A DNA stretch of 59,933 nucleotides from positions 64,001-123,933 of the forward strand of contig NZ_JAFBCZ010000018.1 of the NCBI RefSeq assembly GCF_016907925.1, in the 5' to 3' direction. The notes under the pieces are model-generated. The model saw nothing but the letters and a program-made list of their open reading frames with translations. It was not told the DNA's origin and ran no database searches. This document shows, piece after piece, positions 1-59,933 of this stretch. Both the position numbers and the translations under genes were made by a program. The DNA is from Herpetosiphon giganteus (lineage in GTDB: Bacteria > Chloroflexota > Chloroflexia > Chloroflexales > Herpetosiphonaceae). Positions within the stretch are counted from its first letter, which is position 1. Each line of letters opens with the position of its first letter.

Positions 1-70
1 TATTAGGGGGTGCTGGGGGATGAAAACCCCCGGCGTTTCCCTCCGGCGGAGGGACGGAAGGGTGGCGAAC
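1..70. repeat. 66-70 bp structured dispersed element, copy 1 (truncated by window edge): ttagggggtgctgggggatgaaaacccccggcgtttccctccggcggagggacggaagggtggcgaac
   Basis: Identical sequence recurs at 35768-35837 and 35989-36057. It contains hairpins gggggatgaaaaccccc and ccctccggcggaggg. Confidence 0.8.
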
Positions 71-180
71 CAATACCTAATTATGAGCAATTGTCGATTA
101 CAAATCAATTGACAAAGAACCGCAATCAACATAAAGCCTACCCTCATCAGGAAACTCCAATGGTACAATAGCCGCTGCTG

Positions 181-1071
181 ATGTGTAGATTGGGGCTGGC
201 GATGCGACGAAAAAAACCATTAGATTGGGCAACTCTTGGGCCAATTGCGGTGCTTTTGGGCTTATTGCTGTTAATTGTCAACCAGCTTAATCAACCAAAA
301 ACTCGTTATGCCCCGCTAGGTGCCTATTTCAGCGATGCTGCTGCCAGCGTGCCGCAAAGCCAAGTTACGCCACTACCCCCAACCACCTTGCAAGCGATTG
401 AACAAAGCAACACCGCCGGAAGTTCCAATCAAATCGATTTGGTGCTTGAAACCGAGCTGTATCAAGACCAAAGCAACGAATTGGCGGGCGAGTTGCAAAC
501 AGCGCTCGATTATGTTCAGGAGCGCACCAATATTCGCCTCAATGAACGAGTGACCGTCGTCATTAGCCAGGATGCCCAATGTGGTTTTCATGGCGTGACC
601 TACTCCGATGTGCGGGTAATTTACATTTATAGTTGCGCTGGGGTTGCTCGCAGTCGCGTCGTCAATATCGCCGCTCACGAATTTGTGCATCAATTGCAAC
701 AAGATCGCTATGGCGCTGCCCATTTGAGCGCCGACTTGGCGCTGTCCGAGGGTTTTGCCACGTGGGGCGCGGGCCGCTATTGGCTTGGCAGTGCCAACGA
801 TTTTAGCAGTTTTGCCCGCGACTATCGGGCCAACGGCCAAGCCTTGCCGCTTGCCACGCACTACGCCAACGTTGGGATCGACGGCATGAATGTGCTCTAC
901 TATCAATGGGCGAGCTTTGTCGATTATTTGATTAACAGTTATGGCCGCGAAGCCTTCGATCAGTTGTATGTTTCTGGTGGAGAGCGTCAGCCTGGTGCTG
1001 CAAATTATGCGGCAATCTACAATCGCTCCTTTGGTTTGTTAGAGGCTGAATGGCAGCAAACACTCAATTAG
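181..1071 (+). CDS. Membrane-anchored hypothetical protein with an HExxH (HEFVH) zincin-like motif; putative metallopeptidase-like
   Basis: 296-aa ORF with an N-terminal hydrophobic segment (IAVLLGLLLLIV). Single HEFVH motif; family not recognised. Alternative start at 202 (MRRKK). Confidence 0.45.
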   Translation: MCRLGLAMRRKKPLDWATLGPIAVLLGLLLLIVNQLNQPKTRYAPLGAYFSDAAASVPQSQVTPLPPTTLQAIEQSNTAGSSNQIDLVLETELYQDQSNELAGELQTALDYVQERTNIRLNERVTVVISQDAQCGFHGVTYSDVRVIYIYSCAGVARSRVVNIAAHEFVHQLQQDRYGAAHLSADLALSEGFATWGAGRYWLGSANDFSSFARDYRANGQALPLATHYANVGIDGMNVLYYQWASFVDYLINSYGREAFDQLYVSGGERQPGAANYAAIYNRSFGLLEAEWQQTLN

Positions 1072-1113
1072 GCCGTGCTACAATGGCCCAAGCAATTGTT
1101 CTAAGGAGAGTCT

Positions 1114-2016
1114 ATGCAACCGCCGTTTGGTCCAAATTTGCTTGAATTAGGCCCGATTATTATTCGAATGTATGCGATTGCCATTTTGAGTGGCGCGATG
1201 ATGGGTGGCTGGTTGGGTGCGCATCGCGCGCGCGCTCGTGGCTATAATCCCAACATCGTGTGGGATTGGTTGATCGTTGGCTTGATTTTGGGCGTTGCCG
1301 GGGGCCGAATTTGGTATGTCGCCTCGTCGTGGCCGCAATATCGCGATGGCCCATTCATCGACATGATCAACACCACCAAAGGCGGGCTGGCAATTCACGG
1401 CGCAATCGTTGGCGCAGTGCTCACGGTGATTATCGCCTCGTGGCGCACCAAAACCAATGCCCTGACATGGATGGATATTATGGCTCCATGTTTGAGCGTT
1501 GGCCAAGCAATTGGGCGCTGGGGCAATTTTTTCAACAACGAAGCCTATGGCGGCCCCGTCAATAATGGCCTGCCTTGGAACTTAAACATTCCCGCCCAAT
1601 ATCGGATTCGTGGCACCGAACAATACGATGCAGCAACCCGCTTCCACCCAACCTTCCTGTATGAATCATTCTGGAATTTGGGCGTGTTGTTCGCAATTGT
1701 GTTTATCGAGCGCCGCTTTCGGGGCCGCTTGCGCAACGGCGATTCATTGCTAATCTACGGCGTGCTCTATTCAATTGGCCGCTTCTGGATCGAAGATCTG
1801 CGGGTTGATAAGCTGTGTACTGGCGGGGTTGGCGGCGCTGCCTGTGGCGATAGCCTTTCAACCGCCCGTTTAACCAGCATTGTTTTGATTGTGGTTTGTA
1901 GCAGTTTGTTTGTGCTGCGCCGCGCCTTACAACGCCGCCCACCAGCCAGCAGCTACCAACAATGGGATAATCCTTGGCAACCAGATCCAAGCGAGCCAGC
2001 CAAAGCCGCCGCTTAA
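1114..2016 (+). CDS. lgt: Prolipoprotein diacylglyceryl transferase
   Basis: Lgt signature GNFFNNEAYG and multi-TM profile. RBS aaggagag 6 nt upstream of ATG. Confidence 0.85.
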   Translation: MQPPFGPNLLELGPIIIRMYAIAILSGAMMGGWLGAHRARARGYNPNIVWDWLIVGLILGVAGGRIWYVASSWPQYRDGPFIDMINTTKGGLAIHGAIVGAVLTVIIASWRTKTNALTWMDIMAPCLSVGQAIGRWGNFFNNEAYGGPVNNGLPWNLNIPAQYRIRGTEQYDAATRFHPTFLYESFWNLGVLFAIVFIERRFRGRLRNGDSLLIYGVLYSIGRFWIEDLRVDKLCTGGVGGAACGDSLSTARLTSIVLIVVCSSLFVLRRALQRRPPASSYQQWDNPWQPDPSEPAKAAA

Positions 2017-2151
2017 TCAGCAATAGAGCTTGGGGTTACTGCCTCAAGCTCTTTTTGCGCAACAATCAGCCCCTAAACCACGTACCTTTTGCAAGATTTT
2101 CTCCCAATTCTGGCCATTTTCTGCGATGTTCTTTTTGAGAAAGGGCTTATT

Positions 2152-3525
2152 ATGTTTGGCGTTTTGCGTGGGTGCTCGCCGCACCTCGATCAATCAACCC
2201 ATGCCGCTTGGTGGAGCCATATTTGTGGCATGTGCCTCACATTGCGCGATCAGCATGGCCAAGTTGCCCGCATCACCACCAATTACGATGCGGCCTTGCT
2301 TTCGGCGCTCTACGAAGCGCAACGCCCTGAACAAGGCGCACGGCGCACGAGTGTTTGTGCTTTGCGCAGCTTTCGGGCGCTCGATGTGGTAGCGGCTGAT
2401 GATCATGGGTCGCGCTATGCATCAGCGGTCAGTTTGCTGATGGCAGCAATTCGGCTGCGGGATAATGTGGCCGACCGCGATGGCTGGGCTGGCAAAGTGC
2501 CCTTCGTTGCCAATGGCGTGGCCAAGCGCTGGGATAAGCAGGCAGAGCAAACCGCCCGTGAATTGGGCTTTGAGCCAGCTTTATTGCGCGAACAAGCAGT
2601 TGCCCAAGCAGCAGTCGAAGCCTTGCCCAACGCCGATTTTTGCACCTATTCAGCGCCAACCGAGGCCGCTGTGGGCGCGGCCTTTCGGCATACCGCGATT
2701 TTGGCCAACCAGCCAAGCAACGCCGAGCCGCTGGAGCATATGGGCCGCATGTATGGGCGCATGATGTTGCTGCTCGATAGCTATGGCGATTTTGCCGAAG
2801 ATCAAGCGCGTGGCCATTTTAATGCCTTGAATGCTACGCCCCAAGCCGAATTGCGTACCACCGCGCATAAAATTTTCAACGATGCCTTGGCAAGCTTGCG
2901 CCAACACTGGCAACGCTTAACGCTTTTGCAAGCGCATTTGGTTGAAGTGCTGTTGCTGAATATGTTGCCAGCAATTGGCTCAAAAGCTTTTGGGGCTTGC
3001 AAACGCCATAGTTTGGTCTGCGCTACTGCATTGCCAGTGGCCGCCGCCTTGTTGCCAGCCATGGCCAGCGATTACGACGACGACCCTTCGCGCCGCGACC
3101 CCAACCGCGCCTACACTGGGCCAACACGAGCGCTCAAACCCCACGAAAACCCAGAGTATCAAGGCCAATATCCACAACAACCGCCCTACCAAGGCCAACA
3201 ATATCCTTCACAATATCCGCCACCGTACAATCCCAACGATCCAGGGATGTTACCACCTGGCACGTTGCCGCCAGCCAGCTCGCATCCAGCGCCGCAGGGC
3301 CATTATCAAGATAGCAAGCGCGATGTAGCCTTAGGTGCGGCCTTGTGTTGCTGCCAAAGCCGCCGCCATTCGCATCGCTCGCGCAGCCGCTGTTGTGATA
3401 GTGATTGCTGTGATTGTTGTCAATGTTCATGTTTATGTTGCGATGCAGCTGATCTATGCGAAGGCGGCTGTAGCTGTTGCGAATGCGGGAGTTGCTGCGA
3501 ATGCGGGAGTTGCTGCGATTGCTAA
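2152..3525 (+). CDS. Three-part protein: DUF5685-like N-domain (MFGVLRGC...HICGMC), Pro/Gln/Tyr-rich linker, and a 59-aa metallothionein-like tail with about 26 Cys
   Basis: Start moved to the MFGV methionine inside ORF 2089..3525. The N-terminal MFG-x-RxC...CGxC pattern matches my recollection of DUF5685. Tail reads CCCQSRRHSHRSRSRCCDSDCCDCCQCSCLCCDAADLCEGGCSCCECGSCCECGSCCDC. An 18-bp unit gaatgcgggagttgctgc is tandemly duplicated at 3478-3513. Confidence 0.55.
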   Translation: MFGVLRGCSPHLDQSTHAAWWSHICGMCLTLRDQHGQVARITTNYDAALLSALYEAQRPEQGARRTSVCALRSFRALDVVAADDHGSRYASAVSLLMAAIRLRDNVADRDGWAGKVPFVANGVAKRWDKQAEQTARELGFEPALLREQAVAQAAVEALPNADFCTYSAPTEAAVGAAFRHTAILANQPSNAEPLEHMGRMYGRMMLLLDSYGDFAEDQARGHFNALNATPQAELRTTAHKIFNDALASLRQHWQRLTLLQAHLVEVLLLNMLPAIGSKAFGACKRHSLVCATALPVAAALLPAMASDYDDDPSRRDPNRAYTGPTRALKPHENPEYQGQYPQQPPYQGQQYPSQYPPPYNPNDPGMLPPGTLPPASSHPAPQGHYQDSKRDVALGAALCCCQSRRHSHRSRSRCCDSDCCDCCQCSCLCCDAADLCEGGCSCCECGSCCECGSCCDC

Positions 3526-3591
3526 ATTAAAAGCTAACCCCGCCATGCGTCTAGGCTGCATGGCGGGGTCGCAGTGTGTATCTGTAAGTTT

Positions 3592-4038
3592 TTAGGCGCG
3601 AGCAGTAATTTGGCGGCCAGTCAAGCGTGGGCTGAGCAAGTTGTCGAGCGCCAATGAGCCTGAACCAAGCAAGACCAAGGCAAGGCTTGCCCCAATCAAA
3701 GCCAACACATATTCGTAGCCACCAGTTTGTGATGAGAAGCCATTTTCTAAGTGCACAGTTACCAAGGCCACAACCATGGCAATTGCTTCAGCCACTGCAA
3801 CATAGCGGGTAAAGAGGCCGAGAATCAACATAATCCCGCCAATCAGTTCAGTCGCAATCAACAAAACTGCCATAAAGGTTGGCGCTGGAATCCCAAGGCT
3901 GCCCAAAAAGACAGCAGTGCCTTCAATCCCACCATTGAATTTTTCCCAACCATGCATAAAGAAAATAAAACCAACCACAATTCGCAAAATAGCGATCCCA
4001 AACCCTGGCTTATCGAGTAATTTATTGATACTTGCCAT
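3592..4038 (-). CDS. DoxX family membrane protein
   Basis: 148 aa, 4 TM segments, MHGWEKF motif typical of DoxX. RBS aaggag upstream. Confidence 0.7.
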   Translation of the reverse strand: MASINKLLDKPGFGIAILRIVVGFIFFMHGWEKFNGGIEGTAVFLGSLGIPAPTFMAVLLIATELIGGIMLILGLFTRYVAVAEAIAMVVALVTVHLENGFSSQTGGYEYVLALIGASLALVLLGSGSLALDNLLSPRLTGRQITARA

Positions 4039-4354
4039 GACCGTGTGCTCCTTTCAAGCAGAGGTGAATTTCAAACCTCGGCCACTATAAAGCTAGATAG
4101 TCCGAAACAACGTCCTTGCCCACGTCCCAAAGGTCAATAAAAGATTAATAAACGATGAAGTAGCGATGAAGATTGCTGAGAATTCCAGCTAACAAACTTA
4201 ATTTTAGCCACACCCACGCATAAACGTGCGCAAACAGCAAACCAAAAAGCCTTTAGTTCGCAATCATTCTTGGGACATCCACAGCATGAAAAAGCCCCTC
4301 ACACGCTAGGCATGCGCGGGGTTGGGGTAAGCTTACAAAAGGAAGTTATGAAGA

Positions 4355-4488
4355 TCCCCTCACCCCAACCCCTCTCCCATTCGATGGGAGAGGGGCTTTA
4401 ATGTCGTAGTTTTTGCATGATTGGTGGTAAAAACGGGTGCTCCCCCTCGCCCGCGTCAAGTGGGAGAGGGGGTTAGGGGGTGAGGGCA
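4355..4488. repeat. REP-like nested palindromic element: cctcaccccaa + cccctctcccattcgatgggagagggg ... ccccctcgcccgcgtcaagtgggagaggggg + ttagggggtgaggg
   Basis: Two internal perfect or near-perfect hairpins flanked by outer inverted arms. Lies immediately 3' of the FTR1 gene. Related elements at 43941-44033, 48588-48633 and 59803-59853. Confidence 0.7.
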
Positions 4489-4496
4489 TATTCAAT

Positions 4497-6827
4497 TTAT
4501 TTGGCAGGGGCACTTTGGCGTTTAACCGCAACATCGGTTTTGCGATGTTGCAAGTGCTCGGCAATCACATACGAGCCAATTACGAAGGCCGCAGCCGCAA
4601 CTTGTGAGGCAATGCCTTCCCACGTTGCATAGAAGCCTAGCCACATATTGGCCCAATACGGAATTTCAAGGCTGCGAATTGGGTGCAGCGGCATCCAACC
4701 AACCAATTGCATAATGTGCACCGTGTTGCCAACCATAATCAGTAGCACCGCGCCAATCATCACGCCAGTAACGATCAGCATTTTCTTATGCGGTAATTTG
4801 GCTTGCAAACCAAAGACCAGCACGCCAACTAAGGCTGTGCCGCCAAGGCCCAGCGCAACCCCGCCAAGCACCACTTGAGTGCTGGCTTCGAGCACCAGCG
4901 CTTGCAAAAAGAGTACGGTTTCAACGCCTTCGCGATAGATGCTGGTAAAGCCCAAGGTTATCAAACCTAGCCAAAGCCCAGCTTTGCCGCCGATAATTCG
5001 GCGTTTTTGGGCATGGAAATTGGCCATCCAGCCTGTCCAATAGACTTTGTGGAAGAACCAGTTGGTGATCAACAGCAACACGCCAATCGCAATCAACGAA
5101 ACAATCGCCTCGATTTTTTCTTGATCGCCACGCCGAATCAGTTCGTTGATCAGGCCGCGTGCCAGCAACCAGGTCAGTACAGTAGCCACCATCGCCAAGA
5201 CTGCGCCAATCCAAATTGGCTTGCGATACGTGCGTTGTTCGCCAATTTTGAGGCTGGCGAGCAACGAGGCCAAAATCAATACGGCCTCTAAGCCTTCGCG
5301 GAACACAATCACGGCAGCGCTGGTAGCCACAGCTTCTGGGGTGCTGGAGCCACCAAGGGCATCTTGCGCCAAATCAAGTTGTTTATCCAAGGCTTGGCGG
5401 CTGGCGCGAATATCGCTCAATGGCGCTTTTTGGCGAATCAACTCTGCAAGGCCAGTAAATTCGTCTTTGCCATACCAAAAAAGGTTTTCAATGGGGGCTT
5501 TGTATTCTGGCGCAAATACAATCAAGCGCGCTTCTGGGCCAGATTCGAGCACAGCGTAGGCTTCCAAACGCGCCGATTCGGCCAGATCATATTGATCGCC
5601 AGCAACAGCATTTTCCATTTGATCGAGCATTGAATCGATCACATCGAAATCGCCTTCGAGGCTCGATTTTTGCCACTCGGCGGGCATGATTGAAGCCAAG
5701 GTTGTGTTAATGCTATCAATTTTGGCTTGCACTGCATCGGGTTCGGCGACGCTGGTGCGTTGAGCCGCAGCGGTCAGGATTGTTTCCAATTCGCGTAGAT
5801 CGCTGGCAACTTGTTGGGTTTTAGTTGGATCAATTTCGACCAACAAGCTTTCGAGGTCGCTGAAGGCAGCAGCAGCACCATTGCGGAAGGTCGTGGCTTC
5901 TTGAATTTCGAGGTCAAGTGTGACTTGGCCGTTGCGCACGCCACGTTCATATTCAACAGGCACAAGGCTCAAGAATCGGCGCAATTGACCAGCGCGGCGC
6001 ACTTGTTCCGCTGGGCTTAGTGGAGCCGCCCGAAAGCCGCTGAGCGAGCCTTCAAACGTTGTAATTGCCGTTTCGAGGTTGGTGTTGCTTAGCGCTGCTT
6101 CGCGCAAGGCTTGAGCATTGGTTAATGCACTATCAGCTTTATCAGGATGTTGCCCACGATAGGCTGGCTCTAAAATATTAAAATAGCCTTGAATTGCTGC
6201 GCCTGCCTCTGCTTGTTGAATCCGATTGCCTTTTTGGGCAGCGCTACGCAGGGTGCGCAAACTTTCGTTAAGTTTGGCTTGGTAGGTATCCAACAAATCG
6301 GCATCGAGGGCAATGCGAGCATCGGCGGCGCTATAGGCTGCTTGTTTCCATTGCTCGATCGCGCGGGCGGCATCGCCGTTGGGGCGTGAAAAGCGGGTCG
6401 CATTGCGAAACTCGCGGACTGGCAGCCATTGCAAGGCTTGTTCAGGCTTGCCGGTATCGATTGCTTGGCCGACGATGCCATAGCTCGCTTTGAGCAAATC
6501 AATCCAGAGCAAGGCGCGCTGTTGAGCAAAGGCCGCAACATCGTTCGCAGCCAAGGCTTGATCTAAATCTGCCCAGCGTGTGGCGATTTCAGTAGCCTGT
6601 TGGGGAGCCAAGCTGGTCAAATCCTTGGCCAGCGCTTGATCATATAAGGCTTGGGCTTCGCTGACCAAACGTTTGGCGTTGGCAGCATCAGTTGTGAGCG
6701 ATAATTGGGCTTGCACCAACAACGAACGCACCGATTCGCTGGCCTGGGCTGGTGATGGTTCGGCGGCCATGGCCGACCATGGCAATAAAGCAACGACCAA
6801 CGCCAGCAAAAAACGACGCAACCACAT
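4497..6827 (-). CDS. FTR1/EfeU-family high-affinity iron permease fused to a ~540-aa N-terminal secreted helical domain
   Basis: C-terminal half has two RExxE motifs (REGLEAV, REGVETV) in a 7-TM region. Signal peptide MWLRRFLLALVVALLPWSAMAAEP, so start is placed at the MWLRR methionine within ORF 4497..7010. Confidence 0.75.
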   Translation of the reverse strand: MWLRRFLLALVVALLPWSAMAAEPSPAQASESVRSLLVQAQLSLTTDAANAKRLVSEAQALYDQALAKDLTSLAPQQATEIATRWADLDQALAANDVAAFAQQRALLWIDLLKASYGIVGQAIDTGKPEQALQWLPVREFRNATRFSRPNGDAARAIEQWKQAAYSAADARIALDADLLDTYQAKLNESLRTLRSAAQKGNRIQQAEAGAAIQGYFNILEPAYRGQHPDKADSALTNAQALREAALSNTNLETAITTFEGSLSGFRAAPLSPAEQVRRAGQLRRFLSLVPVEYERGVRNGQVTLDLEIQEATTFRNGAAAAFSDLESLLVEIDPTKTQQVASDLRELETILTAAAQRTSVAEPDAVQAKIDSINTTLASIMPAEWQKSSLEGDFDVIDSMLDQMENAVAGDQYDLAESARLEAYAVLESGPEARLIVFAPEYKAPIENLFWYGKDEFTGLAELIRQKAPLSDIRASRQALDKQLDLAQDALGGSSTPEAVATSAAVIVFREGLEAVLILASLLASLKIGEQRTYRKPIWIGAVLAMVATVLTWLLARGLINELIRRGDQEKIEAIVSLIAIGVLLLITNWFFHKVYWTGWMANFHAQKRRIIGGKAGLWLGLITLGFTSIYREGVETVLFLQALVLEASTQVVLGGVALGLGGTALVGVLVFGLQAKLPHKKMLIVTGVMIGAVLLIMVGNTVHIMQLVGWMPLHPIRSLEIPYWANMWLGFYATWEGIASQVAAAAFVIGSYVIAEHLQHRKTDVAVKRQSAPAK

Positions 6828-7076
6828 ACAAGCTCCTAAAATTGTGGTTTGCTGCTGCTCACAATGGGCAACAGCAAAATAAACCGACAAAGGACGTGAA
6901 CTGTATGCCAACAGTTCACGCCCTTTACTGCTTAAGTTTTGTGATGGAGGGACGCACACCCAAACTCCATCGACCTTGCTCCGGCGCAACTTCTTTCTCA
7001 CTGAGCGCATAGGTATACCTGTGATACAAGCAGTATACCTATTTTGGTTCGATTTGCGAATCAGTTCGGGAACCGA

Positions 7077-7095
7077 TTTTTAGCCTAACCTACAA
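7077..7095 (-). promoter_or_regulatory. Candidate DtxR/IdeR-type iron box half-site (minus strand reads gTAGGTTAGGCTAAaaatc)
   Basis: 13 of 19 positions match the IdeR consensus TTAGGTTAGGCTAACCTAA. The left half is perfect and the right half degenerate. Located between the imelysin-like gene and the FTR1 gene. Confidence 0.25.
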
Positions 7096-7103
7096 TTTTT
7101 AGC

Positions 7104-8183
7104 TTATTCGCTAATTTTCACGTTCAAGCGAGCAGCAATTTGGCTAACTTGGCCGGTAATTGCATCGGCACGATTTTGGGCTTCAGCACCAAGCAAATCG
7201 GCTTCTTCAGCGGTAAAGCGTTGGCCAGCTTGTTCTTTTTTGTGCACATCGGCAACAAAATCGCGCAGACCTTGTAAGTTGGTCTTGATTTGGCGATCTT
7301 GGTCGGCATCGAGCGTAGCAATTTTGGGGCTAAGGCTGTCGTAGACAACTTGCAAGCTGCCCAAAATATCGCCAATGTCGGCCAAACGTGAGATCGCCAC
7401 GAAATCGCGTTGGGTGCTGCTAGCGCCAGCAACAAAGCGCGAGTTCTTCCACGAATCGAAATATTCGTTCATGGTTGGCACCATCACGACCAAGGCGCTG
7501 AAGGCATCACTGTCGGTTGGTTCCCAGGCTTTGGCGGCGGTATCAAGCTCGGTTGCGGTGGCTTTGAGCTTTTGGGTGGCAGCCAACAACACATTCGCTT
7601 CTGGCAACGATTCGCCAAATTCAAGCGTGCCGTTGCCGTTGATATCGGCTTCAACATCGGTGATGCGGAAAGCATCGTAGGTGCCCCAGAGCGTGCTTTC
7701 GGTTACGCCAAACAAGTTGCCTGGTTTGGCAACCGTGCGACCATCAGCCAAGCTCAAATCGTAGTTGACCACGCTATCGCCGCCTTCTTCAGCCGAAGCG
7801 CCAGCGTCAAGCGTTACGTCGAAATCGGCCAAGCTGCTTACGCCTGCAACGATCCCTTCCATTTGTTCGTAGGTAGGGCTGGATTTCAACCAAGCTGCTT
7901 TGGCATCGTTCAAGGTCGTGCCAACCTCAGCTTGCTTGCTGCTCCAAAGCGTTGCATAATCGAAATTAGCAGCTTTTGCCAAATCATAATAGCGTTGGCT
8001 AGCGGTTTCCAAAGCGGTGGTACTGGTGATCAAATCGCCAGTTTTGCCCAAAAGATAGGTCTTGATTGCGCCAAGTTCGCCAGCGGCGGCGGCTTGGGTT
8101 GGTTGCGTGGTAGGAGCAGCTTCTTCAGCACCACAGCCGAAAAGCACTGCCACGAGCGTTAATGCACAAAGCCAACGATACAT
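7104..8183 (-). CDS. Imelysin/EfeO-like lipoprotein, iron-uptake associated (putative)
   Basis: Lipobox LFGC after start MYRWLCALTLVAVLFGCG (start moved from TTG at 8207 to ATG at 8183, RBS ggagg). Directly upstream and co-directional with the FTR1 permease, as in EfeU/EfeO systems. Family assignment is by overall resemblance only. Confidence 0.45.
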   Translation of the reverse strand: MYRWLCALTLVAVLFGCGAEEAAPTTQPTQAAAAGELGAIKTYLLGKTGDLITSTTALETASQRYYDLAKAANFDYATLWSSKQAEVGTTLNDAKAAWLKSSPTYEQMEGIVAGVSSLADFDVTLDAGASAEEGGDSVVNYDLSLADGRTVAKPGNLFGVTESTLWGTYDAFRITDVEADINGNGTLEFGESLPEANVLLAATQKLKATATELDTAAKAWEPTDSDAFSALVVMVPTMNEYFDSWKNSRFVAGASSTQRDFVAISRLADIGDILGSLQVVYDSLSPKIATLDADQDRQIKTNLQGLRDFVADVHKKEQAGQRFTAEEADLLGAEAQNRADAITGQVSQIAARLNVKISE

Positions 8184-8291
8184 GAGCCAGAAACCTCCAA
8201 ATGCCAAGGTTTAGTTAAATCATTTAGTACGGAAAAAACAGTTTTTATTGTGATTGGCAGAGTATACGTCGCGCTATTGGTTCTGTCAAAC

Positions 8292-8305
8292 GAGAATGAT
8301 TCTTA
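8292..8305. promoter_or_regulatory. Candidate Fur-family box (gAGAATgATTCTta, 7-1-7 inverted repeat)
   Basis: Palindrome in the divergent region between the imelysin-like/FTR1 operon (minus) and the CNNM gene (plus). About 10 of 14 positions match TGATAATnATTATCA. Confidence 0.25.
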
Positions 8306-8443
8306 GATTTAGCTGCCGAATCGAGCCTAAAGCTGCGTCAACGCGAGGCCAAGTCAATGGTACAATTTGTGATATTACAGCACAAGGAATCCCACTTAAG
8401 AACCTGTGCTGGAACATTCTATATTTGAGAAAGGAACAATTGA

Positions 8444-9742
8444 ATGCTAAGTGACATAGCCAGCGAGCTAGGAATTGTCTTGGTATTGCTGGTTGCCAAC
8501 GGGGTTTTTGCTGCATCGGAGCTAGCCATGGTTTCGGCGCGGCGTTCTCGCTTAGAACAACAAGCCGCCGATGGCGATCTTCGGGCAAAGAAGGCCCTGC
8601 AACTCGCCGACCAACCTGATCGTTTATTAGCCACCGTTCAAGTTGGGATCACATTAATTGGTACGTTTGCAGCAGCTTTTGGGGGCGCGAACATCAGCAA
8701 ACCCTTTGCCGAATATCTGAAAACGATTCCTGCGCTCGAGAGTTATGCCGATTCAATTGCCTTTACGGTGGTTGTATTGCTCATCACCTATCTTTCGTTG
8801 ATTATTGGTGAGCTGGTGCCAAAACGCTTAGCTTTGTTGCATGCAGATACGATTGCGCGCAACCTTGCGCCGTTGCTTTCGTGGCTTTCGTGGCTCACCC
8901 GCCCAATCGTTTGGGTGCTTACCAATTCATCAACTTTGATTTTGATGTTGATTGGCCAGAACAAAAAACCTGATTCTAGCGTTACCGAAGACGATATTTT
9001 GTATATGACCCGTGAAGGGCGAGCCGGCGGCACGGTGGCCTTGCACGAAGAAGCGTTAATCTCACGGGTTTTCGATTTTTCGGATCGCACGGCACGCATG
9101 CTGATGACCCCCCGCCCCGATGTGGTAGCGGTCAGCGCCAATACGCCACTTGCTGAAATCACCAAAATTGCAGTTGAACATGGCTATTCGCGCATGCCAG
9201 TCTACGAAGGCGATTCGCTTGACCGCTCGATTGGCACGATCTATATAAAGGATGTGTTGCCATCGATGTTGGGCAACGACCAACGCCAACTACGTGAATT
9301 GGTGCGCCCGCCAACCTATGTCTTGGAGCACGAGCCAGTTTCCAAAATGTTGAGCCTGTTTCGCCGAACTGGCTCGCATATGGCCTTGGTGGTCGATGAG
9401 TATGGCCAGATTTCGGGGATTCTGACCCTCGAAGATGTACTTGAAGAACTGGTTGGCGATATTCGCGACGAATATGATTCGAACGAAGAACAAACCATGG
9501 TCAAACGTGATGATGGCTCATGGCTGATCGACGGCTCTGAATCCTATGCAGTAATTGCTGATCGTTTAAATATTGCAATTAATGATGCCAACGATTTTGT
9601 GACGATTGCAGGCTATGTGCTAAACGAACTGCATCGATTGCCAAATGTTGGTGATCATGTGGCTTGGGATGATTACGATGTTGAAGTGATCGATATGGAT
9701 GGGCGGCGGATTGATAAAGTCTTGATCAAAAAACGCGCCTAA
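8444..9742 (+). CDS. CNNM/TlyC/CorC family transporter-associated protein (DUF21 + CBS pair + CorC_HlyC)
   Basis: N-terminal 4-TM DUF21 region, a CBS pair, and a C-terminal transporter-associated domain. RBS gaaaggaac. Confidence 0.8.
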   Translation: MLSDIASELGIVLVLLVANGVFAASELAMVSARRSRLEQQAADGDLRAKKALQLADQPDRLLATVQVGITLIGTFAAAFGGANISKPFAEYLKTIPALESYADSIAFTVVVLLITYLSLIIGELVPKRLALLHADTIARNLAPLLSWLSWLTRPIVWVLTNSSTLILMLIGQNKKPDSSVTEDDILYMTREGRAGGTVALHEEALISRVFDFSDRTARMLMTPRPDVVAVSANTPLAEITKIAVEHGYSRMPVYEGDSLDRSIGTIYIKDVLPSMLGNDQRQLRELVRPPTYVLEHEPVSKMLSLFRRTGSHMALVVDEYGQISGILTLEDVLEELVGDIRDEYDSNEEQTMVKRDDGSWLIDGSESYAVIADRLNIAINDANDFVTIAGYVLNELHRLPNVGDHVAWDDYDVEVIDMDGRRIDKVLIKKRA

Positions 9743-9862
9743 ACTGCTTGATCGATAATTGGCAATGACGAAGCTCGTTTGAGTTTCGTCATTTGCGTTA
9801 ATCACGAACCTGTTGAATTAATTGTTGATAAAGCCCGTCACGTGTTTACAACAAGAGGTGAT

Positions 9863-10462
9863 ATGCTTGATTTAGATCGTGCTTTAGCCCAATTTCCTGT
9901 GTTGGAGACCGAGCGCCTGATCTTGCGCCAGCCAGTTTTAGCTGATCGCGACCCCATGTTTGCGATTATGGCCGACCCACAGGTCTTGCGCTATTTTGGT
10001 CAATTGCCAATGGAAACGCCTGAGCAAGCAGAAAATCGCTTGAACAGTCTCAAACGATCGTTTAAGCAAAAAATTGGTGTGCGCTGGGCCATTACCTTAC
10101 GCGAGCATGGCGAGTGGATTGGTTCAGGTGGGTTTTGGCGATTTGAGAGCGAGCATGCACGGGCAGAAATTGGCTACGAATTGGCAGCGCACTATTGGGG
10201 CAAGGGCATTATGACCGAGGCCTTGCAGGCGATTCTCCAATTTGGCTTTGAAAACCTTGGCTTGCATAGCGTCGAAGCCCAAATTCACCCTGAGAATCAA
10301 GGCTCGCGGCGAGCGCTCGAAAAAGTTGGCTTTCATCAAGAAGGGCTGCTGCGCGAGAACTATTTTGATATTGTTGAAAACCGCTTTACCGACACCGTAG
10401 TCTTTGGCTTGCTTGGTGCTGATTGGCGGGCGGCGCAGGCCAAAAAGATTAACAACGGTTAA
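9863..10462 (+). CDS. GNAT family N-acetyltransferase (RimJ/RimL-like)
   Basis: Start moved to MLDLDRALAQFPVLETERLILRQP (RBS aggtga). Acetyl-CoA motif region QGSRRALEKVGF. Confidence 0.7.
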   Translation: MLDLDRALAQFPVLETERLILRQPVLADRDPMFAIMADPQVLRYFGQLPMETPEQAENRLNSLKRSFKQKIGVRWAITLREHGEWIGSGGFWRFESEHARAEIGYELAAHYWGKGIMTEALQAILQFGFENLGLHSVEAQIHPENQGSRRALEKVGFHQEGLLRENYFDIVENRFTDTVVFGLLGADWRAAQAKKINNG

Positions 10463-10535
10463 GCCAAAGCTTTGACTTTTTATCGGCGCTACGGTAGCAT
10501 AACGAGCGATTGAAAACCCATGGAGGTTCTTACAG

Positions 10536-10772
10536 ATGCGCAAACACATGTTGGCTAGCCTTGTTGTGCTAGCACTCTTGGCTGGTTGTTCAACCACCGG
10601 TTCAGCTCCAACCACGGCTCCGGTTACCAACCAACCAACCAATCCGGCCCCAGCCCAAACTCCCGCCAGCTACCCAACGCCAGCAGATGGCAACGTAGTT
10701 GTTGAGCCAACCTTGGAGCCAGGCCAATACCCAGTTCCCAACTCGCAACCAACGGCCTACCCAACTCCCTAG
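10536..10772 (+). CDS. Small Pro/Thr-rich lipoprotein
   Basis: Signal peptide plus lipobox LLAGC. Low-complexity PT-rich 78 aa. RBS ggagg. Confidence 0.55.
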   Translation: MRKHMLASLVVLALLAGCSTTGSAPTTAPVTNQPTNPAPAQTPASYPTPADGNVVVEPTLEPGQYPVPNSQPTAYPTP

Positions 10773-10947
10773 GGTTGCACGGCCTTAGTGGTAGTGATAT
10801 ACTATAATCAGTATGAAGTACACAGACCGAAACGTGGGTGTCCCCCACGTTTCTTCTTGTCAACAAGGTTAACCAACGCAGGGTGGCTCCATCAAAGCAG
10901 GTATTATGTCGATACCTGACCCACTGCACCCCTAAGCGAGGCTAGAT

Positions 10948-12282
10948 ATGAAAAGTGATTTTTACGCAGCTATTTCACAGATTGCCGCCGAGCGCGGCAT
11001 TCCCCGCGAGTCGGTGCAGGATGTGGTCGAGCAAGCCCTAATCTCCGCCTATCGGCGTTATTTGGGCAATAATCCACCACCCGTTGACGTTAAGATTGAA
11101 TTAGAGCCAAATACTGGCCGCATTCGAGTTTACGCTGAAAAGCAAGTTGTCGATGAAGTGATGGATGATCGCTTCGAGATCGACATTGAAGATGCGCGCA
11201 ACGTACGGGCCGATGTTGAAATTGGCGAAACCGTGTATGTTGAAAGCACGCCCGACGATTTTGGCCGGATTGCCGCTCAAACTGCCAAGCAAGTTGTGCT
11301 CCAACGAATCAAAGAAGTTGAACGCGACCATATTTATGGCGAATACTTTGATCGTGAAGGCGAAATTGTTACGGCAACCGTACAGCGCACCGCCAAAGGC
11401 AACGTCATTTTAGAAGTTGGGCGTGCAGAAGCGATTCTGCCGCAAAAAGAGCAAATTAGCCACGACAACTATCGCCATGGCCAGCGGCTTAAAGTCTATT
11501 TGATGGAAGCCCGCCGTGATGATCCCCGTGGCCCGCGCTTGGTGGCCTCGCGCACCCACAAAGATTTGATCAAACGCTTATTTGAGATGGAAGTGCCCGA
11601 AATTTATAACGGCACGGTTGAAATTAAATCAATTGCCCGCGAACCAGGCTTACGCTCGAAAGTAGCCGTCCATGCCCGCCAAGAAGGCATCGACCCGGTT
11701 GGCTCGTGTGTGGGGATGCGCGGGATTCGGATTCAAAATATTGTCAATGAACTGAACGGCGAGAAGATCGACGTGGTGCAATGGGGCGCTGATATGCGGG
11801 TATTTATTGCCAACGCCCTCAGCCCAGCCCAAGTCGTCGAAGTTCATCTTGATGAAGGCGAGAAAACGGCCACCGTGGTCGTGCCAGATAAACAATTGTC
11901 GTTGGCAATTGGCAAGGAGGGCCAAAACGTTCGTTTGGCAGCCAAACTGGTTGGTTGGCGCATCGACATCAAGAGCGCATCTTCACTCCTTGAGGAAGAA
12001 CGCGCTGCTGCCGAAGTGCGCGAAGCTGCCGCGTCGGAACAAATGCTGCAAGAAGCAGCGCTTTCAACCGCCAAAGTCGAAACCCGCAAGGTTCGCGTCG
12101 ATTCCTTGGTTACCTATCAAGGGCGACAATACGGCCCATTGCCAGCAGAGATTATTGGCGAAGAAGTCGCTTTGCGCGCCGCCGCCCAAAAACTCAATAT
12201 TTATTTCAATGACAAGCTCATTGCTAGCTATATCATCGATGATGAAGCTGGCGAGAGCGACGAGACGGATACCGAGGCATAG
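10948..12282 (+). CDS. nusA: Transcription termination/antitermination factor NusA
   Basis: S1 and KH domain sequence ([17 protein letters not shown]) and acidic C-terminus. Conserved operon context. Confidence 0.9.
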
Positions 12283-12285
12283 CCT

Positions 12286-12609
12286 ATGGCTGCTCAAAAG
12301 CAGTCGCCGCGCCCACGCCATGTGCCACAGCGCATGTGTGTTGCTTGCCGGCGTACCGATAATAAACGTCAGTTGGTACGTCTTGTACGCTTGGCCGACC
12401 AAAGTGTTGTGGTCGACCCAAGTGGCAAGCAAGCGGGCCGCGGTGCATATCTCTGTGCTGAACGCCCATGTTGGACCAATGCGCTAAAGCGCGGGGCCTT
12501 AGAGCGAGCCTTGCGCGTCGAATTGAGCGCGATTGATCAGCAGGCTCTGCAAACAATTGCTGATCAATTTCCCGATGCTGACCCAGCGGTGGAGGCTGCG
12601 ATGAACTAA
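12286..12609 (+). CDS. ylxR: YlxR/DUF448 family RNA-binding protein
   Basis: Motif RMCVACRR...QLVRLV. Lies between nusA and infB as in many bacteria. Confidence 0.8.
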   Translation: MAAQKQSPRPRHVPQRMCVACRRTDNKRQLVRLVRLADQSVVVDPSGKQAGRGAYLCAERPCWTNALKRGALERALRVELSAIDQQALQTIADQFPDADPAVEAAMN

Positions 12610-12692
12610 GCCGCATCACTGCCTTCGCCTCTGGCTTCAGCTTCCCAAGCCCTTAAACACAAGTTTCGTGTTGGGCATTAGGAGGACCATAG

Positions 12693-14915
12693 ATGCCAGT
12701 TTCTCAAAAAAATACCCGCGATGGCGTAAGTGATCGCGCAAACAATCGCAAATCATTCTCTGCTAGCAGCGGCGGCAGCGGTGGTAACCGTGGCGGCGGC
12801 GGCGGTGGCGGTGGTGGCAACCGTGGCGGCGGCGGCGGTGGCGGTGGTAACCGCAATCGGCCTCAATCGTCTGGTGGCGCACGCCCTACCCGTAGCGGCG
12901 AAGACGACCGTAACCGCACAGGTGGCGGTGGTGGCGGCGGCGGTAACCGCAATAATAATAACCAAAACCGTAGCGGCGGCCCTGGTGGCAATCGCGGCGG
13001 CGGCGGCGTTCCTCCACGCGGCAGTGGTGGCGTTCCACCACGCGGCAGCGGCGGACGCGGCCAAAACAACAATCAACAAGGTGGTCGTGGCCGTGGCACG
13101 CCAATGATGGCTCGCCCAGTTGCGCCTGCGCGCCCACGCGGCCCAGTCGAGCTTGCTCCGGTTATGACCGTGCGTGAGCTATCGGAAGCGCTGAGCGTTG
13201 GCGCAGCTGATATTATCAAAGAAATGCTCAAGCAAGGCATTTTGGCAAATATTAATCAACAGCTTGATTATGAAACTGCCGCTGTGATTGCCGCAGAATT
13301 TGATATTGAAACCACCGAGCATGTGCCTGAAAGCATGGCTGGCTTGGTCGATGATATTGGCGATGCGCTGCGCGCCGAAACCGCCGAAAATCTCAAAACT
13401 CGCCCACCAGTTGTCACAATCATGGGTCACGTTGACCATGGTAAAACGAAATTGCTCGATGCAGTGCGCTCAACCCGCGTTGCTGAAGGCGAAGCTGGCG
13501 GGATCACCCAACACATCGGGGCTTACCAAGTTGAAATCCATGGCCGTAAAATTTCGTTCTTGGATACACCAGGTCACGAAGCGTTTACCGCCATGCGTGC
13601 CCGTGGGGCAACCGTCACCGATATTGTTATTTTGGTGGTTGCAGCAGACGACGGCGTGATGCCACAAACGGCAGAAGCTATCGCCCACGTTAAGGCCGCT
13701 GGCGTGCCAATGATTGTGGCGATCAATAAAATCGACGTGCCTGGGGCCAACCCCGACCGCGTGCGCCAACAATTGGCAGTCGAAGGGATTGCGACTGAAA
13801 GCTGGGGCGGCGACGTTCCTGATGTCGAAATTTCGGCCAAGCACAAGAAAAACATCGATGGCTTGCTGGATATGGTGTTGTTGGTTGCCGATTTGCAAGA
13901 ATTGAAGGCCAACCCCGATAAACCAGCCATCGGTACAATCGTCGAAGCTGAGCTCGACAAAGGTCGTGGCCCTGTCGCAACCGTGCTGATTCAAAACGGC
14001 ACGTTACGTCAAGACGATATTGTGGTGGTCGGCGCGACTCACGGCAAAATTCGGGCAATGTTTACCGATATTGGCCGCCGGATTCGCATCGCCGAACCTG
14101 CAACGCCAGTCTCGATCATCGGGCTTTCGGAAGTGCCACAAGCTGGCGATATTTTGCAAGTGCTTGATGATTCGCGGATTGCCCGTGAAGTGGCAACTCA
14201 ACGCCAACGCCAACGTCAGATGGAACACTTAGCCAACCAGCTTGGCAAAGCAACCACGCTTGATGAAGTGTACAAACAAATTCAAGCAGGCAAAATCAAG
14301 GATCTCAATATTATTCTCAAAGCCGACGTACAAGGCTCAATTGGGGCCATCGAACACTCGTTGGCGCAGTTGAACGAGAAACAAAGCGAGATTCAAATCA
14401 AGATTTTGCACCGTGGCACTGGCACAATCAGCGAGTCGGACGTGAGCTTGGCCGTGGCATCGCACGCGATTATCATTGGCTTTAATGCGCGCCCCGATGC
14501 TGCTGCCCGCCGTAGCGCCGAAGCAAACGGGATTGATATTCGCTTCTACAACATCATTTACCAATTGATCGAAGACCTGAACAAGGCCATGATCGGGATG
14601 CTCGATCCTGAGATCAAGGAAGTGACCGATGGCTTTGCAGAAGTGCGCAACACCTTCCGCTTGCCATCACGCGAAGTTGTGGCTGGCTTGATGATGATCG
14701 ACGGCAAGGTTACCCGCAACTCATTGGTCCGGGTCTTGCGCTCAGGTGTTGTGTTGCACGACGGGCGGATTGGCTCGCTGCGCCGTTTCAAAGACGACGT
14801 GCGCGAAGTGCTTTCTGGCTACGAGTGTGGGATGCAGGTCGATGGCTTCAACGACATCGAAGCTGGCGATACGATGGAATTCTATCGCAAAGAAAAGATT
14901 ATTCGCACCTCGTAA
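12693..14915 (+). CDS. infB: Translation initiation factor IF-2
   Basis: GTPase motifs [13 protein letters not shown] and NKID. Gly-rich repetitive N-terminus. RBS aggagga. Confidence 0.95.
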
Positions 14916-15014
14916 GCGCTGATTAACCGGTAGAGTGGAGACAAATAGATCTGTTGTTTGTAACAGGTGTGTTTGTCTCCATTCTGCATTATTAAACCTG
15001 TGGGAGTGACTGTT

Positions 15015-15395
15015 ATGGCAAAAGGTAAACGAGTTGAACAAGTTGCCGAAGAAATTAAAGTCATTTTGAGCAACGCGATTCAATTTGAAATTCAAGACCC
15101 ACGCTTGGGCTTTGTAACCCTCACCAGCGTGAATGTTAGCCCAGATTTGTATCATGCCAATATCAACGTCAGCGTGATGGGCGATGATGCAGCGCGCAAA
15201 GATTCGATTGCAACCCTTGATCGGGCTAAAGGCTTTTTGCGGCGTGAACTGGGCCAGCAAATGAAATTACGAGCTGTGCCAGAGTTGCATTTTCATCTTG
15301 ATGTAACGATTGATACACGCCAACATATGGACAAGCTGTTCAACCAAGTGGACGAAGAACGGCGGGTTAACCCACCAAAACTAGACGACGAATAA
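15015..15395 (+). CDS. rbfA: Ribosome-binding factor A
   Basis: Start moved to MAKGKRVEQVAEEIK (RBS gggagtg). RbfA-like sequence throughout. Confidence 0.85.
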   Translation: MAKGKRVEQVAEEIKVILSNAIQFEIQDPRLGFVTLTSVNVSPDLYHANINVSVMGDDAARKDSIATLDRAKGFLRRELGQQMKLRAVPELHFHLDVTIDTRQHMDKLFNQVDEERRVNPPKLDDE

Positions 15396-15406
15396 GGAAT
15401 ACCACG

Positions 15407-16399
15407 ATGCTGTATACCACTATTCAACAAGCGGCTCCGGCCCTGCGTGATGCCATGACCGCCGCACGCCATATTTTGGTTACCTCGCATATCAACCCCG
15501 ATGGCGATGCAGTTGGCTCAAGTATTGGGCTAACCCGCATTCTACGGGCGATGGGCTGTCGGGTAACTATGGTTTTGCCAACCGATCTGCCAAGTTTGGC
15601 GGTGGTTTTGCCCGATGCACCAGAGGTTGGGGTTTATAGCCAAGGGGCAAGTTTGCCAGACGATGTTGATTTAGTGGTGTTGGTCGATACTGGCAGCATC
15701 TCGCGGATTGAGCCAATTTTTAGCGCAGAACGGGCCTATTTGGCCCAACGCCCATTGTTGGTGATTGACCATCACGCTACCAATAGCGGCGAAGGCTTTT
15801 TAAACTTGGTGATGACCGAAGCCGCCGCAACTTGCGAAATTTTGGGCTTGCTGGCCCAAGCTTGGAACCAAGCAATTGACGCAGAAACCGCAACCGCCTT
15901 GTTGATGGGCTTGGTGACTGATACCCAAAGCTTCCAAACTTCGCATACTAGCCCGCGCACTTTGCGCGTTGCCGCCGATTTATTGGCACTCGGTGGGCGA
16001 TTAAACGAGGTTATGCGCTCGATGATGTATGGCAAGCCGTTTGCCCATGCCAAAGCTTTGGGCATGGCAATTGAGCGCATGCACGACGAGGGCGATATTA
16101 TCTGGACGGAATTTACCCAAGCCATGCAACAAGGTACGGGCGCAGATGATGAGGCTGGCGATGAAATTACGGCCTATCTCAGCCGCGTTGCCACAGCCAA
16201 AGCCTATGTGCTGTTTAAAGAGCGGCGTGATGGCACGGTGAAAATCAGCATGCGCTCGCAGCCTGGAATTGATGTTGGCAGCGTGGCCCATAATTTGGGT
16301 GGTGGCGGCCATCGCGAAGCTGCTGGCGCAACCTTGCAAATGGGCTTGGCCGAAGCCCGCGATTTGGTGCTGAGCACGTTACGGTCAGCCTTAGCCTAA
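15407..16399 (+). CDS. nrnA: DHH/DHHA1 phosphoesterase (NrnA-type oligoribonuclease/pAp phosphatase)
   Basis: DHH motifs HINPDGDAVGS and LVLVDTG. C-terminal GGGH. Confidence 0.8.
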   Translation: MLYTTIQQAAPALRDAMTAARHILVTSHINPDGDAVGSSIGLTRILRAMGCRVTMVLPTDLPSLAVVLPDAPEVGVYSQGASLPDDVDLVVLVDTGSISRIEPIFSAERAYLAQRPLLVIDHHATNSGEGFLNLVMTEAAATCEILGLLAQAWNQAIDAETATALLMGLVTDTQSFQTSHTSPRTLRVAADLLALGGRLNEVMRSMMYGKPFAHAKALGMAIERMHDEGDIIWTEFTQAMQQGTGADDEAGDEITAYLSRVATAKAYVLFKERRDGTVKISMRSQPGIDVGSVAHNLGGGGHREAAGATLQMGLAEARDLVLSTLRSALA

Positions 16400-16445
16400 T
16401 TAATAGAAAGGTTGTGGCTCGTTCATTGACGAGCCATATTTGCGT

Positions 16446-17321
16446 ATGCTGCATGGATTTTTAAACATCGATAAGCCCCAAGGCATGACCTCAACCGATG
16501 TGGTGCGGGTGGTCAAACGAACTGCGCGCATGAAACGGGTTGGCCATGGTGGCACGCTCGACCCAATGGCCACGGGCGTGCTGCCAATTGCCTTGGGCAA
16601 TGCCACTCGTCTGCTCGAATATTTGCAAGAGGAAGATCACAAAGCCTATATTGCAACCTTGCGGCTCGGCATCACCACCGATAGCGACGATGCAGAAGGC
16701 GCTGTAATTGCTGAGTCAACGGTTCCTGCGCTTGATGCAGGTTTGATTGAGCGCGTCTTGAGCCAATTTCGTGGTGCAATCGAGCAAGTGCCGCCGCAAT
16801 ATGCAGCGATTCGAGTCGATGGCAAACGCATGTATGAATATGCTCGCGAAGGCACGCATATCGAGTTGCCAGCCCGCCCAATCACGATCGAGCAGCTTGA
16901 TTTGTTGGCTTGGGATGCGCAGCAATTAACAATTGCGGTCGATTGCAGCAAAGGCACCTATATTCGAGCCTTGGCCCGCGATATTGGAGCCTTGCTTGGG
17001 TGTGGCGCGCACCTAACTGCCTTGCGGCGTACGCGAGCAGGAGCCTTTGATTTGAGCACCAGCATTGCGTTGGCTGAACTTGATCAGCAGCCTGAGGTTT
17101 TGGCTGCGGCGCTTTTGCCACCACAGGCAGCAATTGCCAACTGGCCCTTAATCTCGCTGCCTGAGGTGGTTGTAGCCGATGTGCGTATGGGGCGGGTTGT
17201 ACAAGTTGATAGCGTTGCCGAACGAGTAGGTTTGCTTGATCAAGCTGGCCAATTAGTGGCGATTGCGATATTGAGCGAAACTGGCTATCAGCCAATCAAG
17301 GTCTTTGCTCCCGAAGCTTAG
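16446..17321 (+). CDS. truB: tRNA pseudouridine(55) synthase TruB
   Basis: Motif LNIDKPQGMTSTDVV...GHGGTLDPMATGVL. ATG at 16446; ORF track begins at TTG 16440. Confidence 0.9.
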   Translation: MLHGFLNIDKPQGMTSTDVVRVVKRTARMKRVGHGGTLDPMATGVLPIALGNATRLLEYLQEEDHKAYIATLRLGITTDSDDAEGAVIAESTVPALDAGLIERVLSQFRGAIEQVPPQYAAIRVDGKRMYEYAREGTHIELPARPITIEQLDLLAWDAQQLTIAVDCSKGTYIRALARDIGALLGCGAHLTALRRTRAGAFDLSTSIALAELDQQPEVLAAALLPPQAAIANWPLISLPEVVVADVRMGRVVQVDSVAERVGLLDQAGQLVAIAILSETGYQPIKVFAPEA

Positions 17322-17330
17322 CAAAGTATG

Positions 17331-17445
17331 AAGGATGAATTATGAGGGATGAAGCACAAATCAACCTAATAATCTGTGGCTAAAAACCTTCTTTGTGCAC
17401 TTCATGGTTTGTATAATTCATCCCTCATAATTACGTAAACCTGAT
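17331..17445. repeat. MITE-like inverted-repeat element of the GGATGAA/TTCATCC family
   Basis: Left arm gaaggatgaattatgagggatgaagcacaaa. Right arm tttgtgcacttcat...ataattcatccctcataatt (inverted). Lies between convergent truB and 17539..18033. Confidence 0.65.
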
Positions 17446-17538
17446 CCCTAGCCCCTGAACCCTCTTAACTAAAGCCCAAAGCCTATAGCCTATAGCCACA
17501 TGGACTCTTCAGCCTTCATCCCTCATCATTCATAATTG

Positions 17539-18033
17539 CTATTGGGTTGTATACGGCAAAAAGACGAAATTGGCAGGCACAACTGAGAAGGTGCGGGTGA
17601 TACTTTGGCCTTGGTAGGTGCTGCAATCATACTCAACATGCCAATTCCATGGCCCTAGTGCATCTGCTGGCAATGCTTGAGTTTGGGTATAAATGTAGGT
17701 AAACGGGACGATTGCTTGGCCTTGGCCCATAACGCCATTGAAAACATAATTCCGATCGCCAGGCCCATCGAGATGGATCGTATGACCACAGCGCGGGCCT
17801 TGCCAATTAAATGTCCATTTGTTGGGGGCAACTGGCTGTGGCAAAATGGCTTCGTTGGCTGGCGATTGCAGGGTAGGTTCTGGCCCGGGAGTTGCGGTTG
17901 GGCCGCCAAACGAGTAGGCAAGGCTGCTTGTAGTTGCTGAAGTGGCATGGTTCGGTGCAAGCAAGGTTCCGACGATGAACAGTCCGATCAGCGCTACCAC
18001 AACGATAGTGCCTGTGCGTTCGATCAAATTCAT
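17539..18033 (-). CDS. Hypothetical secreted/membrane-anchored protein
   Basis: N-terminal TM segment; RBS aggagg. No recognised domain. Confidence 0.5.
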   Translation of the reverse strand: MNLIERTGTIVVVALIGLFIVGTLLAPNHATSATTSSLAYSFGGPTATPGPEPTLQSPANEAILPQPVAPNKWTFNWQGPRCGHTIHLDGPGDRNYVFNGVMGQGQAIVPFTYIYTQTQALPADALGPWNWHVEYDCSTYQGQSITRTFSVVPANFVFLPYTTQ

Positions 18034-18189
18034 ACCATCCTCCTAAACTGTAGCACTGGCTGAATCAGCAACAGTCAGATGCTACAACTCGATAGTAATT
18101 TTTTTGAACGCAATAAGCAATAGCCGATCTAGGCTAGATTATCGTTTTGATCCACGAAGCGCAAGCAGAACATAGAACATAGACAATTA

Positions 18190-18530
18190 GTTACGAAGCC
18201 CACAAAGATAACGTTTTTAGCCACGAATTCCACGAATTCCACGAATGATCATTTTTTGAGCCACAGATTCACACAGATTAGCTCAGATTATGATTCCTAT
18301 AGCCAATAGCCAATAGACTACAGCCACGTTTTCGCCACAGATTGCACCGATAAAGCTTTTTAGCCACGAATTGCACGAATTGCACGAATAATCCGTTAGT
18401 TGCCACAGATTGGCCCAGATTATAATTCCGATAGCCTCCAGCCAAAAGCCACGTTTTCACCAAAGAGTGCCCAGATTGATTTGCTATTTGAGGTGGCATT
18501 TCATTCCTCATCCTTCATCCTTCATAATTT
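18190..18530. repeat. Mosaic tandem repeat block: two ~140-bp higher-order units built from ccacgaatt, cacagatt/ccagatta and tagccaatag sub-repeats, ending in ttcatccttcatccttcataatt
   Basis: Unit A is about 18214-18355 and unit B about 18356-18490. Both begin tttttagccacgaatt(c/g)cacgaatt(c/g)cacgaat. Confidence 0.7.
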
Positions 18531-18532
18531 TA

Positions 18533-19438
18533 TTAGAGGCCAATAATGCCGCGCCGCCGTAGGAAGGGCAGAATGCTTTGCTCAAGCGGGCGATCGCTGC
18601 GAATGCCAGCATAGGTCGCCCCATAGCGCTGACACAGTTGCTCGTGCATGCGCACCCAACGCACCAATTTTTCGCGATCATCTTTTTGGGTTTGTTGATC
18701 AAGCTCAAGCGCTAACACTTGGCCAGTTTCACTATCTTCAAATTCAACTGGGCCGCTTAGCGTAGGCTTAATTTCTTCGGGATGCAGCAGGTGCAGCACC
18801 ACAACTTGCCAGACTGGCGGAGCAGCAGCCCGTAGCAATGGCTCTAAATCACTCGTCCAAAGGTCGGAGATGATCAAGAGCATGCCGCCAGAACTGCGGC
18901 GAACTGCTTGGGTAATCGGCGTGAAGGAGGTTTGTCCAGCCCAATTCAAATTACTCAAATAGCGCAGCAAATCGGGGCCGCGCGCCCGACTAACCGCCGG
19001 CCCAAACGGCTTGATCAATTTGCTGGTAAATGGCCAAATCGTGGTTTGATCGTTTGAGGTGAGGCCGAGATAGCCGAGCATTGCCGCCAAACGCAGCGCA
19101 TAGCGACCTTTATGCAGCTCGCCTTGGCCCCAATCCAGCGAGGCCGAGCAATCCAAAGCAATTGTAATATTGATATCTTGTTCGGTTTCGCCAAGCTTCA
19201 CATGCAAATCTTCATGGCGTGCATAGGCAAACCAATCGACGTGGCGAAGGTCGTCGCCCGGGCTATAGGCGCGATGATCGCTAAATGTTGGCGCGGGCAA
19301 ACGCCGTCGCGAGGCATGTTCGCCGCTCAAGCCTCCGCGTAAGGTACGCCGCGAACGCAACGCGAGACGTTCGATCCGCGCTAAAAAATCAGGGTTAAAC
19401 AGGTCGCCACTAGCGCCCGAAGTAGTCTTGAATCGCAT
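18533..19438 (-). CDS. DUF58 domain protein (vWA-like, MoxR-associated family)
   Basis: Motif DWFAYARHEDLHVKLGETEQDINITIALDCSASL. Start set to the MRFKTTS methionine, which overlaps the end of the upstream gene by ~28 nt. Confidence 0.7.
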   Translation of the reverse strand: MRFKTTSGASGDLFNPDFLARIERLALRSRRTLRGGLSGEHASRRRLPAPTFSDHRAYSPGDDLRHVDWFAYARHEDLHVKLGETEQDINITIALDCSASLDWGQGELHKGRYALRLAAMLGYLGLTSNDQTTIWPFTSKLIKPFGPAVSRARGPDLLRYLSNLNWAGQTSFTPITQAVRRSSGGMLLIISDLWTSDLEPLLRAAAPPVWQVVVLHLLHPEEIKPTLSGPVEFEDSETGQVLALELDQQTQKDDREKLVRWVRMHEQLCQRYGATYAGIRSDRPLEQSILPFLRRRGIIGL

Positions 19439-20744
19439 CGCGTAGCTCCGCAGGAATATTGGATGGATCGCTAATATCGCTGGGGACGCTGCCACCGCTA
19501 CCGCCAGCATTGCCGCCGCCAGTCCCCTCGCCACCAGGCAAGGTTATTGAGGTATCGCCGCCAGTTCCTGGAGTCGTTTCGCCAGCGGCAGGCGCTTCCG
19601 GCAAGCTGACATCGGGGCCAAGCGCAGCGCTCGGTGGCGGCGATGAACGGCTGCCAGTGCCGGGATTATTGCCAGCGCCATTGTTGCTTGGCTGGCCGTT
19701 TTGGTTATCGCCTGGCTGGCCTTGTTGCGGCTGGTTGCCAGCTTGTGGCTCGCTGCCAGCTTGCCCATTCTGCTCGCCATTGGCCAAATCAGGTTGGGCA
19801 TTATCAAGCTGATCGGTCAGTTGGGCCAAATCTTCGAGCGCATCGGCACCATTTTGGGGATTGCCACGCAATTGATCGGCATCGCTACGCAAGCGCTCGG
19901 CCACTTCTGGCTGATCTTGCAATTGCGCGGCTGCTTGTTCAAGCCCATCGGCAATTTCGTTGCGGGTTTGCGGCGATAGCTGATCAGCTTGATCGGCAAG
20001 TTTGGACAATTCGTCGGCTGCTTGTTGCACATCGCCCCGACGCAAAGCATCGGCAGCGGCCCGCGTTGCGCCATTATCACTTAAGCCATCAGCCAAAGCA
20101 TCGGCAATTTCTTGGCCTTCGGGGCTGATTTCTGGTTGTTGATCAGGCTGATTGCCCACTGGCTGATTGGGATCAGCAGCGGGATCTTGCTCAGTGGCAG
20201 GCTGTTGCGGCGGTTCAGTCGTGGTTAAACTGGCCAACTCGCGCAATGGCTCGGTGGTTGGGGCTGGCAAGCCAGCATTAATTTGGCCCAAAACAAACAA
20301 GCCAGTAGCCAACACCGCAGCCAAACCTAAACTTTGCCATTCAAGCGCAATCGGCGCAAGCACGCGGGCGGTGGCATCGTTGGCAACGCTAGGCAAACGG
20401 CGCTTGGCACGTTCGATATTCACCGCGTGAAAGCCACCACGTTGGTCGTGAAACTCGCTGGCAGTGCTCAATTGGGCATTTAATTGATATTGCTGATCGA
20501 GCATTTGCACAAATTGGGCTGGGGCAAGAATTGATTTCCACGCATACACCCCGCCCAGTGCTGCCACCAGCACCACAATTAAGCCTAAGATCGGCCACGT
20601 AAGCGGCCAAGCTAGCCAGTTTCGGCCAATTAGGCCAAGGCATAACACCGCCAAGGCCATCCAAGCGGCGCGAATCAATAAGCGCTGGCGTTGGCGCTGT
20701 TGAACTTCGACATATAATTCAAGAATTTGTTGGGTCAGATTCAT
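19410..20744 (-). CDS. Hypothetical membrane protein with 4 TM segments, a coiled-coil/acidic middle region and a Gly/Pro/Ser-rich tail
   Basis: Start moved to the MNLTQQILELY methionine. Upstream partner of DUF58 on the same strand. Confidence 0.5.
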   Translation of the reverse strand: MNLTQQILELYVEVQQRQRQRLLIRAAWMALAVLCLGLIGRNWLAWPLTWPILGLIVVLVAALGGVYAWKSILAPAQFVQMLDQQYQLNAQLSTASEFHDQRGGFHAVNIERAKRRLPSVANDATARVLAPIALEWQSLGLAAVLATGLFVLGQINAGLPAPTTEPLRELASLTTTEPPQQPATEQDPAADPNQPVGNQPDQQPEISPEGQEIADALADGLSDNGATRAAADALRRGDVQQAADELSKLADQADQLSPQTRNEIADGLEQAAAQLQDQPEVAERLRSDADQLRGNPQNGADALEDLAQLTDQLDNAQPDLANGEQNGQAGSEPQAGNQPQQGQPGDNQNGQPSNNGAGNNPGTGSRSSPPPSAALGPDVSLPEAPAAGETTPGTGGDTSITLPGGEGTGGGNAGGSGGSVPSDISDPSNIPAELRDAIQDYFGR

Positions 20745-20840
20745 GTTTGCGCTCCTAGCCTTGCGCGCTGGTGAATAGCTGCATGCCCTGAGGGGTGGGA
20801 AGGACAACTAAACAGTTGCAATTATGAGTGTACCATAGAA

Positions 20841-20868
20841 TTACAATGGATCGGCCTCTGCTATAATT
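20841..20868 (+). promoter_or_regulatory. Candidate sigma-A promoter for tkt (-35 TTACAA, 16-nt spacer, -10 TATAAT with upstream TGc)
   Basis: Lies 37 nt upstream of the tkt GTG start, which is preceded by RBS aggagg. Confidence 0.35.
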
Positions 20869-20904
20869 GACAGTTGGAACTGATACATCACCGCAGGAGG
20901 ATTT

Positions 20905-22911
20905 GTGACTCAAGCACATACACTCGATGAACTGGCCATCAATACAATCCGCATGTTGGCGGTTGATGGCGTGCAAGCGGCTAATTCGGGCCACCCAGGC
21001 TTACCAATGGGGGCTGCGGCCATGGCTTATGTGCTGTGGACGCGCCACCTCAAACATAATCCGGCTAATCCAGCTTGGGCTGACCGTGACCGCTTTGTGC
21101 TGTCGGCGGGCCATGGCTCAATGCTGTTGTATAGTTTATTGCATCTCACGGGCTACAGTGACATGACGCTCGATGATTTGAAGAATTTCCGCCAATGGCA
21201 CAGCAAAACCGCTGGCCACCCAGAATATGGCTATGCCGCTGGGATCGAAACCACCACTGGCCCGCTTGGCCAAGGCTTTGCAACTGGCGTGGGCATGGCA
21301 ATTGCCGCCCGTCACTTGGCTGGCACATTCAATCAAGCTGAACTCGAAATCGTCAAGCACCATATTTATGCAATTGTCTCCGATGGCGATTTGGAAGAGG
21401 GCATTAGCGCCGAAGCCGCGTCGTTGGCAGGCCACCTCAAATTAGGCGAGTTGGTTTATCTCTACGATGATAATGAAATTTCGATTGAAGGCGATACCTC
21501 AATTGCCTTCACCGAAGATGTGCCAGCCCGTTTCCGCGCCTATGGCTGGCATGTTCAAGAGATCGATGGGCTTGATACCGAGCAAGTTGATGCAGCCTTG
21601 ACCGCCGCCAAAGCAGTGACCGACCAACCATCGTTGATCGTGGCCCACACCGTGATTGGCTATGGCTCGCCTAATCGGGCTGGCACGGCCAAAGCGCACG
21701 GCGCGCCACTAGGCCCCGATGAAGTGAAATTGACCAAAGAAGCCCTTGGCTGGCCGCTCGAACCAACCTTCTACGTTCCTGAAGAAGTGTCGGCACATTT
21801 CCGCGAGGCCTTAACCAAGGGCGCTGCTGCTGAGCAAGCTTGGAACGAATTGTTTGACCGCTACGCTGAAGCGAATCCAGCCAAGGCTGCCGACTTCAAG
21901 CAACGCATGGCTGGCGAATTACCAGACGGTTGGGATAGCAAGTTGCCGGTTTGGGAAGCTGATGCCAAGGGCGTGGCAACTCGCAAATCATCAGAAGCAG
22001 CGCTCAACGGCTTGGCCGAGCAAATTCCGGCCTTGATTGGCGGCTCGGCAGATTTGGCCGAATCGACCTTTACCTTGATTGAGCATGCAGAATCGTTCCA
22101 ACCAGCAACACCTCAAGGCCGCAACATGCACTGGGGTATTCGCGAACATGCGATGGTCGCAGCCGTCAACGGCATGGCCTTGCATGGCGGCACGATTCCC
22201 TACGGCGCAACCTTCTTGGTGTTCAGCGATTATTGCCGCGCCTCGATTCGCTTGGCAGCCTTGATGGGCATTCGCACCATTCAAGTCTTTACCCACGATA
22301 GCATTGGCGTTGGCGAAGATGGCCCAACCCACCAACCAATCGAACACATTCCATCGTTGCGGATTATTCCCAATTTGAATGTGATGCGACCTGGTGATGC
22401 CAATGAAACCAGCCAAGCCTGGCGCGTGGCCGTAACCCACAAAGGCCCAACCTTGCTGGCCTTGACCCGCCAAAACTTACCAACCCTTGATCGCAGCCGC
22501 TATGCTTCGGCAGAAGGCGTGGCCCAAGGTGGCTATGTGTTGGCTGATAGCGACGGCCAACCAGAACTGATTATCATTGCAACCGGCTCGGAATTGCAGC
22601 ATGCGGTTGCTGCCTACGAGCAATTGAGCGGCGAAGGAGTCAAAGTGCGCGTGGTTAGCATGCCATCGACCTTCTTGTTTGATGCGCAGTCGGCGGAATA
22701 TCGCGAAAGCGTGCTGCCCAAGGCTGTGAGCAAACGGATTGCGATTGAAGCTGCCCATCCAGTCACGTGGTACAAATATGTTGGCACCGAAGGCGATATT
22801 ATTGGGATTGATCACTTCGGTGCATCAGCGCCAATTAATATTTTGATGAAGGAATTTGGCTTTACCGCTGAAAACCTGATTGCCCGCGCCAAGGCCTTGT
22901 TGGCTAAGTAA
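20905..22911 (+). CDS. tkt: Transketolase
   Basis: TPP-binding motifs GHPGLPMG and GDGDLEEG; full length 668 aa. Confidence 0.95.
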
Positions 22912-22988
22912 TCGTTGCTTGATTGAGCATGTAACGCGAAGTACGAGCAGTTCGTGCTTCGCGTTGTGCTGTTGAAAGGAAATAAATC

Positions 22989-23432
22989 ATGAAAATTGCG
23001 GTTGGAACCGATCATGGTGGCCTGATTTTGAAGCAAGCAGTGATTGAGGCAGTGCAGCGGCTGGGCCATGAAGTGCTCGATTTTGGCACCGATTCGCCAG
23101 CCTCGGTCGATTACCCTGATTTTGCGGCTGCGGTGGGCAATGCGGTCGTTAGCGGCCAAGCTGAGCGCGGGATTGCGATTTGTGGCAGTGGCGTTGGCGT
23201 GACTGTTGCCGCCAACAAAATTAAGGGTATCCGTGCCTGTTTATGCCACGACACCTACTCGGCGCATCAAGGCGTTGAGCACGATGATCTGAATGTGCTC
23301 TGTTTGGGCGGGCGGGTGATTGGCCCAGCCTTGGCCGATGAAATTGTGCAAGCCTTTTTGAGCGCCAATTTCCACAACGAAGCACGCTTTACCCGCCGCT
23401 TGGATAAAGTAATCGCCCTCGAAAACCAATAG
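22989..23432 (+). CDS. rpiB: Ribose-5-phosphate isomerase B
   Basis: Motif [11 protein letters not shown]...[20 protein letters not shown] gaaagga. Confidence 0.9.
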
Positions 23433-23444
23433 ATCACCAATCAA

Positions 23445-23484
23445 AAAAGCCCCGCCCTTGGTTTGAATCAAGGGCGGGGCTTTG
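23445..23484. terminator. Bidirectional rho-independent terminator (aaaagccccgccctt...aagggcggggctttg)
   Basis: Perfect 11-bp GC-rich stem flanked by A/T runs. Sits between convergent rpiB and the S1 protease gene. Confidence 0.75.
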
Positions 23485-23503
23485 GGCTATTCAGCGCAGC
23501 GAT

Positions 23504-26110
23504 TTAGTTCTTCATTACTGCTGGCAAGTAGACCAAGGCTGGGCCTTCTGGCTCAGATTCTTCGGTACAAGCCTTCACGCTGACGTTATCGATCTTCCAG
23601 CCATCAGGCCGGCCAACTGAGCTGTCCGAGGCAAGACGGAAGCGGAACATCACGGTTTCGCCGTTGTAGGCTGCCAAATCAACCACGCTCTTGATCCAGT
23701 CTTGTGGGTCGCCACACCAAGCATCGCGGCCATTAAGTGGGTTCGATGCAGCAGTGATTGCGCCATTGTATGGGTCGGTCAACAAGGCAGCGTTAGGAAT
23801 TTGCTCCCATGCGGAGCCGCCATCGGTTGATACTTCAATCAATGCGCCATCATAACAGCCGCCATCGGTGCGATCTTCAATCGTTTGTGAGTTCCAGAAT
23901 TGCAGGGTATGGGTCACACCTTCGGTCAAGGTAATTGCTGGGGTCGTCAGCCATTGATCTGATGCTGTGGTCGGATCAATCGCCTTCATCCCTGAAGTGC
24001 CACCGTAACCAAATGCACCGTGTGCCCAGGTATTGCCAGTGCCACCGCTAACCCAGTTTGGATTGGTTTCGAAATTTTCTTCGAACGTAACCACAGTTTC
24101 GGTGCCAATTGAACAATCGCCAGGTGCTGCTTCAGTGGTAAAGCTGAAGATCGCGCTATTGGCGCTAACGCCACACGCATTGGCAGCGCGCACGCGCCAG
24201 TAGTGTTTGGTGTTGGTGCTCAAAGGAGCGCTGGTCAAGCTGGTCAACTCGGTCGTAGCCGTGTAAACCAAATTACTGAAGCTAGCATCGCTAGCAATTT
24301 CGAGCACATAGCTATCTGCGCCAGTAGCGCTTGACCAAGTGAAGGTTGGGGTATCGCTCACATCAGTAGCGTTGTTGGCTGGTGCGGTCAAGGTTGGTGC
24401 TGCGCTTGGAATGCCAGCCGAGATGCTGAGATCCAAATCAGCGGTGCGGGTGATGCTCGTGCTATCGGCATGCACCACAACCGTGTAATCACCAGCTGCG
24501 GCAGCAGTTACATTTCCAATGGTTAGTTGGCTGCTCAAGGTTGGTGAAATCACTGGGTTTGGCGTAAAGGTTGCGGTTGCGCCAGCAGGCAAGTTGCTTG
24601 CCGAAAGGTTTACCGGCTCGCTGAAGCCTGAAATCCAGTTTAAGTTAACCGTGGTTTGGCCCGAAGCTGGGGCACAAACTGCCAAGCTGGCAGGGCTGAG
24701 ATTCATGGTGAACGCAGGCGAACCACCATTACCATCAAGCACCAACGTCCCTGAGTTGGTTGGGTCAAGCCAATCCTTCAAGCGGCTTGCGCTGGTACCG
24801 CCACCATTCCATGATACAGAAACCCGACCATACCAGTCTGATAAATCGTTACCACAGGCAGCGCCGCCACCATGCAGTTGGCCAACGACACGGTGATTAG
24901 GGTCATACAAGGCTGAACCTGATGAACCGCGTTCGGTTGTGCCTAAATCCCAGTCGACAACCCGCACGTGGGTGCCATCGCCTGGCACTGTTTCCCCGCC
25001 ATAGCTGGTGGTTTGGGTCGCTTGGTTTTCAAAGCTGATCCGTTTTTCTTCAACACCTGGGTGGTGAATCGCCACAACGCTGGCAAAGTCGCCGCTTTGC
25101 GCATTCCAACCAGCCCAGAATGGTGAGTATTCGGTTGGAACTGCATCATCAAGCTCAACTAAGGTCATGTCTGATGGCGCATATTCGGCGCGTAAAATTG
25201 CCCCCGTCATGGTTGTATTGGGCTTGGGCAATGGCGTACCATTTTCCGGCGAGCCAACCGTGCGACACAAGGTTGATTCGTAGTTCCAATATGTCACCAT
25301 CGAAGCAGCATTGCCTGCGCTAATGCCACAGTGATCGGCGGTCAGGAAGTAGGGTTTTTGATCTTGGGCGGTGTTGTTGAGCAACGTCCCAGTACAGGTG
25401 TCCGCACCATTCAAGGTGTAGGCTGCAACTGAATTGATTTCTGAGCGCCAGTCGTCGCCTTCTGGACAAATAACGTCGACATTACACGAGCCTGATTTAT
25501 CGACCAAGAGATCACGCGGAACGCCGAAGCCACTAAAGCCACGGTTGATTGCGCTCAAGGTCAGGTCGGCAGTTGCAAACTCGCCACTATCAGCGCTATA
25601 TTCGATGATCATTTCATCGCCAGCGACAATTGGAGTCCACAATTGGCCATGATCTTCGTTATCAGCAGCACCATATGGCCCAATAACTGAGCGATAATCA
25701 GGGCTGTACATAAACAATTGGCCGCTCTTGGGCAGGTTATAGCGCGTATAGCCAAGGTTAATCGACAAGGCTTTGGGAGCGCTAATTCGCAAGCGAGCTA
25801 CCGTACGATTGCCAACGACTTCGATCGTCGATACTTGCTTGATGTCAAGCGAGGTTTGATAGTCTTTGGCAAAACGCATTGGGGTATTGCTTGGGCGTTT
25901 GGCTGCATCTGAGCGCTCTTTGGCCACATCAAGTTCTGGTACAGCAATCTGGGCTACTGTCGCCAAATCTTTCAAGCCTTGCGCCAATGCCAACGGTCGG
26001 TCGGACGTGCTGGCTTGATTCTGCGCAGCAGTGAACGGCACCTTCGCCCCAATTACCGATAATAAAACGGTAATCGCAAGTAAAGCAAATAGCCAACGGG
26101 ATCGAACCAT
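23504..26110 (-). CDS. Large secreted S1-family serine peptidase (lysyl-endopeptidase-like) with FN3-like and C-terminal beta-sandwich domains
   Basis: Signal peptide. TADHCG (catalytic His region) and GSSGSAL (catalytic Ser region). An FN3-like segment (PTFTWSSATGADSYVLEI). C-terminal domain ...MFRFRL...WKIDNVSV, ending VYLPAVMKN. Confidence 0.75.
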   Translation of the reverse strand: MVRSRWLFALLAITVLLSVIGAKVPFTAAQNQASTSDRPLALAQGLKDLATVAQIAVPELDVAKERSDAAKRPSNTPMRFAKDYQTSLDIKQVSTIEVVGNRTVARLRISAPKALSINLGYTRYNLPKSGQLFMYSPDYRSVIGPYGAADNEDHGQLWTPIVAGDEMIIEYSADSGEFATADLTLSAINRGFSGFGVPRDLLVDKSGSCNVDVICPEGDDWRSEINSVAAYTLNGADTCTGTLLNNTAQDQKPYFLTADHCGISAGNAASMVTYWNYESTLCRTVGSPENGTPLPKPNTTMTGAILRAEYAPSDMTLVELDDAVPTEYSPFWAGWNAQSGDFASVVAIHHPGVEEKRISFENQATQTTSYGGETVPGDGTHVRVVDWDLGTTERGSSGSALYDPNHRVVGQLHGGGAACGNDLSDWYGRVSVSWNGGGTSASRLKDWLDPTNSGTLVLDGNGGSPAFTMNLSPASLAVCAPASGQTTVNLNWISGFSEPVNLSASNLPAGATATFTPNPVISPTLSSQLTIGNVTAAAAGDYTVVVHADSTSITRTADLDLSISAGIPSAAPTLTAPANNATDVSDTPTFTWSSATGADSYVLEIASDASFSNLVYTATTELTSLTSAPLSTNTKHYWRVRAANACGVSANSAIFSFTTEAAPGDCSIGTETVVTFEENFETNPNWVSGGTGNTWAHGAFGYGGTSGMKAIDPTTASDQWLTTPAITLTEGVTHTLQFWNSQTIEDRTDGGCYDGALIEVSTDGGSAWEQIPNAALLTDPYNGAITAASNPLNGRDAWCGDPQDWIKSVVDLAAYNGETVMFRFRLASDSSVGRPDGWKIDNVSVKACTEESEPEGPALVYLPAVMKN

Positions 26111-26338
26111 GCTCTAACCTCCTGAGGTGAGTTCCACACAACACTGAGGGGAATTGAGAGGATTTGTTAATAAGCTTAATATAAAAAGATTTAGCTCATT
26201 TGTCAAATTTATTAATTATTGTCTTATCGCGATAAGCCGATATATATTCAATTCGACGCTAAATGAACAAGTTCAATTTAGCTAGCTAGATGGAGATTCA
26301 GATTAATTTAACTGCAATTAAATAACGCATGTGGGCAA

Positions 26339-26390
26339 CAAAAAAACAGCATTCTTCAAATAATACACTTTTGTCAGAATGCTGTTTTGG
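26339..26390 (-). terminator. Rho-independent terminator downstream of the FAH gene
   Basis: Minus-strand RNA: stem aacagcattc...gaatgctgtt followed by uuuuuuug. Confidence 0.6.
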
Positions 26391-26397
26391 TGTGAAA

Positions 26398-27267
26398 TTA
26401 ACCGGCGACAACCGGATTGCGCAGCATGCCAATGCCCTCAACTTCGGTTTCGAGCAAATCGCCTGGGCGCAAAAATTCTTGCGGGGTGCGGGCAAAGCCC
26501 ACGCCAGCAGGAGTGCCAGTTGCAATAATATCGCCTGGTTCAAGGGTCATGCCTTGCGAGAGCACGCTAATTAAGGTTGGAATATCAAAAATAAGATCGT
26601 TGGTATTGGATTCTTGCTTGATCTCGCCATTGACCCGTAAGCGCACAACCAAATTATGCGGGTCGGTCAACTCGCTGCTGGTGATAATCCACGGCCCCAT
26701 TGGGCACGAGCCATCGAGCGCTTTGCCTTTGAAAAATTGCTGGTGGCGGGTTTGCAAATCGCGGGCCGAAATATCGTTAATCACGGTATAGCCCCAAACA
26801 TGCTCCATGGCTTGCTCGCGGCTAATGTTTTTGCCAGCTTTGCCGATGATCACGCCCAACTCAACTTCCCAATCAATCCGCTCGGAAACCGCCGGATCGA
26901 TCACGATTTCACCGGTTGGGCTATTAATGGCGGTTGGTGGTTTGGTAAAAAAGACTGGATGTTCGGGCATTTTGACCTCAAGGCCTTTGGCTTGCAACGA
27001 TTCGCGCGCGTGGGCAGCGTAATTCAAGCCAACACAAAACACATTTTTCAATGGGCGTGGCAACGGAGCCAATAATTGATCAAGATTGAGCTGAATGCCT
27101 GCACGGCTTTGATATTCAGGCAAGGCTGCTTTGACGATTTCTAAGCCAGCATCACCAGCCTCAATCAAGGCTTGCAGTGATTGATAGCCATCGAGCAACA
27201 TCACCCGATCGCCGAGCACAATGCCTGGGCGCGGCCCAACCGCTGTTTTGAGCGTTACAAATCGCAT
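26398..27267 (-). CDS. Fumarylacetoacetate hydrolase (FAH) family protein
   Basis: FAH-family sequence over the full 289 aa (GLNYAAHARES..., metal-binding acidic residues). Confidence 0.8.
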   Translation of the reverse strand: MRFVTLKTAVGPRPGIVLGDRVMLLDGYQSLQALIEAGDAGLEIVKAALPEYQSRAGIQLNLDQLLAPLPRPLKNVFCVGLNYAAHARESLQAKGLEVKMPEHPVFFTKPPTAINSPTGEIVIDPAVSERIDWEVELGVIIGKAGKNISREQAMEHVWGYTVINDISARDLQTRHQQFFKGKALDGSCPMGPWIITSSELTDPHNLVVRLRVNGEIKQESNTNDLIFDIPTLISVLSQGMTLEPGDIIATGTPAGVGFARTPQEFLRPGDLLETEVEGIGMLRNPVVAG

Positions 27268-27363
27268 AGTATCTCCGCAATATCGCCATGATAGCGTTTT
27301 CGCACCATCGTTTTGGCAAAGAATATGCTTGCATTATAACGATATTCGCTTATGTTGATGAAG

Positions 27364-28608
27364 CTAGCTTGATTCAGGGTTGAGCTTGACGACCAACAAG
27401 GTCAAATCGTCGATCGGCGGCGTGCCACTCTGAAAGGCGCGCACATCACCAAGGATGGCATCTGCAAGGCCATGGGCTGGTAAGCGTCCATAGGCTTGGA
27501 CCGCTGAAATCAAGCGCTCGCGACCATAGGTATCGCCAGCAAAATTGCGCGCATCACATAAGCCATCGGTATAAAACACCAAGGCATCGCCTGGCTCTAA
27601 ATCGATGTGCATCTGCTCGAAAAAGGCTTCTTCGGTGATGCCAACGGGCATACCACCACCCTCAAGCATCGCAACCCGCCCTTGTTTTGAGCGATAATGC
27701 AACGGCCAATCGTGGCCCGCTCGCACATAGCTAAATCGTCGCCGCGCCAGATCCAAATGCGCATAAACCATGGTAATCACTGCTGCATCAAGGTTGGTGG
27801 TACGAATTAATTGATTGAAGCGTTCGACCAACGCCAAAGGATCACGCTGATCCATACCCAGCAACAGGCCTTTGGCCAGCGCCATCACCAAGGCAGCGCC
27901 CGCGCCTTTATCGCAGACATCGGCCATTACAATTGAGAGCATGTGCTCGCTAAGTTGGCGCACCTCGTAGAAATCGCCGCTCATTTCGTAGGCAGGGAAG
28001 GTCGCGGCGGCAATCACCACGCCATGCACATTGGGAAAGCTGGTAGGAATCAAGCGGCGTTGTAATTCGCGGCCCAACTCCAATTCCCGGGCGGCTCGCG
28101 CGCGACGCAACGCCTCTGCTTGAGCTTGCTCCAAAGCTGTGTAGGCATCAGTTAAAAGCCGATTTTTATGGCGCAAATCTTCCAAGCGGCGTTCATCGGA
28201 GCGGCGCACATGGGCCGCAACTCGGCGCAACATATTGTAGGCAATCGCGGGGTAGGTGTGTAATAAGGTTTCAAATGCCGCAATCGGAATCTCCAAGACC
28301 TCGCTTTGGACGACTGCAATTGCGCCAGCGGCCCGCGTGCCATCAGGCTCCAATAAGCTCAGCTCGCCGAAAAATGCCCCAACCCCCAACAAACCAAGGG
28401 TCGTTTCCTCGGAACTACCTTGCTCAAGCACCAGCCGCAAGGTGCCACTCACCACCACATAACAGGCATCGCCACGATCACGCTGGTGGAACAACCACGC
28501 ATCTGCCGGCAAGCCACGGATTCGGGCCTGACCATCGAGCATTTGCAAGCCTTCGAGCGAAAGGTCAGCAAATAGGGGCACTCGACGTAGGAACTCCATT
28601 TGGGACAT
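27364..28608 (-). CDS. Fusion protein: N-terminal cyclic-nucleotide-binding domain plus C-terminal PP2C/SpoIIE-type Ser/Thr phosphatase domain
   Basis: cNMP-binding motif GELSLL...RAA. PP2C motifs SGDFYEV and DVCDKG...YTDGL. ATG for MSQMEF follows RBS aggaggtg; the ORF track starts at an upstream GTG. Confidence 0.75.
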   Translation of the reverse strand: MSQMEFLRRVPLFADLSLEGLQMLDGQARIRGLPADAWLFHQRDRGDACYVVVSGTLRLVLEQGSSEETTLGLLGVGAFFGELSLLEPDGTRAAGAIAVVQSEVLEIPIAAFETLLHTYPAIAYNMLRRVAAHVRRSDERRLEDLRHKNRLLTDAYTALEQAQAEALRRARAARELELGRELQRRLIPTSFPNVHGVVIAAATFPAYEMSGDFYEVRQLSEHMLSIVMADVCDKGAGAALVMALAKGLLLGMDQRDPLALVERFNQLIRTTNLDAAVITMVYAHLDLARRRFSYVRAGHDWPLHYRSKQGRVAMLEGGGMPVGITEEAFFEQMHIDLEPGDALVFYTDGLCDARNFAGDTYGRERLISAVQAYGRLPAHGLADAILGDVRAFQSGTPPIDDLTLLVVKLNPESS

Positions 28609-28728
28609 ACCCACCTCCTAGCAACGACCAAAATCCAGCATAGCACGCTCGCTAGCCTGATGCAAGACAGGCTTGCGCAATGGCTGCGGTACAATACAGC
28701 TATACCTGCTTAGTGATGGAGGAAGACC

Positions 28729-29859
28729 ATGCCTCGTCAGCTTTTAACCTATCTTGATGCTTGCCTGCCGGATCTGTTGGATGAAATGCGTCAATGGATC
28801 GAAATTGAGTCGTTTACCCGTGATATTACGGCGGTTTCTTGGATGGTCAATGTGGTTGGCGAGCGCTTGAGCAAACTTGGCGCAAGTGTGCGCAAATACA
28901 ATGGCAAACCTCAAGCCGACCATTTGTTGGCCAGCTGGCCCGGCGAGGGCGAGCCAATTCTAATTGTCGGCCATGTTGATACCGTCTATCCGCCAGGCAC
29001 GATCGATCAATTTCCCTTCCGCATTGATGGTGATGTTGTGCGCGGGCCAGGCGTGAGCGATATGAAGGGCTGTATTTTGCTGACCTGCGCTGCCTTGCAA
29101 GCGTTACGCCATTTTGGGCGCTGGACAAGCCGTCCCTTAAAATTTTTGATTACCACCGATGAAGAAATTGGCAGCCCAACCTCGCGGCGCTATATTGAAG
29201 AGCAGGCGCGAGGCTGTCGTGCTGCGCTGATTATCGAATCGGCGGAAGAAGGCGGCTGGCTCAAAACATGGCGCAAAAGTGTCAGCATGTATGATTTGGA
29301 GATTACTGGCAAGCCGTCGCACGCTGGCGTTGCCCCTGAGCTTGGCATTAGCGCCATCCATGAATTAAGTTATCAGATTGGCCAGATTTTGCCTTTGGCC
29401 CGACCTGATATTGGCACGACGATCAATATTGGCAAAATTAGCGGGGGCACTGCCGCCAATGTAGTAGCCGCCGCAGCTCATTGCACCATTGATGTACGCG
29501 CACTCAAAGTTGGCGAGGCCGAACGCGTCGATCAAGCCTTACATCAGTTAGCGCCACGGCTGGCTGGAGCCAAATTAAGCTTGGAAGGCGGCGTGAATCG
29601 CCCAGCCATGGAACCAACGCCGGCAACGATGGCCTTATACGCAGCTGCCGAGCATATTGCCAATCAACTCGATTTGCCGATTAAAGCCAGTGGCACTGGC
29701 GGCGGCTCGGATGGCAATTTCACCTCGGCGATCGGCGTGCCGACCCTCGATGGCCTTGGCGGCTGGGGCAGCGATTCGCATAGCTTCGACGAGTGGCTCT
29801 CGATCAGTCAATTTGCGCCTCGCGCTGCCTTGTTGGCGCGTTTGATTGAAACGTTGTAG
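28729..29859 (+). CDS. M20 family metallopeptidase (carboxypeptidase G2/ArgE-like)
   Basis: M20 metal-binding motifs GHVDTV and ITTDEEIGS. RBS ggagga. Confidence 0.75.
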   Translation: MPRQLLTYLDACLPDLLDEMRQWIEIESFTRDITAVSWMVNVVGERLSKLGASVRKYNGKPQADHLLASWPGEGEPILIVGHVDTVYPPGTIDQFPFRIDGDVVRGPGVSDMKGCILLTCAALQALRHFGRWTSRPLKFLITTDEEIGSPTSRRYIEEQARGCRAALIIESAEEGGWLKTWRKSVSMYDLEITGKPSHAGVAPELGISAIHELSYQIGQILPLARPDIGTTINIGKISGGTAANVVAAAAHCTIDVRALKVGEAERVDQALHQLAPRLAGAKLSLEGGVNRPAMEPTPATMALYAAAEHIANQLDLPIKASGTGGGSDGNFTSAIGVPTLDGLGGWGSDSHSFDEWLSISQFAPRAALLARLIETL

Positions 29860-29860
29860 A

Positions 29861-30157
29861 GCATAGAACATAGAGTATAGAGCGAAAGGATGAAGGATGA
29901 AGGATGAAGGATGAAGTTTAACGCATAGGCGCAGAGAACCAAAGGATGAGGGATGAAGTCAATAACCTCATCTTCGTGTCCTTCGTGCTCTTCGTGGATC
30001 AATTCATTAACGCAGAGGCGCAGAGAAAACGTGGCTTTTGGCTATGGGCTATCGGAAGATTGTTTAGAAGGCACAGGATCATCCATCCTAGAGCCTATAG
30101 CCTAGAGCCTATAGCCTCACTTCGTGTCATTCGTGGATCATATTCAGGAGCTAAACA
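29861..30157. repeat. Mosaic intergenic repeat block: (ggatgaa)x4, aacgcagaggcgcagag x2, cttcgtg modules, tagagcctatagcc modules
   Basis: Same module families as at 17331-17445, 18190-18530, 33700-33990, 35640-36070, 41165-41423 and 56730-56947. Confidence 0.7.
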
Positions 30158-30619
30158 ATGGCAGGCTACACAGTTAACGTCGAATGGGAGCGCAAGGCGG
30201 CTTCATTTAGCGACGGCAAGTATAGCCGCGCTCATCGTTGGATTTTCGATGGCGGCCAGGTTGTGCCAGGCTCTTCATCGCCGCATGTCGTGCCACTACC
30301 CTACTCCGACGAACAGGCGGTTGATCCAGAGGAAGCTTTTGTGGCCGCCTTATCAAGCTGTCATATGCTCTGGTTTTTATCAATCGTGGCCAAAGCAGGC
30401 TTTATCGTCGATCACTATGCCGATCAGGCGCTGGGCAAAATGGGCAAAAATAGCGCTGGCAAAATCGTCATGACCAAAGTAACCTTGCGTCCAAGCATAA
30501 TCTGGGTCGAGCCAGCACCCAGCGCCGAGCAAATCGAGCACTTCCATCATCAAGCCCATGAGCAATGCTTTCTGGCCAACTCAGTCTATACCGAAATTAG
30601 CATCGAGCCACAAGCCTAA
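30158..30619 (+). CDS. OsmC/Ohr family peroxiredoxin-like protein
   Basis: OsmC-like motif with conserved Cys (ALSSCHMLWFLS). Confidence 0.7.
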   Translation: MAGYTVNVEWERKAASFSDGKYSRAHRWIFDGGQVVPGSSSPHVVPLPYSDEQAVDPEEAFVAALSSCHMLWFLSIVAKAGFIVDHYADQALGKMGKNSAGKIVMTKVTLRPSIIWVEPAPSAEQIEHFHHQAHEQCFLANSVYTEISIEPQA

Positions 30620-32016
30620 CGCAACAGTTGATCGAACTCCTGAGCGGCTTCATGCATTTTGCCTTGTGGCTCGCTCAGGCTCCATTCGCGCCATTGCTGG
30701 CCAAACGGCTGATCAACAAACCAACACAAGGCCTGCACCTGCGGATTGGCGCTCACTTCGCGCAGCGCATTGCTCAGCCACCCGTTAGGATAATTCTCCA
30801 GCGGCGTTTGACCTTGCTCAGGGTGAAACGTGTTGGTAGCCGTGATATACACCGGACGATTGGCCATACTCGGGTAACGATTGATAAGCGCCAACCAATC
30901 GCGATAGACCCGAAACCCACGCTGGGCCTTGCCCGATTGCGCCAAATAGACATCGCGTAATGGCTCTTGGGCAGGGTCAGCGCTCTGTTCGGGCCAGCCA
31001 AACGTACTCACCGCAAAGCCATCGGGCGCAACATTAATTTGCTGCGCATGCTTCAAACGAATTGTTTGATCAAGCAATAGCAACAAACTATTAAAATAAT
31101 TAAGCCATGGTTGATTCAGCGGATCGGCCCAAGCGCCATCAGCATCGTTGCTCCAAGGCCGCACTGGCCCGACCAACAATTTGAGCTGCGGATTCAAGCC
31201 GCGCATGGTTTCAATCACATTATCGTGACGCTCAACTGCAACTCCATAACCAACCAGCATGCGCGCAACCCAAGCAGGATTTAGTGGTTCTTGGGTCAGG
31301 GTATTTTCGCCAAGGCTATTGTATCCATTGCCAATGCTATAGCCATAAACCGCCTGCAAGCGTTGATCATGGGCCAAACGCTGGCAAAAACGCAAAAAGA
31401 TCGCCAAGGCAGTTTCTTCATCATTCGGCGGCAAACTTTGGCCTTGGTCGTAGGCAACCCGAATAATCACCCGCAAACCAGCTTTATGCGCCGCCGCCAC
31501 CCGCGAGGCTAGGGCATCGATGCTCCATTGGCTCTCATCGGCCCGCAACGCATAGGCCAATTCAATCGTCCAAGCAGCGCGGCCATGCCAATCGCGCTCA
31601 GGATTGGCGAAGACAGCACCCAACAAGGTGCTTTGGCGTGGCATCGGCGTTGGCGCTGGCTGACCAAGCATCAAACTGCCACGCTCTTGGCAACCACGAT
31701 CACAATCGTGGTAAAAACGAATATCCGCTTGGGTCAAATTGCCTGTTGTGTTCCAGCGCCACGTCCATGGGTCGCTGCCAGTGGCAAATTGCTGATCGCG
31801 GCTCAAGGTTGCGCCATCAAGCGTCAAGGCCACATAGACCCAAGGCTGGTTATCGCGCACATAGACCCATTGCTGATTTTCGGCATCGCGCTCGAACCAA
31901 ATTTGAGGCCAGCCAGCTTGTTGGTTGGTCTGAAGCACTAAATTACCGTCGATTGGCAAGAGCCAGTAGATGATTGAACCAAGAACGAGTAGGCTAAGCC
32001 AACGCCATTTAGTCAT
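30616..32016 (-). CDS. Hypothetical membrane-anchored protein, possibly a TIM-barrel glycoside-hydrolase-like fold
   Basis: Start moved to MTKWRWLSLLVLGSIIYWLL to avoid overlap with the histidine-kinase gene. No confident family assignment. Confidence 0.35.
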   Translation of the reverse strand: MTKWRWLSLLVLGSIIYWLLPIDGNLVLQTNQQAGWPQIWFERDAENQQWVYVRDNQPWVYVALTLDGATLSRDQQFATGSDPWTWRWNTTGNLTQADIRFYHDCDRGCQERGSLMLGQPAPTPMPRQSTLLGAVFANPERDWHGRAAWTIELAYALRADESQWSIDALASRVAAAHKAGLRVIIRVAYDQGQSLPPNDEETALAIFLRFCQRLAHDQRLQAVYGYSIGNGYNSLGENTLTQEPLNPAWVARMLVGYGVAVERHDNVIETMRGLNPQLKLLVGPVRPWSNDADGAWADPLNQPWLNYFNSLLLLLDQTIRLKHAQQINVAPDGFAVSTFGWPEQSADPAQEPLRDVYLAQSGKAQRGFRVYRDWLALINRYPSMANRPVYITATNTFHPEQGQTPLENYPNGWLSNALREVSANPQVQALCWFVDQPFGQQWREWSLSEPQGKMHEAAQEFDQLLR

Positions 32017-32821
32017 AGGGCAAAATCCACCATACATGCGTGCCAGTCGGCGGGCTGGTGCTGCTTTCAAGCTGCAAGCTGCTATGATGGCGGGCCAAAA
32101 TCTGTTTGACCAAGCTCAAGCCCAAGCCGCTGCCTTGATTATCCAGCACGCCACGATACAATGGCTCAGTTACATGCGGCAAATCAGCGGCGGCGATCCC
32201 CGGCCCGCTATCTTCAACACTACAACGCAACCCTTGCTCGCTCGCAGCAACCCGCACCAGCACCCGATCGCCAGCCCGACAATAGCGCAAACAATTGATC
32301 AGCAAATTTAACCAAACTTGTTTTAAGCGATCAGGATGGGCTAAAACGCGCTTGTGGGTTGGGTCGGCCTCAAATTGCAATTCAATTTGGGCTTCATCAG
32401 CCATCACCCAAATACTGGCAAGCGCTTCTTCGGCCAGCAGCGCCACATTAACTGGCACCAACGGCAATTCGTCGCTCAATTCTAACCGATGCAATTCCAA
32501 CAGATCGCGCACCAAGCGGGCCATACGTTGGGCTTCGCGTTCCAATGTCAGCAACGAATGGTCGCGCACCGTTTGCTCGCTTTGTTGGTTGCGCACAATT
32601 GCGGTATGAGCTAAAAGCGCGGTCAACGGCGTGCGCAATTCATGCGAAAGCGTGCCAATAAAAGCCCTATGTTGGGCAATTTGCTGGCGCAAGATTGGGT
32701 CAGCAGTGTGTTGAATAATCGGGCGCTTGCCACGCTGGCCCAACCACCAGCCAAGGCTAGCGACCAGCCACAGCAACAGCAAGATACCAAAAATCATGGC
32801 TTTAAGCGGCAGCACAATCAT
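32009..32821 (-). CDS. Sensor histidine kinase (short: TM, HisKA and HATPase_c)
   Basis: H-box LSHELRTPLTAL and G-box DSGPGI. Overlaps the response-regulator gene by 4 nt. Confidence 0.8.
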   Translation of the reverse strand: MIVLPLKAMIFGILLLLWLVASLGWWLGQRGKRPIIQHTADPILRQQIAQHRAFIGTLSHELRTPLTALLAHTAIVRNQQSEQTVRDHSLLTLEREAQRMARLVRDLLELHRLELSDELPLVPVNVALLAEEALASIWVMADEAQIELQFEADPTHKRVLAHPDRLKQVWLNLLINCLRYCRAGDRVLVRVAASEQGLRCSVEDSGPGIAAADLPHVTEPLYRGVLDNQGSGLGLSLVKQILARHHSSLQLESSTSPPTGTHVWWILPYD

Positions 32822-33510
32822 GGTTCACACTTCAAGCGATAGCCAAACCCCCGCACAGTCTGAATTGGGTCGGCACTAGGATCAAGTTGGTTGATTTTAG
32901 CACGTAAGCGTTGCACACATACATCAACAATTCGCGAATCACCCAAAAAGTTCGTGCCCCAAACGGTTTGCAACAGGGCCAAACGGCCCCAAACATGGCT
33001 TGGCTGACGCATTAATTGCAATAAAACGCCGCTTTCTTTGGGTGTTAATTCAAGCAATTGTTCATCCCACCATGCGCGTTGTAATTCGCAATCGAAGCGT
33101 AATTTGCCGCATTCCAATGCACCAAGCGTTTCGCGTTGATGTTGGGCCAAGCGCAAAATTGCTCGTACCCGCGCCAATAATTCAACGGGCGCAAACGGCT
33201 TGGTCAGATAATCATCAGCGCCAACCGTCAGGCCTTCAACCCGATCATGCAGCTCATCACGCGCCGAAAGCATTAAAATTGGCAAATATTGGCTGCTCTG
33301 ACGAATTTGGCGACAGAGTTCAAAGCCATCGCCATCTGGCAACATTAAATCGAGAATCACCAAGCTTGGGGGATTGAATGCCTGCAAGTGTGCCCGTGCC
33401 TGAGCCACGCTTGCAGCCTGAGCAATCTCATAGCCTGCTTGCTCCAACAGGGTGCTCACCCCACTTAAAATTGCTGGATCATCATCGACAATCAGGATGC
33501 GACCACTCAT
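32818..33510 (-). CDS. OmpR-family response regulator
   Basis: Receiver domain (ILIVDDD...DLMLPDGDG) plus winged-helix C-terminus (RGFGYRL). Confidence 0.85.
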   Translation of the reverse strand: MSGRILIVDDDPAILSGVSTLLEQAGYEIAQAASVAQARAHLQAFNPPSLVILDLMLPDGDGFELCRQIRQSSQYLPILMLSARDELHDRVEGLTVGADDYLTKPFAPVELLARVRAILRLAQHQRETLGALECGKLRFDCELQRAWWDEQLLELTPKESGVLLQLMRQPSHVWGRLALLQTVWGTNFLGDSRIVDVCVQRLRAKINQLDPSADPIQTVRGFGYRLKCEP

Positions 33511-33699
33511 AGCCCAAAACCTCCAAACTGTTGCATAGGGCTATTTTAGCTATAAAAGCGCACTCTCAGCAGCACATCAGCGCTTTATCAGCCAATTGTT
33601 ACCTAATTGTTACACAAGGGTGCTAGGCAGCTGCGTAGGAAGTTGCTACAATAATCAGTGAGGGGTGCGAACTAGTGTGTGGAAGTGATATGTGGTGGT

Positions 33700-33990
33700 T
33701 GATCGGGTAGCATTGCTACCCTTTTTTAATTTAATCCACGAAGGATACGAAGCTGAGAAACCGCGAAGGTCGAGAAATTTTCTCAGTCCCTCGTCCGTGC
33801 ATTTCATCCTTCATTCCGCATCCTTCATATTTTTGAAGCTCTACACCTCTGCGTTAAATGCGTACTCTATTTTGCTTTTTGACTTTTGATTTCTGCCTTT
33901 TCACTTTTAAAAAGGGATCAGGCTTGATGGAATCCATCCTCCAAAGCCTAATCCCTTTTGCTTTTTGATTTCTGACTTTTGACCTTTAAC
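33700..33990. repeat. Mosaic intergenic repeat block (ttcatccttcattccgcatccttcat; cttttgatttctg(c/a)cttttgac modules)
   Basis: ctttt-gac modules recur at 59721-59760; ttcatcc modules recur elsewhere. Confidence 0.6.
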
Positions 33991-34842
33991 TTATGCTTGC
34001 AATTCGCGCAAAGTTTGGAAGTCTTCGTCGCTCAAGGCAATCTTTTCAGCGCCCAGATTTTCTTCGAGGTGCTTGATTTTCGAGGTGCCAGGAATTGGCA
34101 AAATCACTGGTGAGCGTTTGAGCAACCAAGCCAAGGCAATTTGGCCAACCGTGGCTTCATATTTCTTGGCAATCTGATCAAGCGTGCCGCCAGGCGCAGT
34201 TAGTTTGCCAGCAGCCAAGGGGAACCACGGAATAAAGGCAATTTGCTGGGCTTCGCAGGCATCGACCATGCTTTCCCATTCGTGGTCACCAATGCTATAG
34301 CGATTTTGCACCGAAACGATTGGCACAACTTTTTGAGCTTGGGCCAGTTGTTCATTGTTAACTTCGCTCAAGCCAATATGCCGAATTTTGCCTTCATTGC
34401 GCAAATCGCTCAACGCGCCCAACGATTCTTCCAAAGGCACTTGAGCATCGATGCGGTGCAATTGATAGAGGTCGATCCGATCGAGTTTCAATTGGCGCAA
34501 GCTTTTTTCAAGCGAGATGCGCAAGTGTTCAGGCCGTCCATTTGAATACCAAATGTTTGGGCCGCCGCGCAACAAACCACCCTTGGTCGCAATCACCATA
34601 TCTGATGCATACGGATGCAAGGCTTCGCCGATCAAGCGTTCGCTCACATCGGGGCCATATGAATCAGCGGTATCGATAAAATTCACCCCAAGTTCGGCGG
34701 CGCGGCGCAACACAGCCTTCGCTTGTTCGGGGTCGCTTGGCTCGCCCCAAATTCCATCGCCAGTGATGCGCATCGCACCATAGCCCAACCGCCGAATTTC
34801 GAGATCGCCACCAAGTTTAAATGTTAGAGAACCGAGGCTCAT
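33991..34842 (-). CDS. Aldo/keto reductase
   Basis: AKR motifs (GYGAMRI, IDTADSYG). Start at the MSLGS methionine after RBS ggagga. Confidence 0.85.
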   Translation of the reverse strand: MSLGSLTFKLGGDLEIRRLGYGAMRITGDGIWGEPSDPEQAKAVLRRAAELGVNFIDTADSYGPDVSERLIGEALHPYASDMVIATKGGLLRGGPNIWYSNGRPEHLRISLEKSLRQLKLDRIDLYQLHRIDAQVPLEESLGALSDLRNEGKIRHIGLSEVNNEQLAQAQKVVPIVSVQNRYSIGDHEWESMVDACEAQQIAFIPWFPLAAGKLTAPGGTLDQIAKKYEATVGQIALAWLLKRSPVILPIPGTSKIKHLEENLGAEKIALSDEDFQTLRELQA

Positions 34843-34937
34843 CGAGCTTCCTCCAAAACACAATCAATACCGTTCAGTACGGAACTTCATTTATTGTACC
34901 CCAAAAAAGCTAAAATTCAGGGTTGTCACTGGGCAAT

Positions 34938-35573
34938 TTAATCGATCAAGCGGGTAGCAATATCGGGAACTTGAAAAAAAACCTCGCGTGGTGCATAGGG
35001 TGCAAAATCTTGGATGCGGCTCATGCCCCAACCAACCGCGCCAAAAGCCAATTGCGCTTGCTTAGCAGCCTCTGCATCGCGAATTTCGTCGCCAACACAT
35101 AGAATTTTTTCGCGCTCAAGGTTAGCTTTGCGCACAATTCGCTCAAAGCGCGCTCGTTTGCGCAAAATCGGCACGCTACATTCATAAAACTCAACTACAT
35201 TGGCTAAGGCATCGCCCAGCACATGGCGCACATTCTCCTCGCTATTGCTGCTGACCACGCCCAAACGCACATCGGCGGCACTCAGCTGAGCCAAAATGAT
35301 TTCCATACCCTCAAATAGCTGAATCTGACGAATATTCTGGGCCGCCAGTTGGCGAACATGCCGAGCAATGAGTGGCACTTTCCACCACGCCACTTGCATA
35401 TACTTCATCACCTCGCGCGGGCTGCGGCCCCGCAATTCGCTAAATTCCTTCGGCGTAAGTTGGCGAAATTTATATTTTTCGGCCACACCGTTGATCGCCT
35501 TGACCAACCAAGGAATCGAATCGGCCAACGTGCCATCAAAATCAAACAGAATCAATTCGTATTTTTTCATCAC
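34938..35573 (-). CDS. HAD-superfamily hydrolase (phosphoglycolate-phosphatase-like)
   Basis: Motif I LILFDFDGTLADS and motif IV GDEIRD. Confidence 0.8.
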   Translation of the reverse strand: MMKKYELILFDFDGTLADSIPWLVKAINGVAEKYKFRQLTPKEFSELRGRSPREVMKYMQVAWWKVPLIARHVRQLAAQNIRQIQLFEGMEIILAQLSAADVRLGVVSSNSEENVRHVLGDALANVVEFYECSVPILRKRARFERIVRKANLEREKILCVGDEIRDAEAAKQAQLAFGAVGWGMSRIQDFAPYAPREVFFQVPDIATRLID

Positions 35574-35687
35574 ATCGCACCACTAAAATTGCTCATTGCT
35601 AAGCATACCTTGCCACAGCGTTGTTGCCAATGTTTGAGTTACTCTAAACGAACTTTAAAGGCTCAGCAATGAGATCAAAATCCTTAA

Positions 35688-36127
35688 CGCAGAGGCGCAG
35701 CGTGTTTTTTGCACGCGAAGCACCCAAAGTTTGGGAATTGGAACTCTAACAACAATCCAACAAACAAACATTAGGGGGTGCTGGGGGATGAAAACCCCCG
35801 GCGTTTCCCTCCGGCGGAGGGACGGAAGGGTGGCGAACGATGAAAGATCTAAGCATCCAGCACTTTGCGCACGGTTTGCGCTAAGGTTGCCAATGAAACC
35901 AGAATGTTGCAGAGGCGCAGCGTGTTTTTTGCGCGCGAAGCACCCAAAGTTTGGGAATTGGAACCCTAACAACAATCCAACAAACAAACATTAGGGGGTG
36001 CTGGGGGATGAAAACCCCCGGCGTTTCCCTCCGGCGGAGGGACGGAAGGGTGGCGAACGATGAAAGATCTAAGCATCCAGCACTTTGCGCACAGTTTGGG
36101 CCAAGGTTGCCAATGAAAACGGCTTGC
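35688..36127. repeat. Tandem direct duplication of a ~220-bp unit (copy A about 35688-35907, copy B about 35908-36127). Each copy embeds the 66-bp structured element. Copy B overlaps the 3' end of the hybrid HK gene; copy A carries a pseudo-3'-end fragment of it.
   Basis: The units differ at only a few positions. Both contain ...gatgaaagatctaagcatccagcactttgcgcac..., the reverse complement of the HK C-terminal codons plus stop. Confidence 0.85.
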
Positions 36128-38210
36128 TAAGCAACAACGGTTGCTGCGCAAATTGCTGTTGTTGGGCCAAACTATGTTCAGAATAGCCTGAAATAAACAA
36201 AATTTTGAGGCTTGGGTCACGCTCGCTCACCAGCTGGCCTAGCTCAAAACCACCCATTTGGGGCATAATCAGATCGGTAATCAACAGCTGAATTGTGCCT
36301 GTAGCGTGGGCCTGCAACAGATCTAGGGCAGCCGAACCATTAGCTGCTTCCAGCACCCGATAGCCCAAACCTTGCAGCATGCGCACCAAGACGGCGCGCA
36401 CTTGTGGCTCGTCCTCGCTGACCAAGATGGTTTCGTTGCCTCGAGGCAGATTTTGGCTAGCATTTGGCGACTCAATGGCAGGCGTTTGCTCCGAACGTGG
36501 CAAATAGATTTTGATTGTTGTGCCACGATCAACTTCGCTATACAAACTAATATGACCGCCATGTTGTTTGATAATGCCATAACTGGTTGCCAAGCCCAAA
36601 CCAGTGCCTTCGTGATCGCTTTTGGTGGTAAAAAATGGCTCAAAGGCGCGGCTTTGCACTGCTTGCGTCATCCCAACGCCGCTATCGCTTACCGCAAACA
36701 CCACATACCGACCAATCGGTACATCAACATGGCTACGCGCATAGGCTGCATCAACCACCAGATTCTGCGTTTCAACCAACAAATGCCCACCGTTGGGCAT
36801 CGCATCGCGAGCATTCACCACCAAATTTAAGAGCACTTGCTCAATTTGGCCTGCATCAGCCACAACTACATCAATAGCAGGATTAAGCACAGTTTTCCAG
36901 TGAATTGATTCAGGCAAGACGCGCTTAATTAATTTTTCCATAGCAATAATTAAATCGTTAAGATTAATAATTTTTGGCTGTAGCTGTTGCTTACGAGCAA
37001 ACGTTAATAATTGAGTTGTGAGTAATGCAGCGCGATTGGTTGCATGTTGAATTTCAGTTAATTCTTCGAGCACTGGCAAACCATGCTGAAAACTATCAAT
37101 CGCCAGCGTGGTATAGCCACTAATCGCCGTTAGCAAATTATTGAAATCGTGGGCCACACCACCAGCCAAGCGCCCAATACTTTCCATCTTTTGAGCCCGA
37201 ATTAATTGCATTTGCAATTGATTGCGATCAGTGCGATCTTCTGTATGCACCATAATTAAATCTGGCTCAATAAAAACATAGCTTACATATAAATCTCTGA
37301 ATTGCTCGCTAAATTTAAATTGATAGCGTAACTCTTGATGAATTGTACTTTTTGTCTGACAACAACGCTGAAAATGTTCGAGAATTTCCGGATCATGTTG
37401 ATAGACAAGTTTGGCTGATTGATTGACAAGTTTAGTAATTGTACCTTGGGTGATGGCTATAGCTGCATCGTTGTAGGTTTCGAGGATAAAATCACTATCA
37501 ACCCAACGCCATGTATAGGTTGGAATCGGAATGCCAGCATATTGGGCGCGAAATTGGTTTTCGCTAGCGCTCAATTGGGCTACAGCCAAACGCTGTAAAC
37601 TTGCCAAGCGATAGACTACGCCAGCAATCATAATCAAAAAGATCGACCAACCCACTAAGACCAACGAATAGCGTTCCGATTGGCGTTTAATCGCTATTTC
37701 CAAATCAAGATACAGCCGATTTTCCAACTGCTCTGCTTCTAACTCAAGTTGCGAGAAGGCAATACGCCGATCGATCGTGGCTTGAGCGTGATTTTGGGGG
37801 CGATTGAGATGCTGCAATAACAAGCCGCGAAAATTGGCTAAATCTTGGCGATATTGGTTGAGTGCTTGGGCTATGGGTGGGGCTGGCGGCAGCAATTGCT
37901 CAAACACGACAACCGGATTTTGGCCCTGCTGCCAATCATCAACCGCTAAAATTGCCCAATCAAGGTAAGCAATTGCATCTTGGGCCAACAAGGTTTGGTT
38001 GCCATTCAGCACTTGCTCGGCAATCAAATAGCCGCGTTGCATATTCAAGCGGGCTTGAGTCAGGCCGTTGAATGCAGTAATTTGGGTTTGAATCATTGCG
38101 CGCATTTGGGAATAATTGGCCTGCAACAAGCCAATTGAAACCAAGGCCACACTCAATAAGGCAATTAATGGGCGTAATTCTTTGCGCCGTAGCCAAGCCA
38201 AAGCCTTCAT
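36069..38210 (-). CDS. Hybrid sensor histidine kinase (TM/sensor region, PAS-like, HisKA, HATPase_c and a C-terminal REC domain)
   Basis: H-box HDFNNLLTAISGY and G-boxes DSGVGM and GTGLGL. C-terminal receiver (ILVSEDEP...LITDLIMPQMGG). Its ATG overlaps the TGA stop of the upstream SBP gene (ATGA). Confidence 0.85.
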   Translation of the reverse strand: MKALAWLRRKELRPLIALLSVALVSIGLLQANYSQMRAMIQTQITAFNGLTQARLNMQRGYLIAEQVLNGNQTLLAQDAIAYLDWAILAVDDWQQGQNPVVVFEQLLPPAPPIAQALNQYRQDLANFRGLLLQHLNRPQNHAQATIDRRIAFSQLELEAEQLENRLYLDLEIAIKRQSERYSLVLVGWSIFLIMIAGVVYRLASLQRLAVAQLSASENQFRAQYAGIPIPTYTWRWVDSDFILETYNDAAIAITQGTITKLVNQSAKLVYQHDPEILEHFQRCCQTKSTIHQELRYQFKFSEQFRDLYVSYVFIEPDLIMVHTEDRTDRNQLQMQLIRAQKMESIGRLAGGVAHDFNNLLTAISGYTTLAIDSFQHGLPVLEELTEIQHATNRAALLTTQLLTFARKQQLQPKIINLNDLIIAMEKLIKRVLPESIHWKTVLNPAIDVVVADAGQIEQVLLNLVVNARDAMPNGGHLLVETQNLVVDAAYARSHVDVPIGRYVVFAVSDSGVGMTQAVQSRAFEPFFTTKSDHEGTGLGLATSYGIIKQHGGHISLYSEVDRGTTIKIYLPRSEQTPAIESPNASQNLPRGNETILVSEDEPQVRAVLVRMLQGLGYRVLEAANGSAALDLLQAHATGTIQLLITDLIMPQMGGFELGQLVSERDPSLKILFISGYSEHSLAQQQQFAQQPLLLSKPFSLATLAQTVRKVLDA

Positions 38211-39082
38211 GAGCCATGCTCGCACGCCTGGAGAATACTCGCAGTTGAACGATTGGGCAATTGTTCGCGCGCAAAACCAAACGGCGCAATCAAGCCATAA
38301 TGTTCGTCGCTGCCAATAAATCCAAGCAACTGCTGATCGATTGCGCTGCGCAAATGGGTATCAGCAGGGCGCATCGCAAACGCCCCATAGCCAATACTCA
38401 GATTACCATTGATGATTGGCGGCACAAATGGCTGAGCGCGTTCAACCTGATCCGGCGCTTGCTGAACTAAGAGATCGACGCTAATGTCGGTTAAGGCTAA
38501 GCCATCGGCCCGCCCTGCGAGCACTGCTGCCAAGCCAGTTTGCACATCGGGCACAAATAATAATTGCTGAGCATCAATCCCAAGTATTTGGGCGATTGTT
38601 GCTTCCTCAGCGCCGCGCATCACCGCCAACCGCCGATCAGGTCGCCGAAAATCGCTAAAACTCTGAATATGCAGGGGATTGCCAAACTGAACCAAGATCG
38701 CGGGGCTCAGGGCAAAAGTTGGTTGACTAAAAGCCAACAGCTGGGCACGCTCGCAGGTAATAAACATGCCGCTAGCAATCAGATCAAACTTGCCAGCCTG
38801 CAAGCCAGGAATTAAATCGGCCCACTCGGTCTGAACCCATTCAAGCTGGGGGATGCCTAAGCGCTGCATAACCCATGTCATGACCACCGCCGCCTCGCCG
38901 TGCATCTCGCCGCTGGCACTACGATAAGCAAACGGTGCTTCGGGAGCATAGCCAATCCGGATCATGCCAGTGCGTTGGGCACGTTCTAAGGTTGTTTCCA
39001 CCGGAGTTGTCAGCCACCAGATTAAAGCAGTGGTAACAATAATCAGCGTTAAACCAGCAAAGCTCCACCATGCTCGACGCAT
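38207..39082 (-). CDS. Family-3 periplasmic solute-binding protein (SBP_bac_3), likely a sensor partner of the hybrid HK
   Basis: Start moved to the MRRAWW methionine followed by a TM segment. Amino-acid-binding SBP-like sequence. Translationally coupled to the HK. Confidence 0.65.
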   Translation of the reverse strand: MRRAWWSFAGLTLIIVTTALIWWLTTPVETTLERAQRTGMIRIGYAPEAPFAYRSASGEMHGEAAVVMTWVMQRLGIPQLEWVQTEWADLIPGLQAGKFDLIASGMFITCERAQLLAFSQPTFALSPAILVQFGNPLHIQSFSDFRRPDRRLAVMRGAEEATIAQILGIDAQQLLFVPDVQTGLAAVLAGRADGLALTDISVDLLVQQAPDQVERAQPFVPPIINGNLSIGYGAFAMRPADTHLRSAIDQQLLGFIGSDEHYGLIAPFGFAREQLPNRSTASILQACEHGS

Positions 39083-39260
39083 GCCAAAACCTCCAGCGCA
39101 AGAGGTTGCAGCAAGCTCACCAATTGCGAACTGCAATCAGCGAGTCAAGCGCAAAGTGCCTGATACTATTGGGCTATAGTATAACGCAGCTAGTTGAGGA
39201 TAGCACTAGTACTACGCCGTTATCCGTACTAAAGAACTAGTGTACAGAGCTGAGGCCAGC

Positions 39261-39293
39261 AAAAAGCCCGGACTCGTGTGAGTCCAGGCTTTG
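39261..39293 (-). terminator. Rho-independent terminator downstream of the Zn-ribbon gene
   Basis: Minus-strand RNA: agccuggacuc-acac-gaguccgggcu followed by uuuuug. Confidence 0.6.
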
Positions 39294-39326
39294 CTTATAA
39301 GAGTGAGGATTGATTCCCCAGGGTTC

Positions 39327-39737
39327 TTACCAGCGGTTCGAGCGTGATGATGATTGTTGGCTTTGGAAGCAATCGCGGCAGTAAACTGGCTTGTCGCCAC
39401 GTGGTACGAATGGCACTTGTGCAGGGCCGCCACATGATGAACAGGTGGTGGTGTGCATTTCGCGTTGACCGCGATCTGAGCTGAAGCCACCACGATCTGA
39501 GCTGTAACCACCACGGTCTGAGCCATAGCTGCTGCGGCTGTAGCCACCACCGCCGCCACGGCTTGAGCTTTCGTAGCCACCGCCACCGCGATTTTGTTTG
39601 CGGGCTTGGCGGCAGTTTGAACAGCGAGTTGGCTCGTTGTCAAAGCCCTTTTGAGCATAAAATTCTTGTTCGCCAGCGGTAAATACGAACTCGTTGCCAC
39701 AATCGCGGCAGTTCAACGTCTTGTCGGTAAAGCTCAT
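39327..39737 (-). CDS. Zinc-ribbon protein with two CxxC pairs flanking RGG/GGY-rich low-complexity repeats (putative nucleic-acid binding)
   Basis: N-terminal CRDCG...CSNC and C-terminal CSSCG...CRDC. Middle region RGGGGYESSSRGGGGGYSRSSYGSDRGGYSSDRGGFSSDRG. RBS ggagaa. Confidence 0.55.
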   Translation of the reverse strand: MSFTDKTLNCRDCGNEFVFTAGEQEFYAQKGFDNEPTRCSNCRQARKQNRGGGGYESSSRGGGGGYSRSSYGSDRGGYSSDRGGFSSDRGQREMHTTTCSSCGGPAQVPFVPRGDKPVYCRDCFQSQQSSSRSNRW

Positions 39738-39973
39738 TAGCTTGTTTCTCCAACTATGGTAAGGGATTCCAATTGTTTCAGGTTGGAGTCACGAAGCTCA
39801 GGGAAGAGATTGCATATCCACTCAGTCCGAGGTAATGTGAGGAACCAAACCATGTCAACGCAATCATTGTACCAAAACTATCTACAATTTACAAGAGGCA
39901 AAATGTGCTTTTTTGCCACGAGTTTAATCATGCGGGGTAGCTAGGGGTGAAAAAGTGGTTAAACTATGGTGGC

Positions 39974-40001
39974 AAAGGGTAGGTAGCTAGTTAGCCTACC
40001 C
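39974..40001 (-). terminator. Possible terminator hairpin downstream of dnaJ (agggtagg...cctaccct)
   Basis: 8-bp stem. On the minus strand it is followed by ccacuuuuucacc, a weak U-run. Confidence 0.35.
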
Positions 40002-40020
40002 TACCCTTTACCCAACATGC

Positions 40021-41157
40021 TTAGCTGCCGAAGATTTTGCTCCAAAAGCCACGCTCTTTTTGCTCGAAATGATCCATGCCCATGGTCTCGCCAAGTTTCT
40101 GGAACAGTTCGCGCTGGTCTTCGTTGAGTTTGGTTGGCACGCGCACTTTAACCACAACCATTTGATCGCCGCGGCGGCCTAAGTTGCGCCCCGATGAATC
40201 AATGTAGGGCACGCCTTTGCCGCGCAAGGTAAAGACTGTCCCATCTTGGGTGCCCGCTGGCACATTCAACGGCTCGTCGCCATCAACGGTTGGCACATTC
40301 AGTTGCGCACCCAAGGCTGCTTGCACAATGTTAATTGGCAGTTGCAACAGAATATTGTTTTCTTCGCGCACAAAGAAATCGTGTGGTTGCACCCGTAAAT
40401 TAACATACAGATCGCCAGCAGAGCCGCCACTTGGTCCGCTATCGCCAGCCCCACCAATTCGAATCCGCATGCCATCATCAACCCCAGCTGGCACGGTCAA
40501 TTTGCGCTTGACGGTTTCGCGGACGCGGCCTTCGCCGCGACAGGTTTTACATGGAATCGGAATAATCACGCCACGCCCAGAACATTGATCACAGGTGGTG
40601 ACGGTGACCATATTCAGGAAGGTGCGCACCCGCATCTCGCCCGAACCTTGGCACTTGGGACAGCGCGTTGGCTCGGTGCCAGGTTCAGCGCCATTGCCAC
40701 CACAAGGCCCACACGATTCGAGCCGCCGATAATCAAGCTCTTTTTCGGTACCAAAAATCGCTTCTTCAAAGCTAATCACCAAATCGGCGCGTAAATCGGC
40801 ACCTTGGCGCGTGCCGCCACGGCTACCGCCACGCGCACCTTGGCCAAAGAAGGCATCGAAGATGGTGCTAAATGGATCGCCGCCAGCGCCACCAAAGCCC
40901 GAAAATGGGTCGAAGCCTTGGCCGCTGCTGCCAGCATGGCCAAATTGGTCGTACATGCGGCGCTTTTGATCGCTCGAAAGCACCTCGTAGGCTTCGGTTG
41001 CCTCTTTGAATTTGTTTTCGGCTTCTGCATTGCCGGGGTTGCGGTCGGGGTGATATTGCATGGCCAACTTGCGGTAGGCCTTTTTGATCTCGTCAGGTGA
41101 GGCACTTTTGCCCACACCTAGTACTTCGTAGTAGTCGCGTTTTGCCTCAGTTGCCAT
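40021..41157 (-). CDS. dnaJ: Molecular chaperone DnaJ
   Basis: J-domain with HPD, a G/F-rich region, and four CxxCxGxG zinc-finger repeats. Confidence 0.95.
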
Positions 41158-41164
41158 ACATATC

Positions 41165-41423
41165 CCTTATGTAGTAAGGATGAAGGATGAGGGATGAATT
41201 ATGAACATCCCCATCGCTCACACCTTGGTTAATCTTGTAGAAGGGTGAAGGATGAGGGATGAATTATGAACATCCGCACCATTCACACCTTAGGTTTGTA
41301 ATGTAAGTTCTGCGCTTGATGTCTAAATTACATATTCAATAATGAAGAATGAAATAACCTTTCTAAATTCATAATTCGTCTATTTCATCCTTCATCCTTC
41401 ATCCTTCATCCTTCATAATTTCG
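41165..41423. repeat. dnaK-dnaJ spacer filled with GGATGAA-family repeats: two ~50-bp direct repeats (gaaggatgagggatgaattatgaacatcc...cacacctt) and (ttcatcc)x4-ttcataatt
   Basis: R1 at about 41178-41230, R2 at about 41244-41295, heptamer run at 41385-41420. R1/R2 and the run are mutually inverted, so long hairpins are possible. Confidence 0.7.
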
Positions 41424-43280
41424 TTAGAGTTCTACTTCGTCGGCATTGCCTTGTTCTTGGCTGGAGGTTTCTGGCTCGATGCCAAAATCGGGTGCTGGCT
41501 TGAGCCGTTGCATTGCCACGCTCAATTCAGCAGTACGATTGTTGATCGCTTCCATATCGTCGCCATCAAGCACCGCCCGCAGTGCCGCAATCCGATCTTC
41601 GACTGTGTTACGAGCAGAGTAATCCACATTCTCATCGGCTTCGCGCAACATGCGATCGGCGGCGTAGATTACGCCATCGGCTTTGTTGCGAGTTGCAATT
41701 TGATCACGGCGGCGCGCATCACTATCGGCGTGATCTTCAGCATCGCGAATCATCGAGGCAATTTCATCATCGTTTAAGCCCGACGATGGCGTGATGGTGA
41801 TTTTTTGCTCTTTATTGGTTGCTTTGTCGGTAGCGCTAACATTAACAATCCCGTTGGCATCAATATCAAAAATAACTTCAATTTGCGGCACGCCACGCGG
41901 CGCGGCAGGAATGCCATCGAGGGTAAAACGGGCCAACGATTTGTTATGCCGAGCTTCGGCGCGCTCACCTTGCAACACATGAATTTCGACACTATTTTGA
42001 TTGTCGCTCGCGGTTGAGAAAATTTGCGAACGCTTGGTCGGAATCGTGGTGTTGCGATCAATCAGCGGGGTCATCACACCGCCATAGGTTTCGATGCCCA
42101 AGGTCAATGGCGTTACGTCAAGCAACAGCACATCGGTCACATCACCCGAAAGCACACCCGCCTGAATTGCCGCGCCAATTGCCACCACTTCATCGGGATT
42201 CACACCCTTGTGTGGATCTTTGCCAAAGAATTTTTTGACGGCGGCTTGCACAGCTGGCATGCGGGTTTGGCCACCAACCAAAATCACTTCATCAACTTCG
42301 CTGGCTTTCAAGCCAGCATCTTGCAAGGCGAGTTTGATTGGCTTGAGCGTGCGTTCGACCAAATCGCCAGTCAATTGCTCAAGTTTGGCGCGGGTCAAGG
42401 TGGTATTCAAGTGTTTGGGGCCGCTGGCATCGGCACTGATAAACGGCAGCGAAATATCGGTTTGCAACACGCTCGAAAGCTCTTGTTTGGCCTTTTCGGC
42501 AGCTTCCTTCAAGCGTTGCAAGGCCATGCGGTCGCTGCGCAAATCGATATTATTTTCGCGTTGGAATTCGCTTGCTAGCCAGTCGATAATCTTTTGATCG
42601 AAATCATCGCCGCCGAGGTGGGTATCGCCGTTGGTTGCGCGAACCTCAAACACCCCATCGCCAAGCTCCAAAATTGAAACGTCGAAGGTGCCACCACCAA
42701 GGTCATAGACGACAATTAATTCGTTGGTGTTGCGATCTAAGCCATAGGCCAAGGCGCTGGCGGTTGGCTCGTTGATGATGCGCAATACTTCGAGGCCAGC
42801 AATTTTGCCAGCATCTTTGGTCGCTTGGCGCTGCGAATCATCAAAATAGGCCGGAACCGTAATCACCGCTTGAGTGACAGGCTCGCCCAAATAGGCTTCG
42901 GCATCTGCTTTGAGTTTTTGCAAAATCATGGCCGAAACTTCTTGCGGCGAGTAATCGCGACCACCCATCAAAACCCGGGCATCGCCATTGGGCGCGCTGG
43001 TCATGCGATAAGGAATCAAATCCTTGTCGCGTTGAACGCTAGGATGATCTAATTTACGGCCAATAAAGCGCTTGACCGAATAAATTGTATTTTCGGGATT
43101 GGTGACCGATTGGCGCTTGGCCACCAAGCCAACCGTGCGTTCACCGTTTTTGCTCAAGGCGACAATTGAAGGCGTGGTGCGTGCGCCTTCGGCGTTGGGA
43201 ATAACCACCGCCTCGCCACCTTCCATGACCGCAACCACTGAATTGGTTGTTCCAAGGTCAATACCGATCACTTTACCCAT
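41424..43280 (-). CDS. dnaK: Molecular chaperone DnaK (Hsp70)
   Basis: Start at the [14 protein letters not shown] methionine. Hsp70 signatures throughout. Confidence 0.95.
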
Positions 43281-43374
43281 ATACTTATTGCTCCACAGAC
43301 AGCGACAAAGCATCGTTAAGCGACAGCCACGAACGGCAGCGATGCCACTTAAACGATGCTTTGCCTAGGTGCTC

Positions 43375-43890
43375 CTACTTGCCGACTTTGACGACCGTTG
43401 GACGCAAGACCCGTTCGCCGAGCTTGTAGCCGCGGCGCAATTCGGCCACGACTTTGTTTGATTGGGCTTCGTCGCCTTCTTCAAACATAATTGCTTCGTG
43501 AACATTGGGGTCGAATTCTTCATCAACGGCGGGAATTGGTTGCAGGCCAGCGCCCTCAAGCACCGTTTCAAATTTACGTTGTACTTGTTTAACGCCGCCA
43601 ATCCACTGATTGTTTTCAATTTCAGCGGGAATTTGGCCCATCGCCAAGAGCAGGTCGTCGAGCACTGGAAGCAATTTCAACATTAAACCAGCGCTAGCAT
43701 TGCGAATCAACTCCTCGCGTTCGCTTTCGGTGCGGCGTTTGTAATTTTTGAAATCGGCAATTGCGCGCATCCAGTTGGTTTTATGTTCTTCAACTTCGCG
43801 TTCGAGCGTGGCGATCCGTTCGTTCAGGCTTTCTGCATCGCCTTCAGGATTGGTATCGTCAGTTGATTGTGCTTGCACTTCTTCCGTCAT
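43375..43890 (-). CDS. grpE: Nucleotide exchange factor GrpE
   Basis: GrpE-like coiled coil and C-terminal beta domain. RBS ggaggtatggag. Confidence 0.85.
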   Translation of the reverse strand: MTEEVQAQSTDDTNPEGDAESLNERIATLEREVEEHKTNWMRAIADFKNYKRRTESEREELIRNASAGLMLKLLPVLDDLLLAMGQIPAEIENNQWIGGVKQVQRKFETVLEGAGLQPIPAVDEEFDPNVHEAIMFEEGDEAQSNKVVAELRRGYKLGERVLRPTVVKVGK

Positions 43891-43940
43891 GAGAACTCCA
43901 TACCTCCGTAAAGATCAAATTTGTATTATCACCGAATTAG

Positions 43941-44033
43941 GTTTCCTCACTCCCGCCCTCGCGCACCCGTGAGTCAAAAATCCTGTGCTCCCCTCGCCCG
44001 CTCTGTGGGAGAGGGGTTGGGGGTGAGGGAACC
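43941..44033. repeat. REP-like palindromic element (cccctcgcccgctctgtgggagagggg + ttgggggtgaggg)
   Basis: Same family as 4355-4488. Lies between hrcA and grpE. Confidence 0.6.
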
Positions 44034-44042
44034 TTATTCAAC

Positions 44043-45107
44043 CTATTCTGTTGGTTCTATTTTGCGTTCGCCGTATAAATCGCCCATCAGATCGCTCATG
44101 ACCCCAGCGATATAGCGCACGCTAGAGATTGAGCGCGGATAGGCCATGCGGCGCGGCCCCAAAACCCCGACAACTCCGGCAACATCGCCATTGACTCCGT
44201 AGCGCGAAAGAATCACACTATAATCGCGCAACTCATCGCGGCTATGCTCGCCGCCGATAATCACCTGCACGCCATCGGAGGCCAAGGCTTGGGGAATGAG
44301 CGATTCGAGCATCGTGCCGCCTTCGAGAATCGAAAGCACCTCGCGCACCCGCGTCACCTGGCCAAACTCTGGTTGATGCAGCATTTCGAGCAAGCCATCG
44401 TGATGAATTAATTCGTTGACATGCTCCTCGAATTGTTGCATTGCCCGCGCCACGCTCTCGATCACCAGCATTTCAAAACTGCTGAGCGGAGGTTGAGCCA
44501 CAGGCTGCGTCAGCGCAAGCGCCGCAATCGCCTTGGCCGAAGCTTCATGACAAAGCTCATTGATCCGGCCAGCGATTCTGCTAAGCTGCTCTTGGGTGGT
44601 GTTGGGGTCGGCGGGCAGCGTTTGTTGCTTAACCGAGCCTTCGTGCAACACCAACACCATCAACACCAAGGCATCGTTGATCGCGATCAATTCAATATGT
44701 TTAAAGCGACTTTCATAGGCGCGCGGGGGGGTAACCACGGCTGCGGTTTGGGCAGTTCGGGCCAAAACCGCTGCTGCCAAATGAATCCATTGGTTCAATT
44801 CCGAGCGGATTTGATAGAACTGATGTTGGATCATGCGCTGTTCTTGGGTGGAAAGCGCCGCCCGATCCATCAAATTTTCGACAAAGAAGCGATAGCCAGC
44901 ATCGGTGGGCAAGCGCCCAGCCGACGTATGCAAATGGGTCAAAAGGCCAGCATCTTCTAAGGCCGCCATTTCGTTGCGGACAGTCGCCGAGCTAACCCCC
45001 AAACTCCGCGCAAGATCCTGCGAGGCGACTGGAGTTGCCGTATCGATGTATTGTTGGATAACTGCCTTAAGCACCCGTCGTCGCCGCTCATTGAGTTCTA
45101 GATTCAT
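44043..45107 (-). CDS. hrcA: Heat-inducible transcription repressor HrcA
   Basis: N-terminal winged-HTH ([28 protein letters not shown]). Heads the grpE-dnaK-dnaJ operon, with a CIRCE operator upstream. Confidence 0.9.
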
Positions 45108-45121
45108 CGCTCACCTCGCTT

Positions 45122-45148
45122 TAGCACTCTTGGCCGCCGAGTGCTAAC
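45122..45148. promoter_or_regulatory. CIRCE operator (HrcA binding site) TTAGCACTC-N9-GAGTGCTAA
   Basis: Perfect match to the canonical CIRCE consensus, 15 nt upstream of the hrcA start. Confidence 0.9.
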
Positions 45149-45527
45149 TCGGTAAGTTATAAGATTGGCGTGCTCGCCGCACGCCGCTGAATATTGTAAC
45201 ACGCCGCGAAAGAGCTAGCAACGGGGCCACGCCAGCTCTTACATCGCTCTAACATTCAGCCAATTTAAACCAGTTGCGACTAAATCTCAAAAATTGGCTG
45301 AATTTCCGTTAGATCTATATCGCAAGAACTATGCACATTTTGCCCAGAATCGGCTATAATCGCCAAACGCTATTACGATATGATCATCAAGTGCTATGAG
45401 GAGGTTTCGAATGTGGGTCGGGGAGAAACTCTGCTGATTGAGGAGCAGGTAGCATCGGGGGGGTCTGGCAACTCTCCTTATAGCGTGATGCTGAATGTCA
45501 ATAGTTTTTAGTGTGTAAGGAAGGTCT

Positions 45528-48500
45528 ATGCGTTCGATGCGTATGCTGCGTTTGCTAGCAGCATTAATTGTGGTGAGCATGCTTCCATTGAGCCGAAGCA
45601 ACGCCCAAACTCCAACCACCAATGCCCCAATCAATCGCTTGCTCAACCAAGGAGCCAATGTTGCTCGCCACAGCCAAACAGGCTATGTGCGTTGGATTGG
45701 CGCGGCAGCAGGCACAACCCTCGATCAGCCAAGCGGCCTGAATCGGGCAGATACGGTTAATGTTGCCAACGCCTATGTGGCCGAATATGGTAGCTTGTTT
45801 GGCTTAGCCCAAGCCAGCGATGCAGCAATTGCAAAAACGACCACCACCCAAGATGGTCGCCAAGTTGTGCGTTATCAACAACGCTACCAAGGCGTGCCAG
45901 TAGTAGCTGGTGAATTGCAAGTGCAATTGAACCAAGCAGGCGAATTGCTCAGTATGAATGGCGAAGTGTTGCCAAATCTCAATCTGAGCACCAGCGCCAA
46001 ACTGAGCCAAGCCAACGCTAGCAGCATTGCCCAAAACTATGTTGCCGCCAAATACGATGCCAACACTGCCAACTTGAATGTGAGCAACAACGAGCTTTCA
46101 ATTTACAACCCAGCCTTGTTGGGTGGCACTGGTGTTCAAAAAAATAGCTTGGTTTGGTTAGTCACGATTGAATCAACCAGCAGCGAGCCAATTCGCGAGT
46201 ATGTGTTTGTCAATGCCCAGTCGGGCGAGATTAGCTTAGCCTTCAACCAAATTGGCTATGCCAAAAATCGCTTCGTCTGCGACGACGACAATGTGATTGA
46301 TACCGACAACACTCCCAATAATAACTGTGATGAAGCCAGCGAATATGTGCGCACCGAAGGCTCAGCCCCAAGTGGCGATGCAGATATCGATGCCGCCTAC
46401 GATTATTCGGGCGACACCTACGACTTCTACAACTTGTTCTTTGGCCGCAACAGCATCGACAACAACGGCATGAGCTTGATTTCATTGGTCAAGCATTGCC
46501 CACCTGGTGCTGGTTGCCCTTACCAAAACGCCTTCTGGAATGGTCGCCAAATGACCTATGGTGAAGGGTTTGCTGCTGCCGACGACGTGGTTGCCCACGA
46601 ATTGTCGCACGGCGTAACCGAATATACCTCAAACCTGTTCTACTACTTCCAATCAGGCGCAATCAACGAAGCCATGTCGGATATTTTCGGCGAATTCATG
46701 GATCAAACCAACGGTAGCGCCGACGATGATACAAGCACTCGTTGGATTATGGGCGAAGATTTGGGCGGATTGCGTGATATGCAAGATCCACCGCAAGGCG
46801 GCCAGCCTGATAGCATGCTCAGCCCATTGTATGTGCTTGACGCAAGCTTGGCTGACAACGGTGGCGTGCACACCAACAGCGGGATTGCCAACAAGGCTGC
46901 CTATCTGTTGACCGATGGCGACAGCTTCAACGGCCAAACGATCAACTCGATTGGCATCACCAAAACTGCCCATTTATTCTATGAAACCCAAATTAGCTCG
47001 TTGACTTCGGGCAGCGACTATGCTGATTTAGCGTCGGCTTTGCGCCAAGCGTGTAGCAGCCTAACTGGCAGCCATGGGATTACGGCAGCTGATTGTGCTG
47101 AAGTTAACAAAACCATTTTGGCCACCGAAATGGATTTGCAGCCAACCAACGCACCAGCTCCTGACATCAAGGCCTGTAGCCCTGGCCAAACTCAGGTTAA
47201 TGTTTTCGCCGATGATTTTGAAGCCTTGCCAAACACCAAATGGACTGCAAGCGCCTTGAGCGGTAGCAACGAAAGCTGGACGACCAATCCTGCTCAAATC
47301 GTTGGCGCGTATGCAACCAGCGGCAATGGTTCGGCCACCAACATCAATGGCGTGTATGGTGTGAATCAAGATGTTGAAGAATCGGCCTTCAGCCAAAATG
47401 CAGCTGTAACGGTTCCAGCCAATGGCTTTGCCTACTTCCGCCATGCCTACGATTTCTACTCACCAATCGATGCGGGCGTGGTTGAATATAGCACCAACAA
47501 CGGCAACAGCTGGCAATCGGCAGCAAACTTGTTTAGCTACAACGGGCCAAACAACATTGCTGCAGGCGGCGAATTTGCAGGCGAGCAAGCCTATGTTGGC
47601 AACAGCAATGGCTACACTGCTAGCCGCTTGAATCTCTCAAGCTTGGCTGGTCAATCAGTTCGCTTCCGCTTCAAAGTGGCGCTTGGCGACAACCCAACTC
47701 CAAGCCGCTCGGTTACCTGGTCGATTGACGATTTCGCAATCTACAGCTGTAGCGGCGCAGTAACGCCAGCAGCACCAAGCCTGTTCCTCACCAGCGATGT
47801 CTTGGCCCAACAAGGCAAGATTAGCAGTGCTGTGATTGGGACGGCCTCTGATGATATTGATTTGGCTGGTTCGTTGGCCGTGAGCGTTGCTGGCGCGCCA
47901 GCAGGCTTGAACGTCAACGTCGCCAACCAAGCAGGCATCTTGAAAGCGACGGTCAATTGTGCTTGTGACACCGAAGTTGGCAGCTACCCAATTACGGTAA
48001 CCGTCCGCGACAGCGGCAACCGCACCGCTAGCCAAGTATTCAATGTTGAAGTTGAAACCGCTGGCCAAAGCGTGATTGACGGTGGCTTTGAGCTCGGCGA
48101 GGGCTGGGAAGCCTTCTCAAGCTCGTTTGGCGACGTTTCACCGCCATTGTGTTTCTTGCCTGGCTGCGCTGGCGAGCCACGCACTGGCAATAGCTGGTTG
48201 CGCTTTGGCGCACGCGCTGGCAGCACCGAAACCGCGTTTGCAGAGCAAACCTTCACCTCAACTGCGAGCGATGCAACGCTTGAATTCTATCTCTCGATCT
48301 ATGCCCATAACGGGCGTGGCACGCAAGATTACGTCAAGCTTAGCATTGATGGCGAAGAAGTGTTCCGCGTCACCGATGCCAACACCGAATACGACAATGG
48401 CTATGCCAAAGTGACGATTCCATTGACCGACCTTGAAGCAGGCGCACATGTCTTGCGCTTCGATTCAGTCAATAATTCGACTACACGCAACATTCGCTTT

Positions 48501-48581
48501 AGCATTGATGACATCAGTTTGATTACTGAAACCAATCAATGCCGTGGCGTTGGCGTGTATCTGCCTGCCGTCACCAAATAA
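45528..48581 (+). CDS. Large secreted M4 (thermolysin-family) zinc metalloprotease with propeptide and ~500-aa C-terminal beta-sandwich/Ig-like extensions
   Basis: Signal peptide. HEXXH VVAHELSHGVTEY and the thermolysin motif GAINEAMSDIFGE. C-terminal domain ...VRFRFKV...WSIDDFAIY. Ends GVGVYLPAVTK. Confidence 0.85.
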   Translation: MRSMRMLRLLAALIVVSMLPLSRSNAQTPTTNAPINRLLNQGANVARHSQTGYVRWIGAAAGTTLDQPSGLNRADTVNVANAYVAEYGSLFGLAQASDAAIAKTTTTQDGRQVVRYQQRYQGVPVVAGELQVQLNQAGELLSMNGEVLPNLNLSTSAKLSQANASSIAQNYVAAKYDANTANLNVSNNELSIYNPALLGGTGVQKNSLVWLVTIESTSSEPIREYVFVNAQSGEISLAFNQIGYAKNRFVCDDDNVIDTDNTPNNNCDEASEYVRTEGSAPSGDADIDAAYDYSGDTYDFYNLFFGRNSIDNNGMSLISLVKHCPPGAGCPYQNAFWNGRQMTYGEGFAAADDVVAHELSHGVTEYTSNLFYYFQSGAINEAMSDIFGEFMDQTNGSADDDTSTRWIMGEDLGGLRDMQDPPQGGQPDSMLSPLYVLDASLADNGGVHTNSGIANKAAYLLTDGDSFNGQTINSIGITKTAHLFYETQISSLTSGSDYADLASALRQACSSLTGSHGITAADCAEVNKTILATEMDLQPTNAPAPDIKACSPGQTQVNVFADDFEALPNTKWTASALSGSNESWTTNPAQIVGAYATSGNGSATNINGVYGVNQDVEESAFSQNAAVTVPANGFAYFRHAYDFYSPIDAGVVEYSTNNGNSWQSAANLFSYNGPNNIAAGGEFAGEQAYVGNSNGYTASRLNLSSLAGQSVRFRFKVALGDNPTPSRSVTWSIDDFAIYSCSGAVTPAAPSLFLTSDVLAQQGKISSAVIGTASDDIDLAGSLAVSVAGAPAGLNVNVANQAGILKATVNCACDTEVGSYPITVTVRDSGNRTASQVFNVEVETAGQSVIDGGFELGEGWEAFSSSFGDVSPPLCFLPGCAGEPRTGNSWLRFGARAGSTETAFAEQTFTSTASDATLEFYLSIYAHNGRGTQDYVKLSIDGEEVFRVTDANTEYDNGYAKVTIPLTDLEAGAHVLRFDSVNNSTTRNIRFSIDDISLITETNQCRGVGVYLPAVTK

Positions 48582-48587
48582 CGGGAT

Positions 48588-48633
48588 ACCCTCACCCCAG
48601 CCCCTCGCCTACTCAACACGGGCGAGGGGAGCA
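48588..48633. repeat. REP-like palindromic element (ccctcacccc + cccctcgcc-tactcaacac-gggcgagggg)
   Basis: Same family as 4355-4488. Confidence 0.55.
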
Positions 48634-48676
48634 CTGGTCTCGTGGTTAACCTGATATACCAATACGAATAACCACA

Positions 48677-48718
48677 AAAGCGCCACCATGGCTTAGGTCA
48701 TGGTGGCGCTTTTGATTT
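48677..48718. terminator. Bidirectional rho-independent terminator (aaaagcgccaccatg-gcttaggt-catggtggcgcttttgattttt)
   Basis: Perfect 11-bp stem followed by a T-run. Sits between the convergent M4 protease gene and the 48719 gene. Confidence 0.8.
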
Positions 48719-51034
48719 TTAGCGCCCAAACGCTGTCAAGGCGCGCTGGCTCAATAGTTCAGCTGGCAGCGGAAACTGGGCAATAAGCTGCCCATAGCTG
48801 CGCTCTTGAATCAAATTGCCAGCAACCCCAACCAAAACCAGCGTTTCAGCATCGGCACTAACCACCGCATGATTGTGTAATGGCAACTCATCGCTCCATT
48901 CCAAGGCTCCAGTTGCGGCGGCATAAACCCGATATTGCTTGCTGAGCACAGGTTGTTGCAAACTGCGTTGCCACCATAAGCGCGTGCCATCAGCCGACCA
49001 ACCGACAATTGGGGTTGTAGTTACCATCGGCCCGCTTGGTTGTTGATCAAGCACGTGCCATGTTTGGCTAGCATGATCGTAACGCTGCAATTGAGCCATG
49101 CCCTGCGCCGAATCAAAGGTTACTGCGGCTAAAGCAGAGCCATCAGGAGCCAAGGCTAGGGCATGGTCTGAGCTAAGCGGCAAACTGAGCGTACTTGAGG
49201 TTTGGTTGGTTAAATTCCACCAAACCAGCTGTTGCTCGCTAGCAGTTTGGCTTTGGCGATAAACCAAGGTTTGTTGGTTTGCCATAACCAAGGTTTGCGG
49301 CTCGTAGGGCAATTCGGCCAAAATTTCAATTTCCGCTTGTTGGGTGAGCATAATTTTGGCAAAAAAAGTTTTTTTGTTGAAAGCGCTTGTTCTGGCACCA
49401 TGCAATAAGGCATACAGGGTTTGACCACTCCACGCTAGCGGCTCGATCTTTTGATAGTTATGTGGTTTGAAGGTTGTTTCAAGCGCTGTAAGCTGGTTGG
49501 TAGTGAGATCTAAAAGCAGTAACGGTTGAGCAGAATGACGTGGCAAAAGAACAATCAGTACCTGTTGCAAATCGGGATTGATTACTGTTTGGATTGTCGT
49601 ATCTAATGGGTGTTCTATAGCAGAATAATCAATTTGACGATGGGTTTGGGTTTGGGGATCGTAGAGCCATAGTGCATCAGACGAATCGTCGCGGTAAAGC
49701 GCCAAAGCAGGGAGCTTAGGCCGCTTAATTAATAACCGTATATCAAGCATTTCAATCTGTTGATCGCTCCATAGGGTGGAATAGATAGTTGTTTGGTTCA
49801 TTGTCTCCTTGGCAAACAGTGCCAAGGGATAGCGCTCGGTAGCAGGGAGTACGATTTGATTGGTTGCTAGTGATTGAGCATTCGGCAACCCTCCATCAGG
49901 TATAGTTTGCGGCACTATTAAAATGTTCCCAACCGCTTGAATAGGTTGTTGCCCAACCGCAAAACTGGTGCGTTGTTGGCTTTGGGGATGCCACAAATCA
50001 ATAAAATAATTGTCATACAAATACGCATACCAATAGCCCGATTGATAGCTTGGCACGAGCGACAAGCGTTGCTCAACAGGATAAGAATCAAGCAATTTAC
50101 CGGTTTCAAGATCATAAATGTGCCATGTATAGGGCGGTTTCTTTCTAAAGGGCAGGGATTCTTCAATAACTGCAATCTGCTTTAAATCGGGCGCAACGAT
50201 AATGTTATAAGGCTGCTCGCTTGGTGGTGGCGTAAGTTGAACTGTGCGTAATGGCGCTCCCGTAAGCCCATCCAACTCAAGCACAGCCGTTTCGTTATGC
50301 AACACAAAAAGCCGTTGCTGAACAAATGTAATAATTCCACGCTCCTCAGCCGTGGTTAACTCAGCAGTTCGTGGGTCATAGTGGCTCATTTTCTGTTCAG
50401 ATTTATAGGTGGAGCACCAAAATGTCCCGTGGAGGTTCAGTGTACACGTATATCGAGAAATATACTCAAGGTTAATATCGTGCTGCTCAAGTATTGCTCC
50501 ATCGCTTAACTGAACATGCATCCATGTCCAAAAAAAAGCTCCAAGTTTTGGTTTACTGCGCTCAATTGTCAAATATACGCCAGTTTTGGCTTCATCGAGC
50601 GCCGCAAAGACGAAATCAGTCCCATCAAAAGTATCGAATTCTATTTCCCAGCGGTATTGATTGGTTGCAAAATCAAACAGCTGAATACCATTGAAGTGAT
50701 GACTAATTGCTAGGTGTTCTTCAGCAAAGATACTGACAATTTTATCGGGGTATTTCGCGCCAACAGGGGTTAATTCGCCGCTCGCTGCAAGCCAAACATA
50801 ATTTAAATCCAAGCCAAACTCTGGCTGTTTCAATTGCACCAACACCCGCTCATTGGCTGGCATGCTCAAGGCTTGGGTGGGCGTGGCAATTGGCTGGCTT
50901 GGGCTGGCTTGGGCTGCCGACGGTAAAGTTGGCGTGGCTTGGCTAACGACAGTTGGCGTGGGCTGTTGCGCTTGGCAATTGCTCAACAACCCAACCAATA
51001 TCCCCAGCAAAAGCATTCGATACACTTTTTGCAT
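48719..51034 (-). CDS. Lipoprotein with Pro/Thr/Ser-rich linker and beta-propeller-like (PD40/PQQ-like) repeats; distant member of the downstream paralog array
   Basis: Lipobox LLSNC; RBS gggagaagg. Repeat-like segments LELDGLTGAPLRTV, YDLETGKLL, ALAPDGSALAAV and WSADGTRLWW. Confidence 0.6.
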   Translation of the reverse strand: MQKVYRMLLLGILVGLLSNCQAQQPTPTVVSQATPTLPSAAQASPSQPIATPTQALSMPANERVLVQLKQPEFGLDLNYVWLAASGELTPVGAKYPDKIVSIFAEEHLAISHHFNGIQLFDFATNQYRWEIEFDTFDGTDFVFAALDEAKTGVYLTIERSKPKLGAFFWTWMHVQLSDGAILEQHDINLEYISRYTCTLNLHGTFWCSTYKSEQKMSHYDPRTAELTTAEERGIITFVQQRLFVLHNETAVLELDGLTGAPLRTVQLTPPPSEQPYNIIVAPDLKQIAVIEESLPFRKKPPYTWHIYDLETGKLLDSYPVEQRLSLVPSYQSGYWYAYLYDNYFIDLWHPQSQQRTSFAVGQQPIQAVGNILIVPQTIPDGGLPNAQSLATNQIVLPATERYPLALFAKETMNQTTIYSTLWSDQQIEMLDIRLLIKRPKLPALALYRDDSSDALWLYDPQTQTHRQIDYSAIEHPLDTTIQTVINPDLQQVLIVLLPRHSAQPLLLLDLTTNQLTALETTFKPHNYQKIEPLAWSGQTLYALLHGARTSAFNKKTFFAKIMLTQQAEIEILAELPYEPQTLVMANQQTLVYRQSQTASEQQLVWWNLTNQTSSTLSLPLSSDHALALAPDGSALAAVTFDSAQGMAQLQRYDHASQTWHVLDQQPSGPMVTTTPIVGWSADGTRLWWQRSLQQPVLSKQYRVYAAATGALEWSDELPLHNHAVVSADAETLVLVGVAGNLIQERSYGQLIAQFPLPAELLSQRALTAFGR

Positions 51035-51055
51035 AGCCTTCTCCCTCTCTGGCTC

Positions 51056-53440
51056 CTATGGTTGCGGATAGACATACTCAACACTAAATGATCGAAATGG
51101 AGTCGTCGCATCAAAGCCATTAAATTGGATTAACGGCAACCAGTGTTGATTAATTCGCTCCAAAATATACACATCGTCGGGCATCACCACCATGACACGC
51201 TGGCCAAACCAATCACTCTTGGTTAGATTGAACCAATCAGCAAGCACCAGTGAATGGCCGATTTGGCTTGTGCGGCTCAATGTCAGCAAGCGTGAGTTAA
51301 TCGTCTGGCTTTGGGCAAGCAAATAATATTGACTATCGCCCGACCACGTACCTTGAAAGCCTATCTGCAGCGGCTGGCGCATTAACTCCAAACCAGTTGC
51401 ACTATCAAACATCAACAAGGTGCCATAGCGCCAAGGATACGTCCGCTCAAACAGCATAATCGTCTGGCCATCGGGCGCGATCTCAATTTCAAGGGCCTTG
51501 CGATCATCGGTTGCCATGAGCAATTGGGTTAGTTGGCTGACGATTGAATAGCGCTGAAGTTGATCTTGGAAATCTTGATAGACGACAATTGGCGAGCCAG
51601 CCGTATACCAAAGCTCCTTCGCCTGATCAGGATTGAGCAGATTTGTGCCTTGGCTTGGGTCATTGGCCGAGCTTTGCCAGACCAAATATTCAAACGATTG
51701 CGCCGATTCAAGCCACGTTCGACCAACAATTGTTAGTTGCTGCCCATCCCAGTAGATGGGGATTAATGTGGTTGCGGCGGGCAGTTCGGCAAAAATCCTG
51801 GGTTGGCCAGTTTGCAGATCAACCGCAAGGCAACGGTTGACTCGTGAATTGGATTGCGCATTGAAATGATAGCTATAGCACACCGCAATGCTCCGATTAT
51901 CGGGCGCACTGACTCCCGCAAAATCATCCCAACCGCCAATTTCAGCGGGATCGAGATCAAGGGTAAGGGTTGTTTGGCTGGTTGGATCAAAAATCTGCCA
52001 GCTTGCGTCTGTCCGATCAATCAGCAATGGCGCTGCATTCCAACGGGCAATACGATAAAAACTTTCTTCAGACTCCACGCGACGGCTTTCGTTAGGCCAA
52101 AGCTGGAGGGTCTGCGATTCATGCCCAACTAAAGCCAAAGGCTGAGCGGCCAATGCCACAGGCGCAAGCGGAGCATTTGCCGGAAACGGAACAGTCAAAA
52201 TTTCAAGCTGTGGGTTAGCAACCGAGGGCAGTGGCTGAAACTTGGGAATTAATCCAAACCCAAAAATTGTATGCTCAAGCTCAATCGTTTGAGTTTGGTT
52301 GGTTGGGAGATCAATCGTTTCCAAGACACCAGTGCGATTGAGCAGAATGAGGCGTTGGTCATCGAGAAAGCGAATCAACTGACTCACATCATAGCTACTG
52401 GTATGAGTTCGTTCATAGACTAATTGACGTTGCCACAAACCAAGCCCATTGCCAGCGCGATCATAGGCGAAAATTTGCTGAACTAAATTTGTGTCGAAGT
52501 TTTCGAAACGATTAACAACCGCAACCACATAGCTGAGATCGGGCGAAACCAACAGATGATCAATGCGTCCAGCACGTGGTAAATGTGAAAATTCAGTTTG
52601 GTTGAGCGTTTGACGCTTGAGCAAATCGATTTCGTTGACCATGCCTGAACCAAAGACCAAGGCCCGCTGCCCATCGGCTGCCACCGCAGCGAACTCAAGC
52701 TGGCTAAACCAGGGTTCTGCAAAGCCTTCACTGGCCGCATCAAAGCCAAACAATTGACCGTCGGCCAAAAGCCATGGACCAGCGGCGGTTGGCAAGACTT
52801 TGGGTTGTTGGCGCAACAGCGGTGCTTGATATTGGCGCAATTCTAGGCCACTGCGGCTATCCAGCCCACGCAAACGCACCGTCGCAGGCTGAAATGGGTC
52901 ATTGGTGGCTTGCTTTTCGATTAACCAAACCACATCCATAAATGGATCGTTGACCACATCCAAAATTGTGGTTTCGCGTTGATCTGTTTGGGTAAACAGT
53001 GGCAATTGCCACAAACGCCGATCATCGCGCAACGAACGGGCTTCGAGCCAGGCATAATTGCGACTCAACAGCACATTATGGTCGCGGTCAATTGTAATTA
53101 TCGGCTCTCGATCGATGAGCTTGCCTCGCGGTTGAGGCTGATTAACGCCATCCCAAAAATGCGACTCAGCCTCATCTCCCATCAACAGCAACTGTTGCTC
53201 GCCCAGATCAAGCGTTTTGCTGGCGGGCAGCGGCTGATTGGGTTGGGGCTGAGTTGCAATACTCGGGGTTGGAACTGCTGCAACCACCACCGTCGCAGTT
53301 GGCACAGGTGCTGGGGGCGCTGGCGTTTGGGCTGCCAAAATCATGGCAATTAATAAACCAATCCCAGCCATGACTGGTAGAATTTGCCAACGACGGCCTG
53401 AACCGCCAATCTTGGCGCGCTGCGAATGCTCTTCCATCAT
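51056..53440 (-). CDS. Membrane-anchored beta-propeller-repeat protein, paralog family member 2 (ends YVYPQP)
   Basis: Start set to the MMEEHSQ methionine after RBS gagagg. N-terminal RRWQILPVMAGIGLLIAMILA TM segment; P/T-rich linker; PD40-like segments (IAPDGQTIMLF). Confidence 0.6.
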   Translation of the reverse strand: MMEEHSQRAKIGGSGRRWQILPVMAGIGLLIAMILAAQTPAPPAPVPTATVVVAAVPTPSIATQPQPNQPLPASKTLDLGEQQLLLMGDEAESHFWDGVNQPQPRGKLIDREPIITIDRDHNVLLSRNYAWLEARSLRDDRRLWQLPLFTQTDQRETTILDVVNDPFMDVVWLIEKQATNDPFQPATVRLRGLDSRSGLELRQYQAPLLRQQPKVLPTAAGPWLLADGQLFGFDAASEGFAEPWFSQLEFAAVAADGQRALVFGSGMVNEIDLLKRQTLNQTEFSHLPRAGRIDHLLVSPDLSYVVAVVNRFENFDTNLVQQIFAYDRAGNGLGLWQRQLVYERTHTSSYDVSQLIRFLDDQRLILLNRTGVLETIDLPTNQTQTIELEHTIFGFGLIPKFQPLPSVANPQLEILTVPFPANAPLAPVALAAQPLALVGHESQTLQLWPNESRRVESEESFYRIARWNAAPLLIDRTDASWQIFDPTSQTTLTLDLDPAEIGGWDDFAGVSAPDNRSIAVCYSYHFNAQSNSRVNRCLAVDLQTGQPRIFAELPAATTLIPIYWDGQQLTIVGRTWLESAQSFEYLVWQSSANDPSQGTNLLNPDQAKELWYTAGSPIVVYQDFQDQLQRYSIVSQLTQLLMATDDRKALEIEIAPDGQTIMLFERTYPWRYGTLLMFDSATGLELMRQPLQIGFQGTWSGDSQYYLLAQSQTINSRLLTLSRTSQIGHSLVLADWFNLTKSDWFGQRVMVVMPDDVYILERINQHWLPLIQFNGFDATTPFRSFSVEYVYPQP

Positions 53441-53520
53441 CAATACCTCTCGTAGGGTTGCTCTCATTGGAGCATACTATCGAACCTTGCCCTAATCATA
53501 GCAAACTATGCCAAGTTGGC

Positions 53521-53862
53521 TTAGCGAGGATACACATAACGCACCCTGCTTCTAGGCGTGGCTTCGAGTTGGTGTTGCCGAAGAAGCACTAGCGCTGTGC
53601 GAGCTTGAGCACTTGGCGTGGCATGAGGAGTTGTGCTTGGAAATAGAACAATCGTGGCGGTCGGGCTGGGTTTAATCGTGGGCGAGGCAGCAAGCGCCAC
53701 GGCTGTTGGCTGGTTGGTAGGGCTAGGTTAGGCTTGATCAACAGGGCTTAAACCAAACAGCATACGCACAACTAAGCCAAGCCCAATTACTGTGCAACTC
53801 AGCAGCAAAACCCGCCAATGTCGCCCTAGATTGCGAGCCTTGGCGGCAGAACGATCATCCAT
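53521..53862 (-). pseudogene. Decayed paralog remnant: N-terminal anchor (MDDRSAAKARNLGRHWRVLLLSCTVIGLGLVV...), in-frame TAA, linker (PTAVALAASPTIKPSPTATIVLFP) joined directly to a C-terminal ...RVRYVYPR stop. The ~2.3-kb ectodomain is deleted.
   Basis: Single reading frame with an internal TAA at 53728-53730. Matches N-terminus, linker and C-terminus of the 54024 and 56948 genes (compare DRNWWRVLPVLGALGLLGLMLVL, TAVALLGSATPSIQPSPTLIAAPFP, YYVYPR). Confidence 0.6.
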
Positions 53863-54023
53863 CAGCAAACCCTCTCACTCGTGCTTGACCATGGGGAATA
53901 GTACGATCAAGCCTAGCGCACACGTCATGGGTTGCACAATGATAGCAAGCTGATGCCAAGCTGAGTCAAGGCTGGGGATCATAACCTGTCATCCGATCCC
54001 CAACCCCCGATCCCTATATCCAA

Positions 54024-56708
54024 TTAGCGTGGATACACATAATAAATCTCTTCGGAAAGGCCAATATCCTCGCTAATCCGCCAATCAATCTGTAATGCTT
54101 GGCCATCCCAGCTGAGTTGCTCAAGGCTTGGTTGCCACAAATGCTGGGCCAGCAGCGTTTTGCCATCGTTATACAAGGCTACTGGTTTTTTGAGCGGATC
54201 ACGCTTTGTACTAAATACGAGGCTTGGTTGTTGGGCGTTATAAACGCCAAGCCGTTGTTCGCGGCTAATATTCCCAAAATCCAACAACAACCAACGGCCA
54301 TCAGGCGACCATAAAAATGGGCTTTCGCTACTCTCGGAATACGCGCCTGAATCTAGTTGATACCAGCGTTGCTGCTCAAGCTGATATAAGGCCGGAGCAC
54401 TACTGCCATCAGCTGTTGGCAACATAAAAGCAAAGCTATTGCCTTCGGGCGAAAAACTCAGCGCATCGGCGGCTAATGGCATCAATGGCAGGGCAATATC
54501 GTGGCTTTGCTGCTTAACCAAATCGAGCACTCGCAACAGCATCGTTTTATTAGCAGCAGCCAGCGGGTAGATTAGCCAGCGTTGATTGGGCGCAACATAC
54601 ACCCGGGCCAGAATCGCATTGCTCACATCAGGAATGTTGGCCACAATCGCGGGAATTTCAGCGATTTTTTCTGCTTGGAATGGCGGCCCGAGCTGCACCC
54701 GCCAGAGCAGTTGAGGGTTTTTGCTGGTTTGCAGAAAATAGATGCTATCGCCTTGCCAAGCAAGCGGCTTAGCCCATTTCAATTCTGGCCAGGTGCGCGA
54801 ATCGGCGAGCACATTCCATTCGCCAGTTTGGGTATTGATTTGCAGCAGTTGACTTGCCCCAATAAATTGATCGTTGCTACGCATATCTTGGCCTACCACC
54901 ACCACCATGCTTTGATAATTTGGCGCAAGCATGCTGTCGATAAAACTTTCGTCGTTCAGAATCTTTTCAAATTCCCATTCGACAGTTTGCTGGCTCACCG
55001 GATCAAGCAATTGCCATGTTTTTGATTTGGGGTGTTGCAGCACTAAGGGCGGCTGATTATAGCGCTCAAACAGCCTAGAACCTTCCTCAACCAATACTTC
55101 AAGCGTTTGATCAGATGATAGCCGTTGCAAGCGTAAATCTAGGCCAAGTCGATCGCCAAAAATTGCCACTGGCTGAATGCTTGGGGGTTGAATCGTTGGC
55201 AAATTCGGTTGATCATACATTGGCACCATGGTTGGTAACGGCGTAACCGCCGCTTGATATTCGCTATTCGCCAGATTAATCGCCGGGCCAGCGATCTCAC
55301 CCAGCCATGCAATGCCATGATCGCCCCAAACTGAAGCTGGAACAACCTCGGTCAAGCTATTGGTTGCGACATTCCAACGGCTAACCAACTGCTGCTCACG
55401 CTCCCAATCGAAGCTCGAGATGAACCATTGATCGGCAGTTATGCCAGGGTAGATTGAGCTAAGGCTGTCAACTTCGCTGATCCCAAGCAACTGCCCAGTT
55501 TGCAGGTTGTAGACCGAGCTGAAATACCGATCGTCAACGCGTGGATCATCACTGCTGACGATGCTCTCAACCACTAAGGTTTGTTGGTTATGCGAGAACG
55601 TGGCGCTAAGCAGATTGCCTTGAAACGGCGGATTTAATGCTACTTTTTGCTCATTACCACTCGCCCAATCGATCAGGCTCAACGTGGTTGGTGCCCGAAA
55701 CACCCCCAAGAATGGTTGCGTGCCATCACCAACAATCTCATTCTTATTAAGCGCACCAACATCACGTTTTGTCATGGTCATGGGGTCAAATTGAAACAGT
55801 TTATCCTCTTCGATGCCCCAAATCTTGCCATCGCTGGTCATGATATGGCTATGGCCTGGGAGTGGTAATGAGCTGGGGCCATCAAGCAGCTGACCATCCT
55901 GAATCGCGAGATGGCTCCACGTCCAACGTGCATCATCGCTACGTTGATCAAGCACATAGACCCCGCTGCCAGCTTGATCAACTTTTAGCCTACTTTTACG
56001 ATCATACTGGTTTTTGGGCAATAATTGCATACTCCAACGCGGCTGACCCGTTTTGAGGTCAATTGCAACTAAGTTTTGGTTACGCGGCAGCAGCAAGGTT
56101 TGTTGCTCGGGCAACAGCGCCATAAAGTTTGCTGCATACTCATCGACGGTCGCAATTGGCACAAAGCCTGTAGCCTCAACGCGTACCAATTGATATTGCT
56201 CTATATCAGCACGCACAATCATTGCATAGCTATGGATTTGGTCAACAGGTGTAGGTTGAGCCGTTAACGTTGGCAGCGTTGTAGGTGTTTGAAGCCCAAG
56301 CGTTGCTGCGGGAATCGTCGTTGTTGGTTGTTGAATCGCGGGCACAATTGTTGGCAACAACTCGGCATCATTCAGATCCCTGGTTGGAACGCTGGTGAAT
56401 GCTGGCTCAATCGTCGCTAACCGAAACTCGCCTGGGTCTGCTGGCAAAACTTGGATTGGCGGCGCTGATTGCTCTGGTTGCCAGGCAGGAAACGGCGCGG
56501 CAATCAAGGTTGGGCTAGGCTGAATACTTGGCGTAGCTGAACCAAGCAAGGCCACCGCAGTGGAGTCAACATCCGCTTCATCAAGCCTACTTGGCATGAA
56601 TGTCAGCACCAGCATCAAGCCAAGTAGGCCCAACGCCCCAAGCACGGGCAGCACCCGCCACCAATTGCGATCCTTGCTCAGTTTCACCCGTTCTCGTTGT
56701 GGTTGCAT
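54024..56708 (-). CDS. Membrane-anchored beta-propeller-repeat protein, paralog 3 (TolB/PD40-like repeats; ends IYYVYPR)
   Basis: ATG for MQPQRERV follows RBS gaggag; the ORF track starts at an upstream TTG. TM segment WWRVLPVLGALGLLGLMLVL; P/T linker; motifs AIDLKTGQPRW, LSFSPEGNSF and WSPDGRWLLLD. Confidence 0.65.
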   Translation of the reverse strand: MQPQRERVKLSKDRNWWRVLPVLGALGLLGLMLVLTFMPSRLDEADVDSTAVALLGSATPSIQPSPTLIAAPFPAWQPEQSAPPIQVLPADPGEFRLATIEPAFTSVPTRDLNDAELLPTIVPAIQQPTTTIPAATLGLQTPTTLPTLTAQPTPVDQIHSYAMIVRADIEQYQLVRVEATGFVPIATVDEYAANFMALLPEQQTLLLPRNQNLVAIDLKTGQPRWSMQLLPKNQYDRKSRLKVDQAGSGVYVLDQRSDDARWTWSHLAIQDGQLLDGPSSLPLPGHSHIMTSDGKIWGIEEDKLFQFDPMTMTKRDVGALNKNEIVGDGTQPFLGVFRAPTTLSLIDWASGNEQKVALNPPFQGNLLSATFSHNQQTLVVESIVSSDDPRVDDRYFSSVYNLQTGQLLGISEVDSLSSIYPGITADQWFISSFDWEREQQLVSRWNVATNSLTEVVPASVWGDHGIAWLGEIAGPAINLANSEYQAAVTPLPTMVPMYDQPNLPTIQPPSIQPVAIFGDRLGLDLRLQRLSSDQTLEVLVEEGSRLFERYNQPPLVLQHPKSKTWQLLDPVSQQTVEWEFEKILNDESFIDSMLAPNYQSMVVVVGQDMRSNDQFIGASQLLQINTQTGEWNVLADSRTWPELKWAKPLAWQGDSIYFLQTSKNPQLLWRVQLGPPFQAEKIAEIPAIVANIPDVSNAILARVYVAPNQRWLIYPLAAANKTMLLRVLDLVKQQSHDIALPLMPLAADALSFSPEGNSFAFMLPTADGSSAPALYQLEQQRWYQLDSGAYSESSESPFLWSPDGRWLLLDFGNISREQRLGVYNAQQPSLVFSTKRDPLKKPVALYNDGKTLLAQHLWQPSLEQLSWDGQALQIDWRISEDIGLSEEIYYVYPR

Positions 56709-56947
56709 CGATATTGCTCCTCTATTCAATCATGAGTGGCTATCGGCACTAGGCTATAGGCTATTGGCTATGGGCTATTGGCGTTGGGAACCGCGAAGCG
56801 CACGAAGGACGCGAAGGTTCGTTTTTAGCCACAAATTGCCCGAAGCATAGAGTGTCGCCACAGCTTCATACTCCCAATAGCCTTCAGCCTAGAGCCGATA
56901 GCCTAACTCCTCCCCCCTGATCCCCGATCCCCGATCCCTACGTACAA

Positions 56948-59611
56948 TCAACGCGGATACAGATAGCGAATCGTCTCAAGCCTTATTTCCATTGGGGCCA
57001 TACGCCACTCAGTTTGCCATTCTTGCTCGCGCCATGTCAACTGGGTAAATGCCGGATTCCAAGATTGGCCAGTTAGAAGCGTTTTGCCATCGTTATCCAA
57101 GGCTAGTAATCGATGCTCGGTCGGCTCAATTTGCGAACGCAAAGCGAGGCTTGGTTGCTGCGTATTATAGATGCTCAGGCGGCGGTTAAGCCCAACATAG
57201 CCAAAATCGACCGCCAGCCACTTGCCATCAGGCGACCACAAAAACTGGTCTTGGCTATTGGCATAAAAGCCTGCATCAAGCTGATACCAACGTTGCTGCG
57301 CAAATTCATACAAGCCAACATAGTGATCATGTTTGGGGTTCAAGCTTGGCAGGATTAACCCAAAACGCTCGCCATCGGGCGCAAAGCTCAAGCTCACCAG
57401 ATCGATCAATGGCAGCGTCAATTCATGGCTTTGTTGCTCGACCAAATCGAGCACCTTCACCAACATAGTTTCCTTATTCGCCGTCGCCAGCGGATAGAGT
57501 AACCAGCGTTGGTTGGGTGAAATAACGATTCTGGCAAAGATTGGATAACTTGAAACTGCTGGATCACTGGTAACAACGCTGGGAATTTCAGCCAGTTTTG
57601 TGGCTTGGAACGGTGGGCCTACTTGCACGCGCCAAAGCACCTGCGGGTTCGGCCCAGCTTGCAGAAAATAAGCGCTATCGCCGTGTAATGCAATTGGTTT
57701 AGCCCATTGCAGCTCAGGCCATGTCCATGAATCAGCGAGAATATTCCATGTGCCAGTTTGCAGATTAATCTGAACTAACTGACTTGAGCCGGTAAATTGA
57801 TCGCTGCGCTGTAAATCTTGGCCCACAATCACCAGCAAGCTGCGATAATCGGGTGCTAGCAAGGGGTCAAAATCCAATTCGCTAGTACTAAGAATTTTTT
57901 CAAATTGCCATTCCACAGTTTGTTGGGTGTTTAGGTCGAGCATTTGCCACTGGCGTGCTTGGGGGCGTTGCAGCACTAATGGAGTTTGGTTATAGCGTGG
58001 AAACGTGTGCACCACAAAATCAGCAAGCAACTCCGTGTGCAAGTCGCTATCGATCCGCTGTATGCCACCGTTAGCAGCAACCAAGGCCACGGGCTTGGTC
58101 GTAGCAGGCAAGATCGTTGGCAATGGTGTTTGTTCATAGATCGAAACAGGGCTAGGCAAGGGCGTAACTGCTGCTTGAAATTCACTTGCAAGCGGTTCAA
58201 TTGGCGCACCGCTAACCTCGCCAAGCCATAGAATGCCATTATCGCCAATGATCGTTGGCACAACTACTTGGGTCAACGTATTGGTTGCCATGTTCCAAAG
58301 GCTAAGATCGCGCTTGGAACTCACATAATCAGGCATGATTACTAACCATTGATCGGCACTATTGGTTGGATAGAGGCTGCTAAACATATCATGCTTGATC
58401 GTGGCAATTAATCGGCCAGTTTGGAGATCATAGGCTAAATAGTCATCATTTGCGCTGAAGGAACTGGTAGGCGGAGCCGCACTATCAACAACCAAGATCG
58501 TTTGATCGTTGGATAAAAAGCCTGCTCTAGGCATCCACTCAAATGGGCTTGCGTCTAATTCAACTGAACGCTCGTCGCCAGTTGCCCAATTGATCAGGCT
58601 CAATGTTGTTGGGCTACGAAATACGCCCAACAACGGTTGGCGGCCATCGCCCAAAATTGTCGCGTTGGAGAGTGAACCAAATTCTTGGTAGGCTTGGGTT
58701 GCAGGGTCATAGTGAAACAGGGTTTCCGGCGTGGAAAACCAAATGTGGCCAGTGCTCGTGAGCAACAGTTGATCAACTGCTGGCAATTTAAAATGTTGGG
58801 CTGGTTGCTGCAAAATTCCATCATTCAACCCAAGGTGACTTAAACGCCAGGTCATCGTTGCTTGATTAATTTCAATCAGATAGACCCCAGTGCCAGCCTG
58901 ATCAAGCGTCAAGTGACTTGTATAATCAAGCGCCGTTTTGGGCAACAAACCATAGCGCCATAGTTCGCGACTAGTCGCCAAATCAAGCGCAACCAATTGC
59001 TGATTGCGCGGAATCAAGACACGTTGTTGCGCAGGCAACAAGGTCATAAAGCGCTCAGCATAGGCATCAACGGCAGCAATCGAAACCAAATTATTGGAGT
59101 CGATTCGCACGAGGTTATGGCCCGCAGGGCTATGCACAATCGCATAGCGCTGGCTTTGGGTAGCTGGCGTTGGGCGCGCAGTTGGCGCTGGCAGCGGCGT
59201 AACGGTTGAGGCTGGTAGATTGGTTGGTGCTGGCTCAATCACCGGCACAATCGTGGGTAAGGGCATCGGATCGCCTGGCAATTTAGGAGGAACGGTTGTC
59301 AGCACAAGTTCTGGTTGCACCGTCACCACGCGAATCTCGCCCAGTTTATCGGGCAGCAGCCGAATTGGCGGTGGCTCCGCTGGTCGGGTAGGAAATGGCG
59401 CGGCAATCAAGGTTGGGCTAGGCTGAATACTTGGCGTAGCTGAACCAAGCAAGGCCACCGCAGTGGGGTCAACATCCGCTTCATCAAGCCTACTTGGGAT
59501 GAATGTCAGCACCAGCATCAAGCCAAGTAGGCCCAACGCCCCAAGCACGGGCAACACCCGCCACCAATTACGATCGTTGCCAAGTTTGACTCGCTCCCGT
59601 TGTGGTTGCAT
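56948..59611 (-). CDS. Membrane-anchored beta-propeller-repeat protein, paralog 4 (ends IRYLYPR). The first 81 residues and the leader are nearly identical to paralog 3.
   Basis: Same architecture: ALDLATSRELW, LSFAPDGERFG and WSPDGKWLAVD. The 5' ~250 nt of the CDS and ~120 nt upstream are nearly identical to 56460-56850. Confidence 0.65.
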   Translation of the reverse strand: MQPQRERVKLGNDRNWWRVLPVLGALGLLGLMLVLTFIPSRLDEADVDPTAVALLGSATPSIQPSPTLIAAPFPTRPAEPPPIRLLPDKLGEIRVVTVQPELVLTTVPPKLPGDPMPLPTIVPVIEPAPTNLPASTVTPLPAPTARPTPATQSQRYAIVHSPAGHNLVRIDSNNLVSIAAVDAYAERFMTLLPAQQRVLIPRNQQLVALDLATSRELWRYGLLPKTALDYTSHLTLDQAGTGVYLIEINQATMTWRLSHLGLNDGILQQPAQHFKLPAVDQLLLTSTGHIWFSTPETLFHYDPATQAYQEFGSLSNATILGDGRQPLLGVFRSPTTLSLINWATGDERSVELDASPFEWMPRAGFLSNDQTILVVDSAAPPTSSFSANDDYLAYDLQTGRLIATIKHDMFSSLYPTNSADQWLVIMPDYVSSKRDLSLWNMATNTLTQVVVPTIIGDNGILWLGEVSGAPIEPLASEFQAAVTPLPSPVSIYEQTPLPTILPATTKPVALVAANGGIQRIDSDLHTELLADFVVHTFPRYNQTPLVLQRPQARQWQMLDLNTQQTVEWQFEKILSTSELDFDPLLAPDYRSLLVIVGQDLQRSDQFTGSSQLVQINLQTGTWNILADSWTWPELQWAKPIALHGDSAYFLQAGPNPQVLWRVQVGPPFQATKLAEIPSVVTSDPAVSSYPIFARIVISPNQRWLLYPLATANKETMLVKVLDLVEQQSHELTLPLIDLVSLSFAPDGERFGLILPSLNPKHDHYVGLYEFAQQRWYQLDAGFYANSQDQFLWSPDGKWLAVDFGYVGLNRRLSIYNTQQPSLALRSQIEPTEHRLLALDNDGKTLLTGQSWNPAFTQLTWREQEWQTEWRMAPMEIRLETIRYLYPR

Positions 59612-59632
59612 CGATATTGCTCCTCTATTCAA

Positions 59633-59760
59633 TCATGAGTGGCTATCGGCACTAGGCTATTGGATGTTGGCTATTGGCTTTTGGCGTTGGGAACCGCGAA
59701 GCGCACGAAGGACGCGAAGATCACGAGGGCTTTGGACTTCTGACTTCTGACTTTTGATGT
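59633..59760. repeat. Conserved leader/repeat block upstream of paralog 4 (tggctatcggcactaggctattgg..., cgcgaagcgcacgaaggacgcgaag, ctgacttctgacttttgat)
   Basis: Nearly identical block at 56730-56830 upstream of paralog 3. Contains TTCGTG/CACGAA and ctttt-gac modules. Confidence 0.6.
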
Positions 59761-59802
59761 TCTATGCTCTCTGTATACTGATTCATTGCGTTAACAACGA
59801 TT

Positions 59803-59853
59803 CACCCCTCACCCCCTAGCCCACTCACCCGCCCACGGGTTTAAGGGCGGACA
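59803..59853. repeat. REP-like element (cacccctcaccccctagcc...cccgcccacgggtttaagggcgg)
   Basis: Same CCTCACCCC family with a GC hairpin. Confidence 0.45.
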
Positions 59854-59933
59854 GGGACGCTCAACCAGGGGATACAGCACGACCTCGGTTTGGTATACTG
59901 GATGGTGACGAAACCAAACCCAGAGCAAAACCG

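Follow-up and report, generated by a model that had tools for sequence, protein, structure and literature searches.

The window analysed here, a stretch of 59,933 nucleotides from Herpetosiphon giganteus, carries a complete gene for a DUF5685 protein that joins an enzyme-like domain to a C-terminal tail of about 40% cysteine, a combination that was previously undescribed. This turns an anonymous DUF into a concrete and testable problem, with a core of isoprenoid-synthase fold and an apparently intact predicted diphosphate/Mg site. The second key result is the near-universal presence, among the sampled family members, of a tail that is about 40% Cys and has a conserved C-x-C terminus. The domain combination suggests a link between isoprenoid chemistry and thiol/metal chemistry. 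We tentatively favour the reading, plausible but short of probable, that a prenyl-diphosphate-binding enzyme domain works with a metallothionein-like, metal- or redox-responsive thiolate tail.

If the tail is a metal-thiolate module, it would represent a new coupling of the metal or redox state to isoprenoid chemistry; if it is an acceptor, both the type of protein lipidation and the class of biocatalyst would be new. Genetically tractable Streptomyces carry homologues, in which both ideas are directly testable. A literature search found no paper on the function of DUF5685, and searches on metallothioneins and the isoprenoid superfamily returned nothing relevant to it. The UniRef names given to homologues, 'Expression regulator' and 'Regulatory protein', have no traceable basis.

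Gene model and parts of the DUF5685 protein

The gene and its parts are as follows.

2152-3525, + strand: complete coding sequence of the DUF5685 protein with Cys tail (457 aa plus stop; from the ORF list and the sequence)
2152-3000, + strand: N-domain, residues 1-283, DUF5685, with the trans-isoprenyl-diphosphate-synthase (class I terpenoid synthase alpha) fold
3013-3066, + strand: hydrophobic segment L288-A305 (LVCATALPVAAALLPAMA; mean Kyte-Doolittle value about 1.9 over 19 residues, from the sequence)
3070-3324, + strand: Pro/Gln/Tyr-rich disordered linker, residues 307-391, with short internal DNA repeats (AlphaFold pLDDT <50)
3346-3522, + strand: Cys-rich tail CCCQS...CCDC, residues 399-457, with 24 Cys and ending C-D-C (from the sequence)
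3361-3390, + strand: basic stretch RRHSHRSRSR, residues 404-413, directly N-terminal of the acidic Cys core (from the sequence)
3391-3522, + strand: acidic core of the tail, residues 414-457 (21 of 44 residues are Cys, 48%)

A Shine-Dalgarno-like GAGAAAGGG lies 5' of the ATG, the MFGVL start is common to homologues, and the DUF5685 protein of Herpetosiphon sp. NSE202 shares 98% identity with that of the window. Residues 1-261 match profile positions 1-254 of 272 of Pfam PF18937 (DUF5685) with 93.6 bits (E=1.7e-26), which passes the gathering threshold of 26.7 bits and bears out the DUF5685-like N-domain of the original prediction; the same Pfam family is also matched by all 16 diverse homologues scanned. 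An 86-aa ORF at 3335-3595, previously described as antisense, actually lies on the + strand, one base off the gene frame, and reads the Cys codons of the gene as Ala, Val or Ile.

The family is large: an N-domain profile searched against 1.84 billion proteins retrieved 5,288 cluster representatives with E<=1e-3. The family ranges over Chloroflexota, Streptomyces and other Actinomycetota, Acidobacteriota and cable bacteria, with DUF5685 domains 21-26% identical between clades. The tail was found in 156 of the 176 top full-length homologues (at least 320 aa), the exceptions being truncated or frameshifted, and in 83/83 sampled homologues of a divergent, mainly acidobacterial clade, in a sampling that left out about 4,000 more distant representatives, probably including the Firmicutes sequences nearest the Pfam seed. 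It was likewise seen at nearly every genomic locus examined. The tail had been described as fused to the N-domain; it is no peculiarity of this gene but is carried by nearly every sampled family member, in several phyla.

Within the genus Herpetosiphon, dN/dS is about 0.03-0.23 over all three protein parts and all indels are in frame. For the tail the values are 0.06-0.23 and all 24 Cys are retained; the tail is under purifying selection inside the genus. That it might be an artefact, namely a frameshift, a sequencing error or an untranslated repeat, has next to no probability left. The tail-coding DNA is low-complexity and repetitive, and some database homologues have out-of-frame C-termini, as this explanation would have it. 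However, six Herpetosiphon genomes share the tail reading frame, with many synonymous changes and in-frame indels, tails occur across phyla, and the tail-less database entries are the frameshifted ones, two of which (L026 and L027) have the Cys tail in another frame. The frameshift or sequencing-error origin that the original prediction had considered is thus refuted by the genus codon analysis, by cross-phylum conservation and by these out-of-frame tails.

The linker, whose DNA contains the direct repeats D2 and D3 at 3157-3221, has no match in Pfam and is strongly kept inside the genus (dN/dS 0-0.05) but not between genera. A polybasic stretch precedes the tail in 75/156 homologues, and the median linker charge is +6. 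The segment L288-A305 of the Herpetosiphon protein is possibly inserted in the membrane; at the equivalent position, two clear TM-like segments are seen in 77 of the 83 sequences from the divergent, mainly acidobacterial clade. In our favoured reading, the DUF5685 protein is cytoplasmic, probably membrane-proximal, and built of two modules, as is typical of the whole family.

Fold and conserved motifs of the N-domain

Foldseek assigned the isoprenoid-synthase fold to the N-domain with a probability of 1.00, the best match being MoeN5. The N-domain is an enzyme-like module of this fold, which had been overlooked in the original prediction and which changes the range of plausible functions. In agreement, the N-domain profile matched only polyprenyl synthases among PDB sequences (E=2.2e-4). 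Its conserved elements are the following.

2173-2358, + strand: family-specific four-Cys site, composed of C8 (2173-2175), H23-x-C25-G-x-C28 (2218-2235) and C69 (2356-2358)
2461-2475, + strand: first Asp motif D104-N-V-A-D108, equivalent of the FARM DDxxD (D104 in 269/270 and D108 in 268/270 sequences)
2776-2823, + strand: second Asp motif D209-xxx-D213-xxx-D217 plus N224, equivalent of the SARM region (266-269/270 each)

In the HMMER alignments, D104 and D108 match the first and last Asp of FARM, and D209 and D213 those of SARM: ieDHvaD was aligned to vhDDVVD of the polyprenyl synthases 4lob, 4jxy and 5ze6, and LlDayeDyeaD to iiDDilDytsD of 4lob. In the resulting motifs, D104-N/H-x-x-D108 and D209-S/A-x-x-D213, the first and fifth positions are invariant Asp, while the second Asp is absent. 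Ten residues (D46, D104, D108, E156, D209, D213, D217, N224, C25 and C28) are each kept in 263-269 of the 270 sequences, which come from several phyla. The 'KT' motif aligns to P169-T170, with Pro in 262/270 sequences, there is no RRG after D108, and the FQ before the SARM is replaced; Arg40, Arg72 and Arg/Lys203 remain conserved. By these alignments, the IPP site of chain-elongating synthases is not conserved in DUF5685.

The four-Cys site supports the earlier remark that the N-domain has its own Cys cluster, as the Cys pair of HICGMC is invariant across the family (C25, G26 and C28 in 261-266/270 sequences). A Cys is present in the N-terminal segment in 239/270 and in the 62-78 hairpin in 268/270. 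C8, C25, C28 and C69 would together form a metal site, either Zn or Fe-S.

In our favoured reading, the most likely ligand of the first module (residues 1-283) is a prenyl (allylic) diphosphate, bound through Mg2+. The module would probably be a transferase or synthase of another kind and not a chain elongator, because the residues which hold IPP in chain-elongating synthases are missing.

The same features could also serve a different reaction, which we consider possible but doubtful, whereby the trans-IDS-fold domain S-prenylates Cys of its own acidic C-terminal tail. The prenyl diphosphate would be ionised at the Asp/Mg site and the tail thiolates, possibly Zn-activated, would attack the carbocation, while Asp residues and the C-terminal carboxylate would replace the IPP diphosphate in the acceptor site. 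The outcome would be a multiply lipidated 'cysteine string', acting as a membrane anchor or later released. The intact Asp motifs combined with the lost IPP-site residues and the retained Arg40, Arg72 and Arg/Lys203 are consistent with such a reaction, as are the obligatory fusion of domain and tail across phyla and the conservation of the C-terminal C-x-C well above the expectation from composition. Furthermore, the flexible linker would let the tail reach the active site in cis, and the usually basic linker together with the TM hairpin of the divergent, mainly acidobacterial clade would put the protein at the membrane. The top Foldseek match MoeN5 is a non-elongating prenyltransferase, and the peptide-prenylating enzymes ComQ, PalQ, ChrPC and StheQ provide a precedent with the trans-IDS fold. 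However, the characterised trans-IDS-like peptide prenyltransferases all act on Trp and not on Cys, and we know of no bacterial system for protein S-prenylation. A median of 19 Cys is far above what anchoring needs, and with a net charge of about -9 the tail does not resemble known lipidated Cys strings. AlphaFold leaves the tail undocked even in a short-linker homologue, although a tail pLDDT of about 40 makes this uninformative. If true, self-prenylation would be the first system in bacteria for prenylating protein Cys, and the enzyme would be the first of the trans-IDS-like kind to act on Cys and on its own chain.

The cysteine tail and its genomic setting

The tail of the window protein was originally given as 59 residues with about 44% Cys; the length holds, while the percentage is 40.7% (24/59). 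Across the family, Cys makes up 42% of the tails on average, Asp 16% and Gly 15%; the median number of Cys is 19 and the median charge about -9. The tails range from 20 to 185 aa in length and are variable in sequence. CC (32%), CxC (35%) and CxxC (23%) together account for 90% of the Cys-to-Cys intervals, whereas F+Y+W (about 1.5%) and His (0.8%) are scarce. The tail is disordered in both AlphaFold models, with a pLDDT of about 30-35 for the window protein. When the window and 33 related loci (427 kb) were scanned in all six frames, segments containing 10 or more Cys per 40 residues turned up almost exclusively in DUF5685 tails, with a single occurrence in the window; the Cys-rich tail is far beyond chance.

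A C-terminal CDC occurs in 88/244 sequences, compared to 7.8 +/- 2.7 in composition-preserving shuffles (11-fold over), and a C-[D/S]-C motif lies within 4 residues of the end in 227/244. This conserved terminus suggests specific recognition rather than bulk chelation.

The DNA coding for the tail contains a repeat.

3478-3522, + strand: 18-bp tandem repeat, 2.5 copies, encoding ECGSCC-ECGSCC-DC (Tandem Repeats Finder, 96% matches)

The 18-bp unit GAATGCGGGAGTTGCTGC is present in copies at 3481-3498 and 3499-3516; the duplication noted previously at 3478-3513 is therefore real, with its coordinates off by 3 bp. The other five Herpetosiphon genomes have ECGSCCECGDCCSCDC at this site, and because of this the window allele is read as recent, arising by in-frame homogenisation together with the loss of 6 bp. 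Between Herpetosiphon species, insertions and deletions keep the frame and have the size of repeats; slippage thus does shape the tail, as the original prediction had suggested.

In the favoured reading, the second module would be this disordered Cys/Asp/Gly tail on a variable, usually basic linker, obligatory in the family. The tail would exist in the cell as metal-thiolate clusters (Zn, Cu(I) or Fe) and, more speculatively, may act in cis as a metal- or redox-responsive element that gates, positions or supplies the enzyme domain. The tail had been called metallothionein-like, and in its arrays of CC, CxC and CxxC, its few aromatics and His and its disorder it has the composition of a metallothionein. 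This does not extend to a metallothionein Pfam family or PDB match, as searches with the tail alone found neither a Pfam family at E<=1 nor a PDB chain at E<=10, which counts against the metal-thiolate reading. The same applies to the gene surroundings, where no recurrent metal-homeostasis gene or metal-sensing regulator was found beside the gene (one ArsR-type regulator in 34 loci). In addition, the conserved terminal C-[D/S]-C counts against bulk chelation, it is not obvious why an isoprenoid enzyme that depends on Mg should need soft metals, and accessory metal-binding tails of other bacterial proteins, such as SlyD and HypB, are variably present, in contrast to the obligatory DUF5685 tail.

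A weak hint of a redox setting comes from the acidobacterial loci, three of four of which have peroxiredoxin-peroxiredoxin-Fur genes near the DUF5685 gene. The tail might accordingly be a thiol redox switch or a sacrificial thiol buffer, in which the enzyme domain would be switched reversibly by oxidation or electrophile attack, whether or not Zn is released, as in Hsp33 or the zinc-binding anti-sigma factor RsrA. We regard this as unlikely. A cytoplasmic tail dense in Cys, an N-domain with its own four-Cys site and the peroxiredoxin, Fur-family and KatG genes within 1-4 kb in those three loci all fit. This proximity is nevertheless limited to one related group of Acidobacteria, where it may reflect shared ancestry, and is absent at chloroflexotal and actinobacterial loci; moreover, known switches use 2-4 Cys, compared with about 19 here.

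In the window, the DUF5685 gene is followed by the gene for a DoxX protein (3592-4038, - strand; E=3.8e-25), 66 bp from the DUF5685 stop codon, with FTR1 permease and imelysin genes 0.5 kb further on. A Pfam scan of the six flanking genes returned LGT, DoxX, FTR1 and imelysin, and one gene without a match. Between the two convergent genes lies a further feature.

3537-3569, no strand assigned: perfect 12-bp inverted repeat between convergent DUF5685 and DoxX genes (arms 3537-3548 and 3558-3569, 100% complementary)

An 81-nt RNA at this site folds into a 13-bp stem of -34.1 kcal/mol (z = -3.3), which is probably a bidirectional terminator; an Rfam scan of the window returned no RNA family.

The proximity had led to the suggestion that the DUF5685 protein acts with the adjacent DoxX and iron-uptake genes in thiol/iron homeostasis. 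This is now highly improbable, and the comparative data weigh strongly against any functional connection of the gene with DoxX, lgt or the iron operon. When the neighbours at 26 loci were clustered all against all, DoxX, lgt and the iron genes recurred only in the five Herpetosiphon genomes and no neighbour was shared with any of the 21 non-Herpetosiphon loci, and the neighbourhoods of further loci (Streptomyces, Nonomuraea, Acidobacteria, Ca. Electrothrix) differ as well. Since DoxX is convergent, on the opposite strand and behind the strong hairpin, a functional link to it is not supported.

DoxX also bears on whether the protein is an enzyme-fused RiPP-type precursor, borosin-like, whose tail would be modified and cleaved and leave the cell as a Cys-rich peptide or metallophore. 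An enzyme followed by a C-terminal low-complexity 'core' resembles autocatalytic precursors of the OphMA type, and the adjacent DoxX weakly resembles the HvfX maturation proteins of Cu-binding RiPPs. Its score against the HvfX model is 70.1 bits, however, below the 80-bit cut-off, and the adjacency is genus-confined. No MNIO/DUF692 partner was found within 5 kb, so the locus differs from those of HvfX/DoxX-associated, bufferin-like Cu-binding RiPPs, which combine an HvfX-scoring DoxX with MNIO/DUF692 and DUF2063. There is no recurrent protease, transporter or tailoring gene beside the gene, and the tail is too variable in length and sequence for a defined product. We therefore consider a precursor role very unlikely.

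Comparison with known systems

Among eukaryotic lipidated Cys motifs, the C-terminal CXC/CC geranylgeranylation motifs of Rab proteins and the cysteine-string protein DnaJC5 resemble DUF5685 in the C-x-C end, the dense Cys run and the adjacent basic stretch. These motifs are modified by alpha-alpha-barrel prenyltransferases and DHHC acyltransferases, which are unrelated to DUF5685, and their strings are hydrophobic or basic, whereas the DUF5685 tail is acidic. The borosin OphMA, a SAM methyltransferase, shares the arrangement in which a flexible segment at the C-terminus follows the enzyme domain and might be its substrate, which is an analogy of architecture only; DUF5685 belongs to a different enzyme class and lacks the recurrent protease that is included in borosin loci.

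Metallothioneins (fungal Cu-thioneins, bacterial SmtA/BmtA and MymT) are like the DUF5685 tail in containing about 40% Cys in CC, CxC and CxxC spacing, few aromatics or His, a filler of Gly, Ser, Asp and Asn, and in being disordered without metal. In contrast, the DUF5685 tail has no sequence-family match, is much more acidic (net charge about -9), ends in a conserved C-D-C, and is always the tail of one enzyme-like domain instead of a free-standing protein.

The trans-isoprenyl diphosphate synthases (FPPS, GGPPS and hexa- to decaprenyl-PP synthases) have the all-alpha fold in common with the N-domain. At 11-16% identity, DUF5685 differs from them in lacking a match to Pfam polyprenyl_synt (PF00348, 0/16 members at E<=10), in the loss of the second Asp of each motif (DHxxD, DAxxD), and in having Pro in place of the KT Lys and neither RRG nor FQ. 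It adds an N-terminal four-Cys element with a beta-hairpin and the obligatory Cys tail.

DUF5685 also has the IPPS-superfamily fold in common with ComQ, PalQ, ChrPC, StheQ and MoeN5. In these trans-IDS-like prenyltransferases of peptides (ComQ, PalQ, the P-domain of ChrPC, StheQ) and small molecules, the fold has been re-purposed from chain elongation for transfer to a non-IPP acceptor, and every characterised ComQ-type enzyme targets Trp. The second Asp motif of the ComQ-type enzymes is degenerate and metal-free, whereas both Asp motifs are invariant in DUF5685. While the substrate of ComQ-type enzymes is a separate peptide, modified in trans, the candidate acceptor in DUF5685 would be the Cys of its own tail.

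Architecture and constraint of the DUF5685 gene

As originally predicted, the N-domain of the window protein belongs to Pfam DUF5685 (residues 1-261; E=1.7e-26, 93.6 bits against a cut-off of 26.7). The ATG of its gene is preceded by a Shine-Dalgarno-like GAGAAAGGG, and the resulting MFGVL start is also found in homologues.

1114-2016, plus strand: lgt (Pfam LGT), upstream of the DUF5685 gene on the same strand
About 2027-2056, plus strand: 8-bp stem (AGAGCTTG / CAAGCTCT) with a 12-nt loop, then TTTTT, directly after the lgt stop codon
2152-3525, plus strand: ORF of the DUF5685 protein, 457 aa
3070-3324, plus strand: Pro/Gln/Tyr linker, low-complexity and disordered
3346-3522, plus strand: Cys-rich tail, residues 399-457
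3481-3516, plus strand: 18-bp unit, duplicated
3537-3569, no strand assigned: perfect 12-bp inverted repeat in the DUF5685-DoxX gap
3592-4038, minus strand: DoxX, downstream of and convergent with the DUF5685 gene

The Cys-dense tail is present in the translated ORF, with 24 Cys in 59 residues (41%, not the approximately 44% first stated) and 21 Cys in the 44 residues of its acidic core (414-457). The perfect 18-bp tandem duplication was likewise recovered, its units lying at 3481-3516 instead of 3478-3513; Tandem Repeats Finder reported 2.5 copies with 96% matches over 3478-3522. The original observation was thus confirmed with small numerical corrections. However, the 86-aa ORF at 3335-3595, described there as antisense, is on the plus strand in another frame, in which the Cys codons are misread as an Ala/Val/Ile-rich sequence.

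Six-frame scanning of the window and 33 loci (427 kb) found at least 10 Cys per 40 residues essentially in DUF5685 tails only, with one single such stretch in the window. The nearest relatives are Herpetosiphon species (N-domain identity 93-99%). Among these, every indel keeps the frame, and dN/dS stays at 0.03-0.06 in the N-domain and 0-0.05 in the linker, with 0.06-0.23 in the tail. The window carries ECGSCCECGSCCDC versus ECGSCCECGDCCSCDC in the other five Herpetosiphon genomes, and its perfect duplication is a recent in-frame variant. The gene is real and under constraint, and the chance that its tail is an artefact is practically negligible.

Gene context

The hairpin and T-run after lgt form a probable lgt terminator, missed by the consensus terminator scan because of the long loop, so that the DUF5685 gene probably has its own promoter. 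Its stop codon lies 66 bp from the DoxX gene, and the inverted repeat in this gap folds as RNA at -34.1 kcal/mol (z = -3.3). Beyond DoxX, FTR1 and imelysin genes (Pfam) follow on the minus strand. The FTR1 domain occupies only residues 564-760 of an 837-aa protein (4497-7010, minus strand), whose N-terminal extension of roughly 560 residues has no Pfam assignment. Upstream of lgt, a 296-aa ORF (181-1071, plus strand) combines a hydrophobic N-terminal segment with an HExxH motif (AAHEFVHQ); it has no Pfam match and may encode an uncharacterised membrane-anchored metalloprotease.

DoxX and the iron-uptake genes had been put forward as functional partners. Neighbour clustering of 26 loci confined the recurrence of lgt, DoxX, FTR1 and imelysin to the five Herpetosiphon genomes, and the 21 remaining loci have no neighbour in common; other contexts are likewise unrelated to one another. 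Furthermore, the window DoxX falls below the 80-bit cut-off for HvfX, the DoxX-type maturation protein of Cu-binding RiPPs. A DoxX- or iron-linked function, which these results do not support, is very improbable, and a tail serving as a RiPP-like precursor is highly unlikely.

Recurrent partners were found within Acidobacteria only. A DUF4112 membrane protein is encoded immediately upstream of the DUF5685 gene at 4/4 loci, with an FAD amine-oxidase protein related to HpnE/CrtI between the two genes at 2/4 (79 bits against HpnE, far under the cut-off of 283); the DUF4112 / FAD amine-oxidase entries are L029, 5401-5943; L030, 5402-5944; and L033, 3053-3580 and 3597-4961. At 3/4 loci, the region 1-4 kb downstream holds two peroxiredoxin genes and one Fur-family gene. 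These neighbours give weak hints of isoprenoid and redox biology, and their recurrence may stem from shared ancestry. A tail working as a redox switch or thiol buffer would be in line with the redox hint and is, overall, unlikely.

Members from the cable bacteria Candidatus Electrothrix (loci L013 and L015) are 42-44% identical to the window N-domain. At L013, NifU-like and GGGtGRT genes precede the DUF5685 gene, and genes for a histidine kinase, a LuxR-type response regulator and a NicO nickel transporter follow it; the context of L015 is unlike that of L013. In Streptomyces sp. ISL-100 (L031, 5270-7224), the gene adjoins a divergently transcribed SepF paralogue and itself lies upstream of a DUF1684 gene. 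For the UniRef names 'Regulatory protein' and 'Expression regulator' of Streptomyces orthologues, no evidence could be traced.

An obligatory cysteine-rich tail

Cys-rich tails were found in 36/36 first-round homologues with complete C-termini, from Chloroflexota, Streptomyces, Nonomuraea and other groups, and in nearly all of the 26 GTDB-species loci (16-26 Cys in the last 60 residues), including Ca. Electrothrix. At two apparently tail-less loci from Chloroflexia MAGs, the tail sits in another frame than the N-domain (L026, 7079-7198; L027, 6918-7037), which indicates that assembly introduced frameshifts into the repetitive tail DNA. This artefact also explains the Ala/Val/Thr-rich C-termini of database homologues P0116, P0129 and P0174. 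An Anaerolineales MAG (L023) encodes two Cys-rich tails (3016-3135 and 4288-4407) separated by about 1.2 kb on one strand, pointing to two putative tandem DUF5685 paralogues.

We searched 1.84 billion proteins with a profile of the N-domain only, so that the tail could not recruit matches, and obtained 5,288 representatives at E<=1e-3. Among the top matches of at least 320 aa, the last 50 residues include at least 10 Cys in 156/176, and the others are truncated or read out of frame. The tail also occurs in 83/83 members of a divergent, mainly acidobacterial clade with only 21-27% N-domain identity to the window protein. The tail therefore runs through the entire family as sampled; inspection covered the few hundred nearest of about 5,300 representatives.

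Median values for the family tails are 40 aa in length (range 20-185), 19 Cys and a charge of about -9. Cys accounts for 42% of their residues, Asp for 16%, Gly for 15%, Ser for 6%, Glu for 4% and Lys+Arg together for about 1%; in 90% of Cys-to-Cys intervals the spacing is 1, 2 or 3 residues. In 244 sequences, which are not phylogenetically independent and show the pattern in three phyla, C-x-C forms the very end in 112 (40.7 +/- 5.5 in shuffles) and CDC in 88 (7.8 +/- 2.7), and the last C-x-C lies at most 4 residues from the terminus in 227. The tail end is thus conserved beyond compositional expectation. In sum, the tail is obligatory, disordered and poly-Cys, with a conserved C-x-C end.

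The linker ahead of it varies in length (median 62 aa) and is usually basic (median charge +6), with a polybasic run before the tail in 75/156 sequences. Two TM-like segments separate domain and tail in 77/83 members of the divergent clade and form a hairpin that keeps both on the same membrane side; most Chloroflexota members have no such segments. In the window protein, which has no signal peptide and whose conserved domain begins at residue 1, hydrophobic segments (288-305 and a short one at 392-398) with basic outer flanks border the Pro/Gln/Tyr stretch. This stretch is near-invariant across Herpetosiphon species (dN/dS 0-0.05) and absent in other genera, and likely has a genus-specific role. 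In homologue P0007, a 17-aa P/Q/Y repeat occurs three times in perfect copies.

Isoprenoid-synthase fold and proposed function

AlphaFold2 modelled residues about 10-280 with pLDDT above 90 and disorder past residue 283. Foldseek agreed on an isoprenoid-synthase fold, with MoeN5 as the best match, and the only four PDB sequences matched by the N-domain profile are all trans-polyprenyl diphosphate synthases (best E=2.2e-4). In these alignments, ieDHvaD pairs with vhDDVVD of the first Asp-rich motif (FARM) and LlDayeDyeaD with iiDDilDytsD of the second (SARM). The N-domain is an isoprenoid-synthase-fold module with invariant acidic motifs: D104, D108, D209, D213, D217, N224, E156, D46, R40, C25, G26 and C28 are each kept in 261-269 of 270 aligned members. 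The Lys of the 'KT' motif is replaced by Pro169, the RRG and FQ elements of polyprenyl synthases are absent from the family alignments, and Pfam polyprenyl_synt matched no family member scanned, even at E<=10. We infer that the active site retains its diphosphate/Mg-binding half and has lost the IPP half, as in fold-derived transferases such as the ComQ family and MoeN5, and that the domain would bind a prenyl diphosphate with Mg2+. Cys residues peculiar to this family, namely C25-G-x-C28, a third in the 62-78 hairpin and a fourth in the N-terminal segment, probably build a Zn or Fe-S site.

With 40% Cys and a cytoplasmic location, the tail would hold soft metals as thiolate clusters. We tentatively favour the view that it is a metallothionein-like module that responds to metals or redox state and acts on the enzyme domain in cis. 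The main alternative, in which the tail thiolates are the prenyl acceptor, seems doubtful, although it accounts better for several features: the fusion is obligatory, the IPP site lost, the tail acidic (carboxylates in place of diphosphate), the C-terminus conserved and the linker close to the membrane. It is without precedent, because the trans-isoprenyl diphosphate synthase-like peptide prenyltransferases known so far all modify Trp; nor does AlphaFold dock the tail.

A literature search found no publication on the DUF5685 family. The tail fits the compositional definition of metallothioneins, but a tail-alone search of Pfam families and PDB chains placed it in none of their families. The window protein shares the fold of the polyprenyl synthases (isoprenoid synthase superfamily), but departs from them in sequence and in the IPP site. 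We rate DUF5685 as an uncharacterised branch of this superfamily, defined by its fused cysteine-string tail.

Follow-up and report, generated by a model that had tools for sequence, protein, structure and literature searches.

A putative ultrashort sorting tail, the YLP-box, at the C-termini of exported proteases in Herpetosiphon and other Chloroflexota

Two secreted proteases encoded in a 59,933-nucleotide stretch of the Herpetosiphon giganteus genome (the window, to which all coordinates refer) share a C-terminal peptide that, judging from sequence comparisons, is on balance probably the YLP-box of Chloroflexota, an ultrashort linear sorting tail of exported proteins that is read by a partner in the cell envelope. 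The box sits at the tip of a flexible linker, C-terminally on proteins that the Sec or Tat pathway has already exported. A dedicated envelope partner may then read the tail after export, and the tagged protein would be kept at the cell surface rather than diffusing away. The reading could consist either of non-covalent docking of the peptide or of its cleavage and covalent transfer. Herpetosiphon is a predatory filamentous bacterium that lyses other bacteria, and the two proteases would act as cell-associated lytic enzymes.

The S1 protease terminates in KACTEESEPEGPALVYLPAVMKN and the M4 protease in NQCRGVGVYLPAVTK, each followed by the stop codon (Table 1). An earlier note, made from the letters of the window, had described a common C-terminal heptapeptide; the same peptide is indeed present on both proteins, but it comprises eight residues, VYLPAV[MT]K, with one further residue (N) in the S1 protein. 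As had been stated there, the catalytic domains of the two proteins are unrelated, and so are their flanks; a Glu/Pro-rich spacer precedes the S1 tail, and no hydrophobic segment that could span the membrane is encoded 3' of the motif in either gene. The tail codons are gtc tac ttg cca gca gta atg aag in the S1 gene and gtg tat ctg cct gcc gtc acc aaa in the M4 gene, and their differences at synonymous sites indicate that it is the peptide that is under selection. They also rule out a DNA repeat or a mobile element at the ends of the two genes. A terminator-like hairpin is located 3' of each protease gene.

Table 1. Coordinates of the proteins, domains and tails in the window
Feature	Position	Strand	Basis
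Small exported protein, 164 aa	17539..18033	-	N-terminal signal/TM segment; no Pfam family
Divergent YLP-box tail VFLPYTTQ, final 8 codons of the 164-aa protein	17542..17565	-	Sequence; motif scan
S1/trypsin-like (lysyl-endopeptidase-like) secreted protease, 868 aa	23504..26110	-	N-terminal signal peptide and trypsin-like domain
YLP-box tail VYLPAVMKN, final 9 codons of the S1 protease	23507..23533	-	Sequence; kept in orthologues
Glu/Pro-rich linker TEESEPEGPAL of the S1 protease, between beta-sandwich and tail	23534..23566	-	Sequence
InhA-like MAM / choice-of-anchor J beta-sandwich, S1 protease aa 676-850	23561..24085	-	PF20773; NF038128; AF2
M4 thermolysin-family secreted metalloprotease, 1017 aa	45528..48581	+	Signal peptide, FTP propeptide motif, M4 catalytic domains
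Internal MAM-like domain of the M4 protease, aa 550-745, true homologue of the S1 terminal domain	47175..47762	+	BLASTP E=1e-14
Terminal domain of the M4 protease, about aa 847-1005, starting with DGGFELGEGWEAF	48066..48542	+	No family assignment
YLP-box tail VYLPAVTK, final 8 codons of the M4 protease	48555..48578	+	Sequence; kept in orthologue

The tails are also preserved between species. The S1 tail is unchanged in the orthologues from Herpetosiphon sp. NSE202 and H. geysericola, with synonymous changes only, while the 11-residue linker preceding it has undergone four amino-acid changes across the three orthologues; a tail that is invariant while its linker varies supports selection on a modular element. 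The M4 tail of Herpetosiphon sp. NSE202 is the same peptide, with one synonymous change in its gene. A tblastn search of plasmids with the S1 C-terminus returned only distant M4 and M36 proteins.

The tail is carried on different terminal domains in the two proteases. In the S1 protein it follows a beta-sandwich modelled by AF2 with pLDDT above 90, and residues 192-209 of the modelled C-terminal fragment form a coil with pLDDT dropping from 67 to 54. The choice-of-anchor J model NF038128 is matched by the S1 protein only (42.3 bits, aa 676-845; cut-off 30 bits). A common terminal beta-sandwich had been proposed for both proteases; instead, the S1 terminal domain matches a region in the interior of the M4 protein, and both of these domains match the same part of the NCBIfam myxo_dep_M36 model. 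Both proteases hold the same domain type, but their terminal domains are not common. The last 170 aa of the M4 protein have no Pfam match, and their match to the S1 terminus is weak (E=0.007), the alignment taking in the tag itself. In two metagenome proteins (L190 and L219) the stretches NGGFE and NGNFE, found after internal YLP-boxes, resemble the start of the M4 terminal domain by eye rather than by alignment.

A third protein of the window, small and exported, ends in a divergent version of the motif. The endings YVYPR, YLYPR and YVYPQP of the paralogues encoded at 51056-59632 had been taken for a looser version of the tag. They represent a different ending, not the YLP-box: the proline is directly followed by R or Q, the proteins have an N-terminal membrane anchor, and they are paralogues of each other that share the ending by descent.

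The earlier note named the absence of enrichment beyond the two proteases as the finding that would speak against a tag; a large enrichment was found. The Herpetosiphon scan set covered 530 kb, namely the window and plasmids pHAU01 and pHAU02, with 557 ORFs. A relaxed motif, whose pattern was fitted post hoc after examples had been seen, matched 16 times in these ORFs, and 12 of the 16 matches were located 7-9 residues from the stop; residue-shuffled ORFs gave a mean of 1.55 matches in total and 0.01 at the C-terminus. The shared ending is far beyond chance. On the Herpetosiphon plasmids, about 3% of genes bear the YLP-box, and the orthologous Herpetosiphon loci of the window are L060, L097 and L114. 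The bearers whose N-terminus was inspected have a signal peptide or signal anchor, save some ambiguous or truncated cases, which in Herpetosiphon are Haur_5036 (ambiguous N-terminus) and Haur_5046 (apparently N-terminally truncated). The view of the ending as a tag on exported proteins was borne out: it is modular, strongly enriched at extreme C-termini and located after flexible linkers.

The motif, believed to be undescribed when the window was first read, is already covered in NCBIfam by two small curated models, NF050076.1 ('sort_motif_YLP', cut-off 15 bits) and NF053834.1 ('ultrashort_CTERM', cut-off 10 bits). Each of them bears the name 'YLP-box putative sorting motif-containing protein'. 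The curators' reading as a putative sorting motif agrees with the tag interpretation. The canonical Chloroflexota tails KVYLPLVLRNKR (18.5 and 15.9 bits) and EVYLPLVRK (16.2 and 16.9 bits), each followed by the stop, pass both models, and Haur_5046, ending in RVWLPLVGRE, passes NF050076 (15.8 bits). Neither model matched the S1, M4 and 164-aa proteins, either as full proteins (E<=0.1) or as isolated tails (E<=10), and for most other Herpetosiphon tails no match is reported either. The tails of the window present the same motif in the same place as the NCBIfam YLP-box, with A, W or Y at position +3 and K or Q replacing R, and the Herpetosiphon tails are a divergent local variant of it. These models are annotation tools and, because they miss the Herpetosiphon variants, current annotation under-counts the family. 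Literature searches for the YLP-box and for sorting in Chloroflexota or Herpetosiphon returned no paper, mechanism or enzyme, the peptide strings leading only to frog temporins and myeloperoxidase peptides, and no experimental demonstration of sorting, cleavage or attachment by the YLP-box; searches on ScmC/PqqD and on the Herpetosiphon secretome gave nothing usable.

A YLP-box terminates at least 47 of the 146 best representative new homologues of the S1 terminal domain, and the named ones among these bearers all belong to Chloroflexota. The distance from the aromatic residue to the end is 7 residues in 22 cases, 8 in 12 and 9 in seven; 22 of the 47 tails finish exactly at R/K, and the remainder mostly extend by 1-2 residues more. 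The consensus across the phylum reads h-[YF]-L-P-h-h-x-[RK] plus 0-2 residues. Few positions of the 47-tail logo are invariant (L and P), F and Y are interchangeable, A occupies +3 in 5 of 47 tails, +4 is mostly I, V or L, and K occupies +6 in 11 of 46; VYLPAVMKN and VYLPAVTK, each ending at the stop, fit every position within the last ~10 residues. Other homologues of the domain end in a motif, TM segment and RRR tail or in another short tail, and those from other phyla have TM-containing sorting tails (motif, TM segment and basic residues) at the position of the YLP-box.

The box is attached to unrelated catalytic and adhesin-like domains; its cargo includes proteases (S1, S8, M4, M36, C25 and M23) and FG-GAP, Ig-like, Calx-beta, beta-helix and DUF11 proteins. 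It is abundant in Herpetosiphon, Anaerolineae, Caldilineae and other Chloroflexota, with hundreds of independent examples. An unbiased metagenome scan with [YF]LPLVxR, for which no stop codon was required, yielded 86 matches in long ORFs, 20 of them 7-13 residues from the stop versus about 2 expected, and several further YLP-boxes were present in the same loci. A scan of genome contigs with VYLPAVxK gave at least 120 matches; among those listed, most were chance matches in other phyla and at least three were independent Chloroflexota examples. A profile built from 14 tails (A1) with local hmmbuild and hmmsearch placed true members at E of about 1e3-1e4 for a database size of 5.8 billion proteins. 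The tail is a coil of low confidence (pLDDT about 55-67) in the AF2 models of both the S1 domain and a C25 protein. Among 106 ORFs neighbouring tagged genes at 28 loci, no recurrent Pfam family was found.

In one metagenome sample, about 10 of about 35 tag-like copies (about 30%) were not C-terminal. They occur between the signal peptide and a Pro/Thr linker at the N-terminus (L220 and L232) or between domains (L166, L181, L190 and L219), and in L158 a TM segment and a basic tail come after the box. Such internal and N-terminal copies are not predicted by a strict C-terminal signal.

The well-understood bacterial C-terminal sorting signals known to us all rely on a membrane-spanning segment or a folded domain. 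The YLP-box resembles LPXTG as a C-terminal signal on exported surface proteins, with an L-P core, a position after Pro/Thr-rich linkers and modular cargo; however, an LPXTG motif precedes a TM helix and a basic tail, and its scissile bond is Thr-Gly, whereas the YLP-box lacks all of these features. The window tails, LPAVM and LPAVT, have no Thr at position 4 of the pentapeptide, and only 3-4 residues are present beyond the proline in place of a TM segment and basic tail. A sortase gene associated with its substrates was found in only one plasmid cluster (Haur_5062).

Large proteases and adhesins are also the cargo of the T9SS C-terminal domain, and the PorU-like C25 family of Chloroflexota bears the signal itself, as does PorU, which processes the signal that it carries. 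However, the signal of the T9SS folds into a domain of about 80 residues and depends on an outer-membrane translocon, whereas the YLP-box comprises 7-9 residues. No NCBIfam or Pfam match to a folded T9SS domain (70-100 aa) was found in the S1 and M4 proteins, whose tail is 8-9 residues of coil. We know of no T9SS in Chloroflexota, the envelope of which is generally described as monoderm.

The PEP-CTERM/exosortase, GlyGly-CTERM/rhombosortase and MYXO-CTERM/myxosortase systems place their signals at the same position after 'choice-of-anchor' domains in homologues and, like the YLP-box, are phylum-restricted with many copies per genome. Their signals are tripartite, with a motif, TM helix and basic cluster, and undergo intramembrane cleavage, whereas the YLP-box lacks the TM helix. 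The S1 and M4 proteins have neither a TM helix nor a match to these signature models; it is the upstream domain alone that shows likeness to parts of the myxosortase- and rhombosortase-dependent M36 models. Ultrashort motifs that a partner protein reads from the tip of a disordered tether, on or close to the free C-terminus, are known, for example the CaaX box of eukaryotes and the C-terminal peptide of FtsZ (DIPxFLR); these are cytoplasmic, and their likeness to the YLP-box is one of logic only.

Within the window, no sortase-, rhomboid- or exosortase-like gene, which the earlier note had suggested looking for, and no other candidate enzyme for the tail was found. Chloroflexota have a family of PorU-like C25 cysteine peptidases, which is put forward, with low confidence, as the preferred candidate for a cleaving enzyme. 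Its box-bearing members match the NCBIfam model 'T9SS sortase PorU' (E=5.7e-72, 243 bits versus an equivalog cut-off of 420), the best structural match of such a bearer is PorU (PDB 6ZA2, E=2.8e-33), and all 122 aligned sequences have the putative catalytic His and Cys. The YLP-box is present on 86 of the 120 best family members, and a gene of this family adjoins genes for an HprK-like kinase, a PqqD-like peptide-binding protein and a SipW-type signal peptidase. It is rather improbable, at a somewhat lower level still, that the YLP-box is the substrate signal of a T9SS-free sortase-like system in which the C25 enzyme would transfer cargo to a cell-wall or exopolysaccharide acceptor. About half of the tails end exactly at R/K, with no leaving group beyond it. 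The AF2 model of the C25 enzyme gave no sign of tail docking in cis; the tail is a low-confidence coil there and in the S1 domain model, which speaks neither for nor against docking. The C25 proteins may merely be cargo; their tails also follow the phylum, as P0294 ends in a tail of the Acidobacteria type and P0278 in a TM tail.

An unlikely explanation is that the box is a processing site alone, at or near which an extracellular endopeptidase, dedicated or general, cuts with no role in localisation. The outcome would be release from N-terminal signal anchors, removal of accessory C-terminal domains or trimming of the tail. This would suit a box that lies where linkers and domains meet, in some cases at N-terminal or internal sites followed by Pro/Thr/Ser linkers, as well as the conserved R/K at +6, the many bearers that are proteases with pro-domains, and the Arg/Lys-specific C25 and lysyl-endopeptidase-like enzymes among them. 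However, mostly 0-2 residues, and in 22 of 47 tails none, follow the R/K, which means that a cut would change almost nothing; the tail is nonetheless strongly conserved and sharply limited in length, and the box is also carried by non-enzymes (FG-GAP, Ig-like and small proteins).

Distinctly less probable is the absence of a dedicated partner, the hydrophobic and basic tail itself sticking to wall polysaccharide or membrane, or shielding the C-terminus from carboxypeptidases. A very short motif with few invariant positions and interchangeable F/Y, the lack of a linked gene among the neighbours and the flexibility of the tail in both AF2 models are consistent with this. General biophysical reasoning, however, suggests that seven residues are too few for stable binding to membrane or glycan. 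In addition, the order aromatic-L-P-two aliphatic-any-basic is kept across classes of the phylum, and such a precise order suggests a folded binding site that recognises it; the box is also phylum-specific, and homologous cargo elsewhere uses enzyme-read signals.

It is very improbable that the YLP-box is a degenerate LPXTG-type signal for a classical sortase. Besides the L-P core, some tails read LPYTT or LPLTT, and Haur_5066, ending in IYGPAVMR, is encoded within the sortase gene cluster on pHAU01. The cluster's own substrate, Haur_5065, has by contrast an unlike, classical motif with a TM segment and RRLA tail, and the YLP-box has no TM segment or charged anchor, mostly I, V or L at the Thr position and no Gly after it. 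When the Haur_5062 sortase was used as a BLASTP query against the ORFs of the window, both plasmids and the metagenome-scan and Chloroflexota genome loci, no second sortase was found. Finally, chance, recent duplication or a repeated DNA element across the stop codons, conceivable while only the two proteins of the earlier note were cited, is practically refuted by the synonymous differences, the unrelated flanks and catalytic domains, the large enrichment in shuffle and position tests, and the hundreds of independent examples.

If the YLP-box is a sorting tail read by an envelope partner, a signal of 7-9 residues with neither a TM segment nor a fold would represent a different solution for retention at the surface. 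In a major, poorly studied phylum, a large part of the hydrolases and adhesin-like proteins that are exported appears to carry the box. Involvement of the C25 family, if true, would extend PorU-type attachment chemistry beyond Bacteroidota and beyond diderm envelopes. Concrete starting points for experiments are the relaxed pattern and the lead to the PorU-like enzymes. For Herpetosiphon, the tag would determine whether the proteases work on the cell surface or away from it.

The two large secreted proteases of the window, the S1 serine protease and the M4 metalloprotease, both end in VYLPAV[MT]K, which the earlier note had recognised as a common heptapeptide and which in fact comprises eight residues. 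Their codons for this peptide are unlike at synonymous positions, and the identity of the peptide is therefore maintained at the protein level. The C-termini read ...KACTEESEPEGPALVYLPAVMKN in S1 and ...NQCRGVGVYLPAVTK in M4; no hydrophobic stretch follows either tail, in line with the first reading of the sequence, and a terminator-like hairpin lies 3' of each gene. The C-terminal domain of S1 is assigned to choice-of-anchor J in NCBIfam. It had been taken for a terminal domain common to both proteases, but in M4 the homologue of this S1 beta-sandwich is an internal domain (aa 550-745; BLASTP E=1e-14), and the last 170 residues of M4 received no family assignment. In a pattern scan of species-representative genomes, orthologues of both proteases with identical tails were found on contig 7 of Herpetosiphon sp. 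NSE202, and an S1 orthologue was also found in H. geysericola. Comparison of the three S1 orthologues reveals synonymous changes only in the 9-residue tail, and four amino-acid changes in the 11-residue linker preceding it. The ending common to S1 and M4 is genuine and far from random. A heat-shock gene row lies immediately upstream of the M4 gene, which is divergently oriented; hrcA, identified by eye, is first in transcription order, and the genes following it are presumed from positions and lengths.

Features of the window and of related loci (L handles denote sequence loci)
Feature	Locus	Position	Strand	Remarks
S1 protease, 868 aa	window	23504-26110	-	signal peptide, trypsin-like domain, C-terminal InhA-like MAM domain
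M4 protease, 1017 aa	window	45528-48581	+	signal peptide, FTP propeptide motif, M4 catalytic domains
Third exported protein, 164 aa	window	17539-18033	-	C-terminus VFLPYTTQ
DUF5685 protein	window	2077-3525	+	Cys-rich C-terminal run
Heat-shock gene row	window	40021-45107	-	
hrcA	window	44043-45107	-	
presumed grpE	window	43375-43914	-	
presumed dnaK	window	41424-43364	-	
presumed dnaJ	window	40021-41166	-	
Four large ORFs, 771-901 aa	window	48719-59632	-	no Pfam family
Paralogue ends YVYPR, YLYPR, YVYPQP	window	51056-59632	-	
Sortase gene cluster	L123, pHAU01	27504-32528		Haur_5062 to Haur_5066
Unannotated ORF, ~95 aa	L124, pHAU01	about 30420-30713		between Haur_5099 and Haur_5100
Protein with internal and terminal box	L166	5619-7793		
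Box followed by TM helix	L158	768-4448		
Box after export signal	L220	about 1400-2770		
Box after export signal	L232	about 7270-8380		
PorU-like C25 cassette	L251	8414-12904		
PorU-like C25 cassette	L252	7516-14762		
PorU-like C25 cassette	L253	3112-14144		
PorU-like C25 cassette	L006	1258-1920		

The motif, first thought to be undescribed, is already curated: in NCBIfam release 20, 'YLP-box putative sorting motif-containing protein' is the description of a pair of very small models, NF050076 ('sort_motif_YLP') and NF053834 ('ultrashort_CTERM'), and the sorting idea is therefore an existing curated hypothesis. A paper on the YLP-box motif was not found in the literature. Canonical tails score above the cut-offs of both models, while the three tails of the window and most Herpetosiphon tails give no match; the window tails are divergent YLP-box members, a Herpetosiphon flavour missed by the current models. 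The Y(V/L)YP(R/Q) ends regarded as loosely similar are a different ending, common by descent. They terminate three of four large ORFs, two of which are close paralogues with near-identical N-termini; each of the four has an N-terminal hydrophobic segment resembling a signal or membrane anchor. The DUF5685 protein ends in ...CEGGCSCCECGSCCECGSCCDC.

The motif is clearly enriched beyond S1 and M4, against the refuting condition named in the earlier note. A relaxed pattern, fitted post hoc once examples were known, gave 16 matches among 557 ORFs of the window and both H. aurantiacus DSM 785 plasmids (440 kb), 12 of them C-terminal, compared with 1.55 in total and 0.01 C-terminal among residue-shuffled ORFs. 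When the orthologue loci L060, L097 and L114 were included, the aromatic residue lay exactly 7-9 residues from the C-end in 12/74 [YF]LP tripeptides (ORFs of at least 100 aa). The tail occurs on about 10 of 302 plasmid genes. Newly identified bearers are, among others, a pair of FG-GAP propellers (C-termini AYLPLTTRGE and AYLPWAGRE), two paralogues whose TPTNTP linkers are long (FLPWAQK), two C25 peptidases (VWLPLVGRE and VWLPLVGWE), Haur_5036 (VYIPIIKR) and Haur_5066 (IYGPAVMR). The latter, an 808-aa DUF11-type protein, is encoded within a sortase gene cluster, and the adjoining Haur_5065 carries a classical sortase signal (FPVTA, TM segment and RRLA). An unannotated small ORF with a signal peptide and the C-terminus ..RYTTFLPAAIRGD is probably a missed gene bearing the box. 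The inspected Herpetosiphon bearers possess a signal peptide or signal anchor, except Haur_5036, which is ambiguous, and Haur_5046, which is apparently N-terminally truncated.

For the S1 terminal domain, 4903 homologues were obtained in a full HMMER search. At least 47 of 146 new best representatives end in the YLP-box, about 12 in classical motif, TM and RRR sorting tails, and about 45 in another short tail, xIFxDGFESGDTSAWSxxxP. In the 47 YLP tails, L, I or V (position -1) precedes Y or F (position 0, 44/47), followed by L (+1, 41/47), P (+2), L, I, V or A (+3), I, V or L (+4) and R or K (+6, 33/46); the aromatic residue is 7 residues from the end in 22 tails, 8 in 12 and 9 in 7. All YLP-box homologues with organism names belong to Chloroflexota. 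The DGFE tail, carried by homologues of window positions 23507-24133 (P0003, P0005, P0010, P0034, P0040, P0051, P0056 and others), is likewise ultrashort and has no TM segment; its named bearers are Acidobacteriota (Holophagae, Thermoanaerobaculales), and it has no tail-specific match in NCBIfam. It looks like an Acidobacteriota counterpart of the YLP-box.

Scanning metagenomes in an unbiased way for [YF]LPLVxR, without demanding a stop codon, yielded 86 matches in long ORFs. In 20 of them the aromatic residue lies 7-13 residues before the stop (about 2 expected under uniform placement), and in 12 of these exactly 7; the bulk of the others belong to cytoplasmic enzymes, where they form conserved internal motifs. 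Adjoining genes within the same loci carry additional boxes. About ten tag-like matches are non-C-terminal: in L220 and L232 the box follows a Tat or Sec signal and precedes a Pro/Thr linker, in L166, L181, L190 and L219 it lies between domains, and in L158 it stands about 35 residues before a TM helix and basic tail. Similar placements occur in L021 and L065 from the species-representative scan. In view of these non-terminal copies, the YLP-box is a short linear motif of exported proteins, placed at linker boundaries and mostly, not invariably, at the extreme C-terminus.

C25 peptidases are the commonest catalytic family (6/48) among the scanned tagged proteins, 34 of which came from pattern-scan loci or plasmids. 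They match the NCBIfam model 'T9SS sortase PorU' with up to 243 bits (E=5.7e-72), below its equivalog cut-off, and PorU is their top structural match (PDB 6ZA2, E=2.8e-33). All 122 aligned sequences share the same putative catalytic His and Cys, and of the 120 top-ranking family members, 86 terminate in the YLP-box. The PorU-like gene of Chloroflexota belongs to a conserved cassette, with an HprK-like (HprK-related, ScmC-like) kinase gene directly upstream of it in 3/3 genomes; genes for a PqqD-like protein, a radical-SAM/SPASM enzyme (maturase) and a SipW/archaeal-type signal peptidase I are nearby, as is a PF14907 nucleotidyltransferase. Small ORFs upstream of the kinase in L251 and L253 share ..PP(R/Q)(I/V)(T/S)(T/S)YTD..LE..GP.. 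and resemble a RiPP precursor, and the L252 cassette lies within an exopolysaccharide locus that also encodes a CPBP (Rce1-like) protease. PorU removes the T9SS signal, attaches the cargo and bears this signal itself. Because PorU processes a signal that it also bears, the PorU-like C25 family is, by analogy, a candidate reader of the YLP-box; as its tail follows the phylum, the family may just as well be one more cargo.

AF2 models of the S1 beta-sandwich and of a C25 enzyme show a confident domain followed by a low-confidence coil tail, which is compatible with a peptide read by some other component. The cargo consists of proteases and adhesin-like proteins. Two main rivals to sorting or retention are to be weighed. 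That the box is purely a processing site appears unlikely. Action without any partner is less likely still. No Pfam family recurs in the ORFs neighbouring tagged genes (n=106), and the window contains no candidate partner enzyme of the kind envisaged in the earlier note. The likeliest role of this putative sorting tail, with somewhat better than even probability, would be to sort proteins to the cell envelope or retain them there after export.

Follow-up and report, generated by a model that had tools for sequence, protein, structure and literature searches.

A two-hairpin repeat family of Herpetosiphonaceae, probably of the REP/BIME/BOX kind, and a tandem duplication at the end of a histidine kinase gene

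The REP/BIME sequences of enterobacteria are intergenic, structured interspersed repeats that form mosaics with other short motifs as well as short arrays, which differ in copy number among relatives, and that are conserved between related species. REP sequences are also known as join points or companions of tandem duplications. The BOX repeats of Streptococcus pneumoniae (boxA-boxB-boxC) are modular and intergenic as well; they vary in the number of their internal or tandem modules, have predicted stable stem-loops and no encoded transposase, and are found in either orientation near genes. The miniature elements derived from IS200/IS605 (PATEs) and REP-RAYT have hairpins without terminal inverted repeats, a sharp right border and a strand-specific structure, as for the recognition of folded single-stranded DNA. 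Here, we describe an element of Herpetosiphon giganteus that shares these properties, with a structure that is probably strand-specific, found in a window (the whole stretch of DNA that was analysed) of 59,933 nucleotides, where two of its copies lie in a tandem array behind a hybrid histidine kinase gene (Table 1). It differs from REP/BIME sequences in its unit, a module of 68-90 nt with two hairpins in place of one 35-nt palindrome, in forming arrays of direct copies rather than of alternating orientation, and in numbering tens of copies rather than hundreds. With BOX it has no sequence similarity, and the terminal modules of BOX, unlike those of the element, resemble inverted repeats. A literature search returned no such element described for Chloroflexota. 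We think it probable that two things are superimposed at this locus, a REP/BIME/BOX-like interspersed repeat family and a local tandem duplication.

Table 1. Features of the array, the element copies and the neighbouring genes (positions in the window)
Feature	Position	Strand	Basis
Tandem unit A, homologous part (left module, core, spacer, kinase 3' end copy)	35689..35898	.	offset-220 identity, Tandem Repeats Finder
Diverged 10-nt inter-unit junction CCAGAATGTT	35899..35908	.	ungapped comparison, junction colinearity
Tandem unit B; right end is the live kinase gene 3' end	35909..36118	.	Tandem Repeats Finder, offset-220 identity, ORF
Mosaic left module, unit A: AACGCAGAGGCGCAG.., ..CGCGAAGCAC.., TTTGGGAATTGGAAC..AACAATCCAAC..AAACA	35689..35770	+	alignment of about 35 copies with flanks
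Mosaic left module, unit B	35909-35990		same module as in unit A
Element copy, unit A; core 35771-35838, predicted hairpin 1 35780-35802, predicted hairpin 2 35807-35821	35749..35840	+	covariance model R1, 113.1 bits, E 4e-30
Element copy, unit B; core 35991-36058, predicted hairpin 1 36000-36022, predicted hairpin 2 36027-36041	35969..36060	+	R1, 113.1 bits
Third element copy, 5' side cut by window edge; core 3-70	1..72	+	R1, 93.6 bits, model positions 21-92
Hybrid histidine kinase gene, 713 aa; HisKA, HATPase_c, C-terminal receiver	36069..38210	-	exact product on record with Pfam hits; ORF
Non-functional copy of the last 16 kinase codons and TAG (SLATLAQTVRKVLDA*)	about 35849..35899	-	sequence
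HAD-IA hydrolase gene, downstream of the array; same as H. giganteus WP_204756342.1	34938..35570	-	
Candidate sigma-70-like promoter of the HAD gene, TTGGCA-17-TATGCT, outside the array	35602..35630	-	consensus match only

The 220-bp tandem duplication proposed in the preliminary description is real: Tandem Repeats Finder reports a period of 220 with 2.0 copies, 97% matches and a score of 825 at 35689-36118, and the ungapped comparison of the two units at offset 220 gives 205 identities in 210 positions. Each unit is composed of an 82-nt semi-conserved left module, a 68-nt core and the last 16 codons of the kinase gene with their stop, so that the 3' end of the gene is indeed part of what was duplicated, together with a core that forms a separable module and is 68 nt long, not 66 bp as first given. 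The mismatches between units A and B fall at 35713/35933, 35745/35965, 35873/36093, 35879/36099 and 35882/36102; on the kinase-sense strand, the differences are G/A, C/G, T/C, G/A and C/T. The diverged junction between the units is probably the leftover of a flank that was once joined to the kinase end. Short-read assemblies are interrupted at the array, which would fit a duplication created by an assembly error. However, the k=31 Logan contigs of SRR18701128 and SRR25737862 end exactly 30 nt past the last unit-B-specific base and begin exactly 30 nt ahead of a unit-A-specific base, which is where a de Bruijn graph should break when the reads contain both units with their variants. The five positions that distinguish the units also speak against such an error, as does the independent genome of Herpetosiphon geysericola, which has 2.8 units at the same locus. 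An assembly artefact is therefore an unlikely source of the duplication, and the chance that an error created it seems vanishingly small.

The gene end carried by unit A differs from the live end in three positions, all of them synonymous (TTG/TTA, GCC/GCG, ACT/ACC), and the list of open reading frames holds none of at least 40 aa that ends at this copy. It had been called a dead duplicate, which is correct in that it is non-functional in place, but simple decay does not describe a copy whose differences are all synonymous. A TTAGCG/TTGGCC dimorphism is common to the array of the window and that of H. geysericola, with the array positions swapped, from which we infer that sequence has been exchanged between units. 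At the orthologous locus of H. geysericola, the unit is 225 bp long and the kinase end is copied in each of its 2.8 copies. Herpetosiphon aurantiacus and Herpetosiphon gulosus have one diverged, inverted core at the kinase spacer without a duplicated gene end, and the spacer of one metagenomic relative holds a different repeat. The number of units thus varies among relatives (2 units, 2.8 or none), and the units evolve in concert, with 96-98% identity within a species versus 84-92% between H. giganteus and H. geysericola.

A possible origin of the array is indicated by the hexamer TCATTG, shared by the kinase gene, the distal flank and the junction. In H. geysericola, the sequence at the junction, GTTAAGCGTTTAGGTT-TCATTG-GCAAC, lines up both with the distal flank of the window, GTTAAGGATTTTGATC-TCATTG-CTGAG, and with the kinase sequence CCGTTT-TCATTG-GCAAC, and the join point is thus consistent with a duplication at TCATTG microhomology that was later reshuffled by unequal crossover. 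In the proposed model, the ancestor of H. giganteus and H. geysericola would have had one element 13 nt behind the kinase stop and antisense to the gene. The segment copied in tandem would have begun at the TCATTG that lies 16 codons ahead of the kinase stop and reached as far as another TCATTG on the far side of the element, and microhomology-mediated slippage or illegitimate recombination would have duplicated it. Later rounds of unequal crossover and gene conversion may have changed the number of units (2 here, 2.8 in H. geysericola), homogenised them within each species and shuttled variants into and out of the live gene end. The junction of the window is more diverged than that of H. geysericola and measures 10 nt as against about 16 nt, and the two species may, less probably, have duplicated the segment independently.

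An entirely different origin, from a retroelement or diversity-generating system (DGR), would make the gene-end copy one half of a template/variable repeat pair and the core a target-site hairpin. This is suggested by a degenerate motif derived from the first 32 nt of the core, TAGGGGGTGCNGGGGG-N4-9-CCCCCNGC, which occurs in three viral contigs, directly after the stop of a gene with a hypervariable 3' end, with a template-like repeat and a reverse transcriptase further downstream; in one of them (L043), the motif scores 26.4 bits with the Clostridiales-2 RNA model in the E-value mode of Rfam. Against this, the five differences between units A and B are not adenine-specific, the core and the kinase gene lie on opposite strands, the reverse of the viral arrangement, and no reverse transcriptase is encoded among the 65 genes flanking the copies. 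In addition, microhomology accounts for the join point and most copies of the element come without a duplicated gene end. An origin of the array in such a system is largely refuted and, in our view, highly improbable.

The exact 68-nt core is present three times in the window, always on the + strand, with none expected in shuffled sequence. It is the best-conserved part of a conserved element of about 90 nt, in which it is preceded by a leader of about 22 nt (..ATCCAC(A)AA..AAAT), and the longer mosaic left module is usually attached as well. Both hairpins that had been proposed are predicted, on either strand, and have some support from compensatory changes (see below): after the leader and TTAGGGGGTGC, hairpin 1, GCUGGGGG-AUGAAAA-CCCCCGGC, is followed by GUUU, and hairpin 2, CCCUCC-GGC-GGAGGG, by the purine-rich tail ACGGAAGGGUGGCGAA. 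The predicted fold is not markedly more stable than those of dinucleotide shuffles (z = -1.3 for the + strand and -2.1 for the - strand). A 296-aa ORF follows the copy at the window start at a distance of 108 nt, and this copy has an orthologue in H. geysericola (L023). The first 10 nt of the core, TTAGGGGGTG, had been taken as a sign of kinship to the REP-like element at 4473-4488, but the match is peculiar to one copy of that family: the linker GTTAGGGG, from which it stems, occurs in one of 19 REP-like copies, the usual linkers being TTGGG or CTGGGG.

A 19-mer scan gave matches that are almost confined to Herpetosiphon(aceae) genomes. In the Herpetosiphonaceae loci retrieved, R1 finds 53 copies with unrelated flanks, which agrees with the earlier proposal that the core is an independently copied module. 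The copy numbers are lower bounds, as the loci were retrieved with an exact 19-mer, and come to at least 25 in H. geysericola, 10 in sp. NSE202, 6 in a Chloroflexia metagenome-assembled genome (MAG), 2 in H. aurantiacus and 1 in Herpetosiphon llansteffanensis; the sampled species thus differ strongly (2 known copies in H. aurantiacus versus at least 25 in H. geysericola). Direct pairs or triplets with a spacing of 171-335 bp occur in 10 of 37 loci, and there is one inverted pair besides, whereas REP/REPIN-RAYT sequences are short single palindromes, typically in inverted pairs, unlike the two different hairpins in each 68-nt unit here. To our knowledge, there is no RAYT-type gene for this family. 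Another true tandem duplication, of 176 bp, is seen at one locus (L025), and in the sp. NSE202 spacer that is orthologous to window positions 1-72 the element is inverted within an unrelated flanking spacer. One array unit has no BLAST match in plasmids and phages, and a metagenome scan with CCCCCGGCGT-N15-45-GGGACGGAAGGG gave one true match (L051) and six chance matches in GC-rich coding DNA.

The element is intergenic only and lies in either orientation relative to its neighbours, which are unrelated housekeeping genes. Among unique loci, the gene context is divergent in 11, tandem-sense in 6, tandem-antisense in 6 and convergent in 3, and the genes downstream of the copies are 108-670 nt away and functionally unrelated; for these reasons, a cis-regulatory leader or riboswitch was rejected as a candidate. 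Local GC skew, used as a proxy for the replication strand, agrees with the orientation of the element in 22 of 38 cases and is uninformative. The element ends have no terminal inverted repeat, only internal palindromes, which does not fit the earlier label of a MITE core. The flanks listed for the copies contain no evident flanking direct repeat, the right border being sharp and the left border mosaic, and ..GGCGAA is followed by variable bases (A/C/T/G, with CGAT next in a single subfamily). No transposase of any kind, Y1/HUH included, is found among the 65 flanking genes; the element thus differs from the IS200/IS605 type in lacking a nearby Y1/HUH transposase, a conserved border tetranucleotide and a defined left border. 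The failure to find a mobilising enzyme, terminal inverted repeats or a target-site duplication counts against a repeat of the REP/BIME/BOX kind, and we infer its mobility from presence/absence, inversion and copy-number differences only. Putative mobile promoters, that is, conserved segments of at least 50 nt upstream of non-homologous genes, include a family in H. aurantiacus (PMC3488235). Compared with these by description only (Matus-Garcia et al. 2012), the element has no promoter consensus and no preference in gene orientation. Scanned on both strands, the core showed nothing resembling a promoter or a terminator; an intrinsic terminator was thus rejected, the U-rich stretch of the minus strand beginning 9-10 nt past the stem. 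An integron attC site was also considered and rejected.

In nine orthologous pairs across species, the core is 94-100% identical, as compared with 50-83% for the left and 62-96% for the right 100 nt of flank. A core conserved so far above its flanks at orthologous sites is beyond the need of a purely selfish repeat and indicates a host or RNA function. In the model-guided alignment, 98.2% of pair cells are paired, and three pairs, distributed over both hairpins, have double changes (UG/AU/CG/UA, UA/GC and GC/CG). The covariation score is 0.093 versus 0.040 in shuffles, none of 500 of which reaches 0.093, and at most 0.023 in slid controls; the events are few and the alignment is fitted to the model. 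A plain MAFFT alignment gives no covariation because it mis-registers the variant hairpin 2. The + strand has 42 wobble cells and the - strand 3, a count dominated by one column, and this asymmetry favours the + strand as the folding strand.

These observations could also be explained by a functional + strand RNA, either as a family of dispersed small RNAs or as a portable 5' leader in which the two hairpins are joined to a Shine-Dalgarno-like tail and a start codon, the array being a by-product. Besides the compensatory changes, the wobble asymmetry and the conservation of the core, this explanation draws on the purine-rich tail (GGAAGGGUGG, GGGAGGAG or GGAGGGGUGGUGAUC in different copies) and on the fact that 21 of 53 copies have an ATG no more than 9 nt from their right end, where about 15% are expected; together with the wobble asymmetry, tail and ATG would suit a transcribed leader. 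The element also has a weak architectural likeness to Clostridiales-2 RNA (RF02937; 22.9 bits, E 0.0055), with the shared parts in the same order: a leader rich in A comes first, followed by UAGGGGGUGC, a GC hairpin of 8 bp whose loop is GAAA-like, a second hairpin that is variable, and a purine-rich tail with AAGGG. Its scores (16.7, 19-20 and 22.9 bits) are, however, below the gathering threshold of 58.6, and Clostridiales-2 comes from a different phylum. At gathering thresholds, Rfam finds no family in the whole window, and its E-value mode gives sub-threshold hits only, of which whalefall-1, FinP and microRNA look spurious. An RNA is further opposed by the absence of flanking promoter-like or terminator-like signals, random orientation (tandem contexts being sense and antisense equally often), the distance and unrelatedness of downstream genes, short ORFs after the ATG that are not conserved, an ordinary folding energy and the wide range of copy numbers. 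Furthermore, folded single-stranded DNA tolerates G-T wobbles too, and the hairpins, with their compensatory changes and + strand wobble bias, fit it and RNA equally. We regard a functional RNA as rather unlikely.

A site used by the host at the DNA level, for instance one that binds gyrase, a regulator or a nucleoid-associated protein, like the BIMEs of Escherichia coli, would be in keeping with the strong conservation at orthologous positions, the frequent pairs and the purely intergenic, orientation-independent placement. However, selection on a duplex site would not yield strand-asymmetric wobbles or compensatory stem changes, and large copy-number differences between congeners are hard to square with a core host function, which makes such a site improbable. 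The best reading of the element is that of an interspersed repeat of the REP/BIME/BOX kind that is non-autonomous and prone to recombination, and whose + strand hairpins are probably recognised by a trans-acting protein. A more speculative proposal, which we consider unlikely, is that it represents an undescribed, strand-specific functional nucleic-acid module of Herpetosiphonaceae. Such a module could be a dispersed structured RNA, its two hairpins being joined by an exposed tail like a ribosome-binding site with a start codon, that serves as a small RNA or as a portable element for translation initiation or ribosome binding, or it could be a folded single-stranded DNA site of a transposition or recombination system, and it is possibly a distant relative of the Clostridiales-2 motif and of the hairpins that follow DGR target genes.

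The element adds a well-delimited, structure-bearing interspersed repeat family to the Chloroflexota. The kinase locus is a tidy natural case of the duplication of a repeat region, in which the copied gene end goes on exchanging sequence with the live gene, as seen from the synonymous dimorphism swapped between two species. Repeats of this type explain why short-read Herpetosiphon assemblies break at these spacers and why ORFs of 100-160 aa, which look spurious, are called across the arrays. Should the core prove to be transcribed or to have a dedicated binding protein, so extreme a conservation would provide a good entry to its function.

The spacer between the genes for a hybrid histidine kinase and a HAD-IA hydrolase (HAD) in Herpetosiphon giganteus contains two tandem units (A and B), which Tandem Repeats Finder reports at 35689-36118 as 2.0 copies of a 220-bp period with 97% matches, and which are identical at 205/210 positions in an ungapped comparison. 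Each unit is composed of a left module, a 68-nt two-hairpin repeat (the core) and a kinase gene end, the right end of unit B being the live one. The core has three exact copies in the window, where none is expected by chance. The preliminary description had reported the duplication, the core and the captured gene end, and it stands overall, except that the core measures 68 nt and not 66. Together with a 22-nt leader, the core forms an element of about 90 nt, which is located 13 nt behind the kinase stop codon, and this is why the duplicated spacer includes the gene end. Open reading frames of 87-164 aa cross the array in H. giganteus as well as in H. geysericola; they appear to be read-through of the repeats and are likely to get called hypothetical genes. 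An assembly artefact is unlikely. Public short-read contigs with exactly identical kinase and HAD proteins (the latter H. giganteus WP_204756342.1) terminate at the kinase-HAD spacer: the Logan k=31 contig L001 ends 30 nt past the last unit-B-specific base, contigs L002 and L005 start 30 nt ahead of a unit-A-specific base, and exactly one shared 31-mer separates the two unit-A-specific bases. Reads that contain both units, with the window's variants, would be expected to give this graph topology. A reading of the array as a diversity-generating retroelement also fails, as the five mismatches between A and B are not adenine-specific.

Coordinates of the features discussed (window positions unless a fetched locus, L, is named)
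Feature	Position	Strand	Content
Unit A	35689-35898
Unit junction	35899-35908		diverged, 10 nt
Unit B	35909-36118
Unit left module		+ reading	82 nt; AACGCAGAGGCGCAG.., ..CGCGAAGCACCCAAAG.., TTTGGGAATTGGAAC..AACAATCCAACAAACAAACA
Unit middle part		+ reading	core, 68 nt
Unit right part			GATGAAAGATC, then reverse complement of kinase last 16 codons + TAG stop
Core, exact copies	3-70; 35771-35838; 35991-36058
Kinase gene	36069-38210	-	713-aa hybrid histidine kinase, C-terminal receiver domain
HAD gene	34938-35570	-	HAD-IA hydrolase
ORFs crossing units	35655-35987; 35731-35994; L027 (H. geysericola) 1331-1825	-; +; -
AT-rich insertion	L056 (H. gulosus) 2220-2699; L057 (metagenome) 2247-2702		~480 nt
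Modules without core	18130-18500		TTTTTAGCCACGAATT with CCACGAATT x3 (twice), GCCACAGATT/CACAGATTAGCTCAGATT, ATAGCC runs
Inverted pair	L051 (metagenomic contig) 993-1083; 1176-1277	-; +
G-rich palindromic family	4440-4492; L008 776-880; L024 ~2800-2860; L058 ~2700-2850		..CTCCCCCTCGCCCGC..GTGGGAGAGGGG-linker-GTGAGGG
Heptamer arrays and 65-bp unit	29886-29916; 41170-41296; 41384-41416		AAGGATG x4.4, TTCATCC x4.7; 65-bp unit x1.9 with AAGGATGAAGGATGAGGGATGAA
Diversity-generating retroelement	L043 1600-3502 (also L044, L045)

At the orthologous place, H. geysericola DSM 7119 has 2.8 copies of a 225-bp unit, with a kinase-end copy in each. The units are 96-98% identical within and 84-92% identical between the two species, a linked TTAGCG/TTGGCC pair is dimorphic in both (the live end having TTGGCC in H. 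giganteus and TTAGCG in H. geysericola), and all differences between the live end and its neighbouring copy are synonymous in both; the third H. geysericola copy, most distant from the gene, is frameshifted. The higher identity within species, the shared dimorphism and the synonymous-only differences point to a single duplication in an ancestor and later exchange among the units, and we infer that the units were homogenised and that variants moved through the live position. In H. geysericola the junction reads CCTCTGCGTTAAGCGTTTAGGTT-TCATTG-GCAAC; it is colinear with the distal flank in the window, CCTCTGCGTTAAGGATTTTGATC-TCATTG-CTGAG, and past TCATTG runs on like the kinase sequence CCGTTT-TCATTG-GCAAC, which is consistent with a join by microhomology at TCATTG. 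The junction in the window itself is shorter and has diverged further. In the kinase spacers of H. aurantiacus DSM 785 and H. gulosus, the gene end is not duplicated and a single diverged core is present, oriented the opposite way. The H. gulosus spacer has an extra AT-rich ORF: an insertion that separates the kinase stop codon from the core, also seen in a metagenomic contig, contains a 151-159-aa opposite-strand ORF with no Pfam hit on record. The insertion is missing from H. aurantiacus, H. giganteus and H. geysericola.

A 19-mer taken from hairpin 1, scanned against one genome per species, gave 37 loci, 29 of them from Herpetosiphon or Herpetosiphonaceae/Chloroflexia assemblies; in the remaining eight, the match is restricted to the 19-mer itself. 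A covariance model built on 28 distinct copies finds 53 elements among the fetched loci (at least 25 in H. geysericola, 10 in Herpetosiphon sp. NSE202, six in a Chloroflexia MAG, two in H. aurantiacus and one in H. llansteffanensis), all lower bounds since loci were fetched by exact word. The core is, as proposed earlier, an independently copied module and belongs to a repeat family. Its right border is sharp (..GGTGGCGAA) and about 22 nt to its left (..ATCCAC(A)AA..AAAT) are conserved in all subfamilies; beyond these, CCACGAAG runs, GGGATCAG runs and AACGCAGAGGCGCAG in both orientations make up a mosaic of further short repeat modules. One intergenic stretch of the window (18130-18500) consists wholly of such short Herpetosiphon modules without the core, and these also flank cores in L012 and L026. 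Direct pairs or triplets with 171-335 bp spacing occur at ten loci, and L025 contains a further true tandem duplication (176 bp); the kinase array is therefore one case of a general tendency, unusual only in including a gene end. The sole inverted pair seen, in L051, has a longer, different stem-loop in place of hairpin 2 and a lone GAGGGACGGAGGGTGGCGAATCAT tail fragment about 40 nt beyond the second copy.

In sp. NSE202, the spacer orthologous to window 1-72 has the element inverted within unrelated sequence, and at L009/L029 the core is orthologous and the left flank replaced. Unique loci display no orientation preference relative to genes (11 divergent, six tandem sense, six tandem antisense and three convergent spacers). 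The 65 genes next to the copies have unrelated housekeeping functions (e.g. UvrB, asparaginase, M23 peptidases, LacI-type regulators and permeases), with no transposase, integrase or reverse transcriptase among them. In five of nine contexts with a convergent, opposite-strand gene (L006, L007, L009/L029, L013 at 7021-7109 and the window kinase locus), 0-37 nt separate the right (GGCGAA) end from that gene's stop codon, and the left end is always at least 44 nt from any gene end; a preferred insertion site or a 3'-UTR effect may lie behind this asymmetry.

Core identity is 94-100% across nine orthologous pairs, compared with 50-83% for the left and 62-96% for the right 100 nt. In the kinase array, the five units found in the two species have the same core, with about 19 of 140 other unit positions differing. 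In a model-guided alignment of 51 distinct copies, standard pairs fill 98.2% of pair cells and three pairs have double changes (UG/AU/CG/UA, UA/GC and GC/CG). Covariation is found, with a score of 0.093 against 0.040 in shuffles (0/500 reach 0.093) and at most 0.023 in shifted controls, in an alignment fitted to the structure and with few independent events. Wobble cells number 42 on the + and three on the - strand (nine and three without the dominant column), which argues for the + reading, TTAGGGGG..GGCGAA, as the folding strand. Folding energies are not exceptional for sequence this G+C-rich.

Other repeats were noted besides the element. The G-rich palindromic family, which gives spurious sub-threshold matches to plant and animal microRNA models (MIR1846, 51.7 bits), fills the kinase-HAD spacer in the core's place in L058, a metagenomic relative. 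Kinship of the core with the REP-like element at 4473, suggested from a shared terminal motif, is not supported, the linker variant occurring in only one of 19 copies of that family. The AAGGATG and TTCATCC arrays are reverse complements of similar words and, with the 65-bp unit, represent another intergenic short-tandem-repeat family; they call to mind cyanobacterial heptamer repeats.

No Rfam family reaches its gathering threshold on the element. The best match, Clostridiales-2, shares the order of parts; its score of 22.9 bits is below the threshold of 58.6, and membership is rejected. A further weak match to this family (26.4 bits) was seen in the retroelement on the IMG/VR contigs L043-L045, in which a 448-aa gene, hypervariable at its 3' end among the three contigs, is followed by a template-like repeat and, at the L043 locus, a downstream reverse transcriptase (RVT_1, E 9e-18); the site, TAGGGGGTGCAGGGGGAAGCGTCCCCCTGC, lies immediately past the 448-aa gene stop codon and resembles the Herpetosiphon core start. 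The element has no terminal inverted repeats, so the MITE reading fails, and neither a terminator nor a promoter consensus is present. The main rival is that it acts as a transcribed RNA: the + strand has a purine-rich tail, 21 of the 53 copies have an ATG no more than 9 nt away, and this strand therefore looks like a translation-initiation region, but the short ORFs that follow the ATG are not conserved among copies. On balance, the element is best classed as a new mosaic interspersed repeat of the REP/BIME/BOX-like kind, the folded + strand of which is probably recognised by some protein.

Follow-up and report, generated by a model that had tools for sequence, protein, structure and literature searches.

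The 266 bp that separate dnaK from dnaJ in Herpetosiphon giganteus (exactly 41158-41423) are made up of head-to-head runs of the heptamer GGATGAA/TTCATCC, within the hrcA-grpE-dnaK-dnaJ operon. This raises the question of what such repeats are, and what they might do between two genes that share the minus strand. A first reading made from the letters alone, here called the sequence-only reading, had taken them for MITE-like non-autonomous elements. We analysed them across the window, meaning the whole 59,933-nt stretch of DNA, and in relatives, metagenomes and viral contigs. The spacer repeats are STRR-like intergenic heptanucleotide tandem repeats rather than transposons, and the Herpetosiphon arrays are a local version of the widespread heptamer short tandem repeats of bacteria. 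Their most likely role would be that of an attenuator or stabiliser hairpin at the 3' end of dnaK.

Heptamer arrays in the window and the dnaK-dnaJ spacer

With up to two mismatches allowed, the 14-mer GGATGAAGGATGAA matched the window 21 times against 0.43 expected, a count reached in 0 of 100 shuffles; the matches lay at 17326-17339, 17508-17528, 18500-18527, 29888-29957, 33803-33816, 41178-41270 and 41384-41418. The runs listed in the sequence-only reading are thus real, and further sites were found at 17508-17537 and 29944-29957. Seven nucleotides was the most frequent tandem period, with 16 arrays compared to 0.8 in shuffles. All 16 were intergenic, as had been claimed, in a window of which 12% is non-coding. 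The window had 0.27 arrays per kb, whereas 1.15 Mb of DNA from other bacteria had 0.04 and 150 kb of H. aurantiacus plasmids had 0.02 per kb. The window has six divergent (promoter-only) spacers, a small sample, and no period-7 array fell in any of them. The heptamer families of the window were AAGGATG, TAGCCNA, AGAACAT/TAGAGCA, CTTTTGA and CCCCGAT; among the accompanying modules noted earlier, AACGCAGAGGCGCAGAG (4 occurrences vs 0.22 expected), CACGAATT/CTTCGTG 9-mers, TAGCCNA and CTTTTGA were all recovered.

At 6 of 6 sites in the window, the first array past the stop codon was the GGATGAA purine run in mRNA sense, so a consistent orientation relative to genes was found. The dnaK gene and the DUF58 gene ending at 18533 both close with CTC-TAA, and AATTATGAAGGATGAA comes within 3 nt after each, in agreement with the reported abutment of the motif on these stops. 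Between the convergent truB and 164-aa genes, a GGATGAA-type run directly follows each stop (17324-17354 on the plus strand, 17507-17537 on the minus strand), with a partner run at 17413-17432 and CCCTGAT and TAGCC runs. An inverted repeat had been described here at 17331-17445; inverted arms do exist (16 nt if perfect, 20 nt at 90%), but they are 63-69 nt apart with unrelated sequence between them, and the repeat is not a clean one of ~110 bp. The 499-bp spacer adjoining the DUF58 gene (18034-18532) otherwise contained CCACGAATT 9-mers, CAGATT and TAGCC runs and a 143-nt internal duplication. A GGCTATN/NATAGCC inverted pair was present in the mosaic downstream of the M20 peptidase gene, and downstream of the aldo-keto reductase gene (TCAAAAG)-type runs flanked a canonical hairpin with a T-run, followed by a GGATGAA-type run (33803-33828). 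The arrays at 18500, 29886 and 33803 had no inverted partner. The hairpin of a different family near the end of the window, between two paralogous ~900-aa genes, pairs 30-nt arms (56738-56767 and 56874-56903, 90% complementary) that read GGCUAUN, then NAUAGCC, in the transcript, and its 3' arm stops 6 nt short of the ATG. The features are collected in the table.

Coordinates of the genes and repeat features discussed, with the evidence for each
Feature	Position	Strand	Evidence or remark
dnaK (Hsp70), upstream gene	41424..43313	-	Pfam HSP70, E=2e-262; ORF list
dnaK stop codon TAA	41424-41426	-	
dnaJ, downstream gene	40021..41157	-	Pfam DnaJ, DnaJ_C, DnaJ_CXXCXGXG
5' arm in transcript, AATTATGAA(GGATGAA)4	41384..41420	-	sequence; TRF; paired with distal arm in MFE fold
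Central AT-rich segment, loop	41297..41383	-	alignment: no homology to sister-species central segment
65-nt unit, 1.9 tandem copies	41170..41296	-	TRF period 65, 88% matches
Proximal 3' arm, TTCATAATTCATCCCTCATCCTTCACCC in transcript	41240..41270	-	inverted-repeat search
Distal 3' arm, TTCATAATTCATCCCTCATCCTTCATCCTT in transcript	41176..41205	-	inverted-repeat search; fold
Small hairpin UACAUA-AGGGA-UAUGUA	41157..41173	-	fold; alignment
Spacer of convergent truB (+) and 164-aa gene (-)	17324..17537	.	sequence, inverted-repeat search, Pfam
AATTATGAAGGATGAAGGATGAGGAATGAA, 3 nt past DUF58 gene stop	18500..18529	-	no inverted partner
Mosaic 3' of M20 peptidase gene	29857..30117	+	(TAGAGCA)n, (GGATGAA)4.4, AACGCAGAGGCGCAGAG x2, (CTTCGTG)3
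Repeat region 3' of aldo-keto reductase stop	33803..33990	-	all repeats in mRNA sense
Second spacer-closing hairpin, different family	56738..56903	-	inverted-repeat search; fold z = -4.0
TIR-bounded insertion, genuine	43940-44033		2.5 kb from spacer; unlike heptamer arrays

The dnaK-dnaJ spacer proved to be filled with heptamer runs, as the sequence-only reading had stated. Its inverted (TTCATCC) run corresponds to 4.7 copies with 100% matches by TRF (41384-41416), and what had been described as two direct repeats of ~50 bp is the 65-bp unit, every copy of which joins GGGGATG-TTCATAATT-CATCCC to a TTCATCC-type run. The 5' arm begins 3 nt past the dnaK stop, is purine-rich and has a TGA in each of its frames, three of three. 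Between this arm and the proximal 3' arm, 113 nt away, complementarity is 87%; it reaches 90% with the distal 3' arm, and these two close the entire spacer in the minimum free energy structure (-88.7 kcal/mol, z = -5.5); structure prediction thus indicated that the inverted runs can form one long hairpin. The TTCATCC runs stop ~20 nt short of the dnaJ start. Beyond them, the small hairpin presents AGGGA, a Shine-Dalgarno-like sequence for dnaJ, in its predicted loop, ~10 nt downstream of the end of the long stem, and its sequence is conserved in 4 of 4 Herpetosiphon species. A Logan contig with the same dnaJ breaks off 47 nt upstream of the gene, within the repeats. Small open reading frames in the spacer were considered and rejected, as these were only 22-25-aa frames reading through the repeat (HNSSLILHP).

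Hairpin geometry in relatives, metagenomes and viral contigs

Comparison of orthologous spacers, which covered the 60-kb window and 21-kb orthologous pieces, revealed equivalent hairpins in relatives. Two sister species had the same heptamer family, with arms that varied by whole units: TTATGAA-(GGATGAA)4 in the window aligned with TTATGAA-TTATGAA-GGATGAG-GGATGAA in H. geysericola and TTATGAA-GGATGAA-GGATGAG-GGATGAA in H. llansteffanensis. Alignment of these three with H. aurantiacus showed that both unit number and content differ at the same locus, a fast turnover among species with flanking DNA 84-95% identical. In H. aurantiacus the spacer contained (TCAAAAG)n ... (CTTTTGA)n instead, and in the Herpetosiphonaceae MAG L005 it contained (GGGGTCA)n ... 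(TGACCCC)n, while L006 and L007 had plain hairpins. All four of these hairpins are placed after the dnaK stop and before the ribosome-binding site of dnaJ. Hairpin geometry has therefore been kept at the dnaK-dnaJ boundaries while the heptamer family was exchanged. Fold z-scores for the window and its relatives were -5.5, -2.5, -3.4 and -3.2. Five other Chloroflexota (L009, L010, L013, L015 and L063) had an ordinary terminator-like hairpin just past dnaK, followed by a T-run in three (L010, L013 and L063).

Paired GGATGAR runs were common in metagenomes and viral contigs. Among 120 metagenome loci the paired runs were purine-first at a ratio of 50:1, and viral contigs contained 26 purine-first stretches compared to 0 reversed. 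Gene context was assigned by testing where a long ORF meets its first in-frame stop, after a naive ORF caller had given noisy results. By this measure, 37 of 50 hairpins adjoined or contained the stop of a reading frame 150 or more codons long, 11 of them on both sides. Arms measured 14-49 nt and their spacing 6-178 nt across window and metagenome hairpins. The tails of 88 related hairpins were enriched for T on the 3' flank, although only mildly (0.27-0.35 vs 0.19 background). Two identical hairpins, loop included, were present at 7034 and 8633 of viral contig L223, and the outer-unit pattern GGATGAA-GGCGGAA-GGATGAA recurred among contigs. The 14-mer was absent from the named genome loci (L005-L081).

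The purine run was predicted to be sequestered in a stem in most cases. Among 26 orientable hairpins there was no RNA-specific signature, since sense and antisense folds were equal (14 vs 12, p = 0.78); in the window transcript, CUCAUCC variant units give A-C mismatches that would be G-U pairs on the other strand. Purine-first polarity was also no universal rule across all heptamer families (12 vs 9). A requirement for stop codons first was considered as the cause of the polarity and rejected, as it fits GGATGAR, closed in three frames, but fails for AGTCAGR/YCTGACT hairpins, which are purine-first 4:0 though the arm is open, and also for TCAAAAG and GGGGTCA. Scans of viral contigs for TCAAAAG and TTACTCR gave 0 matches in either orientation.

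Relation to known repeat classes

Head-to-tail 7-nt copies, several unrelated families and unit variation among relatives place the arrays with STRR-like repeats. STRR heptanucleotides were reportedly described by Mazel et al. in 1990 in Calothrix, Anabaena and Nostoc, and the STRR1-3 units of heterocystous cyanobacteria are said to be CCCCAGT, TTGGTCA or CAACAGT. The arrays do not belong to STRR1-3 in this strict sense, as the host is a member of the Chloroflexota and the window units are not among these three. Like cyanobacterial STRRs, they are short 7-nt tandem arrays of several families per genome with occasional inverted pairs, strictly intergenic, often within operons, variable among close relatives and absent, or nearly so, from plasmids; unlike them, they occur in another phylum and have other unit sequences. 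To our knowledge, strict purine-first polarity and stop-codon abutment have not been described for STRRs. Two units are one base off those of Nostoc, CTTTTGA here vs TTTTGAA and GATCCCC here vs AATCCCC. The repeats of Nostoc PCC 7120 include GGGGAYT and TTTTGAA (PMC4692102; bioRxiv 10.1101/2022.06.06.494920), and in Nostoc inverted pairs occur and heptamer repeats are absent from plasmids (PMC4692102).

Intergenic heptamer repeats are the most abundant prokaryotic tandem repeats, with "no clear clue" to their function (PMC6344855), and have been reported as short tandem repeats in cyanobacteria (Nostoc) and Xanthomonas (PMC4692102) and in Beggiatoaceae (PMC4679880). The TAACTGA repeats of marine Beggiatoaceae, some cyanobacteria and Bacteroidetes are likewise intergenic and gene-oriented, with 2-6 units, stops in all frames in the forward orientation, admixture of other heptamers and a tendency to break assemblies, and a post-transcriptional role has been proposed for them (PMC4679880). 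Most of them sit immediately 5' of start codons, and nearly all are direct repeats, with a single indirect set (PMC4679880), whereas the Herpetosiphon GGATGAA runs lie past stop codons and are frequently hairpin-paired. The GGGAATC repeats of Xanthomonas are similar in their extensive length and sequence variation and in that some are inverted, but they form G-quadruplexes (PMC4692102), and GGATGAA has no G-tracts. Our literature search returned no link between Herpetosiphon and heptamer or tandem repeats, and the GGATGAA array string appeared in no relevant context.

The hairpins were also compared with other gene-end structures. REP/BIME sequences and REPINs of enterobacteria and pseudomonads are hairpin-forming extragenic repeats that occupy the 3' ends of genes and intercistronic gaps, and REP hairpins are the model for upstream mRNA stabilisation and differential expression inside an operon. 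REPs are fixed imperfect palindromes of 20-40 nt with conserved sequence, and REPINs are spaced at a fixed distance and come with a cognate RAYT (IS200/IS605-like) transposase. In contrast, the Herpetosiphon arms are variable-length heptamer arrays around unrelated loops, and neither a conserved 20-40-nt palindrome nor fixed spacing was found among the hairpins. Intrinsic terminators, which are often bidirectional, share with the hairpins a position right past stop codons, including those of convergent genes, and an A/purine-rich 5' side opposite a U/pyrimidine-rich 3' side, and at the dnaK-dnaJ site relatives have a conventional terminator-like hairpin. Such terminators have a G+C-rich stem, a loop of 3-8 nt and a U-tract behind it, whereas the window structure has a loop of 113-178 nt and no U-tract, and a consensus scan of the minus strand at 41158-41423 was blank; terminator-like sites in the region were not above chance (25 vs 27). 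Rfam searches (whole window at the gathering threshold, 35.5-41.5 kb at E up to 1) gave no match to the spacer, no tRNA or tmRNA genes were found in the search, and the cyanobacterial HIP1 motif GCGATCGC was not enriched (1 vs 2.1 expected).

The arrays could instead be the terminal inverted repeats of non-autonomous MITE- or REPIN-like elements mobilised by a transposase in trans, as the sequence-only reading supposed, but we consider this improbable. A fixed two-arm polarity is what would be expected of terminal inverted repeats, and 30-nt runs of 90% complementarity are indeed present; whole-unit copies in other genomes such as the L223 pair, the outer pattern shared by several contigs and the swap of heptamer family at the orthologous site would also be consistent with movement. 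The arms, however, are arrays of variable length that differ by whole units between sister species, and the Herpetosiphon copies share these arms alone: loops are unrelated even inside a single contig, the identical L223 copies being an exception elsewhere, and neither a homologous interior nor a fixed or similar length was found among the window families. There was no target-site duplication in the flanks of the window copies and 23 metagenome hairpins, where the flanks merely continue the repeat unit (GAA outside one end, TTC outside the other). Many arrays are solo, and no clean presence/absence polymorphism was seen, in contrast to the TIR element at 43940-44033.

A putative gene-end hairpin for dnaK and its alternatives

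We propose that the STRR-like spacer folds as a gene-end hairpin for dnaK; this is the best explanation at hand, and we hold it with about equal measures of confidence and doubt. In the transcript, a purine run AAUUAUGAA(GGAUGAA)4 would lie 3 nt past the dnaK stop, with two UUCAUCC-type runs further 3', so the hrcA-grpE-dnaK-dnaJ message should be able to fold into a ~30-bp stem around the whole spacer, ending ~20 nt before the dnaJ start. Such a hairpin may partially terminate or pause transcription and also block 3'-to-5' exonucleases; synthesis or survival of dnaK message would then outstrip that of dnaJ, by analogy with REP elements and intercistronic stem-loops of other bacteria. It is plausible that the spacer structure sets the dnaK:dnaJ ratio, and the terminator-like hairpins that other Chloroflexota carry here would fit this idea. 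The arrays themselves gain and lose whole units, probably via slippage and copying between arrays or arms. While the nature, location, orientation and pairing potential of the repeats and the persistence of their geometry across species are observed, we infer that the spacer is transcribed and folds in vivo, and likewise any influence on dnaJ; no sigma-70-like promoter match was found on the transcribed strand of the spacer, which we counted in favour of co-transcription of dnaK and dnaJ. Since the arrays at 56730 and 59633 lie directly before start codons and not after stops, a gene-end hairpin cannot explain everything.

Alternatively, the arrays may be neutral by-products of replication slippage and recombination that pile up where selection is weak, with hairpins arising because template switching renders neighbouring arrays complementary. 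We regard this as somewhat unlikely, although several observations agree with it: content turns over rapidly between flanks that are 84-95% identical, unit numbers vary, the perfect (GGATGAA)4.7 run suggests recent expansion, and the sense strand has no folding advantage. Polymerase slippage was also proposed as the source of heptamer excess by Mrazek 2007, as that work is summarised in PMC4679880 and PMC4692102. Neutral accumulation accounts less readily for the strict orientation to genes and near-absolute arm polarity, for a hairpin that stays at the same two boundaries through the exchange of its heptamer family, or for arrays that replace the terminator-like hairpin of relatives. It also sits poorly with the nearly array-free 150 kb of plasmids from the same cell, presumably copied by the same replication machinery, and, within the limits of a small sample, with the six array-free divergent spacers.

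Two further explanations invoke a reader of the RNA or a sensor of heat. Arrays could serve as binding sites for an OB-fold or cold-shock-type protein, one per heptamer on single-stranded RNA, or for the ribosome, with AAGGAUGA units mimicking Shine-Dalgarno, AUG and UGA signals, including a mini-ORF AUG AAG GAU GAA GGA UGA, and so capturing ribosomes that leave dnaK or starting them again. AAGGA, AUG and UGA do occur in every GGAUGAA unit and the arrays adjoin stop or start codons; binding of one CspB per heptamer and a translational role of TAACTGA repeats are discussed in PMC4679880, and expression of Nostoc recF and recO is affected by heptamer repeats (bioRxiv 10.1101/2022.06.06.494920). 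This nevertheless seems a poor prospect, as TCAAAAG, GGGGTCA and GGCTATN occupy equivalent positions and no single sequence-specific reader can account for such unrelated arrays, the purine run is mostly predicted to lie within a stem, and there is no candidate protein. An RNA thermometer or heat-responsive switch over dnaJ translation would suit the hrcA-grpE-dnaK-dnaJ operon, a 5' arm that has two alternative 3' partners and the conserved small hairpin at the dnaJ ribosome-binding site. It is very improbable, however, given that AGGGA is in a loop rather than sequestered, that the long stem ends ~10 nt upstream, that repeats of this type are also found behind unrelated housekeeping genes (truB, DUF58, peptidase) and that Rfam gave no match.

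The gene-end hairpin might also be one case of something broader. A doubtful but wider possibility is that heptamer-array hairpins form a general, as yet unrecognised and self-renewing class of gene-end element in many bacteria and phages. In such a class the purine arm would invariably precede the pyrimidine/U-rich arm. Whatever the slippage register, the structure would then signal pausing, termination or stability to transcripts coming from either direction, and it frequently provides the adjoining gene with its stop codon as well. If so, the dnaK-dnaJ spacer would show that geometry carries the function, because three unrelated heptamers interchange at one orthologous site, and the long-unexplained excess of intergenic heptamer repeats would gain a testable function. 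The locus offers a clean natural experiment in an essential, well-understood operon, with three heptamer families in one spacer of related genomes, each forming the same hairpin at the same boundaries, and the arm polarity and stop abutment seen in metagenomes make the question of function experimentally concrete. Heptamer arrays also break short-read assemblies and can mislead ORF callers, since no frame of the TTCATCC strand is closed.

A heptamer-filled spacer between dnaK and dnaJ

The DnaJ of the window shares 98% identity with those of H. aurantiacus DSM 785, H. geysericola, and H. llansteffanensis; the window DNA is ~95% identical to that of H. geysericola and 84-92% identical to that of H. 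aurantiacus (20 kb, with synteny kept). The heptamer-rich segment coincides exactly with the spacer separating dnaK from dnaJ. Folding the spacer RNA, as the sequence-only reading had proposed, predicted a stem in which the 5' purine run pairs with the distal 3' run, enclosing the whole spacer (-88.7 kcal/mol, z = -5.5); by an inverted-repeat comparison, the 5' run could instead pair with the proximal 3' run. A promoter scan of the spacer found no promoter-like site on its transcribed strand, which accords with read-through from dnaK into dnaJ. Logan contig SRR18701128_300 (L001), the sole public contig with exactly this DnaJ, stops inside the repeat, 47 nt upstream of dnaJ. Heptamer arrays break short-read assemblies.

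Features of the window, with the parts of the dnaK-dnaJ spacer in transcribed order
Feature	Position	Strand	Basis or content
hrcA	44043-45107	minus	Pfam
TIR insertion	43940-44033		hrcA-grpE spacer
grpE	43375-43890	minus	Pfam
dnaK	41424-43313	minus	Pfam
dnaK-dnaJ spacer	41158-41423		266 bp
Spacer part 1			dnaK stop TAA, then CGA
Spacer part 2			AATTATGAA(GGATGAA)4
Spacer part 3			AT-rich unique segment, ~87 nt
Spacer part 4			65-nt unit x2 in tandem, 88% alike; each ends GGGGATG-TTCATAATT-CATCCC-TCATCC-TTCA(C/T)CC
Spacer part 5			small conserved hairpin UACAUA-AGGGA-UAUGUA, overlapping dnaJ start
dnaJ	40021-41157	minus	Pfam
zf_Tbcl leader	39738-39900	minus	upstream of zf_Tbcl gene
zf_Tbcl zinc-ribbon gene	39327-39737
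220-bp tandem unit	35689-36118		two copies
Terminator-like hairpin	33705-33721	plus	GGGTAGC-att-GCTACCC, then TTTTTT
~900-aa paralogues	54024-56729, 56948-59632
GGCTATN runs	56730-56770, 59633-59700

Comparison with orthologous spacers, also proposed by that reading, revealed paired heptamer arms in relatives. At this site the GGATGAA family also occurs in H. geysericola and H. llansteffanensis, with a different unit composition and a central segment non-homologous to that of the window. In H. aurantiacus, a 130-nt spacer with the same boundaries is made up of (TCAAAAG)-type units and, after them, (CTTTTGA)-type units, and the predicted fold pairs these arms; the Herpetosiphonaceae MAG L005 has (GGGGTCA)n ... 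(TGACCCC)n. In two additional MAGs, the spacer is short and holds a plain hairpin. Five loci of more distant Chloroflexota in which dnaK and dnaJ adjoin (L009, L010, L013, L015, and L063) show an ordinary hairpin directly behind dnaK, with a T-run after it in three of the five; heptamer runs occupy the spacer in two others, L024 with (GAATTCA)5 and L021 with (CGACGAC)n. The hairpin thus keeps its place while its sequence, and even its repeat family, changes on both arms. Heptamer arrays also adjoin dnaJ in other Chloroflexota (Anaerolineae and relatives) and a Terriglobia MAG (loci L014, L018, L021, L024, L029, L036, L038, and L062), some as inverted pairs, for example (TTACTCG)n/(CGAGTAA)n and (GACGAAG)n/(CTTCGTC)n, so the habit is wider than Herpetosiphon.

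Heptamer arrays in the window and elsewhere

The 14-mer GGATGAAGGATGAA occurs 21 times in the window with up to 2 mismatches, compared to 0.43 expected, and period 7 is the commonest tandem period (16 arrays versus 0.8 in shuffles), confirming the heptamer observation in the spacer. All 16 arrays lie in non-coding DNA, which makes up 12% of the window, in agreement with the earlier claim that the runs are always intergenic. The sites listed in the sequence-only reading were correct, although slightly incomplete, while its "clean ~110-bp inverted repeat" at 17331-17445 proved to be 16-20-nt arms around an unrelated ~65-nt loop. Several unrelated heptamer families (GGATGAA, TAGCCNA, TAGAGCA/AGAACAT, CTTTTGA, and CCCCGAT) are interspersed with the 9-mers CCACGAATT and CTTCGTGNC, and the 17-mer AACGCAGAGGCGCAGAG recurs amid the arrays (4 versus 0.22 expected). 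Array density is 0.27 per kb in the window, 0.04 per kb in dnaJ loci of other bacteria (1.15 Mb), and 0.02 per kb in the H. aurantiacus plasmids pHAU01 and pHAU02 (L082, L229, and L230; 150 kb). With three period-7 arrays, all minimal, in 150 kb versus 19 in 81 kb of chromosomal DNA, these plasmids are poor in heptamer arrays, reminiscent of Nostoc, whose plasmids reportedly lack heptamer repeats (PMC4692102).

In six places in the window, a gene is followed by a GGATGAA-type run before any other run of that family, and in all six the run lies in the sense of the gene. Four of these runs start 1-4 nt past the stop codon (truB, a 164-aa gene at 17539, DUF58, and dnaK), which upholds the claimed abutment at dnaK and DUF58 and adds two genes. 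The TTCATCC-type complement was found in transcripts only further 3', as the partner of a purine run. The spacer at 56730-56947 is likewise closed, by a different family, GGCUAUN/NAUAGCC (fold z = -4.0). Two paralogous genes of ~900 aa, with neither a Pfam domain nor an obvious Shine-Dalgarno sequence, have GGCTATN runs that extend up to 6 nt short of the ATG, and the upstream regions of the two genes are 91-93% identical; heptamer arrays are therefore not confined to gene 3' ends.

Short tandemly repeated repetitive (STRR) heptanucleotides of cyanobacteria are long-known intergenic heptamer repeats. Others are GGGAATC in Xanthomonas and GGGGAYT in Nostoc (PMC4692102), TAACTGA in Beggiatoaceae (PMC4679880), and TTTTGAA in Nostoc (bioRxiv 10.1101/2022.06.06.494920). 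In a survey of 7006 genomes, heptamers ranked first in abundance among intergenic tandem repeats, and there was "no clear clue" to what they do (PMC6344855). The Herpetosiphon GGATGAA arrays belong to this already known kind of repeat. Our literature search found no published report of heptamer repeats in Herpetosiphon or of a GGATGAA array, and three features seem undescribed, as far as we searched: the swap of repeat family at a fixed hairpin position, the near-absolute order of the arms, and abutment on stop codons.

Arm order in GGATGAR hairpins

A metagenome contig scan with three GGATGAR units as the query gave at least 120 stretches. The metagenome stretches listed span 40-69% G+C, and most also carry other heptamer arrays; contigs with GGATGAR hairpins range from 40-70% G+C. 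Among the metagenome matches listed, runs up to 300 nt apart were ordered purine then pyrimidine in 50 cases and the reverse in one, which arose artefactually where two hairpins adjoin. Viral contigs, scanned independently with exact patterns, yielded 26 purine-first stretches (32 hairpins by distinct match positions) and none in reverse. Stop abutment, defined as an ORF of at least 150 codons with its first in-frame stop in the first arm or at most 30 nt before it, was found in 37 of the 50 hairpins among the metagenome matches listed, and on both sides (convergent genes) in 11 of the 50; stops in the first arm are the TGA of unit 1, 2, or 3. Arm complementarity was slightly higher within a hairpin (0.93) than to the arms of other hairpins (0.90; p = 0.002). 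The outer pattern GGATGAA-GGCGGAA-GGATGAA ... TTCATCC-TTCCGCC-TTCATCC recurs in many contigs of high G+C, and the aberrant second unit GGCGGAA/TTCCGCC is fixed in many hairpins of the metagenome and viral contigs (L083-L228). Two identical hairpins on one such contig, L223, loop included, indicate that whole-unit copying occurs in some genomes. Up to five GGATGAR hairpins were seen on a single 31.8-kb contig, and virus-labelled contigs are among the carriers.

Since the duplex is equally stable in either arm order, the polarity must have another source. Placing stop codons first fits the GGATGAR family, as GGATGAR closes all frames and YTCATCC leaves them open, but as a general cause this idea fails for TCAAAAG, for GGGGTCA, and for AGTCAGR/YCTGACT hairpins, which are purine-first 4:0 though their first arm is open. 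A pyrimidine- or U-rich 3' arm, which would leave a weak RNA:DNA hybrid behind the hairpin as in bidirectional terminators, fits GGATGAR, AGTCARR, TCAAAAG, and GGGGTCA, and T is mildly enriched in the flank past the 3' arm; however, four hairpins of other families are T-rich-first. Across all other families, purine-first and reverse orders number 12 versus 9. The hairpins gave no RNA-specific signal, with sense and antisense strands folding equally well. The two ideas would explain the polarity only in part.

Readings of the spacer and neighbouring elements

The sequence-only reading had interpreted the repeats as MITE-like non-autonomous elements or an RNA-structure-mediated regulatory system. 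The latter, as a hairpin, is plausible, but the former is unsupported: copies have only their arms in common and unrelated loops, target duplication is absent, arm lengths in sister species differ by whole units, and many arrays are solo. It is shown or strongly implied that the spacer consists of STRR-like heptamer arrays, which turn over as units are gained or lost and, probably, as one array is copied into another. From their stop-codon position, sense orientation, and conserved geometry, together with terminator-like hairpins at this site in relatives, we infer that the paired arrays form a gene-end hairpin of dnaK. Such a hairpin could act as a partial terminator or pause site and as a barrier to 3'-exonuclease. 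REP-type elements act as mRNA stabilisers, and the B. subtilis dnaK operon transcript undergoes processing; by analogy, the hairpin may keep the dnaK message above that of dnaJ.

What looks like a genuine MITE-like insertion within the heat-shock operon lies in the hrcA-grpE spacer. This ~94-nt insertion has terminal inverted repeats (GGTTTCCTCACTCC ... reverse complement of GGTTCCCTCACCCC) and is found in the window strain only, being cleanly absent from H. geysericola, H. llansteffanensis, and H. aurantiacus. Related CCCTCACCCC...GGGGGTGAGGG copies occur at 4353-4490 and about 48585-48640.

Upstream of the zf_Tbcl gene, ~130 nt of the leader are 100% identical in four Herpetosiphon species, compared to only 84-95% for its coding flanks in those species. 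The leader, a candidate cis-regulatory RNA with no Rfam match, is preceded by TTGTAA-N17-TACAAT and by a hairpin after the dnaJ stop. The two copies of the 220-bp unit are 97% identical, with 69 nt identical at 2-70, and the unit begins with a AACGCAGAGGCGCAG module also present in heptamer mosaics. Its only Rfam match was sub-threshold (Clostridiales-2, 22.9 bits versus a gathering score of 58.6). Matches to the unit occur at further offsets in the H. geysericola ortholog, which suggests a different copy number. The terminator-like hairpin on the plus strand is flanked by two minus-strand genes, and its stem is conserved with an altered loop in H. geysericola and H. aurantiacus.
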